A DNA stretch of 62,928 nt from an uncultured Armatimonadia bacterium (GCA_963749155.1 CAVVLO010000007.1:1-62928); one strand, 5' to 3'; numbered from the stretch's first letter, positions 1-62,928 are shown. Notes: a model not told the origin generated them from the letters alone. Numbers and translations are program-made.

Positions 1-250
1 ATCAGGAATGCCTGCGCTGTGTCACTGACTCCCAGGGCCAGTTCCTGTTCGAGGGTTTGCTGACCAGGCCTATGGCATCTCAAGGTCTATGACAATGGCC
101 TGCCCGCCTATCACTATTTTGAGAGCCCTGAACAGGACTTAACTTTAGAGCCAGGGCAGGAGCTGGAGGTCAAACGTCAGTATCCTGCCCAAGACTCGGC
201 AGATCAGGTTCATCGACGCGGGCACTATCCAGGTGGGCGCTAGCCACTAG
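1..250 (+). CDS. 3' end of a protein with a carboxypeptidase-regulatory-like (prealbumin-fold) domain; truncated by the window edge; two +1 frameshifts
   Basis: Removing one base near 64 and one near 175 gives ...CVTDSQGQFLFEGLLPGLWHLKVYD...LTLEPGQELEVKVSILPKTRQIRFIDAGTIQVGASH*, with the typical TDxxGxFxFxGLxPGxW pattern; TAG at 248-250. Confidence 0.6.
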
Positions 251-353
251 GAGCGGTAGGGCCCAGGCCCCCAGCGCCCCACCCCAAGCCTGATACCCAG
301 CCTTGCCTTCCCCTCAGCCGAGGCTGGCCTCGTAGCGGGGCCTTTGGCCTTTA

Positions 354-362
354 TGCTATAGT
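354..362 (+). promoter_or_regulatory. Extended -10 element (TGcTATAGT) upstream of the homocysteine methyltransferase gene
   Basis: TGnTATAGT about 40 nt before the ATG at 405; AGGAGG RBS at about 392-397. Confidence 0.4.
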
Positions 363-404
363 TCCCACAGCTACGCCCTTTGTACGGAAACAGGAGGTAG
401 TCTT

Positions 405-1317
405 ATGTTCGACCCGACAGTAAAACTGACCGAGGCTGGAATCAAGGCCTTGCCCCCGCTTGCGGTTGATGGCGCCTGGGGTACCGAGCTTGCCAAGCTG
501 GGCGCCGGGGCTGGCGAGATGTGCGATCCCTGGAATATCTCAGCTCCCGAGAAAGTGCTTGCCGTCGCCCAGAGTTATGTCGAAGCGGGCGCTCAGATAA
601 TTCTGACCAATACTTTTAACAGCAACCGCATTGCGCTCGAGCGCCACGGCCTGGCGGACCAGGCGGTCAGCATAAACAGGGCAGGGGCCGAACTGTCCAG
701 ACAGGCCGCAGTGGGGAAGGCTTATGTCTTCGCCTCGATGGGGCCGACTGGCAAGCTCGTGATGATGGGCGATGTGGAGCCCGAAGAGGTTATCGAGGCG
801 TTCGCTGAGCAGGCTCAGGCCCTGGCCGAAGGCGGGGCTGATGCGTTGCTGCTGGAGACTCAGACCGATCTCGAAGAGGTCCAGGCGGCTTTCGCAGGCG
901 CCAGGAGCGCCTGCGATTTGCCAATCGGGATATCTTTCACCTTTGACTCGGGCGCAAATAACGACCGCACTATGATGGGAGTCACCATCCCTCAGGCCTG
1001 CGAGCTCGCTCTGGAGCTTGGCGCGGCTTTCGTGGGCGCCAACTGCGGCCTTGGGATAAGTCAGTTCCTTCCCCTGGCCAAGGCTTACGACGAGTGCAAG
1101 ACCAACTTGCCTCTCTGGTTCAAAGGTAATGCTGGCTTGCCTGAGCTGGATTCGGCGGGGCATACCTGTTTCCGGGCCACACCTGAGGATTATGTAGCCG
1201 CCGCCGGGCCCGCTACTAGCGGCCGGGGCGCGTTTTATCGGAGGGTGCTGCGGTTCGACCCCTGCGCATATCCGCGCACTCCGGACCGAGCTGGACCGTC
1301 TGCTGCCTCAGGGGTAG
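405..1317 (+). CDS. Homocysteine S-methyltransferase family protein (stand-alone MetH Hcy-binding domain); one +1 frameshift near 1208
   Basis: [34 protein letters not shown] and NAGLP motifs; the shifted frame supplies [19 protein letters not shown] (Zn-binding GGCC) and stops at TAG 1315-1317; AGGAGG RBS. Confidence 0.9.
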
Positions 1318-1363
1318 CCGAAGTGGGGAAGGGCGCTCTTTCTCTACAGGATATTAAAACGAT

Positions 1364-1403
1364 AACGCCCCTGCCGGACCTCGACAGGGGCGTTTCATTT
1401 TTT
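1364..1403 (+). terminator. Rho-independent terminator between convergent genes
   Basis: AACGCCCCTG-loop-CAGGGGCGTT stem followed by TCATTTTTT. Confidence 0.75.
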
Positions 1404-1415
1404 GGAAATTGGACT

Positions 1416-1733
1416 TCAATCGCCAGATTTTGCGAGCGCCAGTTGCTCGTCTATCAGCCGCTTGAGCTGCGGCGCGGCGGGCACCTCGGCCCTCAGTGTG
1501 ACCTGCCCAACTCTTAGCAAAGGCAGCGCCGTTGGATGCTTCTCCGTCACCGTGAACCGCATCGCGCTCGGCCTTGGCTTCACATAATGCTCTTCGCAGA
1601 CGACCCGGCCCTCGTACTGGGGAAGCACTGCGGCGAGGACCTCTTTCAGATAGCCCGTGCGTATGCCACAAGGCCCGCAAGAGATATCATCGCCCATCCA
1701 GTAGAGATGCAAAGTCAGTTCTGGCGCGCTCAC
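1416..1733 (-). CDS. Small thioredoxin-fold protein with CGPC motif
   Basis: SCGPC near the N-terminus and a cis-Pro-like ALPLLRVG segment; GTGA start overlaps the upstream stop; resembles the fused domain of the neighbouring gene. Confidence 0.7.
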   Translation of the reverse strand: MSAPELTLHLYWMGDDISCGPCGIRTGYLKEVLAAVLPQYEGRVVCEEHYVKPRPSAMRFTVTEKHPTALPLLRVGQVTLRAEVPAAPQLKRLIDEQLALAKSGD

Positions 1734-3095
1734 AGGTAGCTCTCAACAGCCGCCTTTAGCTCTGCCGCGGTCGGCACGATGCTCGAGAAGACGACTTCTC
1801 CATTGATGAGGATGGTCGGGATGGCCTTCGCGCCCGAGGCATAGACCCAGCGCAGGCCTTCGCGCTCTTTTATCATATGCTCGTAGTAGGCAATCTGGCC
1901 AGGATATTCAGCCGCGACTTTCTCAATGATCTCCATCACATACTGGCAGGGCGGGCAAGCGGCCGCGTCCAGGGTCAGCGCGTCGATGCGCACTTTCGCA
2001 TCGCCCGGGTCGAAAGAAACCGCAGCCAGTTCTTCGGCGGTGAAAGTCTCTCCACCGGCCTGTTCGAGCGCAGAAGCGAGTTGCTCGGCCGAGACAGAAC
2101 CCTGCACCAGGTCCGAGATAGCCTTGATATTGGCCGGCGGTACATCATAAGGGATATCGCAGCCTGGCGCGAGTATATAACCAGGCCCGGCAGCTTTGCC
2201 AAGCACCTCGCTAGGCATGGGCGAGGTTGTCCTCCGGGGTGCCGAACAGCATTACGGTGGTAAGCGCCAGATTGCCGCCGTAGCCTACGTGATATTGCTC
2301 GCCCAGGGCCTTGGCTTTGGTTATGTCCACGTTCTCATCGAAAGCAAAACCGTCCGCGCCGGACTGAGCCATCAGTTCGAGGTTGCGCGTGGCGTCTCCA
2401 CAAGTGAAGAGCATTGATTTCTTGCCGGCGACCCTGGCGACATCCCAGGACGCCTGCAAGGCCGGTGTAACGAATTCCTCAAACATGGCGGGGGAAATCT
2501 GACTGGTCATCGGATCGACCAGCGAGATGACATCCGCGCCTGCGTCCACGTAATACTGGCACATCGCAGCGGAAACTTCCGAGGTGAACTCGAGGATGGC
2601 CTTTGCGCGCTCGGGCTCCAGCACCATATCGGTCAGGATGTCGGTGCCAGCCAGGTGCAAGCCCAGGGTGAAGGGGCCAGTCACGAGAGCGAACAGCGCG
2701 ACTTCCTCGCCGAGGGTAGCAGCCAGGCGACGGGTAGCCTCGAGACCAACTGGGATGCGCGCCTCATCGGGCCCGGGCACTTTCAGCTCGCTTACGTCGA
2801 CTGTGGACAGGATATGGCTGGTGACGTGAGGGGGATTATCTTTGGCCCAGCCCAGTTTGCAGCCCAGGGCTTCGGCTTCGATTTGCAGATCGAACATCAC
2901 GCAGTAACCATCGGCGTTGTAAAGTTCGTGGGCTTTCTCGATGCCCTTGACAACCAGGTCGGCTGACTTCAGGTAGACATCAGCTGGCGTATCAATCAGA
3001 GCGGCGGCGTGCACGCCAGTATAAACTACGAAGGGCGTGCGGGTCGGCTGTTTGTATTCCAGCGCGTCAAGCACGAGTTGCTTCTTGGCAGACAT
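1730..3095 (-). CDS. UroD/MtaA-CmuA family methyltransferase with a C-terminal thioredoxin domain (CPPC); one +1 frameshift near 2214
   Basis: FDLQIEAEALGC, GPFTLG, DAGADVI, FTCGD, GGNL, then YILAPGCDIP and TLDAAACPPCQY...AIPTILINGE in the next frame; GAGGAG RBS before ATG 3095. Confidence 0.85.
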
Positions 3096-3429
3096 TTTGG
3101 TTGTTCTCCTCAATAGTGTTAGCGTCCTCTGGGGACGTCCTGCCTAGTATGAACAGGTTGCGCGCCGGTGTAAAGGGGTTTTGGCGATATTTGTATACTA
3201 TTTTAGTAGAATATGCGCCGCAACTGGCTTCAAGAGGCCCAGGAGGAGGTTCCTCAGGAAGTCCTGGGCAAATAATGGCATAATCAGTATTATCGGACGG
3301 ATTTTCCGGGAGCGACCCGCCACCCTTCAGCTCCCTCCTGGCTTTCCCCCTCCGCCTGGCAGGGAAACCTCTCCCTTTCCCGAAAGCCTTAGGCGCGCGC
3401 TGTAGTGACAACGTATGGAGGTTTTCAAA

Positions 3430-6400
3430 ATGACCAGGCTGCGCTGGTTGCCTATTGCTACGATCTGCTTGCTGGCTGGACTGGCTTCTCTGTCAGCTGC
3501 CGTTTCCTTGTCGGTTGTCGAAGTGCAAGACCAGTACACTGGCGCTCGAGGCCTTACTACTTTCCTGCGCGACCATCAGATCGAATATACCGATATCACG
3601 TCCCTCGCGCTGGAGGGTAAACCGCTGCCTGCCGATACGAAGGTGCTGCTGCTTGGCAGCTTCGTCACGAACAACGTCCAGGTGCGCGAGTGGCTCGCTT
3701 CCCAGCATCGGCAGATCGACTCCTTCGTAAAGAACGGCGGGTTGCTGGTTCAGCTCACCCAGACCGACCAGGAAGAGCCCCTGCTCGCCTGGCTGCCTGG
3801 CAAGCTGACTGCCAGGCGCGGCGATGTGGACTTGACTACCTGCCTGCTTGTTCAGCCGGACCACCTGCTGCTGACCACTCCCAACAAGATAACGACCGAG
3901 GAACTGACCGGCTGGAAGTACAAGACCTGGTCCACTTTCTGGGAAGTGCTGGAAGACCAATCGGGGTTTAATATAATTGTTGCAGAAAACAAGTGGCTGC
4001 GCCATCCTCTGATATGTGAAGGACAGCATGGCCTGGGACGAGTGCTTCTGGTCGGCGCCGCGCTTGATAAATACACCGAGGTTGGCGAGACTGAAGCTAC
4101 CAAAATCGGCGCGGCCAGGCTGCTTGAGAATGTCCTCGCCTGGGTCGAGACCGCCGCTGACAGGCAACCTGCCAGCGGTCGTCCCCACCGCGCCGTATCA
4201 ACCTGAGCTGTTTCCGGTTGCGGTGTCGGTGTTCCGTTGACGCCAACGCCGATGGTATCCGCCAGCCTGAGGAAGCCCCACTTGCAGGGGTGCAGGTGAG
4301 CGATGGCCATTCGATCGTCCTAACAGATGCAAAAGGCGCAGCGCTGCTGCAGGTACCCCTCGAGATCGCTCCCTGGATAACTTACACCGCGCCAGCTGGT
4401 TATAGGCCAACAACGCCCTGGTATTTTCTGACTGGCCTGGATCCTGAGAGCCTGCCTCCGAGTTACGAGTTTGGCGTGGTAGCTGGCCCCTGAACGCGCA
4501 GGCAAGGAGATTGTGTTCGCCCAGATAACCGATTTGCACCTCGGACTGCCGTACCCGGTCGCAGAGGATGGCGCTCATTTTGCCGCGGCCCTGGCGGAAG
4601 TAGCCCAGGCGCGACCCAGGCCTGACTTCGTAGTGGCGACTGGTGATCTCGTAAATATCGGCGCCCAGGCAGACCAGTGGCAGGCCTACCAGGAGGGGCT
4701 CGAGACCTTCCGCCTTCCCTGTTTCCACAACCTGGGCAACCATGACTATAACGGCGCCTTTGCAGCAGGTGCGGTAGACCAGTTTATGTCCAGACTTGCT
4801 CCTCCCCATTATGCCTGGGACTGGGGCGGCTGGCATTTCATTTCGATTGACTCCTGCTCCGACACTTATGGCCAGAGCGCCTGGCTTGCGGCTGACCTGA
4901 AGCTCAACAAGAAAAAACCGACTATCGTATTTCAGCACTATCCGCCCACCCGGGCCTTGCTTGCCCAGCTTGAGAAATACCCGGTCAAGGCCATCTTCAC
5001 TGGCCACTGGCATTCGGACAAGGTGTTCGAGGACAAGAAGGGCCTGGTCAGCTACAACACGCCCAACCTGCGTTTCGGGGGCATTGATGCTAGCCCGCGT
5101 GGCTTCAGGCTGATGACTTTGAAGCCCGAGGGCACTCTGTCCGGTCGCTACATCGAGTGCGCCTACAAGCCCTGGGCCACTGTGCTCTGGCCGCAGGAAG
5201 GAGCGGTGATTTCTGGCGCAGTGAAGCTCCTGGCCAGCGCTTCGGGCGGTTCTTCAAGCCTCAAGCAGTCCGAGTGGCGCCTGTGGCGCGCAGAGGAGCT
5301 GCTGGCAAGAGGCGCCCTCGTCTCCCAGAACGCCCTGACCTATGCTGCTGAGCCTCGCTCGGAACTGTTCACCCCAGGCGCTTACCGGCTGGAGGTCACT
5401 TTCGAGTGGACCTCGGGCGAGGTAAGCATTGCCTCCTCCGAATTCATCTGGAGCAACCAGGCGCGCCTCACTCCTGCTCCGCGCCACAGTTGGCCTCAGC
5501 TTCGAGGCGACCCCGAACGCAGTGGCGTTGCTGTAAAACGCGGCCCTGCCTTCCCCGCCGAACTGGCCTGGGTTACTGCCTTGCCAGGTCGCTCGGGGCT
5601 GGCTTCGCCTGTCTACGCGGCCGGAGTCCTGGTGGTATCACAGGATGAAGCTCAGGATGGCTCCTTCGCGGGCGTCGTGGCTCTCTCCCCCACCTCGGGC
5701 CAGACACTATGGCGCTTCCAGACAGCCACCGCGGTGAAAGGTTCCCCTGCGATCGTGGGCAATACGGTGTGCGCGGTGACAGTTACAGGCGAAGTAATCG
5801 CCCTGGAGCTGGCTACAGGCGCGCCAAAGTGGACTTTTGAGCTGGGAGATGCCGCCGACCGCTATGTGTATCAGGCGCCCCTGGCACTTGAGGAAAGCTT
5901 CGTAGTTGGCTCCGGGCCGCGGCTGGTGAATCTCCGCGCCAAGGATGGCAAGCTGCTGTGGGAGCGCACTGGGCTTGCCGGGGACTGGATCAGCTCGTAC
6001 TCCTCCCCCGCTTATGGTGATGGGCGCGTCTTTGCAAGCTTCAACTGGGGGCTCGAGCTGGCTGGCCTCGACGCCAGGACTGGCGAGGTGCTCTGGACTT
6101 GTCGCGAAGGCTCGGGCGGGCACGCGCCGCCTGTGTTCTTCGAGCAGACGGTCTATATGGCGGGCGTGGACAAGGGGTTGCGGTTGATTGATCCCCTGAC
6201 AGGGAAAGTGCGCCAAACCATCGCCCTGAAGGGCGCCGGATGGCTGCTTGCCGCGCCTCTGGTCACCAGATGGCGTCTCTACCAGCCCGGTCCTGATGGT
6301 GAACTGATCTGTTTCGACCGGGAAAAGGGCCAGGAACTCTGGCGTTTTCAGACCGGTCCGGGCTTGCTGGACAGTTCTCCCTATCGGCCAGAGGGCGCTT

Positions 6401-6609
6401 ACATCGCTTCTTCACCAATCCTCGTGGGCGATGCGGTAGTCTTCGGTGCTGGCGATGGGAAACTGTATGCGCTGGACTATCAGACAGGCAACCTGCTCTG
6501 GAGCGCCGACCTCGGCGCGCCTGTTATGGGTACTCCGATGGCGACGGGCGACCTGCTTTCGGTCACCACTTACGCGGGGGTCGTGTTTGGCTTCAGGCTG
6601 AGCCAGTAG
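3430..6609 (+). CDS. Secreted multidomain calcineurin-like metallophosphoesterase with C-terminal PQQ-like beta-propeller repeats and an N-terminal class I GAT-like module; three +1 frameshifts (about 4160, 4235, 4485)
   Basis: Signal peptide; VFVDANADG...GVQVSDG (metallophosphoesterase N-terminal domain); TDLH, GDLVN, GNHD, QHYP, GHWH motifs; repeated ALD..TG..LW propeller blades; GGAGG RBS. Confidence 0.8.
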
Positions 6610-6612
6610 GCG

Positions 6613-8308
6613 CTAGTCGGCAAGCTGGGCGACGGCGATGACGGAGCGTTTCGCCGGCACCTCGACCTGGCAGGTGTAGGTCGGGCCGGCTGGGCCTTCC
6701 GGCTGGAGCACATACTCCCGCCGCGCGGCCTGGTCGGTGCTGTTCCATACCGCGACCTGTAGCTCTGGGCCCTGGTGATAGAGGCGCGCGAAGACCCCTT
6801 CGGCCAGGCGCGGACTGACGATGACTGGGTGGAAGTCCTCCGAGGCCAGCAACCGCGTCACTGCGGCTTCCGCGGCCTCCTTGCCCGGCTCTTCAGCAAC
6901 CAGCACTTGCCCAGGATAAGCCGCGATGAGCTCTGGTGAGAGCAGCCCATGTTCCCAGGGCGCAATCAGATTCGCAGGGGTCATCGAGAAGCGCGGTTTG
7001 CCCTGGATATAGGTGCTGACCGGGTCCGGCCAGAGGGTCAGAGGCATCAGGTTGTGCTCGGCCAGCGCGTCGTAGCAGAACATATAAGACTGCTCCGTCT
7101 GCCAGTGTTCGTTGTAGTAGGCGATGCGATCGTCCAGCACCCCCAGGTCATCGAAAAGCGGCGCTCCCGAGCGGCTGGGAGAATACTTCTGCAACGTGCT
7201 TGAAACCTTCAATGTGCGATTCGGCACTCGGTTTGGCATAGGCCCACTGATACATCAGCGCCAGGTCGGGATTGTGCGCCACCTTCATCCACTCGGCCAT
7301 CTCGAGCGAGTCCGGCACGCGCGAGATGCCATCGGCCATATCGTCGGTCGCCTGGTTCAGCCACTCGGGGATAACACACCTGTAGCCCAGCGACTGCAGA
7401 GTGAGCGTCTTGCTGCTTTTGGCCCACATCGAACCCCAGCCATACTCGTGCAAGGCGAGAGTGTCACCTTGCGGCGCGGCAAGGAATAGCTCCCACAGGT
7501 CGAGAGCGCACTGCCGGCTTAACTCGGCGTGGTTGGAGAAATACAGATGGTAGAGCTTCACGCCGCTGACGGCCCAGACGGGTTGTTCGGCCCGTACTGT
7601 CTCCTGGCAGCGATTGAGGAACTGGGCGAAATTCACGCTGCGCCAGATGGCATAGTCGAGGCCGAAGGGGGTGGTATCCTCCGGACGCGGCAGCTCCAGG
7701 GTATCGAAGCTCTCGAAAGCGGTTCCCCAGCGCGTGTTCCACCAGGCGAGGTCGGGATTGAGGTCCTTACAAAAGTCCACGAAGGCGGCCTTCGCCCAGG
7801 GAGAATAATCGTAGCCTGCAGTCAGTTCGTTGTAGAGGCTTACGTGGGCGATCCGGTCGTCCCCTGCATAGCGTTTTGTGAAATCCGACAGCAGCTTGCA
7901 GAGGTCCTCGAGATAGGGTTCGCAGGCCCAACTGGCCATTGTCGGCTTGCCTTCGGCGTCGATGGCGCTGACGTCTACGCCCTCGTATTGGCCGGCGCCG
8001 CGGTACCATTCGCCGTGCAGCACGAGGACTACTTTCAACCCCAGCCGGTCAGCCTGGTCAATCAGCCAGTCGTTGCCGGACTGGTCGCCGCTGGCCGCAT
8101 TGGCGTCGATGAGGACGGTGCGGGCGCCGAGGGAGGCCATCCCCTGAAGGTCTGAGAGCATTGTGGCCTTGCTTGTTTCATCGAGAGAAGGCGCGCACTG
8201 CGGGCCCGGTGGGTGGTAGCACAGGCCGAAACCGAGGGGCTTATCCGGTGCTGTGAATCCAGCCCTGGCGAGGAGGAGCAGCAGCGCCAGCGCGCAGGCC
8301 AGCTTCAC
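6613..8308 (-). CDS. Secreted clan GH-A glycoside hydrolase (GH42/GH5-like); one +1 frameshift near 7168
   Basis: Signal peptide; LYNEL acid/base; WNTRWGTAFESFDTLELPR (GH42-like insert); VIPEW putative nucleophile; frames join at QPLG/APLFDDLG. Confidence 0.7.
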
Positions 8309-9024
8309 TGCTCAGCCCTCCTGATGATACCGATGGGGGTTAGCTCGCGCCCCTGGCCAAGTGGATTGCCGATGAGGCACTTCTTTACGAACTTCGCATC
8401 CAGGCCTTTCGATACCCCCAGGACTTCCTGGCCGAGGTCGTTGGCGTCCACGATGGAGACCGGCACGCCTCCAAGCAGCTGTGAAATCTTCTCGGATGTG
8501 CCGTCGGGGTCTTCAGGCATCAGCGAGCAATATTTGTCGAAGGGCGGCAGGTTGTAGTCGGCAGGTCCGTCAATGGCCGCGACCTTGCGCCCGGCGATGC
8601 GATAGAAGACGCCCTTCAGCCCGAAAGGCTTGGTGATTGCCGCACAGAAGGCGGCAAAGAGGATACGCGGCAGGCCGACTTCCTCGATGGCCAGTTGCAT
8701 CGTCTGCGGCCAGGTTACCCCGATGCCGTAGGGGACTTTGGAGATATACTTGGTTAGCACCCGGGCCCAGTAGCCGGGCTTGATATCATCCACGTGGCGC
8801 ACGCGCCCCTGCGCGCCGCCGACCATCTTCTCGCTGGCAATCACGATGTCGCCAGGCTGCAGCTTGTCGGTCACATACTGGAGGAAGACGTCCTCATAGC
8901 CTGAGCCTGGCTGCACTGCGTGAGTCGCAATAGGAAGCCTTAGCCAGGTAACGCCATCAATCTCGACGGCCAGTTCCCTGCCTGGATTGGCCCTAAAGCC
9001 TTCTGGTGCCTGTTGCTCGCTCAC
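8305..9024 (-). CDS. CofE-like (F420-0:gamma-glutamyl ligase family) protein
   Basis: LPIATH, GDIVIASEKMVGGAQGR, IVDANDLG and NPLGQG...TPIGII match bacterial F420-ligase homologs. Confidence 0.8.
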   Translation of the reverse strand: MSEQQAPEGFRANPGRELAVEIDGVTWLRLPIATHAVQPGSGYEDVFLQYVTDKLQPGDIVIASEKMVGGAQGRVRHVDDIKPGYWARVLTKYISKVPYGIGVTWPQTMQLAIEEVGLPRILFAAFCAAITKPFGLKGVFYRIAGRKVAAIDGPADYNLPPFDKYCSLMPEDPDGTSEKISQLLGGVPVSIVDANDLGQEVLGVSKGLDAKFVKKCLIGNPLGQGRELTPIGIIRRAEQ

Positions 9025-9097
9025 GAGGTGCCACTTCCTCTTTCAATAAAACTTGTTTTGCTGCAAGTTTACGATACTCGGTCCTTCCGAGGAACCC

Positions 9098-10336
9098 CTA
9101 AAAGGGGGCTTCGGCAAGGGCTGCCCTGGCTTCGGCCTTGTGTTTTCTCTCAAACCAGTGCATAAGCGCGGCCACGGCCAGGAGGGCAGGCAGGTCGAAA
9201 TACATCGCGGTCCTCAGGCCAAGGCTCTCCGAGAGCAGCCCGATTACATAAGGCATCGTGATGACGCCCAGTCCGCCCATAGCCACCAGGACGCCGGTGC
9301 CGGTCGCGCCATATTTGGCGTACCACTGGCCGCCAACCGCCACGATGGTAGGCCACAGGCCTGACAGCGCCATCCCGCCCAGGCCAAACAAGACCATAGA
9401 CTGCCAGCCCTCAGGCGCTGCAATGCCCGCGCCGATAAAACCCATCGCAAGCAGCGCGCAGATTTTAAGGAGTACGGTCAGTTTCACCGTCATCGTGAGG
9501 CGCAGGTAGGCGATACGCCCGAGGAGCATCCCGCCCCAAAACAGCGTCGCGGTGAGCGCGGCCAGCGACTTGGGCAGGCCCTGCTCGCGCTCAACAAAGG
9601 CGGATACCCAGCTTGCGCAACCCATTTCGCCGCAGACGTAAAGAAACAGGGTGAGGCAGAGCAAAAGGAAACCGCCATCGGTTGCGAGTTTTTTCACGAT
9701 GGACAGGTCCAGGCGGTGGTCGCCGTCGGTCTTCTTCGGCAGGATGAACTGGCAAAGCGTCGCCACCAGCGAGACGGCCGCACAGAGGCCAAAGCCCAGT
9801 CGCCAGCCGTCCGCAAAGCGCAGTACCAAGGCTCCGAGCACAGGTGCCGTAAGCGCGCCGACGCCGAAGACCGCCTGCACGAAGTTGAGCGCCGGGGCGC
9901 TCTTCTCCTCGAAGACATGGTTCACCAGGGCCGATCCGACGCCCTCCACGATACCCGCGCCAAGCCCGACTGCGATCAGCCCGGCGACAAGCACCACAGA
10001 GTTGGGTGATATGGCGCAAAGGAAAGCCCCTACCGACAGCATTCCTGTGGAGAGCAGCATCAGCCGGCGCATCCCCAGCTTGTCGGCGAAATATCCGCCC
10101 GTCAGCGCCGAGGCGAAGAAGCCGAATTGCATAACGCCGCTTATGAAGCCGCCGGCTGCATCATCCATACCGAAGGCTTCCATCACCGAGGTCAGCACTG
10201 GGCCGACCAGCGCGTAGGTCAGCGCGAAAGCGCCCACCGACAGGCTCGCAGCCGCAAGCACGCGCTTGTGCAGCAAGGTAGGCAGCAATCCGGACTCGTT
10301 TTTAGTTGCAGCGGTCACAGCGGATGATCTCGGCAT
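9098..10336 (-). CDS. MFS transporter (sugar permease-like)
   Basis: About 12 hydrophobic helices; motif A-like GYFADKLGMRR; LFLYVCGE...SW and FWGGMLLGR resemble FucP/TsgA-like permeases; start codon uncertain. Confidence 0.85.
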   Translation of the reverse strand: MPRSSAVTAATKNESGLLPTLLHKRVLAAASLSVGAFALTYALVGPVLTSVMEAFGMDDAAGGFISGVMQFGFFASALTGGYFADKLGMRRLMLLSTGMLSVGAFLCAISPNSVVLVAGLIAVGLGAGIVEGVGSALVNHVFEEKSAPALNFVQAVFGVGALTAPVLGALVLRFADGWRLGFGLCAAVSLVATLCQFILPKKTDGDHRLDLSIVKKLATDGGFLLLCLTLFLYVCGEMGCASWVSAFVEREQGLPKSLAALTATLFWGGMLLGRIAYLRLTMTVKLTVLLKICALLAMGFIGAGIAAPEGWQSMVLFGLGGMALSGLWPTIVAVGGQWYAKYGATGTGVLVAMGGLGVITMPYVIGLLSESLGLRTAMYFDLPALLAVAALMHWFERKHKAEARAALAEAPF

Positions 10337-11069
10337 CGTTATATACGGGTGCGATCTGTTCTCCTGGGGGCACGATGAGGAAGTCTTCCTCGTTCCACTC
10401 GCCCCAGAGCAGCTTCTTCAGGAGAATCAGGTCGGCTTGCTCCTTCTGGAAGGTCCAGCCTTTACGTTCAGCCTCTTCTCGGGCGCCTTGTTCATAGTTG
10501 GAGAAGTCGCCGAAGGGCACTTCGAGGTAGCAAAGGGTGTCATATTTGGCCGTGCCGCCCTCTCCCCCAAGCGTTTCGAGGATGTATTGAGCGTTCTCTT
10601 CGCCATACTTCTCGATGAGTTCGGCATAGTTTATGGAAGAAAGCCCAAGCTGCGTCATCGTGCTGTCGAGTTGGCCATTCTCGAGCAGCTCGGGATGTTC
10701 GCGCTCTATCCATCCTGTGCTGCGGAAATAAGTCCCAGGATGCTCATCGAAGAAACGCCGATAACGCTTGCGCGAGCCCAAAAGCAGCGTGATGCAATCA
10801 TGGCAGCGCGGCACTACCAGCGGCAGGTGACAATGCAGTCCCTGGATGCCGTTGCCGCACAGGCCATACCCCAGCAGGATGGCCTCATATTCATCTTCGG
10901 GCACCGCATCGAGGGCTTCCTGCAAGAGAGAACTCATCTTCGGAGCGCCCATATCGTGCAGGCCTTTCTTCATAAACTGGACATCCACGATATGCGGGGT
11001 TGTCGCAAGCAGCCAGCACAGTTCGCGATACAGGATGTCACAGGCGATTAACTTGTACTTATGAGCCAT
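10302..11069 (-). CDS. DUF1638 domain protein
   Basis: LIACDIL, GLH..., ILLGYGLCGNG, VPRCHDCITLLLGS, GTYFRSTGW signature. Confidence 0.85.
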   Translation of the reverse strand: MAHKYKLIACDILYRELCWLLATTPHIVDVQFMKKGLHDMGAPKMSSLLQEALDAVPEDEYEAILLGYGLCGNGIQGLHCHLPLVVPRCHDCITLLLGSRKRYRRFFDEHPGTYFRSTGWIEREHPELLENGQLDSTMTQLGLSSINYAELIEKYGEENAQYILETLGGEGGTAKYDTLCYLEVPFGDFSNYEQGAREEAERKGWTFQKEQADLILLKKLLWGEWNEEDFLIVPPGEQIAPVYNDAEIIRCDRCN

Positions 11070-11084
11070 ACCTCGTGCTCCATC

Positions 11085-11122
11085 AAAAAAGATGCCTCCG
11101 GCGCTCGAAGCCACCGGAGGCG
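11085..11122 (-). terminator. Rho-independent terminator after the UroD-family gene
   Basis: Minus strand GCCTCCGG-tggcttcgagcg-CCGGAGGC followed by ATCTTTTTT. Confidence 0.7.
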
Positions 11123-11124
11123 CA

Positions 11125-11153
11125 ATCTTACTCTATCTGGCCCAGCTTGTCAG
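11125..11153 (-). promoter_or_regulatory. Putative internal sigma70 promoter for DUF1638-MFS
   Basis: Minus strand CTGACA-N17-TAAGAT immediately before the hairpin. Confidence 0.4.
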
Positions 11154-12244
11154 TCGATGCCCAGCAGCTCTTTCTTCCGCTTGATGTAGTACTGGAAGTT
11201 GGGATAGCTGATGTCGGGCGGCATCGAATGGTCTACCGAGATGACCATCCCGCCTTCGAGGGTCTCGGGGGTTATGCGCCTGGCCAGTTCAGCCTCGATG
11301 GCCTCGGGGCCTGCGGCGATTGCCCGCTTGTCGAAGCCGCCTTCGAGCCGAAGCTCCTTGCCGAACTGACGCCTCAAGCCTACGATGTCCACGTCCGAGG
11401 CAACCTCGCAAGGGTAGAAGTAATTGACTCCGCCCTCGAGCCACAGGGGGATGAGTTCATCACAATTGCCATCGCTATCCACGTAGCAGAGGTCTATCCC
11501 CTTGCTGCGCACGAGGTCGGTGACCGCTTTGTAGCCCGGCAGCATAAACTCCCGGAAGCTCTTCGGCGAGATAAGCGGGCCGCGCTTGTAGCCCATATCC
11601 TCCCAGAAGCCAACTGCCTCGGGCAGGTCGTCCTTCATCAGGTCGAGGGCGCGCCCGTAACTGTCGAGGAAGAGCATCGTGATATGGTCTTCAATCTCAT
11701 GCAGCAGCTTCGGGTCGTCGTAGAGGAGGAAAAGCAGGTTCTCGACGCCCATAAATTCTCGGATAGGTCCGAAGAAGCCAACACACCTGGCCCCGTAGAG
11801 CCTGATGGCAAGCCCAGCCTCGTGCAAGGCTTTGGCTTTCTGGGCCAAATCAGCGGGTACGCGGTCAGGTGAGGGCTGCATCCGCTCATCGCGGAAACGC
11901 TCCCAGGAGGCGCGGTCCGTAACAGGGAACTCAAGAAACTGGGGCATCGAGAGCTCTTTGTCCGCCCCCTTATGCTCTTTCAGGAGCTGACCACTCTCGT
12001 TGATGTAGACGATGTCTTTCTCGTCCTCTTCCAGCACCTTCACTTCATACTGCGGATAGGGCCCGCACTGCACATTGAAGACCGGCCACTGGTCCATCGC
12101 CTGAAACTCGGGGATTGGTCCAGGCTCAAGGCCCTCTGTCAGCCATCTCTGATGTGTGTGATACCACGGTCCCCAGTCCCAATAGGGCGGGCGGTCTACG
12201 GGCTTGTAGTGGAACCAGTTGCTGATGCGTTCACGGCTGGTCAT
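11150..12244 (-). CDS. UroD / methyltransferase-II family protein (DSDG...DH subtype)
   Basis: MTSRERI N-terminus, GFFGPIREFMGVENL, FWEDMGYKRGPLISP, YVDSDGN, GGFDK, SVDHSMPPDISY. Confidence 0.85.
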   Translation of the reverse strand: MTSRERISNWFHYKPVDRPPYWDWGPWYHTHQRWLTEGLEPGPIPEFQAMDQWPVFNVQCGPYPQYEVKVLEEDEKDIVYINESGQLLKEHKGADKELSMPQFLEFPVTDRASWERFRDERMQPSPDRVPADLAQKAKALHEAGLAIRLYGARCVGFFGPIREFMGVENLLFLLYDDPKLLHEIEDHITMLFLDSYGRALDLMKDDLPEAVGFWEDMGYKRGPLISPKSFREFMLPGYKAVTDLVRSKGIDLCYVDSDGNCDELIPLWLEGGVNYFYPCEVASDVDIVGLRRQFGKELRLEGGFDKRAIAAGPEAIEAELARRITPETLEGGMVISVDHSMPPDISYPNFQYYIKRKKELLGID

Positions 12245-12253
12245 TGAATCCTC

Positions 12254-14506
12254 CTAAGGCAGCTTCGGGCCTGTGTTGGTAACTGTAAGCAGATAATTGC
12301 CAGGTTTTATATCGAAGGCCAGGTCAGGCCCTTCCCCACTTGCCACTTCGCCGCCGGCCGCCAGTTCCAGCTTCCAGGCGAAGGGGCCAGTGTTCCAGTC
12401 ATGCCAGACGGTCTTGCCTTTGGGCACGAGTCGCAGCCGCACTTCTCCAGCCTCGACTACAGTGAAACGCGCCCTGAGAGCAGGATCGAGTAACTCGAAC
12501 TGGGTGAAGCCCGGCTGACCGCCAAGCAGTTCGAGGTGGGGTGTCGGCTGGCCGGCCAGTGAGGCCAGGCCTTCGACCTCAAAGGGCTCGAGCCTGATCC
12601 CTTGCAACTCGAAGCCTTGCTCTGTCTCACGGTAGCAAAGCCACGGGCAGCCTTTGCGGAAGGCCCAGGGAGTGCCGCTGGCCGGGACAAGGGCCTTCTC
12701 GAGTTCGACTTTCGTGCCCTCGGTGCGCCAGTTCACCAGCACTGCGCCGCGCTCGAACTGCTGCAGATGCACGTTCGGTTGCTTCACGCCTGTGATGCGG
12801 CAGACATATTTCACCAGTTGCTGCCAATCGGCAAGTCCCACTGGAAGGCCTTCGAGGCGAAGCTGCTTGCCGCGGCGCTCAATTACCTCCCCTGCCGGCA
12901 AGGTCCAGGCCAGCTTTAGCGCTCCGGATACCTCTGGCAAATCCACCTCGCGTTGCACCGCAAGCTGCTCGGAGAAGGCCAGTTTGCCGGTCGCGGGGGT
13001 AAACAGAGGATCAAATCCCCGAGGATATTCCAGCACTACCAGCGGAGCGAGCCGGCTTTGAAGCTGCTTGATGACGCCCTCTGGCTCAGCGCAGGCGTCA
13101 ACCACCCAGACGGCCTCATAAGGATTGGTCTCGAGCAGGGCCAGAGCGCGCGGCGAGTGTTCTTCCATCACATCGAACAGGTCGCCTTCGGGGGTGTCCA
13201 TCAGGGCGATTAGCTGCCGCAACACTCCTCCGTAGAAGGCATCATCGGCGTCAGGCAGCCAGAAGGCGTTGCGCGAAACGATAATCGCGAAGGGCTTGTG
13301 AGAGGCGCCAAGGCGCGTTTTGGGTTGCAACAGGTCCAGGTCGGCGCGCAGGTTGCTTGTCTCTCTCAGCAAGGCCCCTTCCGAATAAAGCGAGCATCCG
13401 CCACTATCGCCTGGGATAGCCCAGCTAAACAGCGTCCACAGGCCGACTGGCTCCGACAGGGCGCGCCAGATGACACAGCGGACCTCGTCGGGCGTGGGCG
13501 TGAAGAACCGTTCTCCGCGCTTCTTGCCAAACTCGGTCAGCGCCACCGGCCGGCCATAAGCCGCCGCAAAAGACGTCTCCATCGCGACCGAGCCGAGGAA
13601 AGTGCTTTCCTGCGGGTAACAGGTGATGCCACAGACATCAACGGGCACCTCTGGCCAGTAGGACCAGTCGGTATCATAGCGCGGGCTGAAGCCTGCCGCG
13701 TCTACCCAGCGGCTGACAAGCGGCAGGTCGGGCATTTCGGCCTTCGCTCGCCTCGCCAGTTGCCCCTGATAATGGACCTGAGTCAGCCAGGGCCGGAACC
13801 GGTGCATCCATACCCGCACCAGCCAGTTGTCATCCGAGGGAAGGATGGCCCCCCAGTTTGCAAAAGGCTGCCCGGCAGCCTCTGAGAAAGCCTCCAGGGA
13901 GGGATACTTCTCGGAGAGCCACTGCTGGAAGAGCGCCACCGTATGCGGATTGCCCCCCAGCTCTTCTACTTCTAGCCAGGCGCCCATGCTTGGTTCGGAT
14001 TCGAGATATACGCCGACTACGGCCTGGCTGTCGGCGGTCTGGAGACGCTGTTTAATGACTTCCAGACGCTTCGCCAGCAGGTCGTATAGCGCGGGATTGG
14101 CAAGGCAGGTGCGCGAGGTGGGCGTACCGTCCAGCTTGAGTTCTGCCCAGTCGGGCAGAGCCGCCTTGTCAGCCTCGGACAGCGTGCACTGGCCACAGAC
14201 TGAGGCCCCATATTCATGCCCAATATGAAGCAGCGTCTTCAGGCCTTTTTCCTCAGCCCAGGGCCCGAAATCACCGCCATTGTCCACCGAGATGAGCGGG
14301 TCGAAGGCTGGCCTGAGCAGTGCCAGTTCCGCGTCATCATGATTGGCCAGCCCTAGAATCTGTACCCCTGGCCAGCTTGGATAATAGAAAGTCGTGATGA
14401 GAGGGCGCGCAGAAGTCGCCTGCTCGAGCCAGGCGCCATCCCAGGGAGCAGCGGCAGCCAGGCTGCAAAACAGCAGCCCACAAACCAGGAGCACAAGCCA
14501 GGGCAC
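12254..14506 (-). CDS. Secreted GH42-like glycoside hydrolase
   Basis: AAGGAGG RBS then GTG; signal peptide; LESEP acid/base; FQQWLSEKYPSLEAF GH42-like segment; ALTEFG putative nucleophile. Confidence 0.65.
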   Translation of the reverse strand: MPWLVLLVCGLLFCSLAAAAPWDGAWLEQATSARPLITTFYYPSWPGVQILGLANHDDAELALLRPAFDPLISVDNGGDFGPWAEEKGLKTLLHIGHEYGASVCGQCTLSEADKAALPDWAELKLDGTPTSRTCLANPALYDLLAKRLEVIKQRLQTADSQAVVGVYLESEPSMGAWLEVEELGGNPHTVALFQQWLSEKYPSLEAFSEAAGQPFANWGAILPSDDNWLVRVWMHRFRPWLTQVHYQGQLARRAKAEMPDLPLVSRWVDAAGFSPRYDTDWSYWPEVPVDVCGITCYPQESTFLGSVAMETSFAAAYGRPVALTEFGKKRGERFFTPTPDEVRCVIWRALSEPVGLWTLFSWAIPGDSGGCSLYSEGALLRETSNLRADLDLLQPKTRLGASHKPFAIIVSRNAFWLPDADDAFYGGVLRQLIALMDTPEGDLFDVMEEHSPRALALLETNPYEAVWVVDACAEPEGVIKQLQSRLAPLVVLEYPRGFDPLFTPATGKLAFSEQLAVQREVDLPEVSGALKLAWTLPAGEVIERRGKQLRLEGLPVGLADWQQLVKYVCRITGVKQPNVHLQQFERGAVLVNWRTEGTKVELEKALVPASGTPWAFRKGCPWLCYRETEQGFELQGIRLEPFEVEGLASLAGQPTPHLELLGGQPGFTQFELLDPALRARFTVVEAGEVRLRLVPKGKTVWHDWNTGPFAWKLELAAGGEVASGEGPDLAFDIKPGNYLLTVTNTGPKLP

Positions 14507-14517
14507 AGCGGGCCTCC

Positions 14518-16752
14518 TTAAGGGGCCAGTATGAAAGTAGGCCACAGGACAGGGCTTGCTCCCTCGGCCAGGCCAGGCGCCAGGGCGAAGGAGGTTGCTT
14601 CGGTCCGGGGCGAGTCAGTTGCGTGCAGCACGACATTGGCTCGCAGCAAGGCGCCTTCCGAAAGCTCTCTGCCTAGCAGTGCCCAGGGCACCGCCACTTC
14701 ATAGCTCGTGATGCCCTCGCTGTGTTTCACCTTGAAATAGAAACGCTCTGGCTGCATCTTGCCCGGCCCATGCGCCGAGTGAAGCACAGGGCCCTTGTCG
14801 GTAAGCGCAAGCTGCAACACACAATCGTCGGGAGCCGGCAGCGCCGTGGCTTCTCCCGCAGTTGACAGGCCCACTGTCAAGGCATCTCCGCGCCACAGCA
14901 AGCCCTTCGAATGGGAGTTCGTGGGCATCTCGTCAGGCACCTCGGCCGCCAGATAAAGGAAATTGTCGTCATATCCAAGCCAGCAGGTGGCCCGTTCGAT
15001 GGGGCTGATGCGGGTAAACTTCCCGGGCTGTTCCATCTCGCGTGTCTCGGAAAGATAAAAGGCTTTCTTCCCGGCCCATTCGTCGAGTGCTCCATCTACC
15101 CTGGCAGTGAGTGGATTTACCAGTCCCCAGCCAAGAGGCCGGGTCAGGTCGAAAGCCACCGCGCCCGCTGTGCCGAAAGTTGCCGCAGCGCCCAGCCTGT
15201 AAAGGACACCTGGCTCCGGGACGAAGGAAAGCGGCACCTTCACGAACTGGGTCGAATTTGCTTTGGCGGTATAAGCCTGGGTAGACCATTCTTTCTTGCT
15301 GCCCGCTTCATCCGTCCAGGCGCTGACCCAGATCTCCCCCGAGGCGGGGCGGAGTGACCGGTTCTGGAGCAGCACAGGCACGACAGGCTTGCCTTCACTA
15401 TCAGTTTGCTGCACCAGCGCAAGGTCGACGCGCAAGGGCGCGACCACCTGGATGCGCGCGCGCCCCTCGAGCAGTTCCTGCCCGCCGAGGGTGCCAGTTA
15501 TCGTGAGTCCGGCAGCCCGTTCGGGGGCGCCAGCCACTAGCACCTGAACTGGCAAGATAACCTCCGAGCGAGGCGGCAGGTCGGCCTTCAAAGTGAGCGC
15601 GGCGATTTGGAAGCTGGGGTCGGCCACGAGCTGTAATTCGGCTTTCCGCGCCAGTGAATCGTAATTCCTGAGCACGAGGGGCAAAGTCAGTTCATCGCCC
15701 ACCGTGACGGAGGCAGGATAACTCCCTACGCCAATGAAGGCGCCTTTGGTATAGGCGTCCGCCCAACGACGCGTCACGCGCAGCCTGCCCTCTCCCTTTT
15801 CAAGACTTGGCTCTACCTGGGTGCCAGCAACCCAGTCATTGAAGCTGTCAAGGACAATCCAGTCGGGATCGAGCGGGATGAGAAAACGCCAAAGCTGTTC
15901 TTGCCAGGTTTCAGGGGTGAACTGATACCCCTGGGCCTGCATCACCTGGTCGAGGTTGGGCGAGAATCCTGTCGAGAGCACGGGCGCGGTAAGCAGCCCC
16001 AGCCTGCGGCCTTCACCGACCAGATAGGAATATGTCTCATCCGGAGCGCCATAAGGGCCAAACGGAGAGGCGGCCAGGCCAGCCGAAAAGGCCCCAAATT
16101 GCTCGGCCAGCACCGAAGGCGCGACCTGAGGCACGAGTCGCCACTTGTAGGTTTTCGTGTCGAGTTGCTTGAAGACGAGGAGCCACTCATCACCAGTCAA
16201 CGATTTTACGCAGGCTTCAGAAAGAAACAGCACGCGCGTCCCATCAGGGGCGAACCAGGCCGGACTTGCGCCAAAGCCGGACAAGAGATAATCGAGCGCC
16301 GAGGCGACTTCGTAGGGCTCGCCAGGCCAGGAGGCGTCTACAAGACAGGTGATTTTAAGAGCGCCATCGCGCTCTGCCAGGGGAAGCAGCTTGGCAAGGC
16401 AGGCCTCTTCCTGCCCGCCTCTCGCCCCCCAGCGCACGATGAAGGCGTCGATTGAATTGATGCGCGCCTGCCGCAGATGGCCTTCCAGCACGGCAGAGTC
16501 CGTAGAATCATACGGCCCCCCCTCTGGCGTCAGAACGGAAGCCAGGTCAGGCTGGCCGGTCTCGGAAAGGGTGGCCGGGTCGTGGCCCTCGGCATTCCAA
16601 AGACGCCAGGCGCCCGAGCCTTCCGGATTGCCGTAGCCGCCCTCGTAAAGGGCCAGCACATATTTGGCCGGTAGCTCCGAGGCCGGTGAGGCCAGCGCAT
16701 AAGCGCCAGCAAGCAGCAAGCAGCAAACAAGCAGGCGGGTTAATAATTTCAT
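14518..16752 (-). CDS. Secreted GH99-like protein with Ig-like linkers and a C-terminal CBM9/DOMON-like domain; catalytic motif degenerate
   Basis: Signal peptide; YGNPE, GPYDSTD, IDAFIVRW, SFNDWVAGTQVEP; C-terminal VDGALDEW...GYDDNFLYLAAEVPD...YEVAVPW. Confidence 0.75.
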   Translation of the reverse strand: MKLLTRLLVCCLLLAGAYALASPASELPAKYVLALYEGGYGNPEGSGAWRLWNAEGHDPATLSETGQPDLASVLTPEGGPYDSTDSAVLEGHLRQARINSIDAFIVRWGARGGQEEACLAKLLPLAERDGALKITCLVDASWPGEPYEVASALDYLLSGFGASPAWFAPDGTRVLFLSEACVKSLTGDEWLLVFKQLDTKTYKWRLVPQVAPSVLAEQFGAFSAGLAASPFGPYGAPDETYSYLVGEGRRLGLLTAPVLSTGFSPNLDQVMQAQGYQFTPETWQEQLWRFLIPLDPDWIVLDSFNDWVAGTQVEPSLEKGEGRLRVTRRWADAYTKGAFIGVGSYPASVTVGDELTLPLVLRNYDSLARKAELQLVADPSFQIAALTLKADLPPRSEVILPVQVLVAGAPERAAGLTITGTLGGQELLEGRARIQVVAPLRVDLALVQQTDSEGKPVVPVLLQNRSLRPASGEIWVSAWTDEAGSKKEWSTQAYTAKANSTQFVKVPLSFVPEPGVLYRLGAAATFGTAGAVAFDLTRPLGWGLVNPLTARVDGALDEWAGKKAFYLSETREMEQPGKFTRISPIERATCWLGYDDNFLYLAAEVPDEMPTNSHSKGLLWRGDALTVGLSTAGEATALPAPDDCVLQLALTDKGPVLHSAHGPGKMQPERFYFKVKHSEGITSYEVAVPWALLGRELSEGALLRANVVLHATDSPRTEATSFALAPGLAEGASPVLWPTFILAP

Positions 16753-16789
16753 ACTTGCCTCCAGGCCCCCGGCAGGGGCCTTGCCAAAC

Positions 16790-18068
16790 TCAATTGCCTG
16801 GCGCTTTGAGCAATACGCCCTGGCCAGGTGCAAGCCAGACTGATTCACCCTCGAAAGACGCCAAGTGTGCCCGTGTAAGGACAGAGCCACTCGCCTGGGC
16901 CTTCGCCAGTTGTCCATTCAACTCCCATCGGGGCCGAACGCACCAGGTCCAGGTTTACGATAATCGCCCAGCGCGTGCCATCCTCGTGGCGGAACTCGCC
17001 CACCAGTGCTGGCACGCCCGAATGCAGCGCCTTCAGCACCTGACCGCCCTCTGGCTCGAGTCCAGGCAAGCCATCCCGGGCCTCTGGGAAAGTATACAGC
17101 CCGGTCGAGGTCGGCCGGTTGATAGTCGGCGCCAGTCCGCGCAGCTTCAGATTCACGTTGCGAAGCACATCAAAAGTAGCGGTCTTGTTGCCGAAGACGT
17201 CAATTGCCGCAGCTCGATAATTGCCGTGCAGCCGGTCGTGGAAGGTGAAATAGACCAGCCCCCTTCCCCCTGCCGCCAGCGTTGTGAAAGCCTGCAGGCG
17301 CGTGGTCGCAGGGCTTGGTTCGGCGTATGAGAAGTGCGCGTTGCCCAGCACGACATTGCAGTAGGGCAGCCCGCTCGCAAGCGAGGCGCGCCTGAAAGCA
17401 TCCAGATTGGCGAAGTAGCCTGCCCGTATGGAGCCATCTTCCATCAGCGAGTAATTGTCATAACTCAGCACATTGGGCCCAACTTCGGCGATGAACCGGG
17501 TCACATATTCGTCATAACTGGCCGCCCCGAGTTGTTCGGGCGAGGCGTAGTTGGGAAAGAGATTCACGAAAATCAGCTTCCCGGGCGCATATTTGGCAAT
17601 CGCTTTGGCCACCACGCTGATTCCTTGGAACCTGGCAGTATTCGGCTCATCGGTAAGCAGATAACCCAGCACCCAGGGATTGGACGCCGTTTCGGCTGCA
17701 AGAGACTTGACGCGCTCTTCCACCTGGGCTGGGTCAACGTTCAGCCAGTCATATTCCGAACAGCGCGGGTCCCATACAAGTGCCGCCAGTCGATGGCGCT
17801 GGCAGAGCCCAAGCTGGGCTACACTGGCAGGCGCTACGAGGGTCATCCCGCACTCTACCGCCAGGCGCGCGCCCTCTTCCTCGGTCAGTCGTCCGCCTAC
17901 TCCTGCAAGCTCGCCCCAGCCGCCAATCGGGAAGAAAGCCCTGGCCTTGTCACTTGCCTCCATCCCTGCTGGCCACTGGCCGCCATACAGGCCTGGCTCT
18001 TCGAAAGCCAAAGCTGGCAGACTTAAAACAAGAATCAGCCCGAGTAGCAATACTAGCTCCTGTTGCAT
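16790..18068 (-). CDS. Secreted uncharacterised TIM-barrel glycoside hydrolase-like protein; +1 frameshift near 16850
   Basis: Signal peptide; GYLLTDEP, FVNLFPNYA, LSYDNY, LAAGGRGLVYF; true C-terminus ...SVWLAPGQGVLLKAPGN* ends at 16790; GGAG RBS. Confidence 0.7.
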
Positions 18069-18232
18069 TGGACTCCTCCGCAGGTGGGAAGTTCTTCTTA
18101 TCTTCTGGCCATATATTCGCTTTGGCCAGGCAGTTTCCTCCGGGGGACCGAGCTAGCCAATTCGGCAAGCGTTACCAGGTGGGGTTGGTGCGGTATAATG
18201 AAGCGGCAACTGCCAAAGCTGGGTTGAAAACA

Positions 18233-18985
18233 ATGCTCGCAGGTTTTGTTTCCGCAACAGTGCTCTGCCTGATTGGTGTCTTTATCGTCTATTCGGTGAT
18301 GAAGAGCCAGTGGGGGTTTGGCTGGAGGTTGCTTGCGGGCATCATCGGCCTGTTGCTTTTCCTTTTCGGAGTCGGCAATTTCCTCCTGCTGCCTATGTTG
18401 AAGCCCCTTCCCCCCATTGATATCGCCGAGGAGCCGGTCGTTAAGGATACGCTGGAGCAGGCCTGGACCGCCTGGCAGAGTGAAGACTGGAAATCGCTTT
18501 ACAACCTGATGTGGCCTGCCGCGCGCGATGTCAGCCCGCCTAGAGAACAGCTTTACGAGCTCTGGGCGACCCAGCGCAAAGAATTATATGGCGATCAGCC
18601 GATTCCCGAGGCGCTGGAGCAGATTCAGCTTTCCCATTCGCCAAGCTATGTTACGCTGCTGGTGTTTGAACTGCTGGTGCCGGATCGCGAGCAAGCCGCC
18701 ATCCTGTGGAATCTGGCCAGGGAAGAAGGTGTAACGGCACTGCAATATACGGCAGGCAGATACGAGTTTGGCGCCGTGCTGGTAAAACAGGGCCCCGAGT
18801 GGAAGCTGATAGCAAGCCCCGCGACACTTATTGTCAGCACGGACGGCAAGCCCGCCAATAAAACAATGGGGGCGCTGAGAGAAGTGCCAGGTTTTGGGTC
18901 AAAGCAGCCGAAGACTGAAAGCGACTTGCCCGAGGAGACCCCTGCAGAAACGCCTGGGCTGGCGCCTGTTGCACCCGAAGGTTAG
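18233..18985 (+). CDS. Hypothetical membrane protein (two N-terminal TM helices, soluble C-terminal domain)
   Basis: Clean ORF; TATAAT at 18194-18199 upstream; the ORF-track extension back to 17780 is antisense to the previous gene. Confidence 0.65.
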   Translation: MLAGFVSATVLCLIGVFIVYSVMKSQWGFGWRLLAGIIGLLLFLFGVGNFLLLPMLKPLPPIDIAEEPVVKDTLEQAWTAWQSEDWKSLYNLMWPAARDVSPPREQLYELWATQRKELYGDQPIPEALEQIQLSHSPSYVTLLVFELLVPDREQAAILWNLAREEGVTALQYTAGRYEFGAVLVKQGPEWKLIASPATLIVSTDGKPANKTMGALREVPGFGSKQPKTESDLPEETPAETPGLAPVAPEG

Positions 18986-19821
18986 TCCTCGATGGACTCG
19001 TCTTCGGCTTCTTCGCCAGCGCGGGAAAGCTCTGCGTCTTCCTCATCGAGGAAGGCTTCCACATCGTGTTCCAGTTCTGCAAGCGCAGCCTGCTGCTGGT
19101 CAACCGGGGCGTGACTGCGGAAGTAGATAGGCGGACGCACGGAGACCCAGCCCCAAAGCCGCCCTCGCTCGAAGCCAAAATCCGAGAGGACTTCCTCCAC
19201 GGTCTTGCCCGTCTCAGCAGCCAGGCGCGGGGTAAAAGCCGCTTCCCACACCAATACTCTGACCAGGGTGCTGAGGAAGAAATACCCCGGCACCAGTGTC
19301 GCGAGCAAGACATATTCGCGATAATCTCCCTCCCCAAAGGGGATGAAGAACAGTATGGGCAGCGCGGCGATGAAGCCTACCAGCGGCACCAGGAAGGCCA
19401 TTGCCTCGAACAGGCTGGCGGTTTTGCGGTCCCTCTGGCGGATAAGCACGAGCCTGGCGACGCTGGCTGCAACTTTGCCTGCGGTCTGGGGAGCATCCTT
19501 TGCCCCAAGGAGCAGTGCGGCTGAAGGGGCGCGGTGCACCAGACGCGCGCGGTACCAGGCGCTGTAGAGGCCCGAGGCCAGTGTAAAGCCAAGCGCGAGC
19601 ACGCAAGCCACCAGCAGGAAATTCGCATTGCCGGCTTCCACCTGGTCTTCCAGCCTCAGACTGGCCAGCAACACCCCGAGAAGGACAAGTCCCCAAAAAC
19701 CAAGCTCCGCCGGCCAGGCGCGCGCCTCGCAAAGCTCCTGGGCTGCCAGGGCCGCTTTTTGCAGCACGGTGCGCGGCGATTCGGCGCTGCCTGTGCCAGA
19801 CTGGACTGCCTGCTCGGTCAA
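18982..19821 (-). CDS. Hypothetical integral membrane protein with an acidic C-terminal tail
   Basis: About 4 TM segments; GGAGG RBS before TTG; TACAAT upstream. Confidence 0.65.
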   Translation of the reverse strand: MTEQAVQSGTGSAESPRTVLQKAALAAQELCEARAWPAELGFWGLVLLGVLLASLRLEDQVEAGNANFLLVACVLALGFTLASGLYSAWYRARLVHRAPSAALLLGAKDAPQTAGKVAASVARLVLIRQRDRKTASLFEAMAFLVPLVGFIAALPILFFIPFGEGDYREYVLLATLVPGYFFLSTLVRVLVWEAAFTPRLAAETGKTVEEVLSDFGFERGRLWGWVSVRPPIYFRSHAPVDQQQAALAELEHDVEAFLDEEDAELSRAGEEAEDESIED

Positions 19822-19894
19822 GGGTGTTCCTCCCCCGGAGTTATTTGTTCGTCAAATCGATTGTACCGCAAGCGCCAAGCCGCGCAAAGCATCT

Positions 19895-21471
19895 CTAAGG
19901 TTTCAGGCCCCATTCTTCAGCCAGGCCTTTCAGCACGAAGAAAGATTGGCGCGGCTTGTTCTCAGTGTCCAGGAAGCCCCCATGCGGGAAGAAATGGCCG
20001 CTTTTGTCCGTGAAATCCCACCAGCTTATGGCGTGGACTGACGAATGACCATAGCAGAGGGTGTAAAACTCGCGTACCCATTCGGCCTGAAGGGCTTCGT
20101 CCCAGGGCCTACGCCAGGTGCCCATACCCTTTACCGCATCCGGGCCGTAAGGGCTCATTGGGTCGGGCTCCATCGAACCTGGCACCGCAAGCTCGGTCAC
20201 GTGAAGTGGCTTCCCAAGCCCTGCGAACCGGTCGATCAACCTGTAGATTTCGAACTGGTCCCGGCTCGGATAGTAGAGCTGCAGGCCGATGACATCGAAG
20301 TCTACCCCCTCCTCGAGCAGTGCCTGACAATACTGATAGGCACTGCAGAGGCGCTCTTGAGGCGCTGGTCCGCCTACATCGTGGCCGCCGGCTACGTATT
20401 CGGCGGTCAGGTAGCAGTTGTTAACGACCAGCAACGCCTCGGGGTCGGCGGCCCTTGCGGCCTCGCACCCGGCCCGGGTGATGTCGCGCAGCTCAGCCAG
20501 TGACAGCCCCAGGCAGTTGGCCCAGCCGTGGGCTTCGTTTATGACATCCCAGATGCGTATCGTGTCCTTGCAGTGGCTTACTCGTCTCGAAAACGTGGTC
20601 ATAGACTTCCCGGCGCAGTCCTGCATATCCTTCGGCCTTGTAAAGCTCGCGCAGCCAGTCGGGCGTGGTGTCGGGATAAAACCAGATAAGCGGATGCCCC
20701 TTGGCTTCAGCGCCGTTAGCCTTCAGCCAGCCAGCCTCGGTAAGAGGTCTCTCATACTGCGGATTGCCGCGCTCTGGCTCGAAGCCCTTCAGGTAGAAAG
20801 GTACTGTCCCATAATTCAGCGCCTGCAGATACTGCCTGGCGTAGTCGTCCTCTGGGGTCGTGTAGTGAAAGGCGTTGGCGCCCAGGCGGAAAGGCTTGCC
20901 CGGATGGGCCGCGATGCGATGGCGGGAGACCTCTTGCACGGCGTCTTCGGCCGCGCGCATCAGAATCGAGAGCGCCTCCCAGCCGGCCTTCGAGCGGTGC
21001 GGCATATCGCCGCTCTCCGCCTCGCGCAAGAGACGTCTGGCCTCTTCAACGCGCTCCATCAGTCCGGCTGAATAGTGGCAGCCTTCCTCTGCGCCTTCGG
21101 CCATCAGGTGCTGCAAAGCGGCAAGCCTGGTCGTGGCGAGTTCCCACTCGACCAGCAGCTCATCGCCGGCCTTGTAACCGCGCCCTTTGCCATCCAGCGG
21201 CAGTCGAACCGCGTAATGCCCTGCCCGGCGTCTCGATATCCCACTCTACCAGGAAGGCGCACGGGCTCTCTGAGGGCTCACAGGTCCTTCGCCAGTCCTC
21301 TGTCCCTCTGAATTCGCAGGCAAAGGGGTTGTAGTCCAGGTCCATCGCATAGAGGGCCGCCTGGCCAAAGGTCGCTCTCAAAGAGCCCTCCCTGTCCAGC
21401 GAAACCAGTATGATGGGCGAGGCCATAACCATCCCTCCAACAAGCAGCAGAGCCAGGGCGAGCAGTCTCAT
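19895..21471 (-). CDS. Secreted GH10-like (endo-xylanase family) glycoside hydrolase; two +1 frameshifts (about 21220, 20580)
   Basis: Signal peptide; KGHPLIW, WDVINEAH (acid/base), DVIGLQ, LHVTEL (nucleophile), SWWDF; AGGAGG RBS. Confidence 0.8.
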
Positions 21472-21480
21472 CGCAGCCTC

Positions 21481-23640
21481 CTACCAGCCCAGGAAGATGT
21501 ACCGCGGCCTGGCGGTGTTCTGGTATTTCAGCAGGTACGTCTTTGTAGCGGCATCCCATTCCATCACATCGGGCGCCTTGCCTCCAGAGACGAGAATCCG
21601 TTTTGGCTCCCTGGGAAGCATCACGCGCGTGGCCGCCTGGGTGTTGGTTGGGCCTTCGGAGACGAACTCGAGATAACCCTTCCCCGCCCTCTCGCGGCTG
21701 ATATGGGAAGCTGAAGCCAGCACCTGGGTGCCCTTGGAGGGCAGCTTGCCCAGGTCCAGCAGCCAGTGGCGCGTGTTCGGCTCCAGCGTAACCTCGCGCT
21801 TCACTTCGAGGGTAGGCGAGAAGAGGTCCACCAGCTTGCCTTTCACGACTTTGGCGGGCGCGTCAACACTCTCGTCAAGTCCCGCGGCAACCAGATAGGG
21901 GCCGCGCCGAAGGGCAACGTAGTTGGCTTCTTGCCACTTGAGGCCGGCCTTCGCCGCTGCCTGGCGGGCGACTTCGATCACTGCCTCATCGCCGGTCTTC
22001 TCGTAAGTCAGCCGAGAGGGGCTTTCGGCCCGGTAAAGTACCCAGCCCTTCCCCACTTTATAGTCACCCACAGCAGGCGTCCGGCCCAGGCCCAGCGTCT
22101 CGAAGAGGTGCTCCGCTGGCCCTTTGTAGTCCTTCTCATCGGAGTTCCACCATTCGGTCACAGCGTTATAAGGGTCTTGCTGGTCGTCCACGAAGACCAG
22201 CACGCCACCGGCCTTTACCCAGGCGGCAAGCGCTTCGTGGTAAACAGGTTCCATCGGCTTCTGCCCTTCGTAGGTGTGAAGGATTACCTTGAAGGGCTTG
22301 AGATAATCCTTCACTGTCACATTCTCGAGTTGGACTGGCTCGATGGCGATACCGCGCTTGAACAGAGGCAGGCAGAGGCCATAGAAATTGCCAAGTCGCC
22401 CATCACTGCCGTCCGGGTCGCCTCGCTGGAACATCAGGCTGTCCGAGACCATCACTCCGAAACCTGGCACGCCCCCCAGCCACTCGTTCTCGGGCCAGTC
22501 CATATCGCGCAGATGGTTGAAACAGGTCAGGAGTTCGGTCGCGTACTCCTGGGGTATCTCCACCTGCGGAGAATCAGGCTGGTCGGTCAGGTTATGCGCG
22601 CCCCGGAAGACCCGATGAGGCCAGGGCGCGACCTCGTAATGGGCGGTGTCGGGCCAAAGCAGCGAGGCGACCAGCGTGCACTCATAGTTGCGCTTGTAAT
22701 CCTCCCAGCTATGATTCGGATTGTCCTCAATCGGGTCGTGCAGGAACCAGACGCGCCTGCCGGTTGCGCGGACCAGGTTCTGGGCCGCTCCATATTCGAA
22801 AAAGGCGGTCTCGAAAGTGCGTTCTTTCGCCACGTTGCGGTAAGTGTTGGGCGTGCGCGCGGTGCCTGTCCATACCTGAGCAATGTAGCCATCACAGCCG
22901 TTCAGCAGCACCAAACTGGACTCGGGGCTGACGATACGCCAGGAGGCGTAATTTATCAGGCTGTGGGTCGGCACATAACACTTCACATCGCGGCCGATCT
23001 CCTTACTGTAGTCCACGATGAAATCGAATACCTGCCCCAGCGCCCGCCGATACAGGTAATACTTGAGTTTGCTGGCGCGATACTGGGCATCGGGCGAGCT
23101 GTGAGGGGCAATCCAGGCCTCCCCGTAATAATCCTGCCACTCGCGCTTGAAGCCTTCGCTGTAGCCCGAATGCACCCAGAACTCCGGCTCTTCGAGATGG
23201 ACAGCCTGAGCGCCCGCGTCAATTGCGCGTTTGACCCCTACCGAAAGAAACTTGCCGAAGTTGATACCGGGGCACATATAGTAGACATCGCCGCCATGGC
23301 TGACCTTGTTGCCGTTGCGGTCAGTCTGGGCTTCATCTTCGTGATTTACGCCATCGAAGCGTCCGTAGAGATAATCCTGATACTGACCCCAGGACACCCC
23401 TGTCATCAGCTGGGTGATATAGCCTTCTCGCTGCCACGATTCGATGCGCTCGGGACTGCCGGCATCGATGCCATAGGGGATGGCCACATCGGTCTTCAGG
23501 TCAATAAAATCGGCGTAGCCCATACCGCTCTGAAAGCAGGTGCGTTCCTGGGCCGGATCGGACGGTCTCATCGCCATCGCGCCTCCCATAACCAGTACAA
23601 GAATCAGGCACGCAAGCGCGCCGGGGATAAGGGCCTTCAT
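21481..23640 (-). CDS. Secreted hypothetical protein, probable TIM-barrel glycosidase with a GAT-like trimerisation-type domain
   Basis: Intact 719 aa; signal peptide; HLEEPEFW, GYSEGFKREW, AQVWTGT, DPIED; WVKAGGVLVF and VGKG in the C-terminal half; AGGAGG RBS. Confidence 0.7.
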   Translation of the reverse strand: MKALIPGALACLILVLVMGGAMAMRPSDPAQERTCFQSGMGYADFIDLKTDVAIPYGIDAGSPERIESWQREGYITQLMTGVSWGQYQDYLYGRFDGVNHEDEAQTDRNGNKVSHGGDVYYMCPGINFGKFLSVGVKRAIDAGAQAVHLEEPEFWVHSGYSEGFKREWQDYYGEAWIAPHSSPDAQYRASKLKYYLYRRALGQVFDFIVDYSKEIGRDVKCYVPTHSLINYASWRIVSPESSLVLLNGCDGYIAQVWTGTARTPNTYRNVAKERTFETAFFEYGAAQNLVRATGRRVWFLHDPIEDNPNHSWEDYKRNYECTLVASLLWPDTAHYEVAPWPHRVFRGAHNLTDQPDSPQVEIPQEYATELLTCFNHLRDMDWPENEWLGGVPGFGVMVSDSLMFQRGDPDGSDGRLGNFYGLCLPLFKRGIAIEPVQLENVTVKDYLKPFKVILHTYEGQKPMEPVYHEALAAWVKAGGVLVFVDDQQDPYNAVTEWWNSDEKDYKGPAEHLFETLGLGRTPAVGDYKVGKGWVLYRAESPSRLTYEKTGDEAVIEVARQAAAKAGLKWQEANYVALRRGPYLVAAGLDESVDAPAKVVKGKLVDLFSPTLEVKREVTLEPNTRHWLLDLGKLPSKGTQVLASASHISRERAGKGYLEFVSEGPTNTQAATRVMLPREPKRILVSGGKAPDVMEWDAATKTYLLKYQNTARPRYIFLGW

Positions 23641-23693
23641 CTGAGGGCCTCCCTTTAGCTAGGCTGTATGGGGTTTCGACACTGCAGCGCGTT

Positions 23694-25674
23694 CTACTTC
23701 AAGATTTTGGTTTTGATTGTTGTGGGAAGTCCGGTTATATAGACCGGCAGGGGACCGAAGTCCACCTTGGTTGCCGCGCCAAGCAGGCCTCCGACAGGAT
23801 TGCCGTAAAGGTCCAGCACCTGAGCTTTGGGGCAGGCCATCGGCAAGCTGAAAGCGGTGCCCTCAGGGCCCCAGGTAATCAGCACCAGGCCGCGTCCGCT
23901 GTCGTAGAGATGCGCATAGGCGCCCTGGCACTGTGGGCAGCGCGCCCAGATAGGTCGCCTTGCCGAGGGTCTCGAGCAGCGCGGCGATTGTGCCGTAAGC
24001 AGGCTCGGGCGAATAATCAGGATTGACCACGCAGCTCCAGCGCTCGCCGGGGCCAGCCGGAGGCGCCCAGGCGGTGTGGAAAACAGCAGCTACCCCGTTT
24101 GCGAGCGCAAGCGAGGAGAGCTTGACCGCATCGGCCGCGTATTTCCACTGAGCCGCTTCATAACTGCCAGTCTCATCCGGCGTCATTGAGGTATAAGCAC
24201 TTGTCAGCCAGATCTTCGCGGTCTTGGGCAGCGCGGCTTTCCAGCCGGCGAGCCAGGCTGGGAAGTCCTCTGGAGTGCCTGTATAGCTCAGGCTGTAGCC
24301 TGTCACTGACTTGTCCAGGCCTGATTCTAGCGCGGCCTGGCGAAGCTCGATACGGTTGTGCTCCAGATCGCTCGTAAGCAAAGGCCTTGTCGAGACGCCT
24401 GGTCTGAAGGTTGAAGAGGCCACTTTGGCAAGTGAGGCGTAGCTCATTCCATCAAGGCCTGCCTCGTCCGCCTCCACCAGACCGAAAAGCTGCCAGCTTT
24501 CTACCTCGTTGCCAGCCGCTTTATATGCCTCACCGAAAAGTTTCTCGAGTTTGGTCCTCAGTTCCTGGCCGGAAAGCCCCTCTGGGAAGCCCCGTAAAGA
24601 CTTCAGCACCTGCAAGCCTGCCACTCGCTGGGTCTCGAGCAAGGCCTTCTGGGAGGTCAGGTAGGCATCGCCTTCGCTGGCCAGTCTGCCCAGGTCGAAG
24701 CTGTCGCGGATATAGCCCACTCCGGCCATCCTCAGCACGTAGCAGGCATTGGAAAGGTCACTCTCATCCGAGAGCCACGCCAGGTCTGCGTCCAGCCGGA
24801 CAGGCACGTCCTGTACATAATGCCGGTGGTCGGGGCGCGGCACGAAAGAATAACCGGCGATGCCTTCCAAATCGGGGATACCGCTGCCCGAAGCCTTCCA
24901 GTGCAGAGTGTAGACGCCAAGTTTGACGGGATCGAACTTGAAATTGACTTCGCGCGTCTCGTTGTATTCGACAAAGGGGTATTCGCCTTTATCAAGTATC
25001 TCGCCGTTCAGGCCATGCCATTCATATTCAAATTTAAGGTTGTAAACATAGTCGGGCAAATCTACCAGGGTTATCTCGCTTTTGATGGGGCGAGGCGCGA
25101 AGAAGACATTTCCCTTGCGCGAGCTGCTGGCGTCCAGGTTGGCCGACCTGGTGAAAACCACATCATCGAAAAGCGCAAGGCCAGAGGGCGAGGCTGCCTC
25201 AGAGCCGCGCACCGCGAGCACTACGCGCGCCGAGTCTGCCTCCTCGGGCAACACGAAAAGCGCCTGTTGATGGCTCCAGCCTGTGATGCCGATGATGCCA
25301 CGGCTGTACTGCTCGGACACGAGCGCGCCTTCAGCATCATAGCAGCGCACCCCAAGCAGCGCGTCGGCGGCGGTGAGGCTGGGCTTCACCCAGGCGTCCA
25401 CAAGGTAAGTATGGCCCCACTCGACGTCTTCCTCGACCAGCAGCTCGATACCCGAAAGTCCAGGCAGGGCTTCGATCGCCAGGGCGCCAGGCTCGGTGTT
25501 GCCCTCTTCGGGGGTGATGGAGACCAGACTTGCCGGGTCGCAGAACCATAGCACGCCGAATTTCTCCACTTCGACCGGATCGAAGCCGAAGCTCGCGGCT
25601 GGCGCGGCCGCGGAATAAACCAAACCAGCCAGCCCAAGCAGAAGGGCCAGCACTCCAATCAGAGAATTCCTCAT
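23694..25674 (-). CDS. Secreted CBM-like + Ig-like + GH39/GH5-like barrel protein with degenerate catalytic residues; +1 frameshift near 23922
   Basis: Signal peptide; LALFDDVVF jelly-roll; AGVGYIRD, ESWQLFGLVE, KIWLTSA, NPDYSPEPAY; C-terminal PVYITG. Confidence 0.6.
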
Positions 25675-25833
25675 CTGTCACGTTTCCTCTCAGTTCTAAT
25701 CTGGCTGTTTGACACCTGGCCAGGGGACAGGTTGCAGCCGGGGAGATTATACCCTCCCTAAACGGTCTCTGGGGAATCTACTCCTCCCCGCCTGTATCCG
25801 AACCGTTAACTGATGTAACGTGACTTGGCGAGT

Positions 25834-28163
25834 CTAGAGGGCTGGCGCCCTCTTTACAATCATCACTTCCAGTGGTTTCAAAGTAACGATAAGGCCCTGC
25901 GTGGTAGACACGGGAGTCGGCCCGCCGAAGGGGGCAAGAAATTGACCGGCGCGCACCGTTTCCAGGGTAATTGTCCGCTCCTCACTCGAGCCGTTTACTG
26001 CTACATACCAGTTCGTGTCCCGAGAATACTTCCGTCCAGCGAACACCCCCAGCGCGCTGTCAGCCAGCAACAACTCGGTTGGGCCACCGGTGGAGGTAAC
26101 GCCCATCTCCTTAAGCTCGCTGGTGATGCGTTTCATCGCCTCCCACTGCTCGGGATGGCTTTGGACCTCCCAGCTGCCATCCGCGTAGGTGTAATAGATA
26201 AGCCCTTTTACCCCTGCCAGCAAGGCAAGCCAGGTCATAGCGCGCAGTTCCTCTGGGGTGGGCGCTCTGCCCCAGCCACCATATTCCCCAAAGCACTGCA
26301 GGATGCCCCAGACCGAGGTGCCGTAAGGCTCTGCCTCGCGCTGGGCGCGAGAGAGATAATCCCACACCATCAGCACCGAGCTATGCGGGATGGGATAGGG
26401 GTCCGGCGCCGCGATGTCCGTGCCTCGCACATAATCGCCGTAGGTCGCGGGTACGCAGAGCGTCGTGTAAACGGGGTGGTTGGGGTCCAGCCGCTTGAAC
26501 CTGTCGTACCTGGCCTGCATCTCCTTCGGCCCAACACCTTGCCCGTCAGGCTCATCGCCGGGATTCCAGGTCAGGATGGCCGGGTGGTCTTTGTACTTTT
26601 CGATGATGAGGGCCGGGTCGAGTCCAAATTCGACGCCCACCTTCATGCCAAGCTTCTCGGCCTCATCCAGGAAAGCCCCAAAGCTTTCGACCTCGTCAGG
26701 TTTGACGCCCACATGCACCCAGTTGAAGCCCGCAGAAGCACAGTCGCGCAGCATGGCCAGCCTGGCTTCGGCATCGTAGCCCCAGGAGACGTGGTACATC
26801 CCCAGGGGGAAGAACTCTCTGCCCTCGATGTACACGCTGCCCTTCTCATCCAGCCTGACCGTCGGACTGGCCTGCTTGAAGAAGGGCAGACTGCAGTTCG
26901 CCAAGCATGCGCTTGCCGGCCATCAGGCTTAGGTCGACGCTTTGCTCGCCGTTTGGAAGCCCCATCGCTGGGACAGGGCGAGCTGAAATGCGGGAAGGCG
27001 ACCCAAGGGTCGTGGTGCCACTGGCAGTGCCGACATGCAACTGCAGTTCTTCCAGCTTGCAAGTTGCCTCGGGATTTAGTCTCAAGCTCGAGCTGGCCAG
27101 ATCTGGCGGTTGAAAGGGTGATAAAGGTGCGTTTCAGCCTGGCGACAATTGCCGGCGGGATCTCCATCGGTCTGGACCACTGAAGCAAGGTAGCGTCCTT
27201 CTCGTCAGTTACCAGCACGCGCAGCAGCGCCTGGCCGCGTTTGCCGGCGACCGAAGGCAACTCGAGAGTGCGGCTCTCGCCTGGCGCAAGAGTGGCTTCG
27301 ATGCGTTCTTGAGGGGTATATTCGCCCTCCCCCCCTACCCTCGCCTGCGCGATCACAGTGCGAGACACCTCGGCCAGGTTGCGCAGGCCCAGCTTGATGA
27401 CGATTGGCCCAGGCGCAAGCGGAGGCAGCTCGAATTCGGTCAGTTCCAGTCCTCCTCGAGCCGCCAGTGCAGCCAGTTGGAGGTTCTCCAGCAGTCCCTG
27501 CGCCAGTGCTGGCGAGTTGCCTTCGGCGAACCGATAGAAGCTGGTCACGACCAGCAAGCCCTTCCCCACATGCCTCTCCACCATCAGCGGTTTGCCATCC
27601 GCGCAGGTGGCCAGCGTCGTCCAGCCCTGGCTTTGGAGGGGCTCCAGATGCGCCCAGATTCGATCCATCGCCTGCTCCAGGCCAGCTCTCAGGTCCTTTG
27701 GGCAAGTAAGCAGCGAGCCTTCAGCAAATTTTACCTGGCGTGATTCAGGCCCAGGCTTGGTTAGCGCAAGGCACTGGGTGGAGCCAAGCGCGTAGTCGGG
27801 CCCGAAAGTGTTCAGCCAGGAGTCCAGCACGCTGCCATAACTGGCGTCGGTGATGAGCAGCACTCCCCCTGCGGCCAGCCAGTCCAGCCATTGCTTGCGG
27901 AAGGGGGCCATATCCACGGTATGCTCGTAATTGGCAACGCCCGAGGTCACTACGAAATCAAATTCGGCAAGGCGCTCCGACAGCTCGGTCAGCCGGGTGT
28001 TTTCGAAGGCTTCCTGCTGCCATCCAAGCTGAGCCAGAGGCGCGTCCAGCTCGTGCTTGAAGGCGTAATCGCCCCAGGAGCTGTATACGGTTGCGACTTT
28101 CGGCCCGGCGCACCAGGCACATGAAGCCAGCAGCAGCAACAAATAAGGGAACAGGACTTTCAT
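25834..28163 (-). CDS. Secreted GAT-like + Ig-like + TIM-barrel glycoside hydrolase-like protein; two +1 frameshifts (about 27080, 26900)
   Basis: Signal peptide; GREFFPLGMY, AGFN, HPAILTWNPGDEPD, PDPYP, WGILQCF, PTPEELRAMTWLAL, GLIYY; GAGGAGG RBS. Confidence 0.7.
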
Positions 28164-28177
28164 ATGGACCCTCCTCA

Positions 28178-29900
28178 TCAGCGCGGGTCGATTAGGGTGT
28201 TGTCAGCCTCGACAAGGCCGGTGCAGTTCTCGAGGCGAAGCGGGACGAATTGCTCTGGCGTGTCCGGGGCAAGCTCGACAAGGTTATCCCTCAGGGTGAT
28301 GCCGGACAAGCCCGTAAGCACGATGCCATCGCCTTTGGCTTCTTCTATCCGGTTGCCTTCGATGACCAGATTGGCGGGCAGAGGCGCCATCTCGGGGTTG
28401 GCGCTAAAAGCGTGCAGCACGATTGCGCCCGGCCAGACTCTTCTGAACGTATTATTACGCAGCGTAATATCATACGGATAGATAGCCGCGCCCAGGTCTC
28501 GGTCCAGCCAGCGATGCACTCCGTAGGCGCAATCCTCGACCAGGTTGTCCTCGAAAATCGAGTTGGCGTTGGTCAGGCACGCGGTCTTGAGCGAGTTGGT
28601 AAAGGTGCAGCGTTTTACCCAGCTTGGGCCGGGCCGCGCCCAAATCAGACTAGCGCCGGCCGCAGGACTTTGCCCGGCTGTTACCCCTCTGATTGGCTCA
28701 CTTAGCCTGATAATCCGGCGCATATTCCCCGCGAAGGTGACCTCGGTCAGTGTCGCCTCGCCCAGAATCTGTCCGGTTGTGTTGTCCCAGGCAAAAATGC
28801 GCTGGCCGGGCTTCAGGTAGGCATCGAAAAAGAGGATGTCATAGAGATGAACTACAAGCTCGGTCGGTGACCGTACTTCATCGACCAGATAGCCTTCGGC
28901 TGCGATGTTGATGGCATCGTCCCAAAGTCCCTCGAAGTAGCAGTCTTCAACGAAAGGCCCAGTGACATTTTCCTTGCAGTGCAGGCCATCGGACAGCCCC
29001 ACCGTCAACCGGTCGCTGCCAGGCTTGTACATCAGCCGGCAGTGGCGGATAGAGAGTGCCCTCGCAGCCATCCACATGGAAGGTCATATTGGGGCTCATA
29101 TAGACGTCGAGGTGGTCGAGGACGCAGTCCGCGCTGCGCTCCAGGCGGATGCAGGCCACTGCGGCATTGAGGAAAACGCCCTCCTCCGCTCCTGTCCCGC
29201 GTCTTACCAGCGGGCCGCTCACATAGTCTTCACTTGCCCACTGCGGATTGCGGAAGACGAATCTCATACCCGGCTGGATGCGTTCGAGTACCCCCTTCTG
29301 GCCCTCCTGGAGGGTGATCCGGTAAAGGCGCTGGACCGCGTCCACCGCGTCAACGTGGGTCAGATAAGCCCAATCCCAGGTGTACCAGCGCTTTTCAGCC
29401 GCGATGAAGCAGCCGTGGCGATAGGCCGACTGCAATCGCTCCTCGGTTGGCGGCAGGGGATACCCCTCGTGGATACGCACCTCGAAAGCCCCTGCTTCCT
29501 TGTCGAGAGAGACAATATCGCCCTGGGTGCAGGGCAGCGGGTCATAATCCACCTTGAAGTCGCGCAGGACGATGCGCTCTGAGTGGCGCACCAGGAAGGC
29601 CATATTGCGAGGATGGAAGAGCAGCGTTGCCCCTCCTCCCTCGAAGGTTATGTCCTTGGCGCCCTCAAGCACGAAGGCGTAGAAGTCGCCCGTGTACTCG
29701 CCAAGGCGATACGTGCGGGCCTCACATAGCACGCGAGAGGGCTCGTTAGCCGCGCAGGCGGCCGCGAAGGCGGCGCGGAAGGCCGGGCCATCATCGGTAA
29801 CACCGTCGCCAACCGCGCCGAAATCGGCGACGGGGAAGTCTAACGCCCAGGCCGAAGCCGCAAGCAGCAGCAGGACAAGCAGCAGGCAGGCTGCGTTCAT
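28178..29900 (-). CDS. Secreted right-handed parallel beta-helix protein (GH110-like/pectin-lyase fold); +1 frameshift near 29060
   Basis: VADFGAVGDGVTDDGPAF N-cap; VDYDPLPCTQG; DGLHC; CYFEGLWDDAINI resembles GH110; ATGA overlap with the upstream gene. Confidence 0.75.
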
Positions 29901-32900
29901 TGCCCTGCCTCTTGCTGGATGAAATGCAAGGTGTCCTCGATAATCTGGACGCTTTCAGGCGGTGAGTTCCACAGGCGCATCCAGATATAGAGGATACGTC
30001 CTGACCACCCGCCTTCGTGGAACTCGATCAGCCCGGCCGCATCGCCAAACTGCTGGCCCGAATCGGAGACCACCGACACAAGGGGCGTGTAGCTGGCGCC
30101 AGGTGGGATAAAATCGCGGTTGATGGCTCTCAGCCTCAGGTCGCCCTCAGTGGGGAAATCCCAGGTCGCAGGCAGATTGGTTAGCACCTGCTGTCCTGGC
30201 GCGACCTGGAAGCTCAACTTCTGGCCAGTGGGAGGCGCCTCGAAGGCGATATCGAGCGGTAGCCCAAGCTTGCCCCCCTGGTAGTTGAGCGTTCCCTTGC
30301 CGTATTCAACACCCCAGGCGAAGGGCATCGGGTAGGTCGAGGCGCAGATTATCGTCCCGCCCGCCTTCACGTAGTTGATGAGGGCGTTCAGGCCATCGTC
30401 CTGGGCGCGGATGCTGCGCAGGTAGTCCTCCCTGCCTGCATATAGGGCCAGCGGGAAGCGGTGCGGATTGAAGAAGCCCGTATCCAGCAACTCATCGGCG
30501 TTCAGCCCGTGCAATTTGCTCTGCATCCCGGCGCGCTCGAAGGCGTCCAGCAAGGTGCTGGCCGCGCCGGCGGGCATTGGGAGCAAAGCGATGCGCCCAT
30601 CAGGCACCTCCGAGAGCAGCGCCTTCACGCGTTCGGCACTGGCCCGGGCTGCATCGTCGGCAGCCTTGCGCTCTCGGCCGACCTCAAGGGCTTCGGCAAT
30701 CTGGGAAGCGACCTCTGCAGGCGGAGTGAGCGCTGTTGCGGCAAGCAGCCAGCCCTTTTCCACGCCAAACTGGGTAACCTCGGCTCCCGCGGGCAGATCG
30801 AACCAGGCGAGGTACGCCCGCTGGGTCATACAGGGCGGCCAGGCCTGCCAGGCAAGCGCCAGCCCACCGGTTGGCTTGAGGGTTGAGCCATCGGCCAGAG
30901 TGACGCCAACTGACAGCTCGCGGTCATCGCCCGCTACCAGCAAGGCCAGATTGGACTCGCCGCTTACCTGGGCCATCGGATGGCCCTGCGCGCCCAGCGG
31001 TTGGCCTTCAGGCAGCGCCGTCACGAGGAAGGGCACCCCGTAGTAGTACTGCCGCCCTGGCACGAGGCTCGCGAAGCCCGCGTTGTCCAGCCAGTCAGCC
31101 GAAAGGGGCATCAATTCTCCAAGTGGCAAGAAATTTGGCCCACTCTTCAATTGGCTGCAGCCCGTCATAACCCGTCATCATGCCTGGTGCGGCAGACGTC
31201 CCCGCCGTCAGGCCTTCCTGCGGGCCGACCATCACCACATCATCGCGGCGCAGGCCGACGATATTGAGCATATCAACGCGGTCTTTGGGCTTGCGCAGCT
31301 CGGGAGTCAGCCGCTGGCCGTCGCGTTCGATCACTCACCTGCTTGGTCGCGAGGTCGGCGAAGGGATAGTACAAAGTGATCTCGAAGTCGCCGGGAAGCG
31401 TCGTATTCAGCCTGAAGTGTAAGGAACCATCCGGCGAGGCGGCATAGTCGGCCAGGCGCAGTGAACTGCCTGCCATAGCCGCTGACAAAGGCGGCCTTCG
31501 GCCCGCAGGCGATGCAGATTTTGGCCTGGCCTACCGGCGTGTTGGCTGGCAGTACCTCGCCCCATCCATACGGGGCTCTCGTGCCCAGAGGTTGCGGCGA
31601 GCCGGGGAACAGCCCATACCGCTCGGTCATCAGGCTGCCGTAATGCCTGATGTTGGGCAGTTGGCGTTCCATATACAGCACTGGCCAGCGTTGCAGCATC
31701 CCCGCACAGCAGGTGGGCCAGCGTCGGATCGCCAGTGTAGACGTAGACCTGAGTGAGCTCATCAATATTCCACATCAGTTCGTTGGCGCAAGCCGCCGCC
31801 GCCCAGTCGCGCCCACCGTTCGGTTCTGCCAGATACCGCGGGTCAAGCCAGTCATAGGGATCGCTGTCCTGAAGCCAGAGCTGCAGATAACGATAGGTCA
31901 CGTTGCGGGCGATGCTTGAGCGCCAGCTCCGCGTTGGCAGAGCGCTCCGGGTCGTTTCTGAAGGTCTGGTAATACTCGAGGCAGAAGGCCGCCGGCAGCG
32001 TAGAGCCTATCGCGAAGGGCGAACTGGGCACATCCGCGAACCCATTACGCGTCCAGAGCAGCCCCCTCGTCCAGTTGAAGACGCCATCGATAGCGGGCAG
32101 ATACTCGGTGGCGTTGTCGTAGCGGTAATACTCGAGCAGCGAGAGGCCCGCCGCCCAGCCGTTGGCGTTGTGGAGGGTCTTTACCTCTTCCCCGCCCCAT
32201 TCGGGCGTCCAGGCGCCCAGGACTGGCTTGTTCCAGAAAAGGGTCTCTGCGCCATCAGGCAGCGCTCCGGTGATTGCGTGTTCAAGCGCCCAGGCCAGTT
32301 CGGCCCGACCCGCCGCCAGCTGATTCGTATCGCCGCGCAGCTTTGCGGCAAGCACCCGCTCTGACCTGTGCCAGGTCCAGCCTGCTATTTGCTGGGTCTC
32401 ATCGTTGCCGAAAGGCTTCTCGGCCCCTGACTTGAACAGGGGCGGCGGCACCGCGGGGAAGTCCGAGAAGCGCCGGCCTTCCGATATCCAGTCCATGTCG
32501 GGGGTTATTGGGACGGGCTCGAAGGCTTCAGGATAAAGCTGCATCCAGAGGTTCACGAGGGTGGCATTGGGATCGTCCAGCTCGCTCATATCAGTAAAGA
32601 CGCGCAGCGCGAACTGGCTCTGGATAACCGCCGGCGTCTCGGGCCACGTCAGGATGCCATAGCGAGAACCCTGATAGGGATAGGCCAGCGTGATGAATTG
32701 GCCGTCCTCGCCGAACTCCCAGCAATAACCGCAAGCCACATAGCGTTCAGTGTGGTCGTATACTCGCGCCTTCATAAAATCGAAGCCCACGTAAAGCCGG
32801 CTGTCGGAGTCCCACAGACCGATGACAGGATGCGGCATCCCGCCTAGGGGCGTTACGAAGCCCCAGTTGTGGTCCCAGCTTGAGGCGACCTCGGGGTCGT

Positions 32901-33381
32901 TGATGTGGGTGTCGTGGAAGAGAGTAAAGGGATCTTCTTTGGGCGTTGGGTGCATCCAGCCGCGCTGATGCCAAAGCCGCGCGGACGGCATTGAATAAAC
33001 CAGGAAGTGGAAAGGCACCTCGCCGACGCTCTCGCTCCACGCCTCGGAATCAAAAGTCTCCAGTTCGAGGCGGAAATCCACCCAGGGCACGCCCTCTTCA
33101 AGTTTTACGCTTATGAAGGAGCCCTCTCCCAGGCCCGCGCCGCTGCCAGGAGCAAAGCGCAGCCCCGTAAAACGCAGCGAATCGCCTTGCCCGGCAAGCT
33201 CTGTTGCGATAAGCCTGCCCGCGGTCGAGAAACGCAGCTCGATTTGCTGGCCATCCACCTGGCAGGTGAAGCCCAGATACCTGCCGGCCTCTCCGATTGG
33301 TTTCACACTGGTCACCTCGGCGCCAAAAGTCATCCCCGCAAGCAAGGCAAAGGCCAGAATCAAAATCAGTGACTTCGCCAT
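29897..33381 (-). CDS. Large secreted hypothetical protein (about 1160 aa) with a probable (alpha/alpha)-toroid core and a C-terminal GAT-like module; five +1 frameshifts
   Basis: Six ORF pieces join by removing one base each near 31917, 31708, 31490, 31335 and 31135; signal peptide; helical YRYD..EYL and YVYTGDP segments. Confidence 0.65.
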
Positions 33382-33408
33382 AAAGACCACTTCCTCGCGC
33401 TGTTGCGC

Positions 33409-34725
33409 CTAGTCCGGACTGATGGGCGGCTCGTTCGCTCCTGCCGGCGGCGGAGCCATCGAGAGCAACTGCAGCGGCTCTTCGGTGACCAGCCGGCGTA
33501 CTGGGTAATTTATGGTAAGGCCTCGTGCCTTGAAGGCCTTGTGCAGGCGTTTCACATACTCGTGGCTCAGCCTGTACTGGTCCGAGGGCGAGTTGGCCCG
33601 CAACGCCACCACAAAGGTAATATTGGAGTCACCGAACTCCTTGAAGCGCACGGCGGGTTCCCATTCGGTGGGAGCGCCATCGAACTCCGCCTGCAACTCG
33701 GTGGCAACCGCAAGAGCTACTTCCTCGACCTCGTCCAGGTCGCTCTCATAGCTGACTCCGCACCACACATAGGTTGAAAGCTCGGGCACGGGCAGCGTGT
33801 AGTTGATGGTGGTGCTGCTGGCCAGCTTGGCGTTGGGGATGATTACCAGGCTGTTGTTCCAGGGGCGTATGGAGGTGTGCCGCCAGCCTACCTCTACGAC
33901 GAAGCCCTCCTCGCCGCTCTCCAGTTTTATATAATCGCCCGGCCGCACAGGCCTGCTGCCGTTGAGGTAGATGCCCGCGAAAAGGTTGCTGAGAGTATCC
34001 TGCAGTGCCAGGCTGGCCGCCAGCCCCGCGATGCCCAGGGAGGTCACCAGCGTGGTGATTTTCACACCCAGCTGGTCAAGCACTATCAGGAAAGCCACGA
34101 CCAGCAGGCCAAGCTGGAAGAGTTTCTGCACCAGTGAAGCGGTTGCCGCCTGGGAGCCGCCCTCGAAACGCTGACGGTAATAGAAGAAGCCAACCCCCAG
34201 CGCCTGGTAGACCCCCAGCGCAGCAAGCACAATCAGCCCGATGACGCTGTACTGGGCAAGCTCCGTCGCTCGCTTCTGGTCGAGGTCGAACACCCAGCCG
34301 ACAGCGTTGAGCGAGGCAAGCGCCAGGGCGAGCACGACGGGGAGCCTCAGGCCACGCAGCCAACGAGCTGCGCGCTCATGGTTCTCGCTCTGGTTGAAGT
34401 AACTGGTCAACCGCAGGTAGAGGCCTAGCAGGGCCCATAAGGTCAGCACTACGACAGCTGTGTCGGCGATGTGCTGGATGCGGTTCAAGAACTCGCCCTT
34501 GTATGAGAGGGCGGCGAGAATCCGAGTACCGAAGGCCAGGACAGCGAGGGCAAGCGGGTAGGCCAGGGGTTCCAGCACAGTCCGGAGTCCGCGTCGGGGG
34601 CCACGCAGCAGCAGCGCCAGCAGGAAAGGCACCAGCAGCAGTGCCGCAAGCGAGCAAGCCGCCACTAGCAGTGCCAGCCCAATCGCAAGCGAGGTGGCGC
34701 TGGTTGTGTTTAACAACTCGTCCAT
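33409..34725 (-). CDS. mscS: Mechanosensitive ion channel, MscS family
   Basis: SLGIAGLAASLALQDTLSNLFAG, RPVRPGDYI, GWRHT, IIPNAKL, GVSYESD, FGDS. Confidence 0.92.
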   Translation of the reverse strand: MDELLNTTSATSLAIGLALLVAACSLAALLLVPFLLALLLRGPRRGLRTVLEPLAYPLALAVLAFGTRILAALSYKGEFLNRIQHIADTAVVVLTLWALLGLYLRLTSYFNQSENHERAARWLRGLRLPVVLALALASLNAVGWVFDLDQKRATELAQYSVIGLIVLAALGVYQALGVGFFYYRQRFEGGSQAATASLVQKLFQLGLLVVAFLIVLDQLGVKITTLVTSLGIAGLAASLALQDTLSNLFAGIYLNGSRPVRPGDYIKLESGEEGFVVEVGWRHTSIRPWNNSLVIIPNAKLASSTTINYTLPVPELSTYVWCGVSYESDLDEVEEVALAVATELQAEFDGAPTEWEPAVRFKEFGDSNITFVVALRANSPSDQYRLSHEYVKRLHKAFKARGLTINYPVRRLVTEEPLQLLSMAPPPAGANEPPISPD

Positions 34726-34848
34726 CTGCCTCACTCCTTGCATCAGGGTGCCGGTGAACTTCTACAGCCCAGTCTGCTTCCCTGCCCGGCATCTTTGCCG
34801 CAGGAGAAAGCCAGGCGCTGACGAACAAGCAAGGGACTCACTGGAGGG

Positions 34849-37800
34849 ATGAAGATGCGCCATATATTGCTGGTTACAGTTTTAACTGGGCTCCTTGCCT
34901 CGATTTGCCTTGCCCAGGCGCCGAATCCTGGCTTTGAGGCTCCCCTAGTTAATAACCTGCCCGAAGGCTGGGGGCCGGTCGTTTTTCCTGAGGCAGGCCT
35001 CTTCGAGCTGACAAACGATGCCCACAGTGGCAGCCAGGCGCTGCATCTGAAGCGGATAAAGCCAATGCTTGATACAGGTGAGGTCGGTGCCAACAGCACG
35101 CGGCTGTGCGGGGCCGGCGCCACCGGCTTCGAGCAGGTAAAGGGCGTTCTGAAGTTTTGGTACAAGGCGCCGATTGGGCCTGCCGAGAATCTAAAAGTCT
35201 ATGTGATTGCTCTCAATGAGAAGAGCCTCGAGCGGCCCAGTATGCAAAGGGCGACCTTCGAGATGCCCGAGGCTGCCATCGGTGATGGGCAGTGGCATAT
35301 GGGCCTGGTGCCCTTCGACTGGTCGAACGAAGAGACCATCGCAACCGCAATTATTGCCCCTCGCCTGCTTTGGAACACGGGCGAGTTGCTGCTCGACGAC
35401 TTCGAATTGTTGAAGCCCGATCAGGCGGCAGGCGTTCCGGTTATCAAGAAGCTCGAACTGGCCGAATCACGCGTCCTGCCAGGGCTGGAAGCTACTATAA
35501 AAGTCACTGTGAAGAACGCAGGTTTTGGCGTTATGGGTGGCGCGAGCGTGCAGCTTGCTCTGCCCGAGGGACTGATGGCCGAGAAGGCAAGCGCATCGCT
35601 GCCTGCGCTTGCTCCTGGTGAAGAGGCCCAGGTTGCGATTACGGTGCGCGGGCTTCGCGAGCGCCCCGGCATAATCGGCGTCACCGCGAACTGGCAGGGA
35701 CTTGAAGCCTGGTCGGCTATAAAGCTTGCTCCCAAGCTCGAAGTGAAACGATTTGCTCTCTCCTCTTTGCTGATAGCACCCAAAGAAAGCGCCTGGCTGG
35801 CGCTTGAGATCGAAAACACCGGGAACTGCATCGCCTCGGGCCTGGATTACAAGCTCAAGACGCCCGATTCCGTGAAAGCCAGTTATGAGACTGGCAAAGC
35901 AAATCTGCTGCGTCCTGGCGAGAAGACCGAAGTCCGCTGGTTGGTTAGTGGGCGCAAGGAGACTACCTGGCAAGAGGTGGCGCTTACCCTTTCGGCGCGC
36001 GATCTTGAACCAAATATGCTGACGACCCCTGTGGCTGTGCAGCAAAGTGAATACAGGCAAAACGACCGCAACTGGCTGGTCTTCGGCAACGACAAGGTGC
36101 GGTTGCTCTTCCCCAAAAGCAAGGCCGGCCATAGTGCGGCTCTCTTCGAGGTAAAGCGCTCCAACGGCCCTTCTGCCTGGCGCAGGCTGGCCGTACTGCC
36201 CTATCTCACCCGCCTGGTGACAGGCGAACCCGCCGCCCCCGAGCGCGCCATACCGTGGTTTAGCCGTGGAGAGCCAGTCTGAGAGTGAGGTGGTCTTCTC
36301 GGCTGAAGTGTCCGACGCCTCTGGAGTCGTCTGGATGCCGAAGGTCACCTTCAACCTCGAGGCTGATTCCGACTGCATCAAGGCCAGATGGGAACTCGCG
36401 ACCTCGGGCGCTGGCAAGCTGCTGGCCTTCGATGGGCCGCTTCTTTACGCAGGCTCTGGCACACTCGGCACTCAGAAGCGCGCGGCGATATTCCCGGGCT
36501 GCGAATGGCTGGTGGCTGGAGAGCAATCAAGCAACTCGCTTGACATCAAGAGCGACCATCCCGACCGGCTGCGCTATGTGCCGCACAAGCTCTTCATCAC
36601 GATGCCCTGGATGGCCGTGACCAACGAGGCTGGCACGACTGGTTTGCTCTGGGATGCCTATCAGAAGTGGGATGGCCGCAACACCGCTCCCGCGGCCGTT
36701 TTCGCCTCGCCCGACCGGTTTGGCAACGTGGACGGCCATCTGATGGGCCTCTTCCTGCCCTCTGTACCGGACTGGGTGCCCCTCAATGAGCGCATCGCAA
36801 GCAAGCCTTACCTGCTGACAGCGGGCAAGAAACTGTCTCTTGAGGCCAGCCTGTTCGGTTCTGCGGAGACCGAAGATCCGCTGGTCGCGCAAGACAAGTG
36901 GATCTCGCTTTATGGCCTGCCCGAACCGCTTCCTCCGCAGCAGGGAGACTGGTACAAGCAGCTCTCTTTTATGATGAAGGCCTATCTCGACTCCCTGTGG
37001 ATCCCCGAAGAGAACCAGTGGTGGAACAGCAAGGGCGGCGGGATGATGTCCGTAAAGGGCCTCTACCCGAACTTCGCCTATTATCTGCGACTTGGCGGCT
37101 TGCTGGCTCCTGATGAGGAGACTCGTCGAACGCGCCGAGGCGCTGCTTGACCATATTCAGCAGATTGCTCCGATGACTCCTCTTGCTGGCGACCTGGGAA
37201 TGACCTGGGACACCCCCTCCGGCGGTATCACAGGCTATTCTGTGCGCGCAAGTGAGTTAGTTACCGCAGCCGATGATCGAGGCACCTGGCCCTATGATGG
37301 CAATCGGCCAGGCACAGGCCCCTTTGAGGATTATGACTACAATATTCTCGGCAAGACGGGTGAAGTAGAGGTCGGTCTGGCCGCTTACAATACTTTTGAG
37401 ATGCTGCGCTTCATCGGATTGTCGGGCGACCGGGCGCTGCTGCCTTTCGCCGAACGCAGTCTGGCTTCTATGAAGCAGTTCCGGGTGCCTCGCGCCGCCC
37501 AGGTTTGGGAAGTGCCTGTCCACACGCCGGATATCCTGGCCTCATCAGATGCCGTGGAGGCTTATGTACTGGGCTACGAGTTGACAGGCAAGCAGGACTA
37601 TCTCGATGAGGCTCGCTATTGGGCGCGCACAGGCCTGCCCTTCCTTTACGCCTGGCATGAACAGGACCAACCTCTGATGCTGTATGCCTCCATCCCTGTT
37701 TTCGGAGCGAGCCAGTTCACAGTAAGCTGGTTCGGGCGCCCCGTGCAGTGGAATGGCTTGCGGTTCGCCCGGGCTATCCAGCGCCTGGCCGAATACGATT

Positions 37801-38757
37801 CGACCTTTGACTGGAATCAGATTGCCGAAGGTATCGTCGTAAGCGCTACCTACCAGATGCACCTCGAAGGTGAGGATATCGCCCTGTGGCCGGACAATAT
37901 CGGCCTGGTGAAGGGCGACTGGTGCCCCTGGGTATTCCAGCCGCAGCTAATAATCGATCCACTGATGGCCTTGCTCGAGCGCCCAATCGAACCTGCCTAC
38001 AGGGTGCTGCCTCTTGGCGACTATCCAATGCATGTCGTGGCTTCCCAGAAGCTGCTCTCGGCGAGGCTCGAAGGCGATTCTGTAAGCGTGGAAGTAGACT
38101 TGCCCGAGCATCAGCCAGGCCACGTGCTGCTGGCCCAGGTCGCAAGGCCAGGCGCGGTGCTGGTTGATGGCCAGCAGGTGCCGGAACTCAAGCTTCCCCT
38201 GCCTGAGGAAGGCCTGGCGTGGACTTATGTGCCAGGCCAGTCAATGGTCGTCGTGCGTCTCGGGGTGACAGGGACAACACACGGTGCAGGTCTCGGGGCT
38301 TGTGCCAAGGCCGATTTTGCTGACCGCGGCGCGCAAGACTGACCTCAATTTCGAGTTCAACGAAGGTATGGACGGCTGGCTGCCACAAAATGGTATCGGA
38401 GAGCTTTCGGTGGCCGAGGGGGCGCTTGTCATCCAGGTCACGGCCCCCGATCCCTATATGGCGCGCGGCAACCTGGAGGTCGCGGCCGCTGACATAAAGC
38501 GCCTGGCGCTGAGGATGAAGCTCGAAGGGCCAAGTCCGGCCGATTATGGGCAGCTTTACTTCAGCACCAAAACGAATACCGGTTTCACCGAGAAAGCCGT
38601 GGTGAAGTTCGATGTGATACCTGATGGCCAGTGGCACGAGTACCTGCTTGAAGTAGGCGCCCAGCCTCTGTGGAAGGGCACTATTACCTCGCTAAGGCTC
38701 GATCCGGGTCAAGCTGCTCCCGCCAGGGCGCTCGTGGATTATCTGAAACCAGAATAA
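34849..38757 (+). CDS. Very large secreted protein (about 1300 aa): CBM-like, CARDB/NPCBM-associated Ig domains, beta-supersandwich, (alpha/alpha)-toroid, C-terminal CBM-like; three +1 frameshifts (about 36265, 37125, 38280)
   Basis: Signal peptide, NPGFE, LLLDDF; TVKNAG and IENTG Ig repeats; RAAQVWEVPVHTPDILA, YELTGKQDYLDEA, SIPVFGAS, PVQWNG; DGQWHEY...SLRLDPG; GGAGG RBS. Confidence 0.75.
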
Positions 38758-38760
38758 GGC

Positions 38761-39481
38761 CTAGCTGGCCTGGGGTGGCAACCTTAGACCGTTGGCGCGC
38801 AGCAGGACCTCGTCCGAGAGCAACTCTCGGGCGGGGCCCTCGGCTACGAGTTGTCCCTTGCTCAGGATCGCCACCTCGATCGGCCAGCTCCCAGACGAGC
38901 TCAAGGTCGTGACTTGCCAGCAGTTTGGTGAGCGGCAGGGCTGTGACAAGCGCCATTAGCTCTTCCCGCCCTTCTGGATCAAGCCCATTGGTCGGGTCGT
39001 CCAGCACGAGCAGCCTGCAATCCAGTGCCAGCACGGTGGCCAGAGCTACCCGTTTGCGTTGTCCAAGACTCAGATGGTGCGGCGCTCGCTCTTCATAATC
39101 GGTCATCCCAACCGCCGCAAGGGCCTCCTGGGCGCGTCTCAGTGCCTCTGAGGGGTCTTTCAGATAGTTGAGCGGCCCGAAGGCGACGTCCTCAAGCACG
39201 GTAGGCATAAAAAGCTGGTCGGTTGGATCCTCAAAAAGCAGTCCTACCAGCCTGCGCACCTCGGTGATATGGGCTTTATCAACCGGCAAGCCGAACACTT
39301 CGAGCGTCCCTTTGGCCTCGAGCATCCCGTTCAGGCTTTCGAGCAAGGTGGTCTTCCCCGCGCCATTGGGCCCTATAAGGGCCAGCGTATGCCCCTCTTC
39401 CAGGGTGAAGCTAATCCCTCGCAAGGCCGCATCGCCGCCAGGATAAGTGTAGGTCAGGTTTTCAACTCGCAGGGCTAACAA
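38761..39481 (-). CDS. cbiO: ECF Ni/Co transporter ATPase (CbiO/NikO); +1 frameshift near 38875
   Basis: GPNGAGKTT Walker A, QLFMPTVLEDVAFGP, LSLGQRKR, LVLDDP, ASHD. Confidence 0.9.
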
Positions 39482-40215
39482 GGTATCACCAGCGCGGCGG
39501 CGCAAAGTGCGACCAAGGCAAGCAGCAGCCAGTCCAGCAGGGCAAGCCGGGCCAGCCTGGGAGCGGGCAGAGTGCCCGTGAAGCCTCGCGCCACCATCGC
39601 ATGGCCGACGCGTTCGGCGCGCTCGAAGCTGCGCAGGAAGAGACTGCCCACCACCGCGCCCGCCACTCTGGCGCGCCGTCCGATAGTGGGCGGCACCCCT
39701 CTGGCATCGCGCGCGCGGCTCATCCTTTGGGCTTCTTCCCCAAGCAGGGAAAAATAGCTGAGGGTCAGCACAACCACCGTCGAGAGCAACCTGGGCAGGC
39801 CAATCCGGCGCAGCGCCGCCACGAGCTGGCTCTCGGTGGTCACCTGGGCCAGCAGGCTAAGGGCAATCAGGGCGACCAGAGCCTTCGAAAGCACGGAAAG
39901 GTAGTTCTGGAGTCCCGCATCAGTGATCGTAAGCGCGCCCTTCCCGGCCAGCGGGAGGCAGCCCTCCGGATGGATGAAGAGCGCCGAGGTGCCGGCCAGG
40001 GCGATGAAGGGTACCGCCAGAGCGAGCCTGTGCGCAAGTGGCCGCAGAGGCAAGCCTGCGCCCAGCCACAGCAAAGCCAAAGCGAGAGCTGGCCAGGCAA
40101 GCCTGACCAGCCCCGATGACGGCACGATTACGACGGCTACGATGAGCAAGAGCGCGCTCAGCGTCTTGGTAACAGGATGTAGCCCTCGCAGAGTTTCCGC
40201 GAACCGGTTTGTCAA
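39475..40215 (-). CDS. cbiQ: ECF transporter T component (CbiQ/NikQ)
   Basis: LHPVTK, ARDARG, LFLRSFERAERVGHAMVARGF. Confidence 0.9.
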   Translation of the reverse strand: MTNRFAETLRGLHPVTKTLSALLLIVAVVIVPSSGLVRLAWPALALALLWLGAGLPLRPLAHRLALAVPFIALAGTSALFIHPEGCLPLAGKGALTITDAGLQNYLSVLSKALVALIALSLLAQVTTESQLVAALRRIGLPRLLSTVVVLTLSYFSLLGEEAQRMSRARDARGVPPTIGRRARVAGAVVGSLFLRSFERAERVGHAMVARGFTGTLPAPRLARLALLDWLLLALVALCAAALVIPC

Positions 40216-40223
40216 AAAAGAGA

Positions 40224-40523
40224 CTACTCCTCTGATGCTTGCTTGCGAGCCAGTGCGCTGCCTACTCCCCAAAGCAGGAAGAACACAAGCCCTGTGCCCA
40301 CCACTCCCGCGGCGGAAGTAGCGAATTTTTCATTGGCCACGCCCGGCATCGTGTAGTCAGGTATGGGCGATGCCAGCGCGGGGGTCTCTACCGCTTTGTC
40401 GAGAAAAGCTTGCTCCTCGGCCACCCATTCCAGCCCATCCGGAAAGGACGAAGCAAAAGGCGCCGCAAATATGGCTATCAGGAAACAGCCGACCAGCAGC
40501 CAGCCCCAGCCACGTTTGGTCAT
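40224..40523 (-). CDS. PDGLE-domain protein (NikN-like accessory component)
   Basis: FASSFPDGLEWVAE, PIPDY, two TM helices; GGAGGTG RBS. Confidence 0.9.
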   Translation of the reverse strand: MTKRGWGWLLVGCFLIAIFAAPFASSFPDGLEWVAEEQAFLDKAVETPALASPIPDYTMPGVANEKFATSAAGVVGTGLVFFLLWGVGSALARKQASEE

Positions 40524-40524
40524 T

Positions 40525-41169
40525 TCAGGCCACCTCCGCTTTGCTGGTTGCGGGCCACAGGTCAGGCCTTGCGGCGTTCACCACAGCCAGCGCCCCCACT
40601 GTTATCAAGGCCTCACCCACGCCGATAACCGCGTGCACACTGCCCATCGCCGGCAGCACGATCCCAAGTGGAGTCGTTCCTGAAATCGCAAGTTCGAGCG
40701 AACAGGCGACAGAGGCCGCAAGTACGCTTGCCCAGGCGCCAAGCGCGACCAGGCCATAACGCACCGACAGGCTCTTCGCGTTTTTGGCAAGCAGCCTTAT
40801 GCCATAAGCGGTGAAAGTCGCAACAAGCGCCATATTGAAAACATTGGCGCCCAGCGCGGTCAGTCCGCCATCCTGGAATACCAGACACTGCAGTATCAGC
40901 ACAGCGGTCATCACCAGCACCGCGGCCCAGGGGCCAAGCAGCGCGGTCACCACCGCCGCTCCAATCAGATGCCCAGAGGTACCGCCCGCCACGGGAAAGT
41001 TGACCATCTGCGCGGCGAACACGAAAGCCCCTGCAATGCCCAGGATTGGCGCCTTTTCAGGCGGGAGCGCTTTGCCCAGCTTGCTGGAGCCATAGGCGAC
41101 GGCCGCTGCTGAACCTAACGCGGTCACTGCTGCAACAGGCATATTCACGAAGCCATCAGGTATATGCAT
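40525..41169 (-). CDS. cbiM: ECF Ni/Co S component (CbiM/NikM)
   Basis: N-terminal MHIPDG metal-binding motif, GGTSGHLIG, QDGGLTALGAN, IGVGEALIT. Confidence 0.93.
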   Translation of the reverse strand: MHIPDGFVNMPVAAVTALGSAAAVAYGSSKLGKALPPEKAPILGIAGAFVFAAQMVNFPVAGGTSGHLIGAAVVTALLGPWAAVLVMTAVLILQCLVFQDGGLTALGANVFNMALVATFTAYGIRLLAKNAKSLSVRYGLVALGAWASVLAASVACSLELAISGTTPLGIVLPAMGSVHAVIGVGEALITVGALAVVNAARPDLWPATSKAEVA

Positions 41170-41190
41170 CTGCTCTCATCTCCCTGGCGT

Positions 41191-41844
41191 TTATTTGGTG
41201 TTGAAGGTGTAGCACAAATCCAGGTACCAGGTGTCATCGGCGCCTTCGGACGCGTAGAAGATACGCCCACCCATCAGCGACCAGAAATCACCCAGACCAT
41301 AATCAAAGCCAACTGAGGCGAGGCCGTCACCGCTGCTGACCCAGTCAGCGCAAAGGGTAAGGCCTTCGATGGAGTTCACGGGGACTTCTACGCCGACCAT
41401 ACCCAGAGTGATCTCATCGGCATAGGTGGCGCCAAAGTGGACGCGCAGGTTGCCTGCAAGCTGGTGGCTGGCGACGGCGTAATACGACGGCTTGCAGCCA
41501 TCGCCTAGTCCCTGCATACCCAGCGCGATAGCGGGAGTATTGCCCTCGTCCTCGGCGACGACTTGCCACTTGATATTGGCCCAGGGGCCATCTGACCCTT
41601 CATGCCACATATCTACGCCGAACTCGACGCGCTCATCCCAACTCGCCTGGAAGCCCAGGAAAGAGTCCATCTCATCGCTGTGGAACACATCGGTGCCTTC
41701 GTGGAACCAGTCCAGACAAGCAGTGTCAGAATCCAGTACATCGGCGGTCGGGATTACTACAAGGCCTGTGGGGGCGCTCCAGGCTACTGCGGATAAAAGG
41801 ACTGCGATTGCGATTGCGCTGGCTAGTGCAAGCGAGCGGTACAT
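41191..41844 (-). CDS. Putative small outer-membrane beta-barrel protein (YjbH-like N-terminus)
   Basis: Signal peptide, PTGLVVIPTADVL, alternating amphipathic strands, aromatic C-terminal strand WYLDLCYTF; AAGGAGG RBS; 21 nt from cbiM. Confidence 0.65.
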   Translation of the reverse strand: MYRSLALASAIAIAVLLSAVAWSAPTGLVVIPTADVLDSDTACLDWFHEGTDVFHSDEMDSFLGFQASWDERVEFGVDMWHEGSDGPWANIKWQVVAEDEGNTPAIALGMQGLGDGCKPSYYAVASHQLAGNLRVHFGATYADEITLGMVGVEVPVNSIEGLTLCADWVSSGDGLASVGFDYGLGDFWSLMGGRIFYASEGADDTWYLDLCYTFNTK

Positions 41845-41869
41845 TACGGCGCCTCCTTGATATTTATCG

Positions 41870-41897
41870 GTAACACGATAATCAAGAAAAGTAGCAC
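41870..41897 (-). promoter_or_regulatory. Candidate NikR-type operator GTGCTAC-N14-GTGTTAC
   Basis: Two near-identical 7-mers with an AT-rich spacer overlapping the -10 box and start region of the Ni/Co uptake operon. Confidence 0.6.
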
Positions 41898-41916
41898 CGC
41901 TCTGTACGAGTGTCAA
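41888..41916 (-). promoter_or_regulatory. Sigma70 promoter of the beta-barrel-cbiMNQO operon
   Basis: Perfect TTGACA, 17-nt spacer, extended -10 TGcTACTTT. Confidence 0.7.
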
Positions 41917-41941
41917 GTGTCACGAGAGAATTTCTGAAGAT

Positions 41942-44317
41942 TTATTTGGGCGCCAGTGCCTCCAGTTCCATAATACGCGCGATGCTATCCCGGCCTGGGT
42001 TGGTTATTATTAGGCGAAAGCGAGTTACTGGCTCAGCAGGGGCTGGCCACTCGCGCACCAGGTCGGTATTCGCGGATTCTTCGGCCAGCGTCACCCAGTG
42101 TCCGTCTGTCTCGTATTCCAGCTTGAAGGCCTTGGCGATATAGCCGGTATCCAGACTGCCGGGATCCTGAAAAAAAGTAATCCGCACTGTCTCGAGCTGG
42201 CGCGGCTGGCCCAGGTTTACTTCCACCCAGTGAGGCCCTTCCACTCTGTCGGAGACCCATCTCCCCGTCCAGCTTGGAGTGCTGAGCCCATCGATTACCG
42301 CGTTCGGGCTATAGCCTGAGAGGGACGAACTGGCTGTCGCGCTCGCTCCGTGGTCGATGAGGGCCACATCGCGAGGGTCGGGCGTCTCTCCAAGGTTGCA
42401 TCCGGCCCTCAAAAGCGCCGCGTGCACCAGTTTTCCCTCGAGCTGGCGCGGCAGCAAGTGCTTTTCCAGGCATAAGGCCGCCGCGAGGCCTGCTGCCTGA
42501 CCGAGCGCCATCGAGGTGGACTGGATGCGCGTCGAACCGAGCGCCAGATTGTCCACCGAGATGCATCGCCCGGTGACTAGAAGGCCTTCCACGGCTTTGG
42601 GCACGAGGCACCTGTAAGGGATATCGTAGGGGATTGGCGGCCTGATGCCGGAAATATCGCCAGTCCGGTCCGGCCCATGCACGTCAATTGGATACCAGCC
42701 TCGCGCGATGGAGTCCTCAAACCGCGCTCCGTTCATCACATCGTGGGCGTCCAGCACGTATTCGCCCATAATCCGGCGCGTCTCGCGCACGCCAAGCTGA
42801 GGCGCGGTCTCAACCAGATAGCACTCTTCGCAGCCTGGCAGATACTTGCGAAAGACTTGCACCAGCAGTTCGGTCTCGCGCAGGGCTTCCAGATAGGCGT
42901 AAGTCAGGTCAGCGGCGTTCAATCCACTGGCGCCCGGCACGTTCATACAGTTGACCGAAACTACGCCATGCTTGCCCTGGACGCGAGGGTCCAGGTTGGC
43001 GTCCACGGCCCATTCGGTATCAAGCTCGCCCGCTGCTTTGGCTTTGCTGATGGCTTCCTGCACAAGAGGGCCGTAACGCGGCACTCGATGCGTGTCCACA
43101 TTGCCCAGAAGGAAGCACAAGGTCATCGCCTGGGTGCGGTTGTCTCTGTCACGCCCGAACTGCCAACGGGGCGCCCGCGAAGGCGGCCACATCGCCATCA
43201 CCGGTGGCGTCAATTATTACCGTGCCGAGTACCGCCTGGGTACCTGACTTGCTGGCGAACAAGGACGCCTCGGATGCGGTCTGCGCCCATCACCGCGTCT
43301 AGGCAGAGGGTGTTCAGGAGCAGTTTTGCTCCCGCCTCGAGTACCATCTGGGTAAGCACGATACGCTGGATTTCTGGATTCTCGGCCTGAGCTGCGCCCC
43401 CCAGGGCAAGTCTCCGGTCGAGGAACTCCTGCACCAGTCCACCATCGAAACGCGGGATATGCGCAAAGGGCACCAGGCCATTGGTCGCCGTGCCACCCAG
43501 CGCGCCCGAGCGCTCGATAAGCAAAGTGCTGGCCCCCGCCCGAGCGGCCGCGATGGCAGCGATACAACCAGCAGTGCCTCCCCCAACCACGACTACGTCC
43601 GCCTCATAGGCGACGGGAATAGCTCCTTGCCACTCCAGCCTGCGCGTGCCCGTGGTATCCAGCTTCGGCACCGACTCTTTGCGGTCGGTATAAACGACTC
43701 TCTCATACTCTGGCCGGGCAAGCTTCGCATCACTGCGCGTTGCGGCAGCAACCGCCAGCGGATCTCCTCCCTCCAGCCGGACCCAGTCGAGGTAGAGGTC
43801 GGTGGGATTGGTGGTCATCGTTTTGGGTGGAACCGCCAGCCAGAGCTGCCGGATGCGTCGCGTATTCAGCCCTGCCGCGGCCAGGTCGGCAATCGGCACC
43901 TCAAGTGAGGCAGTCTGGCCTCCAGCCAGCTCGAACTGTCTCTCGAAGCGGTTGTCCGTCTCATCGAGCTATGACGAGTCGAAGTGTCACTGGATCCTCC
44001 TGGGGATTCCTGACCTCGAAGGCCAGGCGCTCCGAGCGCGCCCAGTCGCCGTTCACGAAGCCTTGCTTGGCCCACTCGGAAAAGAGATAGCTTTCCTGTT
44101 CGTGAGCAGCGTCGGTGAGGAACCGGATAAGCGCAGAGCCATCGCCATGGGCGCTCCAGTCAGAGCGTTGTTCAGCCGAAACGTTGAAGGTCCAGGTGAT
44201 GAAGCTGTTAAGCGCCTGGCGAGTCTCAAAATCAGCAAGGGGCACGATTGGGCCGCTAGCCAGCCCAAAACAGGCAGAGCCCACCAGGAGTAACAAAGCA
44301 AGCAGAATGGTTCTCAT
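41942..44317 (-). CDS. Secreted FAD-dependent oxidoreductase (FAD_oxidored type) with an N-terminal CBM-like domain and a C-terminal F5/8 type C (discoidin) domain; three +1 frameshifts (about 43965, 43257, 43168)
   Basis: Signal peptide; DVVVVGGGTAGCIAAIAAARAG, IDATGDGD (intermediate frame), GVRETRRIMG, YDIPYRCLVP, GRCIS, GQAAG; C-terminal ATASS...AVIDG...RW...WVEVNLG...ARIMELE. Confidence 0.85.
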
Positions 44318-44403
44318 ACCTGACACCTCCGGCCAAATCAGTCTGAGTATAGCAAACCACCTCGCTACGCAGGAAAAACTCTGGCAAGGCAGAATAAGGA
44401 AAT

Positions 44404-45009
44404 ATGGCTCGCACACTCGAATGTCCGGTTTGTGGCGACGAAGTGGCTGCCTCGCCGCCTTACAGGTGCGCTTCTTGCTCGCGCTCCTTCGGCTGGAAGT
44501 ACATCCCCTTCCAGGGCAAGGCGGCCCCTCTGCGCTGGACCCTCTGCCCTTGCTGTGGCAGGCGCCCTTCCCTCGAACCCTGGCAGCCCGAAGAAGAGGC
44601 CGACGAGAGCGCTTCCAGCTTCTGCAAGCACTGCAAAGAGGATCACGGCCACAATACCGGTTATTGTGGGCGATGTGCTCGCCGGCTGGCAAGATACCAC
44701 TCGGCGCAGAGGACCGCTGGAAGTTATGGCGCCTTCGCCTTCCTTGGTTTCTACCTGGTGCTGGTGTCCCTGGCACTTTTCCTCTGGCCTGACCTGCTGG
44801 TTGGAGCGGTAATTTTTGGCGCCTTTCTCGCGCTGCCCCTGGCTTTTCTTGCAGAGGCTCTCCTAAAAAAACTGCCGCGCCTGGCTCGCGATTTACGCTA
44901 CGAGCTTTACGAAGCTTTCGGTGTCGAGAAAGACGGCTCGGGCAATATAACTGCCATCTGGTGCCGCCTGCCCGAGGCCGCGGCTCATTTCGGCAAGCAT
45001 CAAGACTAA
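44404..45009 (+). CDS. Multiple zinc-ribbon protein with two TM helices
   Basis: CPVC, CASC, CPCC, CKHC, CGRC motifs followed by a hydrophobic hairpin; AAGGA RBS. Confidence 0.7.
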   Translation: MARTLECPVCGDEVAASPPYRCASCSRSFGWKYIPFQGKAAPLRWTLCPCCGRRPSLEPWQPEEEADESASSFCKHCKEDHGHNTGYCGRCARRLARYHSAQRTAGSYGAFAFLGFYLVLVSLALFLWPDLLVGAVIFGAFLALPLAFLAEALLKKLPRLARDLRYELYEAFGVEKDGSGNITAIWCRLPEAAAHFGKHQD

Positions 45010-45026
45010 TTCGGGAGGCCCCTCCT

Positions 45027-48000
45027 ATGGCGCGCATCCTTCTTACCTGCTTGCTCTGCCTCGCCTGCAGCCTGCCAGCTTTCTCCGATCCACCCAGGGT
45101 CTCTTCCTTCGAGCCTCTCTGGCAAGGCAATCCAGCCTCCGACTTTCGGGCTGACTGGACTCCCGACCGCCTTCTGCTCGAGATTAATGAGCCAGGCAAG
45201 GGCATGAAATGGCAATCGGATGGTCTGCCAACAGCGGCTTTCTCGCCCTGGCTTTCGCTGACATATCGCGCCACTGGCCTGGCCCCCGAGCGGATGGATT
45301 ACCTTGTTTGGGGGATGAGTTTTGGCAGGCAGAAGCAATTGCTGCCTGCCTCGCTTCTAATTCAGGATGGCCAGCCTCATAGTTTGACTGTAGACCTTAT
45401 GCGCCTTGGGATGATGCCCCTCGAAAAGGTAGCCTTCTGCGTTCAAACAGGCGAGGAGGGGCCTGGCAGCCTTGAGCTACTGGATTTGGCTTTGCTCGAG
45501 GCGCCCCCCGAGCGTATTGACTGGCCCGAGGTGAGCGAAGTGAAGACGCTGGAGCTACCCTTCGATTCGAGGCTCGCCTTTGAAGCTGAGCCAGACTGGC
45601 TTGGAAATCCTGCCCAGGCTCATACCGAGGAGCTTTTCGAAGCCCATTGGCGTTTCTCGGTGGACGAAGTCGGCAAAGGAATGAAATGGGCTGTGATGCT
45701 CGAACCGGTCTTCCCTCTCAAAGACTGGCAGAGGCGTTCAGCTTCGGTACCGGGCCTGGGGGCTAGCGCCTAGTCCGGACTACTCGGTCTATCTGGGCGC
45801 GAACGGAGAGGAGCCTCATTATCTGAACCTGATCCCAGGCGCGGGTCTGATAGCCGATGGGCGCTGGCGCACCGTGCAGATGGACCTGGCGGCTGACTGG
45901 GAGGCTGATGTGCTGGCGGTGCAGGTCCAGGCGGCAAGGGCTGGCGCCTGGCTCGAGGTGGATTTCCTGCGATTCGCTTCCGAGCGTGTGCCTCTTGCCT
46001 CGGAGGACGTGCTGGAAGTGAAGCCGCTTGAATCTGACAAAGAGGGCTTTACGCCCCTCCAGATTCCCCAGCTTGCCAGTCCTGCTTCACTTAGAGGCGC
46101 TTTCGCGGTGACAGGGCTTGAGCCACCCAAAGCCACAGGCCTCATCGAAGCACTGGGGGTGCCTTTCTGCCTGGAGTCAGGCCGGGGCTTCCTTACCGGA
46201 CTCTCGACCCAGGGTCGGACAGAGCTGCCTCTGGCTGCAGAAGGGCGCGAACTGTTGATTCTGGGCCTGACCGCCGCGCCGCAGACTGGTTTCGACTTTA
46301 TTGGAGAGCCGACCGCCGCCATCAGCAGCTACGCCGATGCGACGCATTTCCGGGTTGGAGTGCGTTATTCAGATGGCACTCGTGGATGAATATGTGCCTT
46401 ACAGCCTGGGCGCCAATTTGCCTATATTTTTGCGCGGGCTGGATGTCTGGGCGGTGCCGCTGAGGCAGGACGCCAGGGCCGAAGCGCTGGTCTTGTTCGA
46501 CAATATGAGCAATGGCGCGCTGGCAGTGCTCGCTGTAACTGCCAACGCAGGCCTGCCGCTTGCAGCCGTTCTTCCACCTGCCTGGACTGTGCCCGAGTGC
46601 AAGCTGGCCAAACCGAAGCCCTTCTCCTTCAAAGAATATGATAAAGGCGGGCCCGAGTATCCTTTTGCCGTCACATGCAAGGGCCTTGATCTTGAACTCG
46701 AAGCGGCCCCGGTGCCAAAGCTCAAGCGGATTGACTCGGCTTATGCTCGGGGCCACTTCGCCTTGAAGCCGGCGCCCCTCTACCGTATTCGGGTCAACGG
46801 CCAGGAAGTCCCCGTGGAAGCCTGGCTGCCTTATACAGACCGAGTTATAGATCCAGACGAACGGTTTTACAACCTGCACTTCGAGCGAGAGGCCAGGCTG
46901 GGCGCGGTGCGCTTGAAGGTAAGGCTGGACTTGTCACCCTCCGAAGCTGATGATATCCAGCTTGCTTTAAAGGTAACCCTCGAAGGCGCGCCTGCGAAGG
47001 TTGAGGTCGTCTTCCCCAATATCGAAGGCCTGCAGCTCGGCACAAAGGAGGCCACCTGGTATCTGCTGCCGAGCAAGTCGCTGATCCTCTCAAACGAGGA
47101 GAGCAGCTTCAAGAAATCGCGAGGCGGCGACTGGCCGCTGCAGTTTGCGGATTTCTTCAATCCGGTGCTCGGCGCCGGTTTGATGGTCTCTACGCGCGAG
47201 ACCAAGGGCATCTACTGGTGGGGAGAACTGACCAAGGGCGCTGAGGGTGTGGATTTCGCCCAGCGTTACCTGGAGCAGCCCTTCGAGCCGGGTGAGGAGA
47301 TTGCCCTTGCGCCTGTCTACCTCGGCGCCCACGCGGGCGGCTGGCGCGAAGCTAGCGCGCTCTACAAAGACTGGGCAGCCACCTGGTACAAGCCCGCAGT
47401 GCCCCGCAAGGACTGGTGGCGAGATGTCTACTGCTTCCGCCAGCATTTCCTTACCGAGGGGCTTTACGACCGAGAGACCCAGCAGTTTGACTTCCAGCCT
47501 GTGCTCGACCAGGACACCGAGGCCTTTGGGAAGGTCGATTACCTGCATATCTTCGACTGGTCCAGCACCCCGGAATATGGTCGAGTCGGCGATTATGACC
47601 ACTGGGAGGCCCTTGGTGGACTGCCGAACGTCCAGCGAGGCTTTGATTCGGTGCGCAAGCAGGGAGTGCCCCTCGGGCTCTACCTCGAAGGCTATCTGAT
47701 AGATGAGAAATCCGACATCGCCAAGGCCGGCGCGACCGACTGGCAGCTGATTGGCGAAGGCGGGCAGAAAATCTACTGGCCAAAATCGAAGGAGATGTTC
47801 GTCTGTTCCGGCGGTAGAGGCGCGTCGAGACTATGCGGCCGATGTATACCGGCAGCTTACGACCTTGCTGCCAGTGGATGGACTCTATATTGACCAGTTT
47901 GGTTTTGAAGACGCCTCAAAGCTCTGCTATGCCGAAGGCCACGGACACAAGATCCCGACAGGGCCACTCGAAGGCGAACTTGCGATGACGCAGGCCATCC

Positions 48001-48623
48001 GCGCGGTGGCGCGACCTGGGGTTGCGATCTACACAGAGGAATGGCCCGCCGACATCGTGCTGCCTTATCAGGATGGCGCTTTCTGTTATTCGGTCGTCTG
48101 GGCCGAAGAGCGCTACAATGCCCCGCGCCTGCACCTGCCGCGGTTTGTCTTCCCCGACTTCAAGAGCCTGCAACTGGTGCGCTATGCGCCCTTCAGCAAT
48201 GGCGACTACCATCTGGCCCAGTTTGCTTTCTTCAATGGAGAAGGCCTTTGGCTGCAGGGGATGGCCGACAGCTCCTATGATGGCCCTTCACTGGCTTTTC
48301 TGAAGAAGGCACTGGGGCTCGAAAACAAATACGCCGAAGCCTTCCGGGATATGGCGCCTGTGCCCCTCTTCCCCACCCTGATCGCAGGCGTCTGGGCCAA
48401 CCGGTTCGAAAGCGCAACCGAAGTCGTGTTTACGCTGTATAACGCCAATCCAGCCACGGTGCGCGGGCCCTTGCTGGCGGTGGAGGCAAGCCTCGGGGAG
48501 GCTTTTGACGCCTGGCGCGAGCTGCCAGCCGCCTCCCTTGTCCAGGAAGACAAGCTGGTCATCTCGGCAGAGCTTGAGCCACTTTCAGTGGGGTGCCTGG
48601 TGCTGAAGAAGCCCGCTGACTAG
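45027..48623 (+). CDS. Large secreted protein (about 1200 aa): two tandem CBM-like repeats plus a DUF6259-like putative glycosidase barrel; three +1 frameshifts (about 45733, 46380, 47808)
   Basis: Signal peptide; duplicated GKGMKW...YRAxGLAP...DY...LIxDG module; HIFDW, GLYLEGY, DGLYIDQFG, YTEE; GGGAGG RBS. Confidence 0.7.
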
Positions 48624-49679
48624 ACTTGCTGACCTGCAGCTTCGAGCGCCTGGCGCGCGGTAGCCATCACGCGGTCGACGGTCAGAGACTTCATACAGTC
48701 GAGTCGGTCGCAATAAGACTTGTGGCACGGATAGCAGGGCTGACGGTCCCACAGGGCAATCCACTGCGGTCCTGAAGGCAGCTTGCCCGCGAAACTGGTG
48801 GACCCGAAAAGCCCTACCGCCGGCGAGCCTGCCACCGCAAGGATAAAGACCGGGCCTGTGTCGCCTCCGACGGTCAGGCTGGCGCGCTCTCCCACCGCGA
48901 TAAGGCTCTGCAGGCTGGTCTTGCCGCTGAGGTTGATGCCCGGTACGGCCGCCTGGGCTAGGCAGCCTTGCCGAAAGCGCCTCGTCCTTGCGCCCTCCGA
49001 TATAGACAGGCAAAAGCCCCAGCTCTTCTGAAAGCCGCCTGGCGAGTTCGGCGAACCGCTCGGGGGGCCATTCTTTGGTCTGGCGAGTCGAGGCTGGCAC
49101 GAGGGCGACATAAGGCGCGCCTTCCCTCAGGCCTCCCTCCGCAAGCAGTCGAGCTGCCTCGGCGCGCGCCTCTTCGGTGGCTGTCAGTTCCATCTCGATG
49201 CCCGAGATGTCGGCCCCGATGCTCGCGACATACTGAAGCTGCTTGCCGGCGCCGCCAATCCCTTTCGGACAGGTCATATGATGGTTGGCGGCAAGCCGGC
49301 CGCCCTCTCTTGCATCCGCCGCCGAGCAACGCTCGGGCGCCTTCGAAAGCCAGGAGACATAGGCGCTTTTTAGCAATCCCTGCAAATCGATTACCAGGTC
49401 TACTCTCTCTTCGCGCAGGGCAAGGCCAGCCTTTTTCAGGTGGCGTAAATTGGCAAACCCGCCTGGGAAGGGCACTACAACCAGTTCGTCAATATGGGGG
49501 TTGCCTCGCAAGAGGTCGGCGAAGGCGTCCTGGACTACCCAGGCAAGCCAGGCCTCGGGATTGGTCTGCTTGATGGCCGCCGCAGCGCCCGAGGCATGCA
49601 GCACGTCGCCAAGTGAGCTCAGCTTCACGATGGCAATCCGATGGGCGAGGCTTACCAGGTTGGGCGGGTCGGTTGGCAC
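48620..49679 (-). CDS. Glycosyltransferase family 9 (heptosyltransferase-like); +1 frameshift near 48965
   Basis: VKLSSLGDVLH, IDLQGLLKS, KEWP, GGDTGP, LFGST, CYPC. Confidence 0.88.
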
Positions 49680-49751
49680 AAGGCTACTCCTTCTGGACTG
49701 GTGAGCTGCTTCTGACTAGTGTGCCTGTTGCAGGCCCTTTGATGCAACCAG

Positions 49752-50924
49752 TCAGCTCTGAGCGAGCAGTGCGCGGAGGAACTCGGCGTGTCCCTTCAAG
49801 GCTGCTGCAAAACCAAACCTGGCTTCCAGTCGCTGCTTCACCTCGGCCTTTTCGGCCGGGGAGCTTGGGGTATCCAGCGCCTTCAGTATAGCCTGGGCCA
49901 GCGCGGTGGCATCTCCGCGCGCAACCAGCTCGCCGGACTTTGCATATTCAATCAGGTCACGTGGGCCGCCCCAGGGGGTGTCTGTCGCCAGGACCTTGGT
50001 CCCTGCCATCAGGGCCTCGACAAGCACAAGCGGTGAGGCTTCGGCATCGGAGGGCAGGACAAAAGCGTCGCACTCCCTCATATAGGGCAGCGGATTGTCG
50101 ATATAACCTGTGAATCGCACAAGGGCTGCAAGACCGAGGCGAACTGCCCTGGCTTCGAGTCGGTCTCGCTCATCGCCCTTGCCCAAAATCAGGCAGCGAA
50201 CGGGCTTGATAGCATTTACCTTCGCCATCGCCTCCAGCAACAGATCGAAGCGTTTGCGCCTGTCGAGTAGCCCAACGCCAAGCACCACGGGAAGGCTCTT
50301 CTCCCTTAGCCAGGGCTCTTCGCAAGGCTGGCTTGCGAGTTCATCGAATTGGGCAGCAATCGCTGGATTATCAAGGACTGCAATCGGGTTCGCTATTGAC
50401 CCAACCAGGCGCCGCAGTTGGCTGGCTGTGCCACGCGATACGGCAACGAGGCTGTCGGCCAGACGGCAGGCAAGCCGGGTTTCAAAGAATAACTCGGGCC
50501 GCTGAAACAGTCTGTACCAGACTTTGGAGGAGTGATTGCAGCCCACCAGTCTGAAGGGAAGCTTGAAGCGTTTTCGAGCCAAGGCCGCTGTGAGCAAAGG
50601 GCGCGGCACCCCGTGGACGTAAACCAGGTCAGGCTTCAATTGCTCTATCGCTTGCGCAAAGCGCTCCTGGGCCTCTGCGGTTGCCAGAATATGGGGCAGG
50701 TCCAGGTTATAGACCTCTGCGTCCTCAGGCAGACTTGCAGTCAGGGGGCTCTTGAGGTTTTTTACGAGAAGCTGGGCGCGGAAACCATGCTGGGGCAGGC
50801 CTTCGAGCAGGCGCAAGGCCACTTTGTCCGCTCCGCCTCCCGCTGTCCAGTTGGAATAGATACAGATTGTGGGGTCAGCAGTCCTCGTCGAAGACCTGGT
50901 ATACGTTAGTGGTTCAGGATACAT
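49752..50924 (-). CDS. Glycosyltransferase family 4
   Basis: GGGAD, VAVSRG, GKGDER, FTGYIDNP, SDAEASPLVLVEAL. Confidence 0.9.
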   Translation of the reverse strand: MYPEPLTYTRSSTRTADPTICIYSNWTAGGGADKVALRLLEGLPQHGFRAQLLVKNLKSPLTASLPEDAEVYNLDLPHILATAEAQERFAQAIEQLKPDLVYVHGVPRPLLTAALARKRFKLPFRLVGCNHSSKVWYRLFQRPELFFETRLACRLADSLVAVSRGTASQLRRLVGSIANPIAVLDNPAIAAQFDELASQPCEEPWLREKSLPVVLGVGLLDRRKRFDLLLEAMAKVNAIKPVRCLILGKGDERDRLEARAVRLGLAALVRFTGYIDNPLPYMRECDAFVLPSDAEASPLVLVEALMAGTKVLATDTPWGGPRDLIEYAKSGELVARGDATALAQAILKALDTPSSPAEKAEVKQRLEARFGFAAALKGHAEFLRALLAQS

Positions 50925-50930
50925 AAGGCG

Positions 50931-52004
50931 CTAGGAGCCTGACAGAACTGTTTTATAGACAGCTTCAAGCTCTCGTGCAACGCGCGCCGAGGAGAACTCC
51001 CCCACCACGCGTTCGCGGGCGCTTGAGGCAAGCGCTGTCGCTCGGTCAGGCTGCTTGAGCAAAGTGGCAAGGGCTTCGGCCAGAGGCGCGGGCTGCCCAG
51101 GGGCAACTAGCAGAGAGTTCTCTCCACTGGTGAGCGCCTCGGTGACGCCCGCGATATCGGTGGCAACAATGGGTGTGCCGCAAGCCATCGCTTGCAGCAG
51201 CGCCTTGGAAAGTCCCTCTCCGTGAAGCGAGGGCATTGCATAGAGGTCAGAGGCCCAAAGCAAGGGGCGCACATCGCCAATCTGCCCCAGCAGGTGCAGT
51301 CTTGCTCCCACGCCAAGCTGGGTCGCCTGATTCTTTAACTGATCGGCCAGCGGCCCTTCCCCCGCGATTACCAGGTGCGCATCCAGGCCTTTCTGAACGA
51401 GCGCGGGCAGCGTCTGCACCAGTACCCCGTGACCTTTGCGTTCGGTCAGGCGGCCGATAACGGCAATCAACCGAGCCTCCTCGCCGAGTCCATACTGCTG
51501 GCGGAAGGCCTGCCCTTCGCGTTTCAGACTGAACCAGTCGGTATCTACCCCGTTGCGTACTGTGTAGATACGCTTTGCGGGGAATCCTTGCTTGATGAGA
51601 TGGTCTCTAACCCCGTCCGAGACCGCGATAAGCGCCTTCGACCAGCGAAAACAGAAGGCGTTATTGGTCGCGTGGACGGTCGAAACGATGGGGGTGCCAG
51701 TGAGTTTGCCAGCCCAGGCCGAATACATCCCGCTGGTGGTGTGATGGGTATCGACGATGTCGGGTTTTTCGGTGCGGAAGAGCTTCACGAGGTGCGCGAG
51801 ATTGCCCGGATCCACTTTTCCAAAGGTAGTCCAGGCATATACTTTCAGTCCTTCGGAAGCGGCCATCAAACCCCAGGCACGGCCCGAGGGAACCACGACG
51901 GCAACCTCGTGCCCGGCAGCTTGAAGCAGTTTGATCTGCGGCAACAAAAACGCCCTGTCAGGCGTACTGTCTCGCAGTCCCGAGAAGGTATGAAAGATAC
52001 GCAA
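50931..52004 (-). CDS. Glycosyltransferase family 4
   Basis: IAVSDG, RNGVD, GRLTERKG, PSLHGEGLSKALLQAMACG. Confidence 0.9.
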   Translation of the reverse strand: MRIFHTFSGLRDSTPDRAFLLPQIKLLQAAGHEVAVVVPSGRAWGLMAASEGLKVYAWTTFGKVDPGNLAHLVKLFRTEKPDIVDTHHTTSGMYSAWAGKLTGTPIVSTVHATNNAFCFRWSKALIAVSDGVRDHLIKQGFPAKRIYTVRNGVDTDWFSLKREGQAFRQQYGLGEEARLIAVIGRLTERKGHGVLVQTLPALVQKGLDAHLVIAGEGPLADQLKNQATQLGVGARLHLLGQIGDVRPLLWASDLYAMPSLHGEGLSKALLQAMACGTPIVATDIAGVTEALTSGENSLLVAPGQPAPLAEALATLLKQPDRATALASSARERVVGEFSSARVARELEAVYKTVLSGS

Positions 52005-52032
52005 GTGGTCTCCCTGGCTTTTTGATATAGCA

Positions 52033-52062
52033 AGTGTAGCCGCGCCCCGGATACAGTGTCAA
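52033..52062 (-). promoter_or_regulatory. Sigma70 promoter for the GT4-GT4-GT9 operon
   Basis: TTGACA-N18-TACACT on the minus strand about 30 nt upstream of the start. Confidence 0.55.
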
Positions 52063-52131
52063 CTAACCGGGCGAGCAGGAAATTCACATCGAGTGACGAA
52101 TCCAATTCCAGCCACCAGAGGAGGACCTGAG

Positions 52132-53661
52132 ATGAAGCTCCTGTTTGTTCTCGTGCTGGCCTTTTGCGCACTAGCCGCTTCGTCCTGCAAGGCACAAGGC
52201 TGGTCTGTAAATCAGTCACCAGGCGGCCCTTATTTTCCTGTAAGCGCAGACCAGGTCGCCAGGTTGGCAAGCTTCAAATCAGGCGAGCCGCTAGTAACGA
52301 CCGCCTTCTTCTACTGGTACGACCAACCGAGTGGCGAGCACTGGGTACTAAGGGACAAGGATTACCTTACCGACCATCCTGTGGATGCCAACGGTTACAG
52401 CTACAAAAATACTGCCTGGTGGAAGCGCCACTTTGAGGAAGTGAGCGAGGCAGGCATTGATGTTGTGCTGCTGGTGTGGTGGGGCGACCCCCTTCATGAG
52501 GATTTCGCCTGGAGCCGCGCCGGCCTGCCGCATGCCGTAGCTGCTTACCGTCAACTCGAGCGGGAGGGCAAGCAACCGCCCAGGCTTGGGATGTTTTACG
52601 ACACCTCGACTCTGTGGCGCACTCCTCACGACCTCAACACAGCAGAAGGACGAGACTGGATGTATGTCTCGCTGCGCGACTTCTGGACCTATCTGCCACC
52701 CGACACCTGGGCGCTGGTAGATGGCAAGCCGCTGGTCTTTCTCTATGCGGCAGTGAAGCCCGAATTCCGCTCGCAGGAAGCGGTAGACCTTTGTTATGAG
52801 CGCTTTGCGCGCGATTTTAGCTGTGAACCCTACATCGTTGCAGAGGTCAGTTGGGCACCGATGAGATTTGATTCAGTCTACGCCTGGGGCGGCGCGGTCA
52901 GCGCGCGGTATCAGGAGGTCGCCTCCATCGGGCCGGGCTTCGACAGCACAGCAGTACCGAACGGTAAACTGCTGCGTGAGCGCGAGGGGGGCAAGACCTA
53001 TTCTGATGGCTGGGAAGGCCTGCTGCGGATGCGTCCTGACAGGCGCAGCTGGATGGTGATGATTGAGACCTGGAACGAGCTGCACGAAGCCACGGAGATT
53101 TCTGAGACCGTCGAGTATGGCCGCCAGTACCTCGACCTCACGCGCAACTACACCTCGCTATTCAAGCAAGGAGCGCAGCTACCTGGTTCGGGCGACTTCG
53201 AAGGCGCCCGGCAGGTCAGCCTCAAGTTGCAGGGCGACAAGTCTGAAGGCATCACTCCAGCATCCACGGCTGATGGGGCCTGGGAGCTTGCCGATTATGA
53301 AGGCAGTCAGGTCATACGGATGGCGCAAGGCTCGGGGCCAGGCCACTTCCTCTATTTCGCTGTAGACGACTCCTTCTGGTTCGATGGTGAAGGGCCGATT
53401 GAGCTCGTAGTAGAATACTGGGCTACTCCAGGTGTAAACCTGTCGCTGGAGTATGATTCCTCTGATACGGCCGCAAGTCATTCAGGCGCCTACAAGCTGA
53501 TGGTTGTCGAGACACAGCGAGAAGGTTGGACAACGGCTCTTTTTCGCCTCGAGGACGCCCGCTTTATTAACAGGCAGAATGCCAGAGCCGATCTGCGTTT
53601 GTCTGGCGGCGAGTCGCTGGCCGTCCGGGCACTCACTCTCAGCAAGCTGAAAGAGGACTGA
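52132..53661 (+). CDS. Secreted GH99/GH71-like (DUF5010-like) glycoside hydrolase with a C-terminal CBM-like domain
   Basis: Signal peptide; FFYWY, GIDVVLLVWWG, GMFYDT, DGKPLVFLY, GPGFD, ETWNELHEAT; GAGGAGG RBS. Confidence 0.8.
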   Translation: MKLLFVLVLAFCALAASSCKAQGWSVNQSPGGPYFPVSADQVARLASFKSGEPLVTTAFFYWYDQPSGEHWVLRDKDYLTDHPVDANGYSYKNTAWWKRHFEEVSEAGIDVVLLVWWGDPLHEDFAWSRAGLPHAVAAYRQLEREGKQPPRLGMFYDTSTLWRTPHDLNTAEGRDWMYVSLRDFWTYLPPDTWALVDGKPLVFLYAAVKPEFRSQEAVDLCYERFARDFSCEPYIVAEVSWAPMRFDSVYAWGGAVSARYQEVASIGPGFDSTAVPNGKLLREREGGKTYSDGWEGLLRMRPDRRSWMVMIETWNELHEATEISETVEYGRQYLDLTRNYTSLFKQGAQLPGSGDFEGARQVSLKLQGDKSEGITPASTADGAWELADYEGSQVIRMAQGSGPGHFLYFAVDDSFWFDGEGPIELVVEYWATPGVNLSLEYDSSDTAASHSGAYKLMVVETQREGWTTALFRLEDARFINRQNARADLRLSGGESLAVRALTLSKLKED

Positions 53662-53663
53662 AC

Positions 53664-54632
53664 TTGGCCACTCTGATAGCCTCAACCAACGAGCTACAAC
53701 GCCTTATCGACTGCTCTGATTTCACCTGGCGGTTGCTTATCAAAAGGGCGGTCGGGCTGGGCAATGTGCTGATGCTCTTGCCGGTGCTGGAGAGCGTAAA
53801 AAGCGCTAATCCTGCGCTGCGGTTTGCCTTGCTTACGACACCCGCAATCGCGCCCCTGCTGTCGGCGGTAACCTTCCTTGACGCCGTGGAGACCGACGCT
53901 GGCGCGGCCGAAAGATATGACTGGCTGCTGGACCTCGATGCTACAACTCTAAGCCCCGAGCTTGCCGAGGAGGGAGAGCGCGTCCACAAGCGAGATGTTT
54001 TCGCCGAGTTATTTGGCCTCGTGCCCGAAGAAGTCGAAGCTGGCTGGCGGCTTGGCCTTCCCCCTCGCCCCGAGAGCGCCGCTCTGGACGCTCTGCCTGC
54101 CGAACGCTATCTCGTGCTGGCTGGAGAGGCCACTCATCGTTTTCGCGAGCTGCCTGATTACCTGCTTGTCGCGCTGGACAGCTTCGCCCAGGCGGCGGAG
54201 ATACCCCTCGTTGTGGTAGGTCAGAAGACTTCCCCCGCGCTCGAAAGTGCCCTCGACCTGCGCGGACAGACCAGCCTGGTAGAACTCGCCTGGGTCGTCG
54301 CTGGGGCCGGCCTCGTTGTCGGCGCTGACAGCGGGGTCGTGCATCTGGCTGGGGCCACTGGCGCGCCGATTGCGGCCATCTTCGGCGGGATAGATCCTCT
54401 GCTTCGGCTTCAATACTATGAAAACTGGCTCGCTCTGCAGGCGGCTCTGCCCTGTGCTCCTTGCAACAAGCACGAGGAACGCTGCGACTTCCGTATCGAT
54501 TGTCTGAGCTTGCTGCCAGCGCGGTTGGTCTGGGAGGCGTTGCTTGCTCAGTGGAAGGCCCCCAGGCTGCGAGGCGTGGTGCGTCTCCAGACCGAGCAAG
54601 AGGACACTTCCGCCTCGGGTGAGGCTCCCTGA
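53664..54632 (+). CDS. Glycosyltransferase family 9
   Basis: GLGNVL, DLRGQTSL, GADSGVVHLA, IFG, CAPC. Confidence 0.85.
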   Translation: MATLIASTNELQRLIDCSDFTWRLLIKRAVGLGNVLMLLPVLESVKSANPALRFALLTTPAIAPLLSAVTFLDAVETDAGAAERYDWLLDLDATTLSPELAEEGERVHKRDVFAELFGLVPEEVEAGWRLGLPPRPESAALDALPAERYLVLAGEATHRFRELPDYLLVALDSFAQAAEIPLVVVGQKTSPALESALDLRGQTSLVELAWVVAGAGLVVGADSGVVHLAGATGAPIAAIFGGIDPLLRLQYYENWLALQAALPCAPCNKHEERCDFRIDCLSLLPARLVWEALLAQWKAPRLRGVVRLQTEQEDTSASGEAP

Positions 54633-54658
54633 ATATACGTCAGGCTGAAAATCATCGC

Positions 54659-56425
54659 GTGCTTCTCTGTGGCTTGTTGCTTACGCTGGGGGCTATCTGC
54701 CTTATCTTCCCCTCACTTGGCGTGCCCTACCTGTGGGAGGATGAAGCCGAGACAGCAGTCCTGGCGCGCAACCTGCTCTCTCACGGCTTCCCCACCCCCT
54801 GGGATGGCGAGCATCTCGTCACTCAGCAGGCAGGGCGCGACTTTATCAAAATCGGCGATCAACTGGTCTGGACCTGGCATCCCTGGTTGCAGCATTACGT
54901 CTGTGCGGCCAGTTTCGCCCTTTTCGGAGAGGGCACAAAGCAGGCGCGGCTGCCCTTTGCGCTGATTGGCCTGGCTTCGGTGCCACTGTTTTATGCCTGG
55001 CGACTCAGAAGGCAGCCTGCCGGGGCAGCGGCGGTTACCACTTTGCTTTATGTGACGTCGCTCACCTTTCTGCTGTTTACGCGCCAGTGCAGGTATTACC
55101 CTCTGTTATTTCTCGCTGGAGTGCTTGTCTGGTGGCATTATGAGACCCTGGTCTGGGGCGCGCCTGACAAGCAGAAAGGCCGCTGGTGGAAGCTGGGCCT
55201 TGCGCTTGCGCTCCTGTTCTATTCCAACTCGCTGTCGGCTGTTGGGCTTGTGGCAGGACTGCTCGTGCACTCGCTGCTTATCCGGCGCGCGTCTCCCGCC
55301 GCCTGGCATCAGACGCTGAAGGCCTGCGCCTTGTTTTTTGTGCTCGCCCTGCCCTGGATCTGCCTGATGGTGATCTCGGAGGTCGGCATCGCCGATTTTT
55401 CGCTTGGTGAGCGTTGGCTGCTGCTTGTCGCGCTGCTTTGGGGCTTTCAGTATTCGATGCTGCCGGCGGCGCTGTGGCCTGTGCAGGTGTGGATGTTCTT
55501 CAGATGGAGGGGGCGGTTTAATCCAGAGGCTGTGCTGGCGCGGCGCGAGATGGGCCTTTTGACCGTGGTTGCGTCCTCCACGATACTGATTGTGCTTGCG
55601 GTAGGCCCGGTTGCCAGTATGCGTTATCTGCTTGCCTTATGGCCCTTGTGCGCCGCGGTGCTTGGCGCCTTATGGGCGCAGCTCAACTACGTGCGCCCGT
55701 GGATTGGCGCCACTCTGATTGCCCTCTTGCTGCTTTCCAACTGGTTGCAGGCGCTGCCTGTGATGCCGCTTGCCCTGGCTGGCTATGCCAGGGTCGAAGA
55801 AAAACCTCTCGTCAATCTGGAAGAGCTGGCCGAGCCGGATTCCTTCCTGGTCGAGTATATCGAAGACCTGCTCGATGTAAATCCACCCCAACCCTTGCGA
55901 GAGGCCATCCGCACCCAGATGCTTCACGTGGCCCAACTTGGCTTGCCGACCTCTCCCCTGCTGCTTTATGCGGGCGAGCTTGCCTATTACAGCCAGGGGC
56001 CGGTCGAGGGGATGCTTCAAGGCGCAACCTTGCTAGGGCAGGAGGCTCGCCTGATTGTCACCAATTATGACTGGGAGAGCCTCAACTTCTACCTCAGAGT
56101 GCCTGTTGGACTGCATCCTGGCGAGCAGGAGACACGCAAGCGGTTTGGCCTGCCTGCGCTCGACCTGGCGCGTACCGACCTGCTTATACCGCGAGATGAC
56201 TGGCGAAAGCTCCCCGCCGAGATAACCAGGACAGGAAAGTTTGTGTTGCTGCCAATCCAGGGGCCGGACTACCAATTCGAGAACCTTCCGGACTATACTC
56301 TCCACAGGTTTGGCGTTCAGAAGGCGCCTCCCTTGAAAGTCTATGCTCGCCAGTCCCGGCTGCTCGAGCAGCTTAAAGAGGGCAGAAACAAAGTGCTTGG
56401 CCAGGCCCAGGAGACTCAGCGATGA
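54659..56425 (+). CDS. GT-C fold membrane glycosyltransferase (ArnT/PMT-like, GT83/GT39)
   Basis: LWEDEAETA motif after TM1, ARLPFAL, RQCRYY, many TM helices, C-terminal periplasmic domain. Confidence 0.85.
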   Translation: MLLCGLLLTLGAICLIFPSLGVPYLWEDEAETAVLARNLLSHGFPTPWDGEHLVTQQAGRDFIKIGDQLVWTWHPWLQHYVCAASFALFGEGTKQARLPFALIGLASVPLFYAWRLRRQPAGAAAVTTLLYVTSLTFLLFTRQCRYYPLLFLAGVLVWWHYETLVWGAPDKQKGRWWKLGLALALLFYSNSLSAVGLVAGLLVHSLLIRRASPAAWHQTLKACALFFVLALPWICLMVISEVGIADFSLGERWLLLVALLWGFQYSMLPAALWPVQVWMFFRWRGRFNPEAVLARREMGLLTVVASSTILIVLAVGPVASMRYLLALWPLCAAVLGALWAQLNYVRPWIGATLIALLLLSNWLQALPVMPLALAGYARVEEKPLVNLEELAEPDSFLVEYIEDLLDVNPPQPLREAIRTQMLHVAQLGLPTSPLLLYAGELAYYSQGPVEGMLQGATLLGQEARLIVTNYDWESLNFYLRVPVGLHPGEQETRKRFGLPALDLARTDLLIPRDDWRKLPAEITRTGKFVLLPIQGPDYQFENLPDYTLHRFGVQKAPPLKVYARQSRLLEQLKEGRNKVLGQAQETQR

Positions 56426-58056
56426 CCAACTCGCCCAAACAGAGCCTCGCTTTTGCTCTGCTTGCCACGTGTATCGCGGCTTGCTTCTTGCTGCCTTCTC
56501 TCGGGCGAGAACTGCTTTGGGAGGACGAGGCCGAGACGGCGCTGCTCGCGCGCAGTATCCTCGTCCACGGCTACCCTTGTCCCTGGGATGGAGAGCATCT
56601 CATCACTCAGCAAGGCGGGCGCGACTTCGTCTGGCTAGGCGACAAACTCGTCTGGACCTGGCATCCCTGGCTGCAGCATTATCTGACTGCCGCCAGTTTT
56701 GCTCTTTTCGGCGAAGGCACCACCCAGGCCAGGTTGCCCTTCGCTCTGGTCGGCTTGCTGACCGTGCCGGTGTTCTTCTTCTGGCGCGCCAAAGCCACTG
56801 ACCCAAGGCGCGCGATGGTCGCAACGTTAATCCTGGTGCTGTCCGTGACCTTTCTGCTGTTCTCGCGCCAGTGCAGATACTATCCCTTGCTCTTTCTCTC
56901 GGGCGCGCTGGTCTTCTGGCAATATGAAGGCCTGGGCCAACTGCTGGATGCCAAACCTCGCGGTGGCTGGATAAAACTGGGGCTGGCGCTGGGCCTGATG
57001 TTTTGGGCCAACACGCTGTCGGCAACGCTGGTAGTCAGCGGTTTGCTTTTACACTCGCTGCTGATGCTGCGGACCAATCGGGCGCTGTTTGGGGGACTGT
57101 TGAAAAGCCTGGTGCTGCTTGGCCTGCTTGCCTCGCCGTGGCTTTGGCTGATGGCGCAGGCCAATGTCGGCACCAGCTATATGACCTCTGCCGACCGGCT
57201 ACTGTTGCTCTTCTCTCAGACCTGGCGGTTCCATTATATGATTCTGCCGGCGCTGCTCTGGCTGCCCCTTTGGTGGTATTGGTGGAAAGGACGCAAGCCT
57301 GAAAGCGAAGTTGCTCCCCTTTTGCGTTTCGAGACAGGCCTGCTGACCCTCCTCGCTGTAGTTGGCATCGTAATCACCTCTGCCATCGCGCCACTGGGAG
57401 GGGTGCGTTATCTGTTGCCCTTGCTTCCCCTTGGACTGGCCTGCGCGGAGGGACTGTGGGCAAAGTGGCAACCTCGGAGGACTGGCTGGGCAGCTGCCTT
57501 CGTTGCGATTTTAACACTTACCAACCTGTTCGCTGCTCTGCCGGTGATGCCTTGTTGGCTCTCTAATGCCACAGCGGCCCAATTCCAGGTTGGTTACAGC
57601 GAACTGGACAGGATGGGCGTTCTGGGCAGGCCGAATTCACCAATTGCGGATTATCTGCTTGAGCTTGGTCAGCCTAATCCAGGCCCCGTGACAACGATGG
57701 TTGAGGCTCTGAGACAGTTACCGGTAAAACCGAGACTCGTCTTGACGAACTATGCCTGGGAACCGCTAAGGTTCTATCTGAACCTCCCTGCCGGCCTGCA
57801 CCAGGGGGAGCCAGAGGGGCGGCTTCTTGCCAAGGCGCCTCCTTTCGATTTCAATCAGGTAGATATGGTCATCCCCCGCGCCGGGTGGGGCGAGTTACCG
57901 ATAAAAGTTGAGGGAGATCCCGCCTGGCAGGAGTTTGTGGTAGGGCCGGATTATCAGTTCGAGAACATACCAGACCCGACCAGCCACAGATATTATGCCC
58001 ACGAGGCGCCCCTGCTGAAGGTATACATTAAAAAAGAACTGCTCCAGGGGCCTTAG
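56422..58056 (+). CDS. GT-C fold membrane glycosyltransferase, tandem paralog of the previous gene
   Basis: Same LWEDEAETA, WTWHPWLQHY, RQCRYYPLLF and GPDYQFEN motifs; ATGA overlap. Confidence 0.85.
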   Translation: MTNSPKQSLAFALLATCIAACFLLPSLGRELLWEDEAETALLARSILVHGYPCPWDGEHLITQQGGRDFVWLGDKLVWTWHPWLQHYLTAASFALFGEGTTQARLPFALVGLLTVPVFFFWRAKATDPRRAMVATLILVLSVTFLLFSRQCRYYPLLFLSGALVFWQYEGLGQLLDAKPRGGWIKLGLALGLMFWANTLSATLVVSGLLLHSLLMLRTNRALFGGLLKSLVLLGLLASPWLWLMAQANVGTSYMTSADRLLLLFSQTWRFHYMILPALLWLPLWWYWWKGRKPESEVAPLLRFETGLLTLLAVVGIVITSAIAPLGGVRYLLPLLPLGLACAEGLWAKWQPRRTGWAAAFVAILTLTNLFAALPVMPCWLSNATAAQFQVGYSELDRMGVLGRPNSPIADYLLELGQPNPGPVTTMVEALRQLPVKPRLVLTNYAWEPLRFYLNLPAGLHQGEPEGRLLAKAPPFDFNQVDMVIPRAGWGELPIKVEGDPAWQEFVVGPDYQFENIPDPTSHRYYAHEAPLLKVYIKKELLQGP

Positions 58057-58073
58057 TGCCCTCGGAGCAGTTC
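58030..58073 (-). terminator. Terminator for glgC overlapping the 3' end of the convergent GT-C gene
   Basis: GAACTGCTCC...GGAGCAGTTC 10-bp stem with an adjacent A6 tract (U-tract on the minus strand). Confidence 0.6.
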
Positions 58074-58096
58074 GCTGACCTGGACTGCCTGCTCGC

Positions 58097-59359
58097 CTAG
58101 ATGACTGTGCCGCTTGGGATTATCGCATCCTTCGGGATAAGCGCTATCCCGTCGCGTATGTAAAAGCCGTCGCCGTCCAGATGAGGAGGCTTGTCAGCAG
58201 GGCTTATTGTTACCCCATCGCCTATCCGGGCGTTCTTGTCGATGATGGCGTGACTGATATAGCAGTTCTTCCCGATGCCCGTGACCGGCCCATTAAGCTC
58301 GCGACCGTTGTCGAGGTCGTAGTAGTCAGAGCCCATCAGATAACTGTCCTCGATGACCGTCCCCTCGCCAATCCTCTGACGCAGTCCGATGACAGAGCGG
58401 GTTATCCTGGCGCGCTCGATAAGGCAGCCATCGCCCATCAGCATATGGTCTATCTCGCACTTGTTTACCTTGCTGCAGGGCAGGAAGCGCGCGCGCGTGT
58501 AGATAGGCCGCTCTTCATCGTAGAAGTTGAAAGGAGGCCTGGGCCAGGCCAGCGACAGGTTGGCCTCGTAGAAAGTCCTGACGGTACCGATATCTTCCCA
58601 ATACCCGTGATGGAGGAAAGGCACGACCTGCTTGCTTGCGACGCAAAGCGGGATGATATCACTGCCGAAGTCGGGCCTGTCGGTCTCCAGCATCGAATAC
58701 AACAGTTGCTTGGTGAAGACATACATACCCATCGAGGCCAGATACCAGTCGCCTTGCCCATCAAAGCCAATCGCTCGCTTGGCTTCTTCGGTGAGCAGAT
58801 AGGCGCCCAGCGCCTCGGGTTTGGGCTTCTCAATGAAGCTGACGACCCGTCCCTGATTATCGACGCCCATTATCCCAAAGCGGGAAGTCTCCTCGGCGCG
58901 CACAGGTTTCACGGCCAGGGTGAGGTCGGCGTTCGTGTCGAGGTGCTTCTGCACCATATCTTCGAGGCGCATCCTGTAGAGATGGTCGCCGGCCAGGATG
59001 ACCGTATGGTCGAATTTATGCGGATCGAAATGCTGCAGGTTGCGCCTGACGGCGTCTGCGGTGCCCTGATACCAGTCGAATTCTCCATAGCGCTGCTCGG
59101 CTGCGAGGATATAGACATACCCCCCGCCGTAGACGTCGAATTTGTAGGTGGCATTGATATGCCTGTGAAGCGAGGCCGAGTTGAACTGCGTCAGCACGAA
59201 GATCTGCCGCAGTCCCGAGTTGATTGCGTTGCTGATGGGGATGTCGGCCAGCCGGTACTTGCCGGCGACCGGCACGGCAGGTTTGGCCCGCATCAGCGTT
59301 AACGGGAAGAGCCGAGTGCCTCTGCCGCCTCCGAGTACCATCGTGAGGATGTTATCCAC
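58097..59359 (-). CDS. glgC: Glucose-1-phosphate adenylyltransferase (ADP-glucose pyrophosphorylase)
   Basis: GGGRGTRLFPLT, RAKPAVP, QFNSASL, WYQGTADAV, FIEKP, ASMGMY, DFG, YWEDIGT, IIDKNARIG. Confidence 0.96.
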   Translation of the reverse strand: MDNILTMVLGGGRGTRLFPLTLMRAKPAVPVAGKYRLADIPISNAINSGLRQIFVLTQFNSASLHRHINATYKFDVYGGGYVYILAAEQRYGEFDWYQGTADAVRRNLQHFDPHKFDHTVILAGDHLYRMRLEDMVQKHLDTNADLTLAVKPVRAEETSRFGIMGVDNQGRVVSFIEKPKPEALGAYLLTEEAKRAIGFDGQGDWYLASMGMYVFTKQLLYSMLETDRPDFGSDIIPLCVASKQVVPFLHHGYWEDIGTVRTFYEANLSLAWPRPPFNFYDEERPIYTRARFLPCSKVNKCEIDHMLMGDGCLIERARITRSVIGLRQRIGEGTVIEDSYLMGSDYYDLDNGRELNGPVTGIGKNCYISHAIIDKNARIGDGVTISPADKPPHLDGDGFYIRDGIALIPKDAIIPSGTVI

Positions 59360-59459
59360 GCGATCAACTCCCCTGCTTGTGTATCAGGATGCTTTCTATC
59401 CTTATCGTACCTGCCTTGCGGGCTTTGGGGCAAGAGGAAAAGAGACGGCGCTTTGGCTT

Positions 59460-59819
59460 TTAGAACTGCCCTGTCCCCAGCATCACCAACGTACAGGCCT
59501 CGACTACTTCGACGTCCTGCTCCTCCAGGCGCTGCATCAGCGCCGGATTCTCGGTGCCTGGGTTGAATATGACACGTTTTGCGTTCGCGGCGACGAGTTC
59601 GTCGGCCACTTTGTCCGAGTTCTCGGGTGAGAGATAGACAGTTATCGTGTCCAGCGGTTCGGGCACCTCTGAAAGGCTCGCGTATACCTTGATACCCTCG
59701 ATCTCGGTGAGCTTGGGATGCACGGGAAAGACCGTGTGCCCGTGACCTTCGAGGCGTTTCACGGCTTTATAACTGTAACGGTCGGGCTTGTTGCTTGCGC
59801 CCAGCACGGCGACGTTCAT
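59460..59819 (-). CDS. CoA-binding domain protein (YccU-like)
   Basis: VAVLGASNKPDRYS, PVHP, FNPGTEN, ACTLV; AAGGAGG RBS. Confidence 0.9.
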   Translation of the reverse strand: MNVAVLGASNKPDRYSYKAVKRLEGHGHTVFPVHPKLTEIEGIKVYASLSEVPEPLDTITVYLSPENSDKVADELVAANAKRVIFNPGTENPALMQRLEEQDVEVVEACTLVMLGTGQF

Positions 59820-59889
59820 CAGGTTGCCTCCTTTATGCCTTTGGCCAGAAGGCGCCGGATGGCTCCGGACGCCCTCCGGATGGGAAGAC

Positions 59890-61020
59890 CTAGATACCCT
59901 TCGCCTGCTCTTCGCGGCGGTCGAGATTGGGCTCATCCAGCCCAATATGCGGATGAGGCAGCAGGTCCATATCCGGCCTCGGCAGTCGGGCTTCGACTGG
60001 CAGTAAATCAGGGAACTGCTTATGTGGAAGCGTCTGATACCAGTACGCCGTGCTGCTCCAGTCGTCCGACCGGTTGTTCGCGTGACCGTGTTCGATGGAT
60101 ACCCGGATGGACTCGTTGAATATAACCGGATCCAGCAGATGGTAGCGATAGACTGTTATCCGCTCGTTATAGCTGCGGAAGGTGCCTGGCTTATGGTAGC
60201 TGACGCCGTTGTAGGGGCCGTGGTTGTGCGGCTGCATCCCCCAGGCGTGGTTGAAGTAGTCCTCCGAGCCTGTGCCGTGCAGGTCGGGTGGCCACTTCTG
60301 CCCGTCAATCATCATCATATCGTCGCCCTCGCCCCACCAGCCGCCATAGAGGTTGTGGATGGAGGAGTTGCAACCGACATAGTGACCTGCGCCTTCGGCC
60401 TCGAGAATCAGGTGGTTGTACTTGTCGGTCAGGTTCTGGGCGGGCCAGACGGCCTCATTCATCGGCGGACTGCCCTGCGGGTGGCGCTGCACCCACCAGC
60501 CATCGGTTGGATTATCTCTGCGCCAGGTGGCATGGAAGCGCAAGTCACTCGGCGCCTCGGGCATCGCGTCATAGTCCACCATAAAGTAGAAAGCGTTGCA
60601 CCTGCCGGCGCTCTGGTTCTCGATCTCGACGCGCGCTCCCTTGGCGAAGGGCATCTGGAAATAGCAGTTCATAGCCGCGTGCTGGTCATCGCCCTGGTTG
60701 GCGGACATCGAAAGCACCAGGCTGTGGTAGGAAGCGACCCGGGCGTGGCCGACGCCGAAGAAATCTCCAAGCGGTGTCTCGACGCTGGGATAGTCCATCC
60801 CGTCCCAGAAAATCCGCAGCACGACCTCTCGCAGGTAGTTCTGGCTTTCATGCGCGACCGTGAACCAGATATGCCGGATGCACCCGGCGCCGTGGATATC
60901 GGCCAGCGTATGGCTTGCGCCTGGCTCGATGGGATGGGCGTCGCCGTTGCAGCCGGTGACATCGTAACTGGAGATGCGCTTACTGCTTCCGACGCGCCGG
61001 TAGATAAGCTGATCAAGCAT
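59890..61020 (-). CDS. GH172 (DUF2961) glycoside hydrolase, no signal peptide
   Basis: SSYD, GAGCIRHIWFT, PSVETPLGDFFG, NCYFQMPF, WWGEGDD, GTGSEDYF, SIEHGHAN, STAYWYQ. Confidence 0.92.
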   Translation of the reverse strand: MLDQLIYRRVGSSKRISSYDVTGCNGDAHPIEPGASHTLADIHGAGCIRHIWFTVAHESQNYLREVVLRIFWDGMDYPSVETPLGDFFGVGHARVASYHSLVLSMSANQGDDQHAAMNCYFQMPFAKGARVEIENQSAGRCNAFYFMVDYDAMPEAPSDLRFHATWRRDNPTDGWWVQRHPQGSPPMNEAVWPAQNLTDKYNHLILEAEGAGHYVGCNSSIHNLYGGWWGEGDDMMMIDGQKWPPDLHGTGSEDYFNHAWGMQPHNHGPYNGVSYHKPGTFRSYNERITVYRYHLLDPVIFNESIRVSIEHGHANNRSDDWSSTAYWYQTLPHKQFPDLLPVEARLPRPDMDLLPHPHIGLDEPNLDRREEQAKGI

Positions 61021-61049
61021 TTGGAAGCCTCCTTCAGGCTCTCAGGATT

Positions 61050-62902
61050 CTAGTCAGGAAAGATTCGCGCCGCGTCGAGAAGCTCCTGCGGAAGGCCGGG
61101 CAGGTCGGAGGGGGCGGGGTTCATCAGCGCGGTGTAGACCTTCTCCGCCTCGCGACTCTCGAGGGCGTGGAGGCGGGTGGCGACGCTGAGGCAGAAGGCG
61201 GCGACGAAAACACACATCATCAGCCACGCCAGCAGCCAGTTGGAGAGCAGTCGCTTGCGCTGCGCGAGACCTGGCAGCAAGGTAAGCAGTGCTGTTTCAC
61301 GCCCGCTGCGTCTGCCCATCAGCACGGCCAGCACGATGGTCAGCACCAGAGCCGCCAGCCAGGCCACGAGCGCCGGCTTGCCCCCTCCCTGCCAGGCCAC
61401 CGCGACGCCGAAGCGTCCCACTAGCAGGGCAGTGAAGAGCGCGAGGAGGGGCCCCAGACTGCTGCGCCGCTTCGCCAGGGCTGGACGACGCCACCAGGCC
61501 TTTCGAGGTTTGGCGCGTCGCGGATGCGGCGACTTGAGAGTGGCCAGCAGCGCCAGGGGCATCGAGGCCAGCATACAGGCCGGGATAGCAACGCCAAACA
61601 GCGCCTTGACGAACTGCATTAGCGGCTCGAAGGACCAGACTGAGCATGCTGGGAGGCGATAGTGTCAGCGCCAAAGTGAGGGCCGCCAGGACCAGCGCTT
61701 CCCGGTGCTGCGGTGCGAACCAGGCTCCCAGTCGGAAGCGCTCTGGCAGGGGCGCGGCGCCTCTCTCGACAAGCAGTAGCAGCACTATGGCCAGCGCCGC
61801 GCCGACCAGGCTGCCAAGTGCTACTACTAAGCCATCGCAACCGTTCCCTGTGCGCCTGGCGGGCAAGTTCCATCGGCGAGGCGGGCAAGTCCTCCTGGCT
61901 CCGGAAAGCTGCCTTGAGGCGGGTGCTAGTAGAAGTTGCATAACTCGCCAGAGGGGCATATGCCGCCCCTTCCAGCTCGGTTCCCCAAGCTAGTGGTAGG
62001 TAGGCCTCGATCTGCCTCTCGTAGTCCACAGCTGGAAGCCCCGTGAGCGGCGTAAGTCGCGGTACAAGCCTGGCCAAGGCCGCGTAAAGCCGAGCGCTCT
62101 TCGGCGCCTGGCCACGTTGGAGCAGTTCGTGACCGCTGCTGACGCATGCCCAGGTCGCCCGGTCTGAGGAAACATCCCAGCAGGACTGGGCGAGATACTC
62201 GACCCACAGGGCGCCGTCTCCGCTTGGAAGGAGTCGGCAAGCGGCCCGCAGTGCCAGTGCGGAGGGGGCCACAAACGGATGGAACTCCGGGGCCCGGTGG
62301 GCTCTCTCCAGTGCCGCCAGCGTTGCCTCGTAGTTGCCCAGTTTGGCTTGGACGCCGGCCTGCATCAGGCAGAAGAGCCCCTCGCGCGGGAAGTCCCGCT
62401 CAGCCTGGGCGACCAGCACCAGTAGCTTGCAGAGGGCTCCGGTTCGCAACACCAGATGGGCCTGCGACGGGAGGGTCCTCGGCCAGCCCTCGACAGCCCA
62501 GCTTTCTGCTACAAGCCAGGCGGTGCGCAGGGCCAGCGAATCGGGGTAGCGTCTTGTCAGCCGCTGAAGCTGGGGGGCCTCCAGTGAGAAGGGCGGTTGG
62601 GCAAAGCCAGCAACATTGAACAGGGAGATGGAGGGCAACTGCAGCAACTCCAGCCCCCAGGCTTCGTCAACAGAGAGGTCAGACCTGTGCAGGGCGCGCG
62701 CGGCCGTGCGCTGCAGGCCCGGGCTTCCCCCGTAGGCCAGCCAACTAGCGAGCTCTACAAAGTTCAGGGGGTTGCTGTGAGTGATGTCCCAGGCGAGTAT
62801 GCGCAGGTCGGCTACCTCTTGCGTCCAGTCCCCAAAAGGCGCCGAGGCCGCAAGCAGTCCCGCTATCACCACGAGGAACAACGCCAGTTGCCAGACTCGC
62901 AC
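61050..62902 (-). CDS. Hypothetical protein: signal or anchor, helical TPR-like domain, C-terminal multi-TM domain; two +1 frameshifts (about 61830, 61630)
   Basis: Three ORF pieces join in order; AKLGNYEATLAALERA TPR-like segment; hydrophobic C-terminal helices. Confidence 0.55.
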
Positions 62903-62928
62903 AGGCTGCTCCCGTTGGACAGTGCTCT

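Follow-up and report, generated by a model that had tools for sequence, protein, structure and literature searches.

MtaA, MtbA and MtsA are methylcobamide:coenzyme M methyltransferases. Together with the bacterial Mlp clusters, as presented in the part of PMC10418091 cited here, they share the UroD fold with the 364-aa protein at the centre of this study (hereafter UroDL), and their systems likewise include a small corrinoid protein, a RACo/RamA activase and several UroD paralogues per genome. UroDL differs from MtaA and Mlp proteins in having no mtaA_cmuA match and in carrying Asp-x-Asp ... Asp-His instead of His-x-Cys ... Cys. In contrast to the Mlp clusters described in that part of the source, its genome has about 50 paralogues dispersed away from the corrinoid gene, with glycosidase neighbours and not sulfur or selenium genes. 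A second comparison, by role and not by sequence identity, is with the three- and four-component O-demethylases of anaerobes (an MT-I such as OdmB or VdmB, a corrinoid protein, an MT-II and an activating enzyme), where MT-I breaks a methyl ether bond and passes the methyl group to Co(I). UroDL would have the same MT-I role, and an ATP-dependent ASKHA activator is also encoded in its genome. Unlike in these systems, there is no pterin-type MT-II, a homocysteine S-methyltransferase (HMT) domain is the likely acceptor, the components lie outside one operon, and the substrate is possibly a sugar and not the phenyl ether of OdmB/VdmB.

Marine porphyran users demethylate 6-O-methyl-D-galactose oxidatively with a cytochrome P450, to our knowledge the one known sugar O-demethylation tied to glycan-degradation loci. 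This route differs from the one proposed below in that it is oxygen-dependent, loses the methyl group as formaldehyde, involves no corrinoid and relies on an unrelated enzyme family; corrinoid-enzyme chemistry on methyl sugars was not found in the literature searched. A stand-alone HMT, a stand-alone corrinoid protein, RamA/RACo and DUF1638 are also present in the MtgBCD hub of Ruegeria (PMC12478193) and in the split methionine synthase (Price et al. 2018, PMC5764234), in the sections of these sources cited. According to the same sections, genetics in P. inhibens indicate that DUF1638 is required where methionine is made by a split MetH (PMC5764234), and Ruegeria MtgBCD is a corrinoid hub shared by methionine synthesis and substrate demethylation (PMC12478193). 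The donors given there are methyl-THF and glycine betaine, used via pterin-binding and MttB-type enzymes, whereas the present genome has many UroD-fold candidate donor enzymes and no methyl-THF:corrinoid enzyme was found in it.

We analysed a stretch of 62,928 nt from an uncultured Armatimonadia bacterium (the window; Table 1), in which ORF calling places nine minus-strand ORFs at 18068-6613. A sequence-only reading had described this region as a same-strand run of eight genes, and the run indeed exists with the spacings given, including the 9-nt gap between the end of the 763-aa ORF (12254) and the start of the UroD ORF (12244), and the 4-nt overlap (8305-8308) between the CofE-like stop and the GTG start of the next ORF. 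Six of the eight gene labels agree with Pfam (GH99, URO-D, DUF1638, MFS_1, F420_ligase and GH42), while the two remaining proteins, of 407 and 763 aa, have no Pfam or NCBIfam match. A same-strand gene run is not improbable per se, and its meaning depends on comparative tests. Moreover, the run may consist of two transcription units, because the UroD gene, which ends at 11150, is followed by a strong terminator-like hairpin (11121-11094) ahead of the Met at 11069 that probably starts DUF1638. The last two ORFs together make up a single GH42-like gene (about 564 aa), which a 1-nt indel near 7169 splits in two; the base at 7169 is absent from one DNA contig of the public run X1.

Table 1. Features of the window, in order of position; ORF coordinates are given 5' to 3' on the minus strand.
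Feature	Position	Strand	ORF(s)	Basis or remark
HMT (homocysteine S-methyltransferase domain)	405..1517	+		Pfam S-methyl_trans, 167.8 bits
MtaA/CmuA-type UroD protein fused to thioredoxin-like domain	1730..3113	-		split by frameshift near 2215
GH42-like gene, ~564 aa, signal-like N-terminus	6613..8308	-	8308-7148, 7239-6613	Pfam GH42; two ORFs
CofE-like protein (F420_ligase fold, widespread ~230-aa family)	8305..9024	-	9024-8305	Pfam PF01996, 35.2 bits, cut-off 25
MFS transporter	9098..10336	-	10336-9098	Pfam MFS_1, 127.7 bits; Sugar_tr, E 3e-10
DUF1638 protein	10302..11069	-	11114-10302	Pfam PF07796; likely start Met at 11069
Terminator-like hairpin	11094..11121	-		10-pair stem, 8 G-C pairs, then T-run; ATCTTTTTTG
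UroDL, UroD-fold, 364 aa, no signal peptide	11150..12244	-	12244-11150	Pfam URO-D; proposed substrate:corrinoid methyltransferase
763-aa secreted-type protein, possibly GH42-like	12254..14545	-	14545-12254	language-model look-up, a lead only
GH99-like protein	14518..16917	-	16917-14518	Pfam Glyco_hydro_99, E 9.2e-15, residues 85-374
407-aa protein, hydrophobic N-terminus	16845..18068	-	18068-16845	ORF; 'TIM-barrel GH' in the sequence-only reading

In content, the run encodes, besides UroDL and DUF1638, an MFS transporter, a CofE-like protein and four secreted proteins that resemble glycosidases but have diverged strongly. The GH99-like protein is assigned by profile only (55 bits, cut-off 33; positions 4-310 of the 341-position profile), and its signal-like segment begins at an internal Met, around residue 56. 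Two small contigs from an RNA library cover 15065-15408 within this gene, which is no proof of its transcription. The 386-aa ORF of the GH42-like gene matches Pfam GH42 with 43.8 bits (cut-off 21, profile positions 106-350 of 376), and the 208-aa part of this gene has no GH42M match. For the 407-aa protein, the best match among PDB sequences is a beta-galactosidase (E 0.13), and in another genome locus (L122) a 35%-identical homologue and a CofE-like gene are about 4.4 kb apart. The 763-aa protein, which has no match in PDB sequences either, scores 0.93 to clusters carrying GH42/GH42M in an atlas feature search, a lead only.

UroDL belongs to the URO-D superfamily (PF01208, 37.2 bits, cut-off 23.9), the match covering the C-terminal half only (residues 166-356), and has 1280 homologues. 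One of its relatives has an FGGY sugar kinase as fusion partner. The AF2 model (pLDDT 94) has the UroD (beta/alpha)8 fold, and its top Foldseek matches are HemE and MtaA (TM 0.57-0.65, with 4ay7 among them). The decarboxylase HemE ranks first (TM 0.62-0.65), and Foldseek, applied to this model, cannot separate decarboxylase from methyltransferase activity. Against PDB HemE sequences the C-terminal half gives E-values of 5e-4 to 7e-6, the best match being HemE at 7e-6; no NCBIfam family was found at E<=0.01, neither mtaA_cmuA (TIGR01463) nor HemE (TIGR01464). The zinc ligands of MtaA are His-x-Cys ... Cys, a motif that is kept in an MtaA-type alignment (A3; H239, C241, C319) and conserved in five MtaA-type neighbours. 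At these columns hhalign puts D256, D258 and S340 of UroDL, the latter adjoining D338-H339, and the site reads Asp256-x-Asp258 ... Asp338-His339 (D-S-D...D-H-S). The designation of the 364-aa protein as MT-II or MtaA-type thus fails, because these ligands are replaced, and it has no mtaA_cmuA match. We know of no characterised corrinoid methyltransferase with an Asp/Asp/His site. An O-methyl substrate would go well with the oxygen and nitrogen ligands of such a site.

The window contains no B12-binding or RACo gene, and only DUF1638, HMT and an MtaA-like gene represent such systems on this contig. The last of these is split into 2211-3113 (Pfam URO-D, 178.9 bits; mtaA_cmuA, 139.4 bits, below the cut-off of 235.4) and 1730-2218, which holds the C-terminal end of URO-D and a Thioredoxin_3/HUIPC_Trx domain. 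The corrinoid protein with a DxHxxG motif and the ASKHA activator, whose absence from the window the sequence-only reading had noted as a caveat, were found at C1:779-782 kb of the same genome: a 212-aa protein with B12-binding_2 and B12-binding domains and a DLHDIG motif (C1:781 kb), which is the genome's only cap-plus-B12 corrinoid protein, and a 616-aa RACo activase (C1:780 kb). The HMT gene expected at 405 is also present; it is frame-shifted near 1200 in the assembly, profile positions 257-282 and the GGCCG motif lying in another frame. Across the genome there are 56 URO-D matches, corresponding to about 50 UroD paralogues, and no MtaB.

Several lines of evidence support the proposal that the UroD-fold gene and DUF1638 take part in corrinoid-dependent methyl transfer, namely a phyletic profile shared with RACo, conserved islands and a predicted complex. 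Among 400 genomes of the phylum, 226 have both UroDL (E<=1e-40, a threshold that also lets in the island UroD paralogues) and RACo_C_ter, one has UroDL only, four have RACo only and 169 have neither (5/400 discordant, tallied by eye from genome lists), a profile that overstates independence because these genomes are kin. The two genome sets are identical in two patchy families (f18, 7/32; f21, 3/47). DUF1638, with homologues in 191/400 genomes, matches the UroDL/RACo profile at family level in all 30 families listed. A complex of UroDL with the corrinoid protein, predicted from our own alignments of 23 and 4 rows, obtained ipSAE values of 0.85, 0.86 and 0.85 against 0.00 for the best of three controls, at a mark reached by 116/157 solved complexes and 2/215 mismatched pairs. 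The three runs shared at least 95% of contacts with a partner pLDDT of at least 85, and the predicted interface takes in two parts of the corrinoid protein, its cap and residues 101-105 of its DxHxxG loop; the complex could reflect a general likeness to corrinoid-protein complexes. UroDL is very probably corrinoid-dependent.

DUF1638 matches its family over the full profile length (114.5 bits, cut-off 27), with three invariant Cys plus His/Asp (C10, C71, C92, H38, H90, D91). We surveyed the 20 nearest homologues (41-54% identity). A full-length UroDL-like gene lies at most 4 kb away in 14/20 loci by tblastn (15 when a Pfam URO-D neighbour in locus L149 is counted), the chance expectation of a UroD paralogue within 7 kb being about 0.09. 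The link to HMT was also borne out, an HMT 44-52% identical to that of the window occurring within about 5 kb in 13/20 loci. Pfam searches on 136 island neighbours returned a corrinoid protein in three loci, MtaB in three and RACo in two, and we regard DUF1638 as an accessory of corrinoid systems. In relatives, the UroD types that adjoin HMT are paralogues distinct from UroDL (18-37% identity to it); in five islands they carry a D-C-D...D-H site, comparable to the D-S-D...D-H of UroDL. Two island types, one of 399 aa adjacent to HMT and one of 379 aa downstream of DUF1638 in locus L143, have orthologues in the present genome at C1:228761 and C2:446136, outside the window. Around relatives of UroDL itself (38-49% identity), DUF1638 occurred in 0/80 loci, and in 30 loci scanned there was no RACo neighbour and no B12-binding protein or DUF1638 among the 120 nearest neighbours; therefore, these neighbourhoods supply no direct link for the UroDL orthologue group.

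What these orthologues have beside them are, in scattered fashion, CAZymes, sulfatases and glycyl radical enzymes, with CAZyme or sulfatase neighbours at 8/30 loci in other genomes. In the present genome, CAZyme-type Pfam domains are found in 26/93 genes flanking UroD paralogues and in 12/80 random genes (Fisher p 0.044), and 22/41 paralogue loci have a CAZyme gene compared with 10/40 random loci (Fisher p 0.012), an enrichment of only about two-fold in a CAZyme-rich genome, with Pfam names classed as CAZyme-type by ourselves. This count leaves out seven paralogue loci in which ORF calling failed to pick up the paralogue. Near the paralogues and islands, recurrent genes are those for GFO/IDH/MocA sugar-type oxidoreductases, sugar kinases and isomerases, and some paralogues are flanked by a feruloyl-esterase-type gene (BD-FAE) and by xylan- and pectin-type enzymes.

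The transporter and the CofE-like gene behave differently from this network. The best NCBIfam match of the MFS protein is TsgA (90.5 bits, below the cut-off of 221), and no homologue was found beside UroD, DUF1638 or CofE-like genes elsewhere in the surveyed loci. A CofE homologue serves as an alternative folate glutamylase in Chlamydia. The CofE-like protein of the run scores 25.1 bits with cofE (TIGR01916), against an equivalog cut-off of 180.65, and has 2433 homologues in non-F420 lineages (38/400 genomes of the phylum). Its neighbours vary by lineage (glycogen debranching enzyme, YfhO/PMT_2, PNP_UDP_1, pseudouridine synthase), with no recurrent methyl or folate partner, and 0/20 of its loci include DUF1638, UroD or MFS. 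With a canonical FolC equivalog at C1:930528 (298 bits, cut-off 162.65), the suggested role in folate glutamylation did not find support.

The best explanation of the run is a glycan-degradation gene string that has taken in two 'spokes' of a corrinoid methyl-transfer network extending across the genome. We put at about one half the probability that UroDL is an MT-I-kind methyltransferase of this network whose donor comes from glycans. UroDL would demethylate a small compound and load the methyl group onto the Co(I) form of the corrinoid protein at C1:781 kb, kept active by RACo and probably also by DUF1638, and the methyl group would then pass to homocysteine via the HMT at 405-1517, yielding methionine. 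We infer which way the methyl group moves, what accepts it and, most of all, where it comes from; for the donor, our best guess is an O-methylated sugar or other methyl ether freed from glycans by the neighbouring hydrolases, and each of the roughly 50 paralogues may serve a different methylated substrate. An unlikely alternative is that UroDL and DUF1638 belong to a split B12-dependent methionine synthase in which UroDL charges the corrinoid protein from a cytosolic donor such as methyl-tetrahydrofolate, the glycosidase setting being incidental. A methyl-THF:corrinoid enzyme is missing, because the genome has no MetE (0 Meth_synt_2 matches) or MtrH and no gene joining S-methyl_trans, Pterin_bind and B12-binding as in MetH, the sole Pterin_bind gene being FolP, beside FolB and HPPK. 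The need for DUF1638 alongside split MetH in P. inhibens (PMC5764234, in the section cited) and the idea of Kountz and Balskus, in the cited part of PMC10418091, of a UroD-type protein as an undiscovered H4folate methyltransferase point the same way, and 25% of random loci have a CAZyme gene anyway. However, a single housekeeping role needs no 50 or so paralogues, the types adjacent to HMT are other paralogues, two island types have their orthologues at C1:228761 and C2:446136 outside the window, and UroDL orthologues are dispersed beside CAZymes, sulfatases and glycyl radical enzymes.

The substrates might also be plant-cell-wall-bound methoxylated phenolics (ferulate, sinapate, lignin fragments) and not sugars, with UroDL as the methyltransferase I of an O-demethylase, which we hold to be rather improbable. 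The characterised O-demethylating members of the UroD superfamily in the cited part of PMC10418091 (OdmB, VdmB) all act on phenyl methyl ethers, BD-FAE, xylan- and pectin-type genes flank some paralogues, and a GH10 fragment is present at 19895-20626, but no aromatic-catabolic or methyl-THF (MT-II) genes occur near the paralogues scanned, where sugar-type oxidoreductases, kinases and isomerases recur instead. UroDL might instead be a UroD-fold TIM-barrel enzyme that converts sugar derivatives without methyl transfer, such as a metal-dependent isomerase or decarboxylase, and might occur together with corrinoid genes through shared lineage and lifestyle only. This would agree with decarboxylases as nearest folds and PDB sequence matches, with a site unlike that of known corrinoid methyltransferases and with neighbours that are mainly CAZymes and not corrinoid genes. 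We nevertheless see little chance of this, given five discordant genomes in 400 with identical sets within two patchy families, a UroDL-like gene in 14 of the 20 nearest DUF1638 loci with D-C-D...D-H paralogues in five, and a predicted corrinoid-protein interface scoring 0.85 against 0.00. Least credible, in our view, is the full operon of the sequence-only reading, where methyl sugars are released by exported hydrolases, imported by the MFS and demethylated by UroD and DUF1638, with a CofE-glutamylated pterin as methyl acceptor. In its favour, the genes share one orientation with tight spacing, and in 2/20 other loci (L129, L131) a CofE-like gene and an HMT homologue are about 4.5-5 kb apart. 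Yet the block of UroD, DUF1638, MFS, CofE and GH, whose conservation was a test set beforehand, recurs in 0/80 UroD loci, which have no DUF1638, MFS, CofE-like or matching GH gene, and in 0/20 CofE-like loci; CofE-like neighbours are lineage-dependent and FolC is present, the genome is without a pterin-binding methyltransferase, and a terminator-like hairpin stands inside the run.

For UroDL as a corrinoid methyltransferase, methylated sugars would be candidate substrates, and the glycosidase run enclosing UroDL and DUF1638 makes the demethylation of glycan-derived compounds a testable, if unproven, idea.

The UroD-fold protein encoded within the run (UroDL) belongs to a very large, uncharacterised family with an altered metal site that occurs nearly one-to-one with the corrinoid activase RACo. 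Searches retrieved at least 1280 homologues at E<=0.001; those with named hosts come mainly from Armatimonadota, and also from Planctomycetota, Hydrogenedentota and Latescibacterota, with Chloroflexota and Lentisphaerota added by the titles of genome contigs. Across 23 aligned sequences, three motifs are invariant: WEDM (214-217), D256-x-D258-G and D338-H339-x-x-P-x-D. AF2 models the protein with confidence (pLDDT 94), and Foldseek against the PDB returned HemE and MtaA as its closest solved folds (12-17% identity); such fold searches, including PDB profile and sequence searches, confirm the UroD fold and do not separate decarboxylases from methyltransferases.

The sequence-only reading had typed UroDL as an MT-II methyltransferase, a group in which a His-x-Cys...Cys motif is kept among the MtaA-type UroD proteins of related genomes. 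In the profile alignment, D256 and D258 of UroDL take the places of His and Cys, and S340, adjoining D338-H339, that of the last Cys, so that the motif is replaced by Asp-x-Asp...Asp-His. Because these zinc-ligand columns are replaced, and as the protein has no NCBIfam match, we reject its assignment either to MtaA/MT-II or to HemE. Longer or fused forms of the family amount to four proteins, none fused to a B12-binding domain, with Aminotran_1_2 and FGGY kinase as partners in one cluster each. The FGGY carbohydrate kinase fusion (P0243, 899 aa, 35% identical to UroDL) is the sole member of its cluster and may result from two genes merged in gene calling.

The distribution of the family was compared with that of RACo in 400 genomes of the phylum. 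UroDL (profile cut-off E<=1e-40) occurs in 227 of them; 226 also match RACo_C_ter, 1 has UroDL alone, 4 have RACo alone and 169 have neither, counts that were taken by eye from two genome lists. As the genomes are kin and not independent, the Fisher value of this profile is too strong. The agreement inside the two patchy families is the most telling part, since identical genomes carry both genes there (7 of 32 in f18 and 3 of 47 in f21).

The source genome (4.17 Mb in seven contigs, the window being the whole of contig C7, 62,928 bases) encodes both the corrinoid protein and the ASKHA activator that the sequence-only reading had proposed to seek outside the window, in one segment of contig C1 together with an oxidoreductase gene (Table). 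Of the remaining three B12-binding matches, two are radical-SAM proteins and the third is a 650-aa protein of unknown type. Around this hub stand 56 URO-D matches, a few of them fragments of one gene, corresponding to roughly 50 genes, and 45 ORFs matched by the UroDL profile. MetE, MtrH and MtaB were not found in the genome, and its sole pterin-binding gene is FolP, with adjoining FolB and HPPK. When UroDL was modelled in complex with the corrinoid protein, three runs gave scores of 0.85, 0.86 and 0.85, and the best of three controls gave 0.00; among 157 solved complexes 116 attain the mark used, as do 2 of 215 mismatched pairs. The runs share at least 95% of contacts with a partner pLDDT of at least 85, and the predicted interface takes in the DxHxxG loop of the corrinoid protein as well as its cap helix. 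Binding of the corrinoid protein by UroDL is thereby supported at the level of prediction.

Table. Features of the window (no contig prefix) and of other contigs (C1-C6) of the source genome
Feature	Location	Strand	Size	Match or remark
MtaA-like/thioredoxin gene	3113-1730	-		frame-shifted near 2215
GH99-like		-	799 aa	Pfam GH99, E 9e-15
UroDL	12244-11150	-	364 aa	Pfam URO-D, 37 bits, confined to C-terminal half
Terminator-like hairpin, strong	11121-11094	-		between UroD stop and probable DUF1638 start
DUF1638	10302-11069	-		Pfam DUF1638, 114 bits
MFS transporter		-		Pfam MFS_1, 128 bits
CofE-like		-	239 aa	Pfam F420_ligase, 35 bits
GH42-like		-	386 aa	Pfam GH42, 44 bits
CbiM/CbiQ/ABC-ATPase	38684-41169	-		cobalt uptake set
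FAD_oxidored	41942-43899	-	229 aa; 423 aa	two adjoining ORFs: profile 1-128; profile 157-416 and F5/8 type C domain
RACo	C1:779-783 kb		616 aa	
Corrinoid protein	C1:779-783 kb		212 aa	DLHDIG
GFO/IDH/MocA gene	C1:779-783 kb			
MTTB-superfamily gene	C1:365583-366959 (L164:2073-3449)	-		148 bits
DUF1638-ASKHA fusion	C4:39423-42242 (L158:7423-10242)	-	939 aa	Hydant_A_N/Hydantoinase_A
Second HMT copy, partial	C5:608759-609040			extreme end of contig
Paralogues of ~360-aa island protein	C3:577949-578872; C6:2904-3794			

Homologues of DUF1638 are present in 191 of the 400 genomes. For the 20 closest (41-54% identity), a full-length UroDL-like gene (28-41% identity) lies no more than 4 kb away in 14 cases, or in 15 if a Pfam URO-D neighbour in locus L149 is included. 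A homocysteine S-methyltransferase domain gene 44-52% identical to that of the window (HMT, 405-1517, plus strand) lies within about 5 kb of DUF1638 in 13 of the 20 loci, directly adjoining it in seven. Pfam searches of 136 neighbours outlined an island of corrinoid protein, MtaB, a ~360-aa unknown, a ~400-aa UroD, HMT and DUF1638, further members being Methyltransf_24, a 353-aa UroD, a GFO/IDH/MocA oxidoreductase and GH35, with RACo, a canonical MtaA-type UroD and FTHFS nearby. The HMT-adjacent UroD paralogues share a D-C-D-G...D-H pattern, like UroDL. In the genome of the window, the island genes are scattered. The ~360-aa protein, conserved and without a Pfam family, sits between MtaB and the UroD gene in L139, L143, L146 and other loci (e.g. 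L143:4754-5842), and has two paralogues in the source genome (Table).

In the alignment of DUF1638, C10, C71 and C92 are invariant, as are H38, H90 and D91, and these could form a metal or iron-sulfur site. A second DUF1638 of the source genome is fused to an ASKHA ATPase and has GH9, GH120-like and amylase-like genes on its flanks; in at least seven other genomes of the class, DUF1638 matches are surrounded by open frames of 931-1004 aa. The fusion hints that DUF1638 may work with an ATP-driven activator.

The nine minus-strand ORFs of the run (18068-6613) were read from sequence as a candidate glycan-demethylation locus. The spacings reported there, a 9-nt gap and a GTGA overlap, are as described, and Pfam upholds the glycosidase labels of the 799-aa (GH99) and 386-aa (GH42) products; those of the 407-aa and 763-aa ORFs lack such support, these and the 208-aa ORF having no match in Pfam or in NCBIfam (19 window proteins searched). 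PDB sequence searches gave no usable match for the 763-aa and 407-aa proteins, and the former resembles GH42 clusters in a language-model look-up alone (score 0.93).

Several genes of the window are frame-shifted or split, and its contig probably contains indel errors. The 386-aa and 208-aa ORFs are a single gene broken by a 1-nt indel near 7169, the base being absent from one public DNA contig, and HMT is frame-shifted near 1200, with its C-terminal IGGCCGS motif and natural end in another frame. The split of the FAD_oxidored gene is probably one more assembly indel. Past its own frameshift, the MtaA/CmuA-type UroD protein at 1730-3113 has a C-terminal GC motif and a thioredoxin-like domain that NCBIfam matches best to the HUIPC-motif thioredoxin-like (seleno)protein family, recalling the methyl-sulfur/selenium Mlp clusters described in PMC10418091. 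The cobalt uptake set on the same contig fits with the use of corrinoids by the organism. A promoter scan gave 3 sites, no excess over a mean of 3.0 in shuffled sequence. Among four public sequencing runs compared, RNA-library cover of the gene run consists of two short contigs within the GH99-like gene and is silent on operon structure; all four are contigs, which makes uncovered parts uninformative. A search of sequencing runs listed no RNA run that matches the window. Two RNA runs from the study of the best DNA match contain next to none of the window's words.

A conserved neighbourhood of UroD, DUF1638, MFS, CofE-like and glycosidase genes, as the sequence-only reading envisaged, is refuted by the UroD and CofE-like loci compared, none of which carries it. 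In 80 loci with UroD relatives (38-49% identity), tblastn with the window proteins detected no homologue of DUF1638, MFS, CofE-like, 407-aa or 763-aa proteins, and a single GH99 match. Likewise, DUF1638 and B12-binding domains are absent from the 120 nearest neighbours of UroDL relatives in 30 long-flank loci (Pfam), where the recurring neighbours are further UroD paralogues (11 proteins, 8 loci), CAZymes or sulfatases in 8 loci and PFL-like glycyl radical enzymes in 4, besides a single MTTB. The glycyl radical enzymes adjoin UroDL relatives in L012, L048, L063 and L065, from Anaerolineales, Victivallales, Lentisphaeria and Gemmatimonadota. The folate or pterin role suggested for the CofE-like gene fares no better: of 400 other genomes in the phylum 38 carry it, its family extends to Bacteroidales, Oscillospiraceae and others, its neighbours vary with lineage, and the 20 neighbourhoods of 17 kb that were searched contain no DUF1638, UroD or MFS homologue. 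As no partner recurs across lineages, the folate-glutamylase link was dropped; the source genome encodes a normal FolC. Neither the MFS nor the CofE-like gene can be tied to the methyl-transfer pathway.

A link to glycans persists at the level of the UroD paralogues. CAZyme-type Pfam domains, sorted into this class by hand, occur in 26 of 93 genes flanking the paralogues (22 of 41 loci) versus 12 of 80 genes, in 10 of 40 loci, for 5-kb loci drawn at random no closer than 10 kb to a paralogue (Fisher p 0.044 for genes, 0.012 for loci). ORFs in GC-rich loci were called with codon-position GC, and seven paralogue loci were omitted where the caller missed the paralogue. The enrichment is real and modest. 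The MTTB-superfamily gene on C1, which has a UroD paralogue on one side and a PL8 polysaccharide lyase on the other, is a further corrinoid-type methyltransferase within a glycan locus.

The reading we favour for UroDL is that of a substrate:corrinoid methyltransferase, which with many others would form the spokes of one corrinoid hub. Here DUF1638 would act as an accessory in corrinoid activation and HMT as the outlet of methyl groups to methionine; a methylated sugar or other glycan-borne methyl ether as the donor is plausible but unproven. A bolder reading is a hub-and-spoke methyl economy in saccharolytic bacteria of the phylum, in which dozens of Asp/Asp/His UroD-fold methyltransferases, many in glycan loci, would strip O-methyl groups from sugars or glycan-borne methyl ethers and load one corrinoid protein kept reduced by RACo and DUF1638, with homocysteine methylation as the sole route to methionine; we give it roughly a one in five chance of being correct.

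Methyl ethers on sugars such as 4-O-methyl-glucuronate (xylan), 2-O-methyl-fucose and 2-O-methyl-xylose (pectin) or 6-O-methyl-galactose (red-algal galactans) block glycosidases, and to our knowledge an oxygen-dependent P450 is the only known route for their removal. Our literature search, with subscription journals and bioRxiv supplements outside its scope, returned no paper tying corrinoid methyltransferases to methyl sugars, no description of UroD expansions in Armatimonadota, and no account of a many-spoke UroD/corrinoid hub of this kind. The nearest described systems are the Mlp clusters (PMC10418091), a split form of methionine synthase that involves DUF1638 (PMC5764234) and the MtgBCD hub (PMC12478193). 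For enzymologists, UroDL and the corrinoid protein of the source genome make a concrete pair to assay. If true, the proposal would be the first case of methylated sugars losing their methyl groups to a corrinoid-dependent system that needs no oxygen; such an anoxic B12-dependent route would close a gap in anaerobic glycan breakdown, and would link carbohydrate use with B12 demand and methionine supply.
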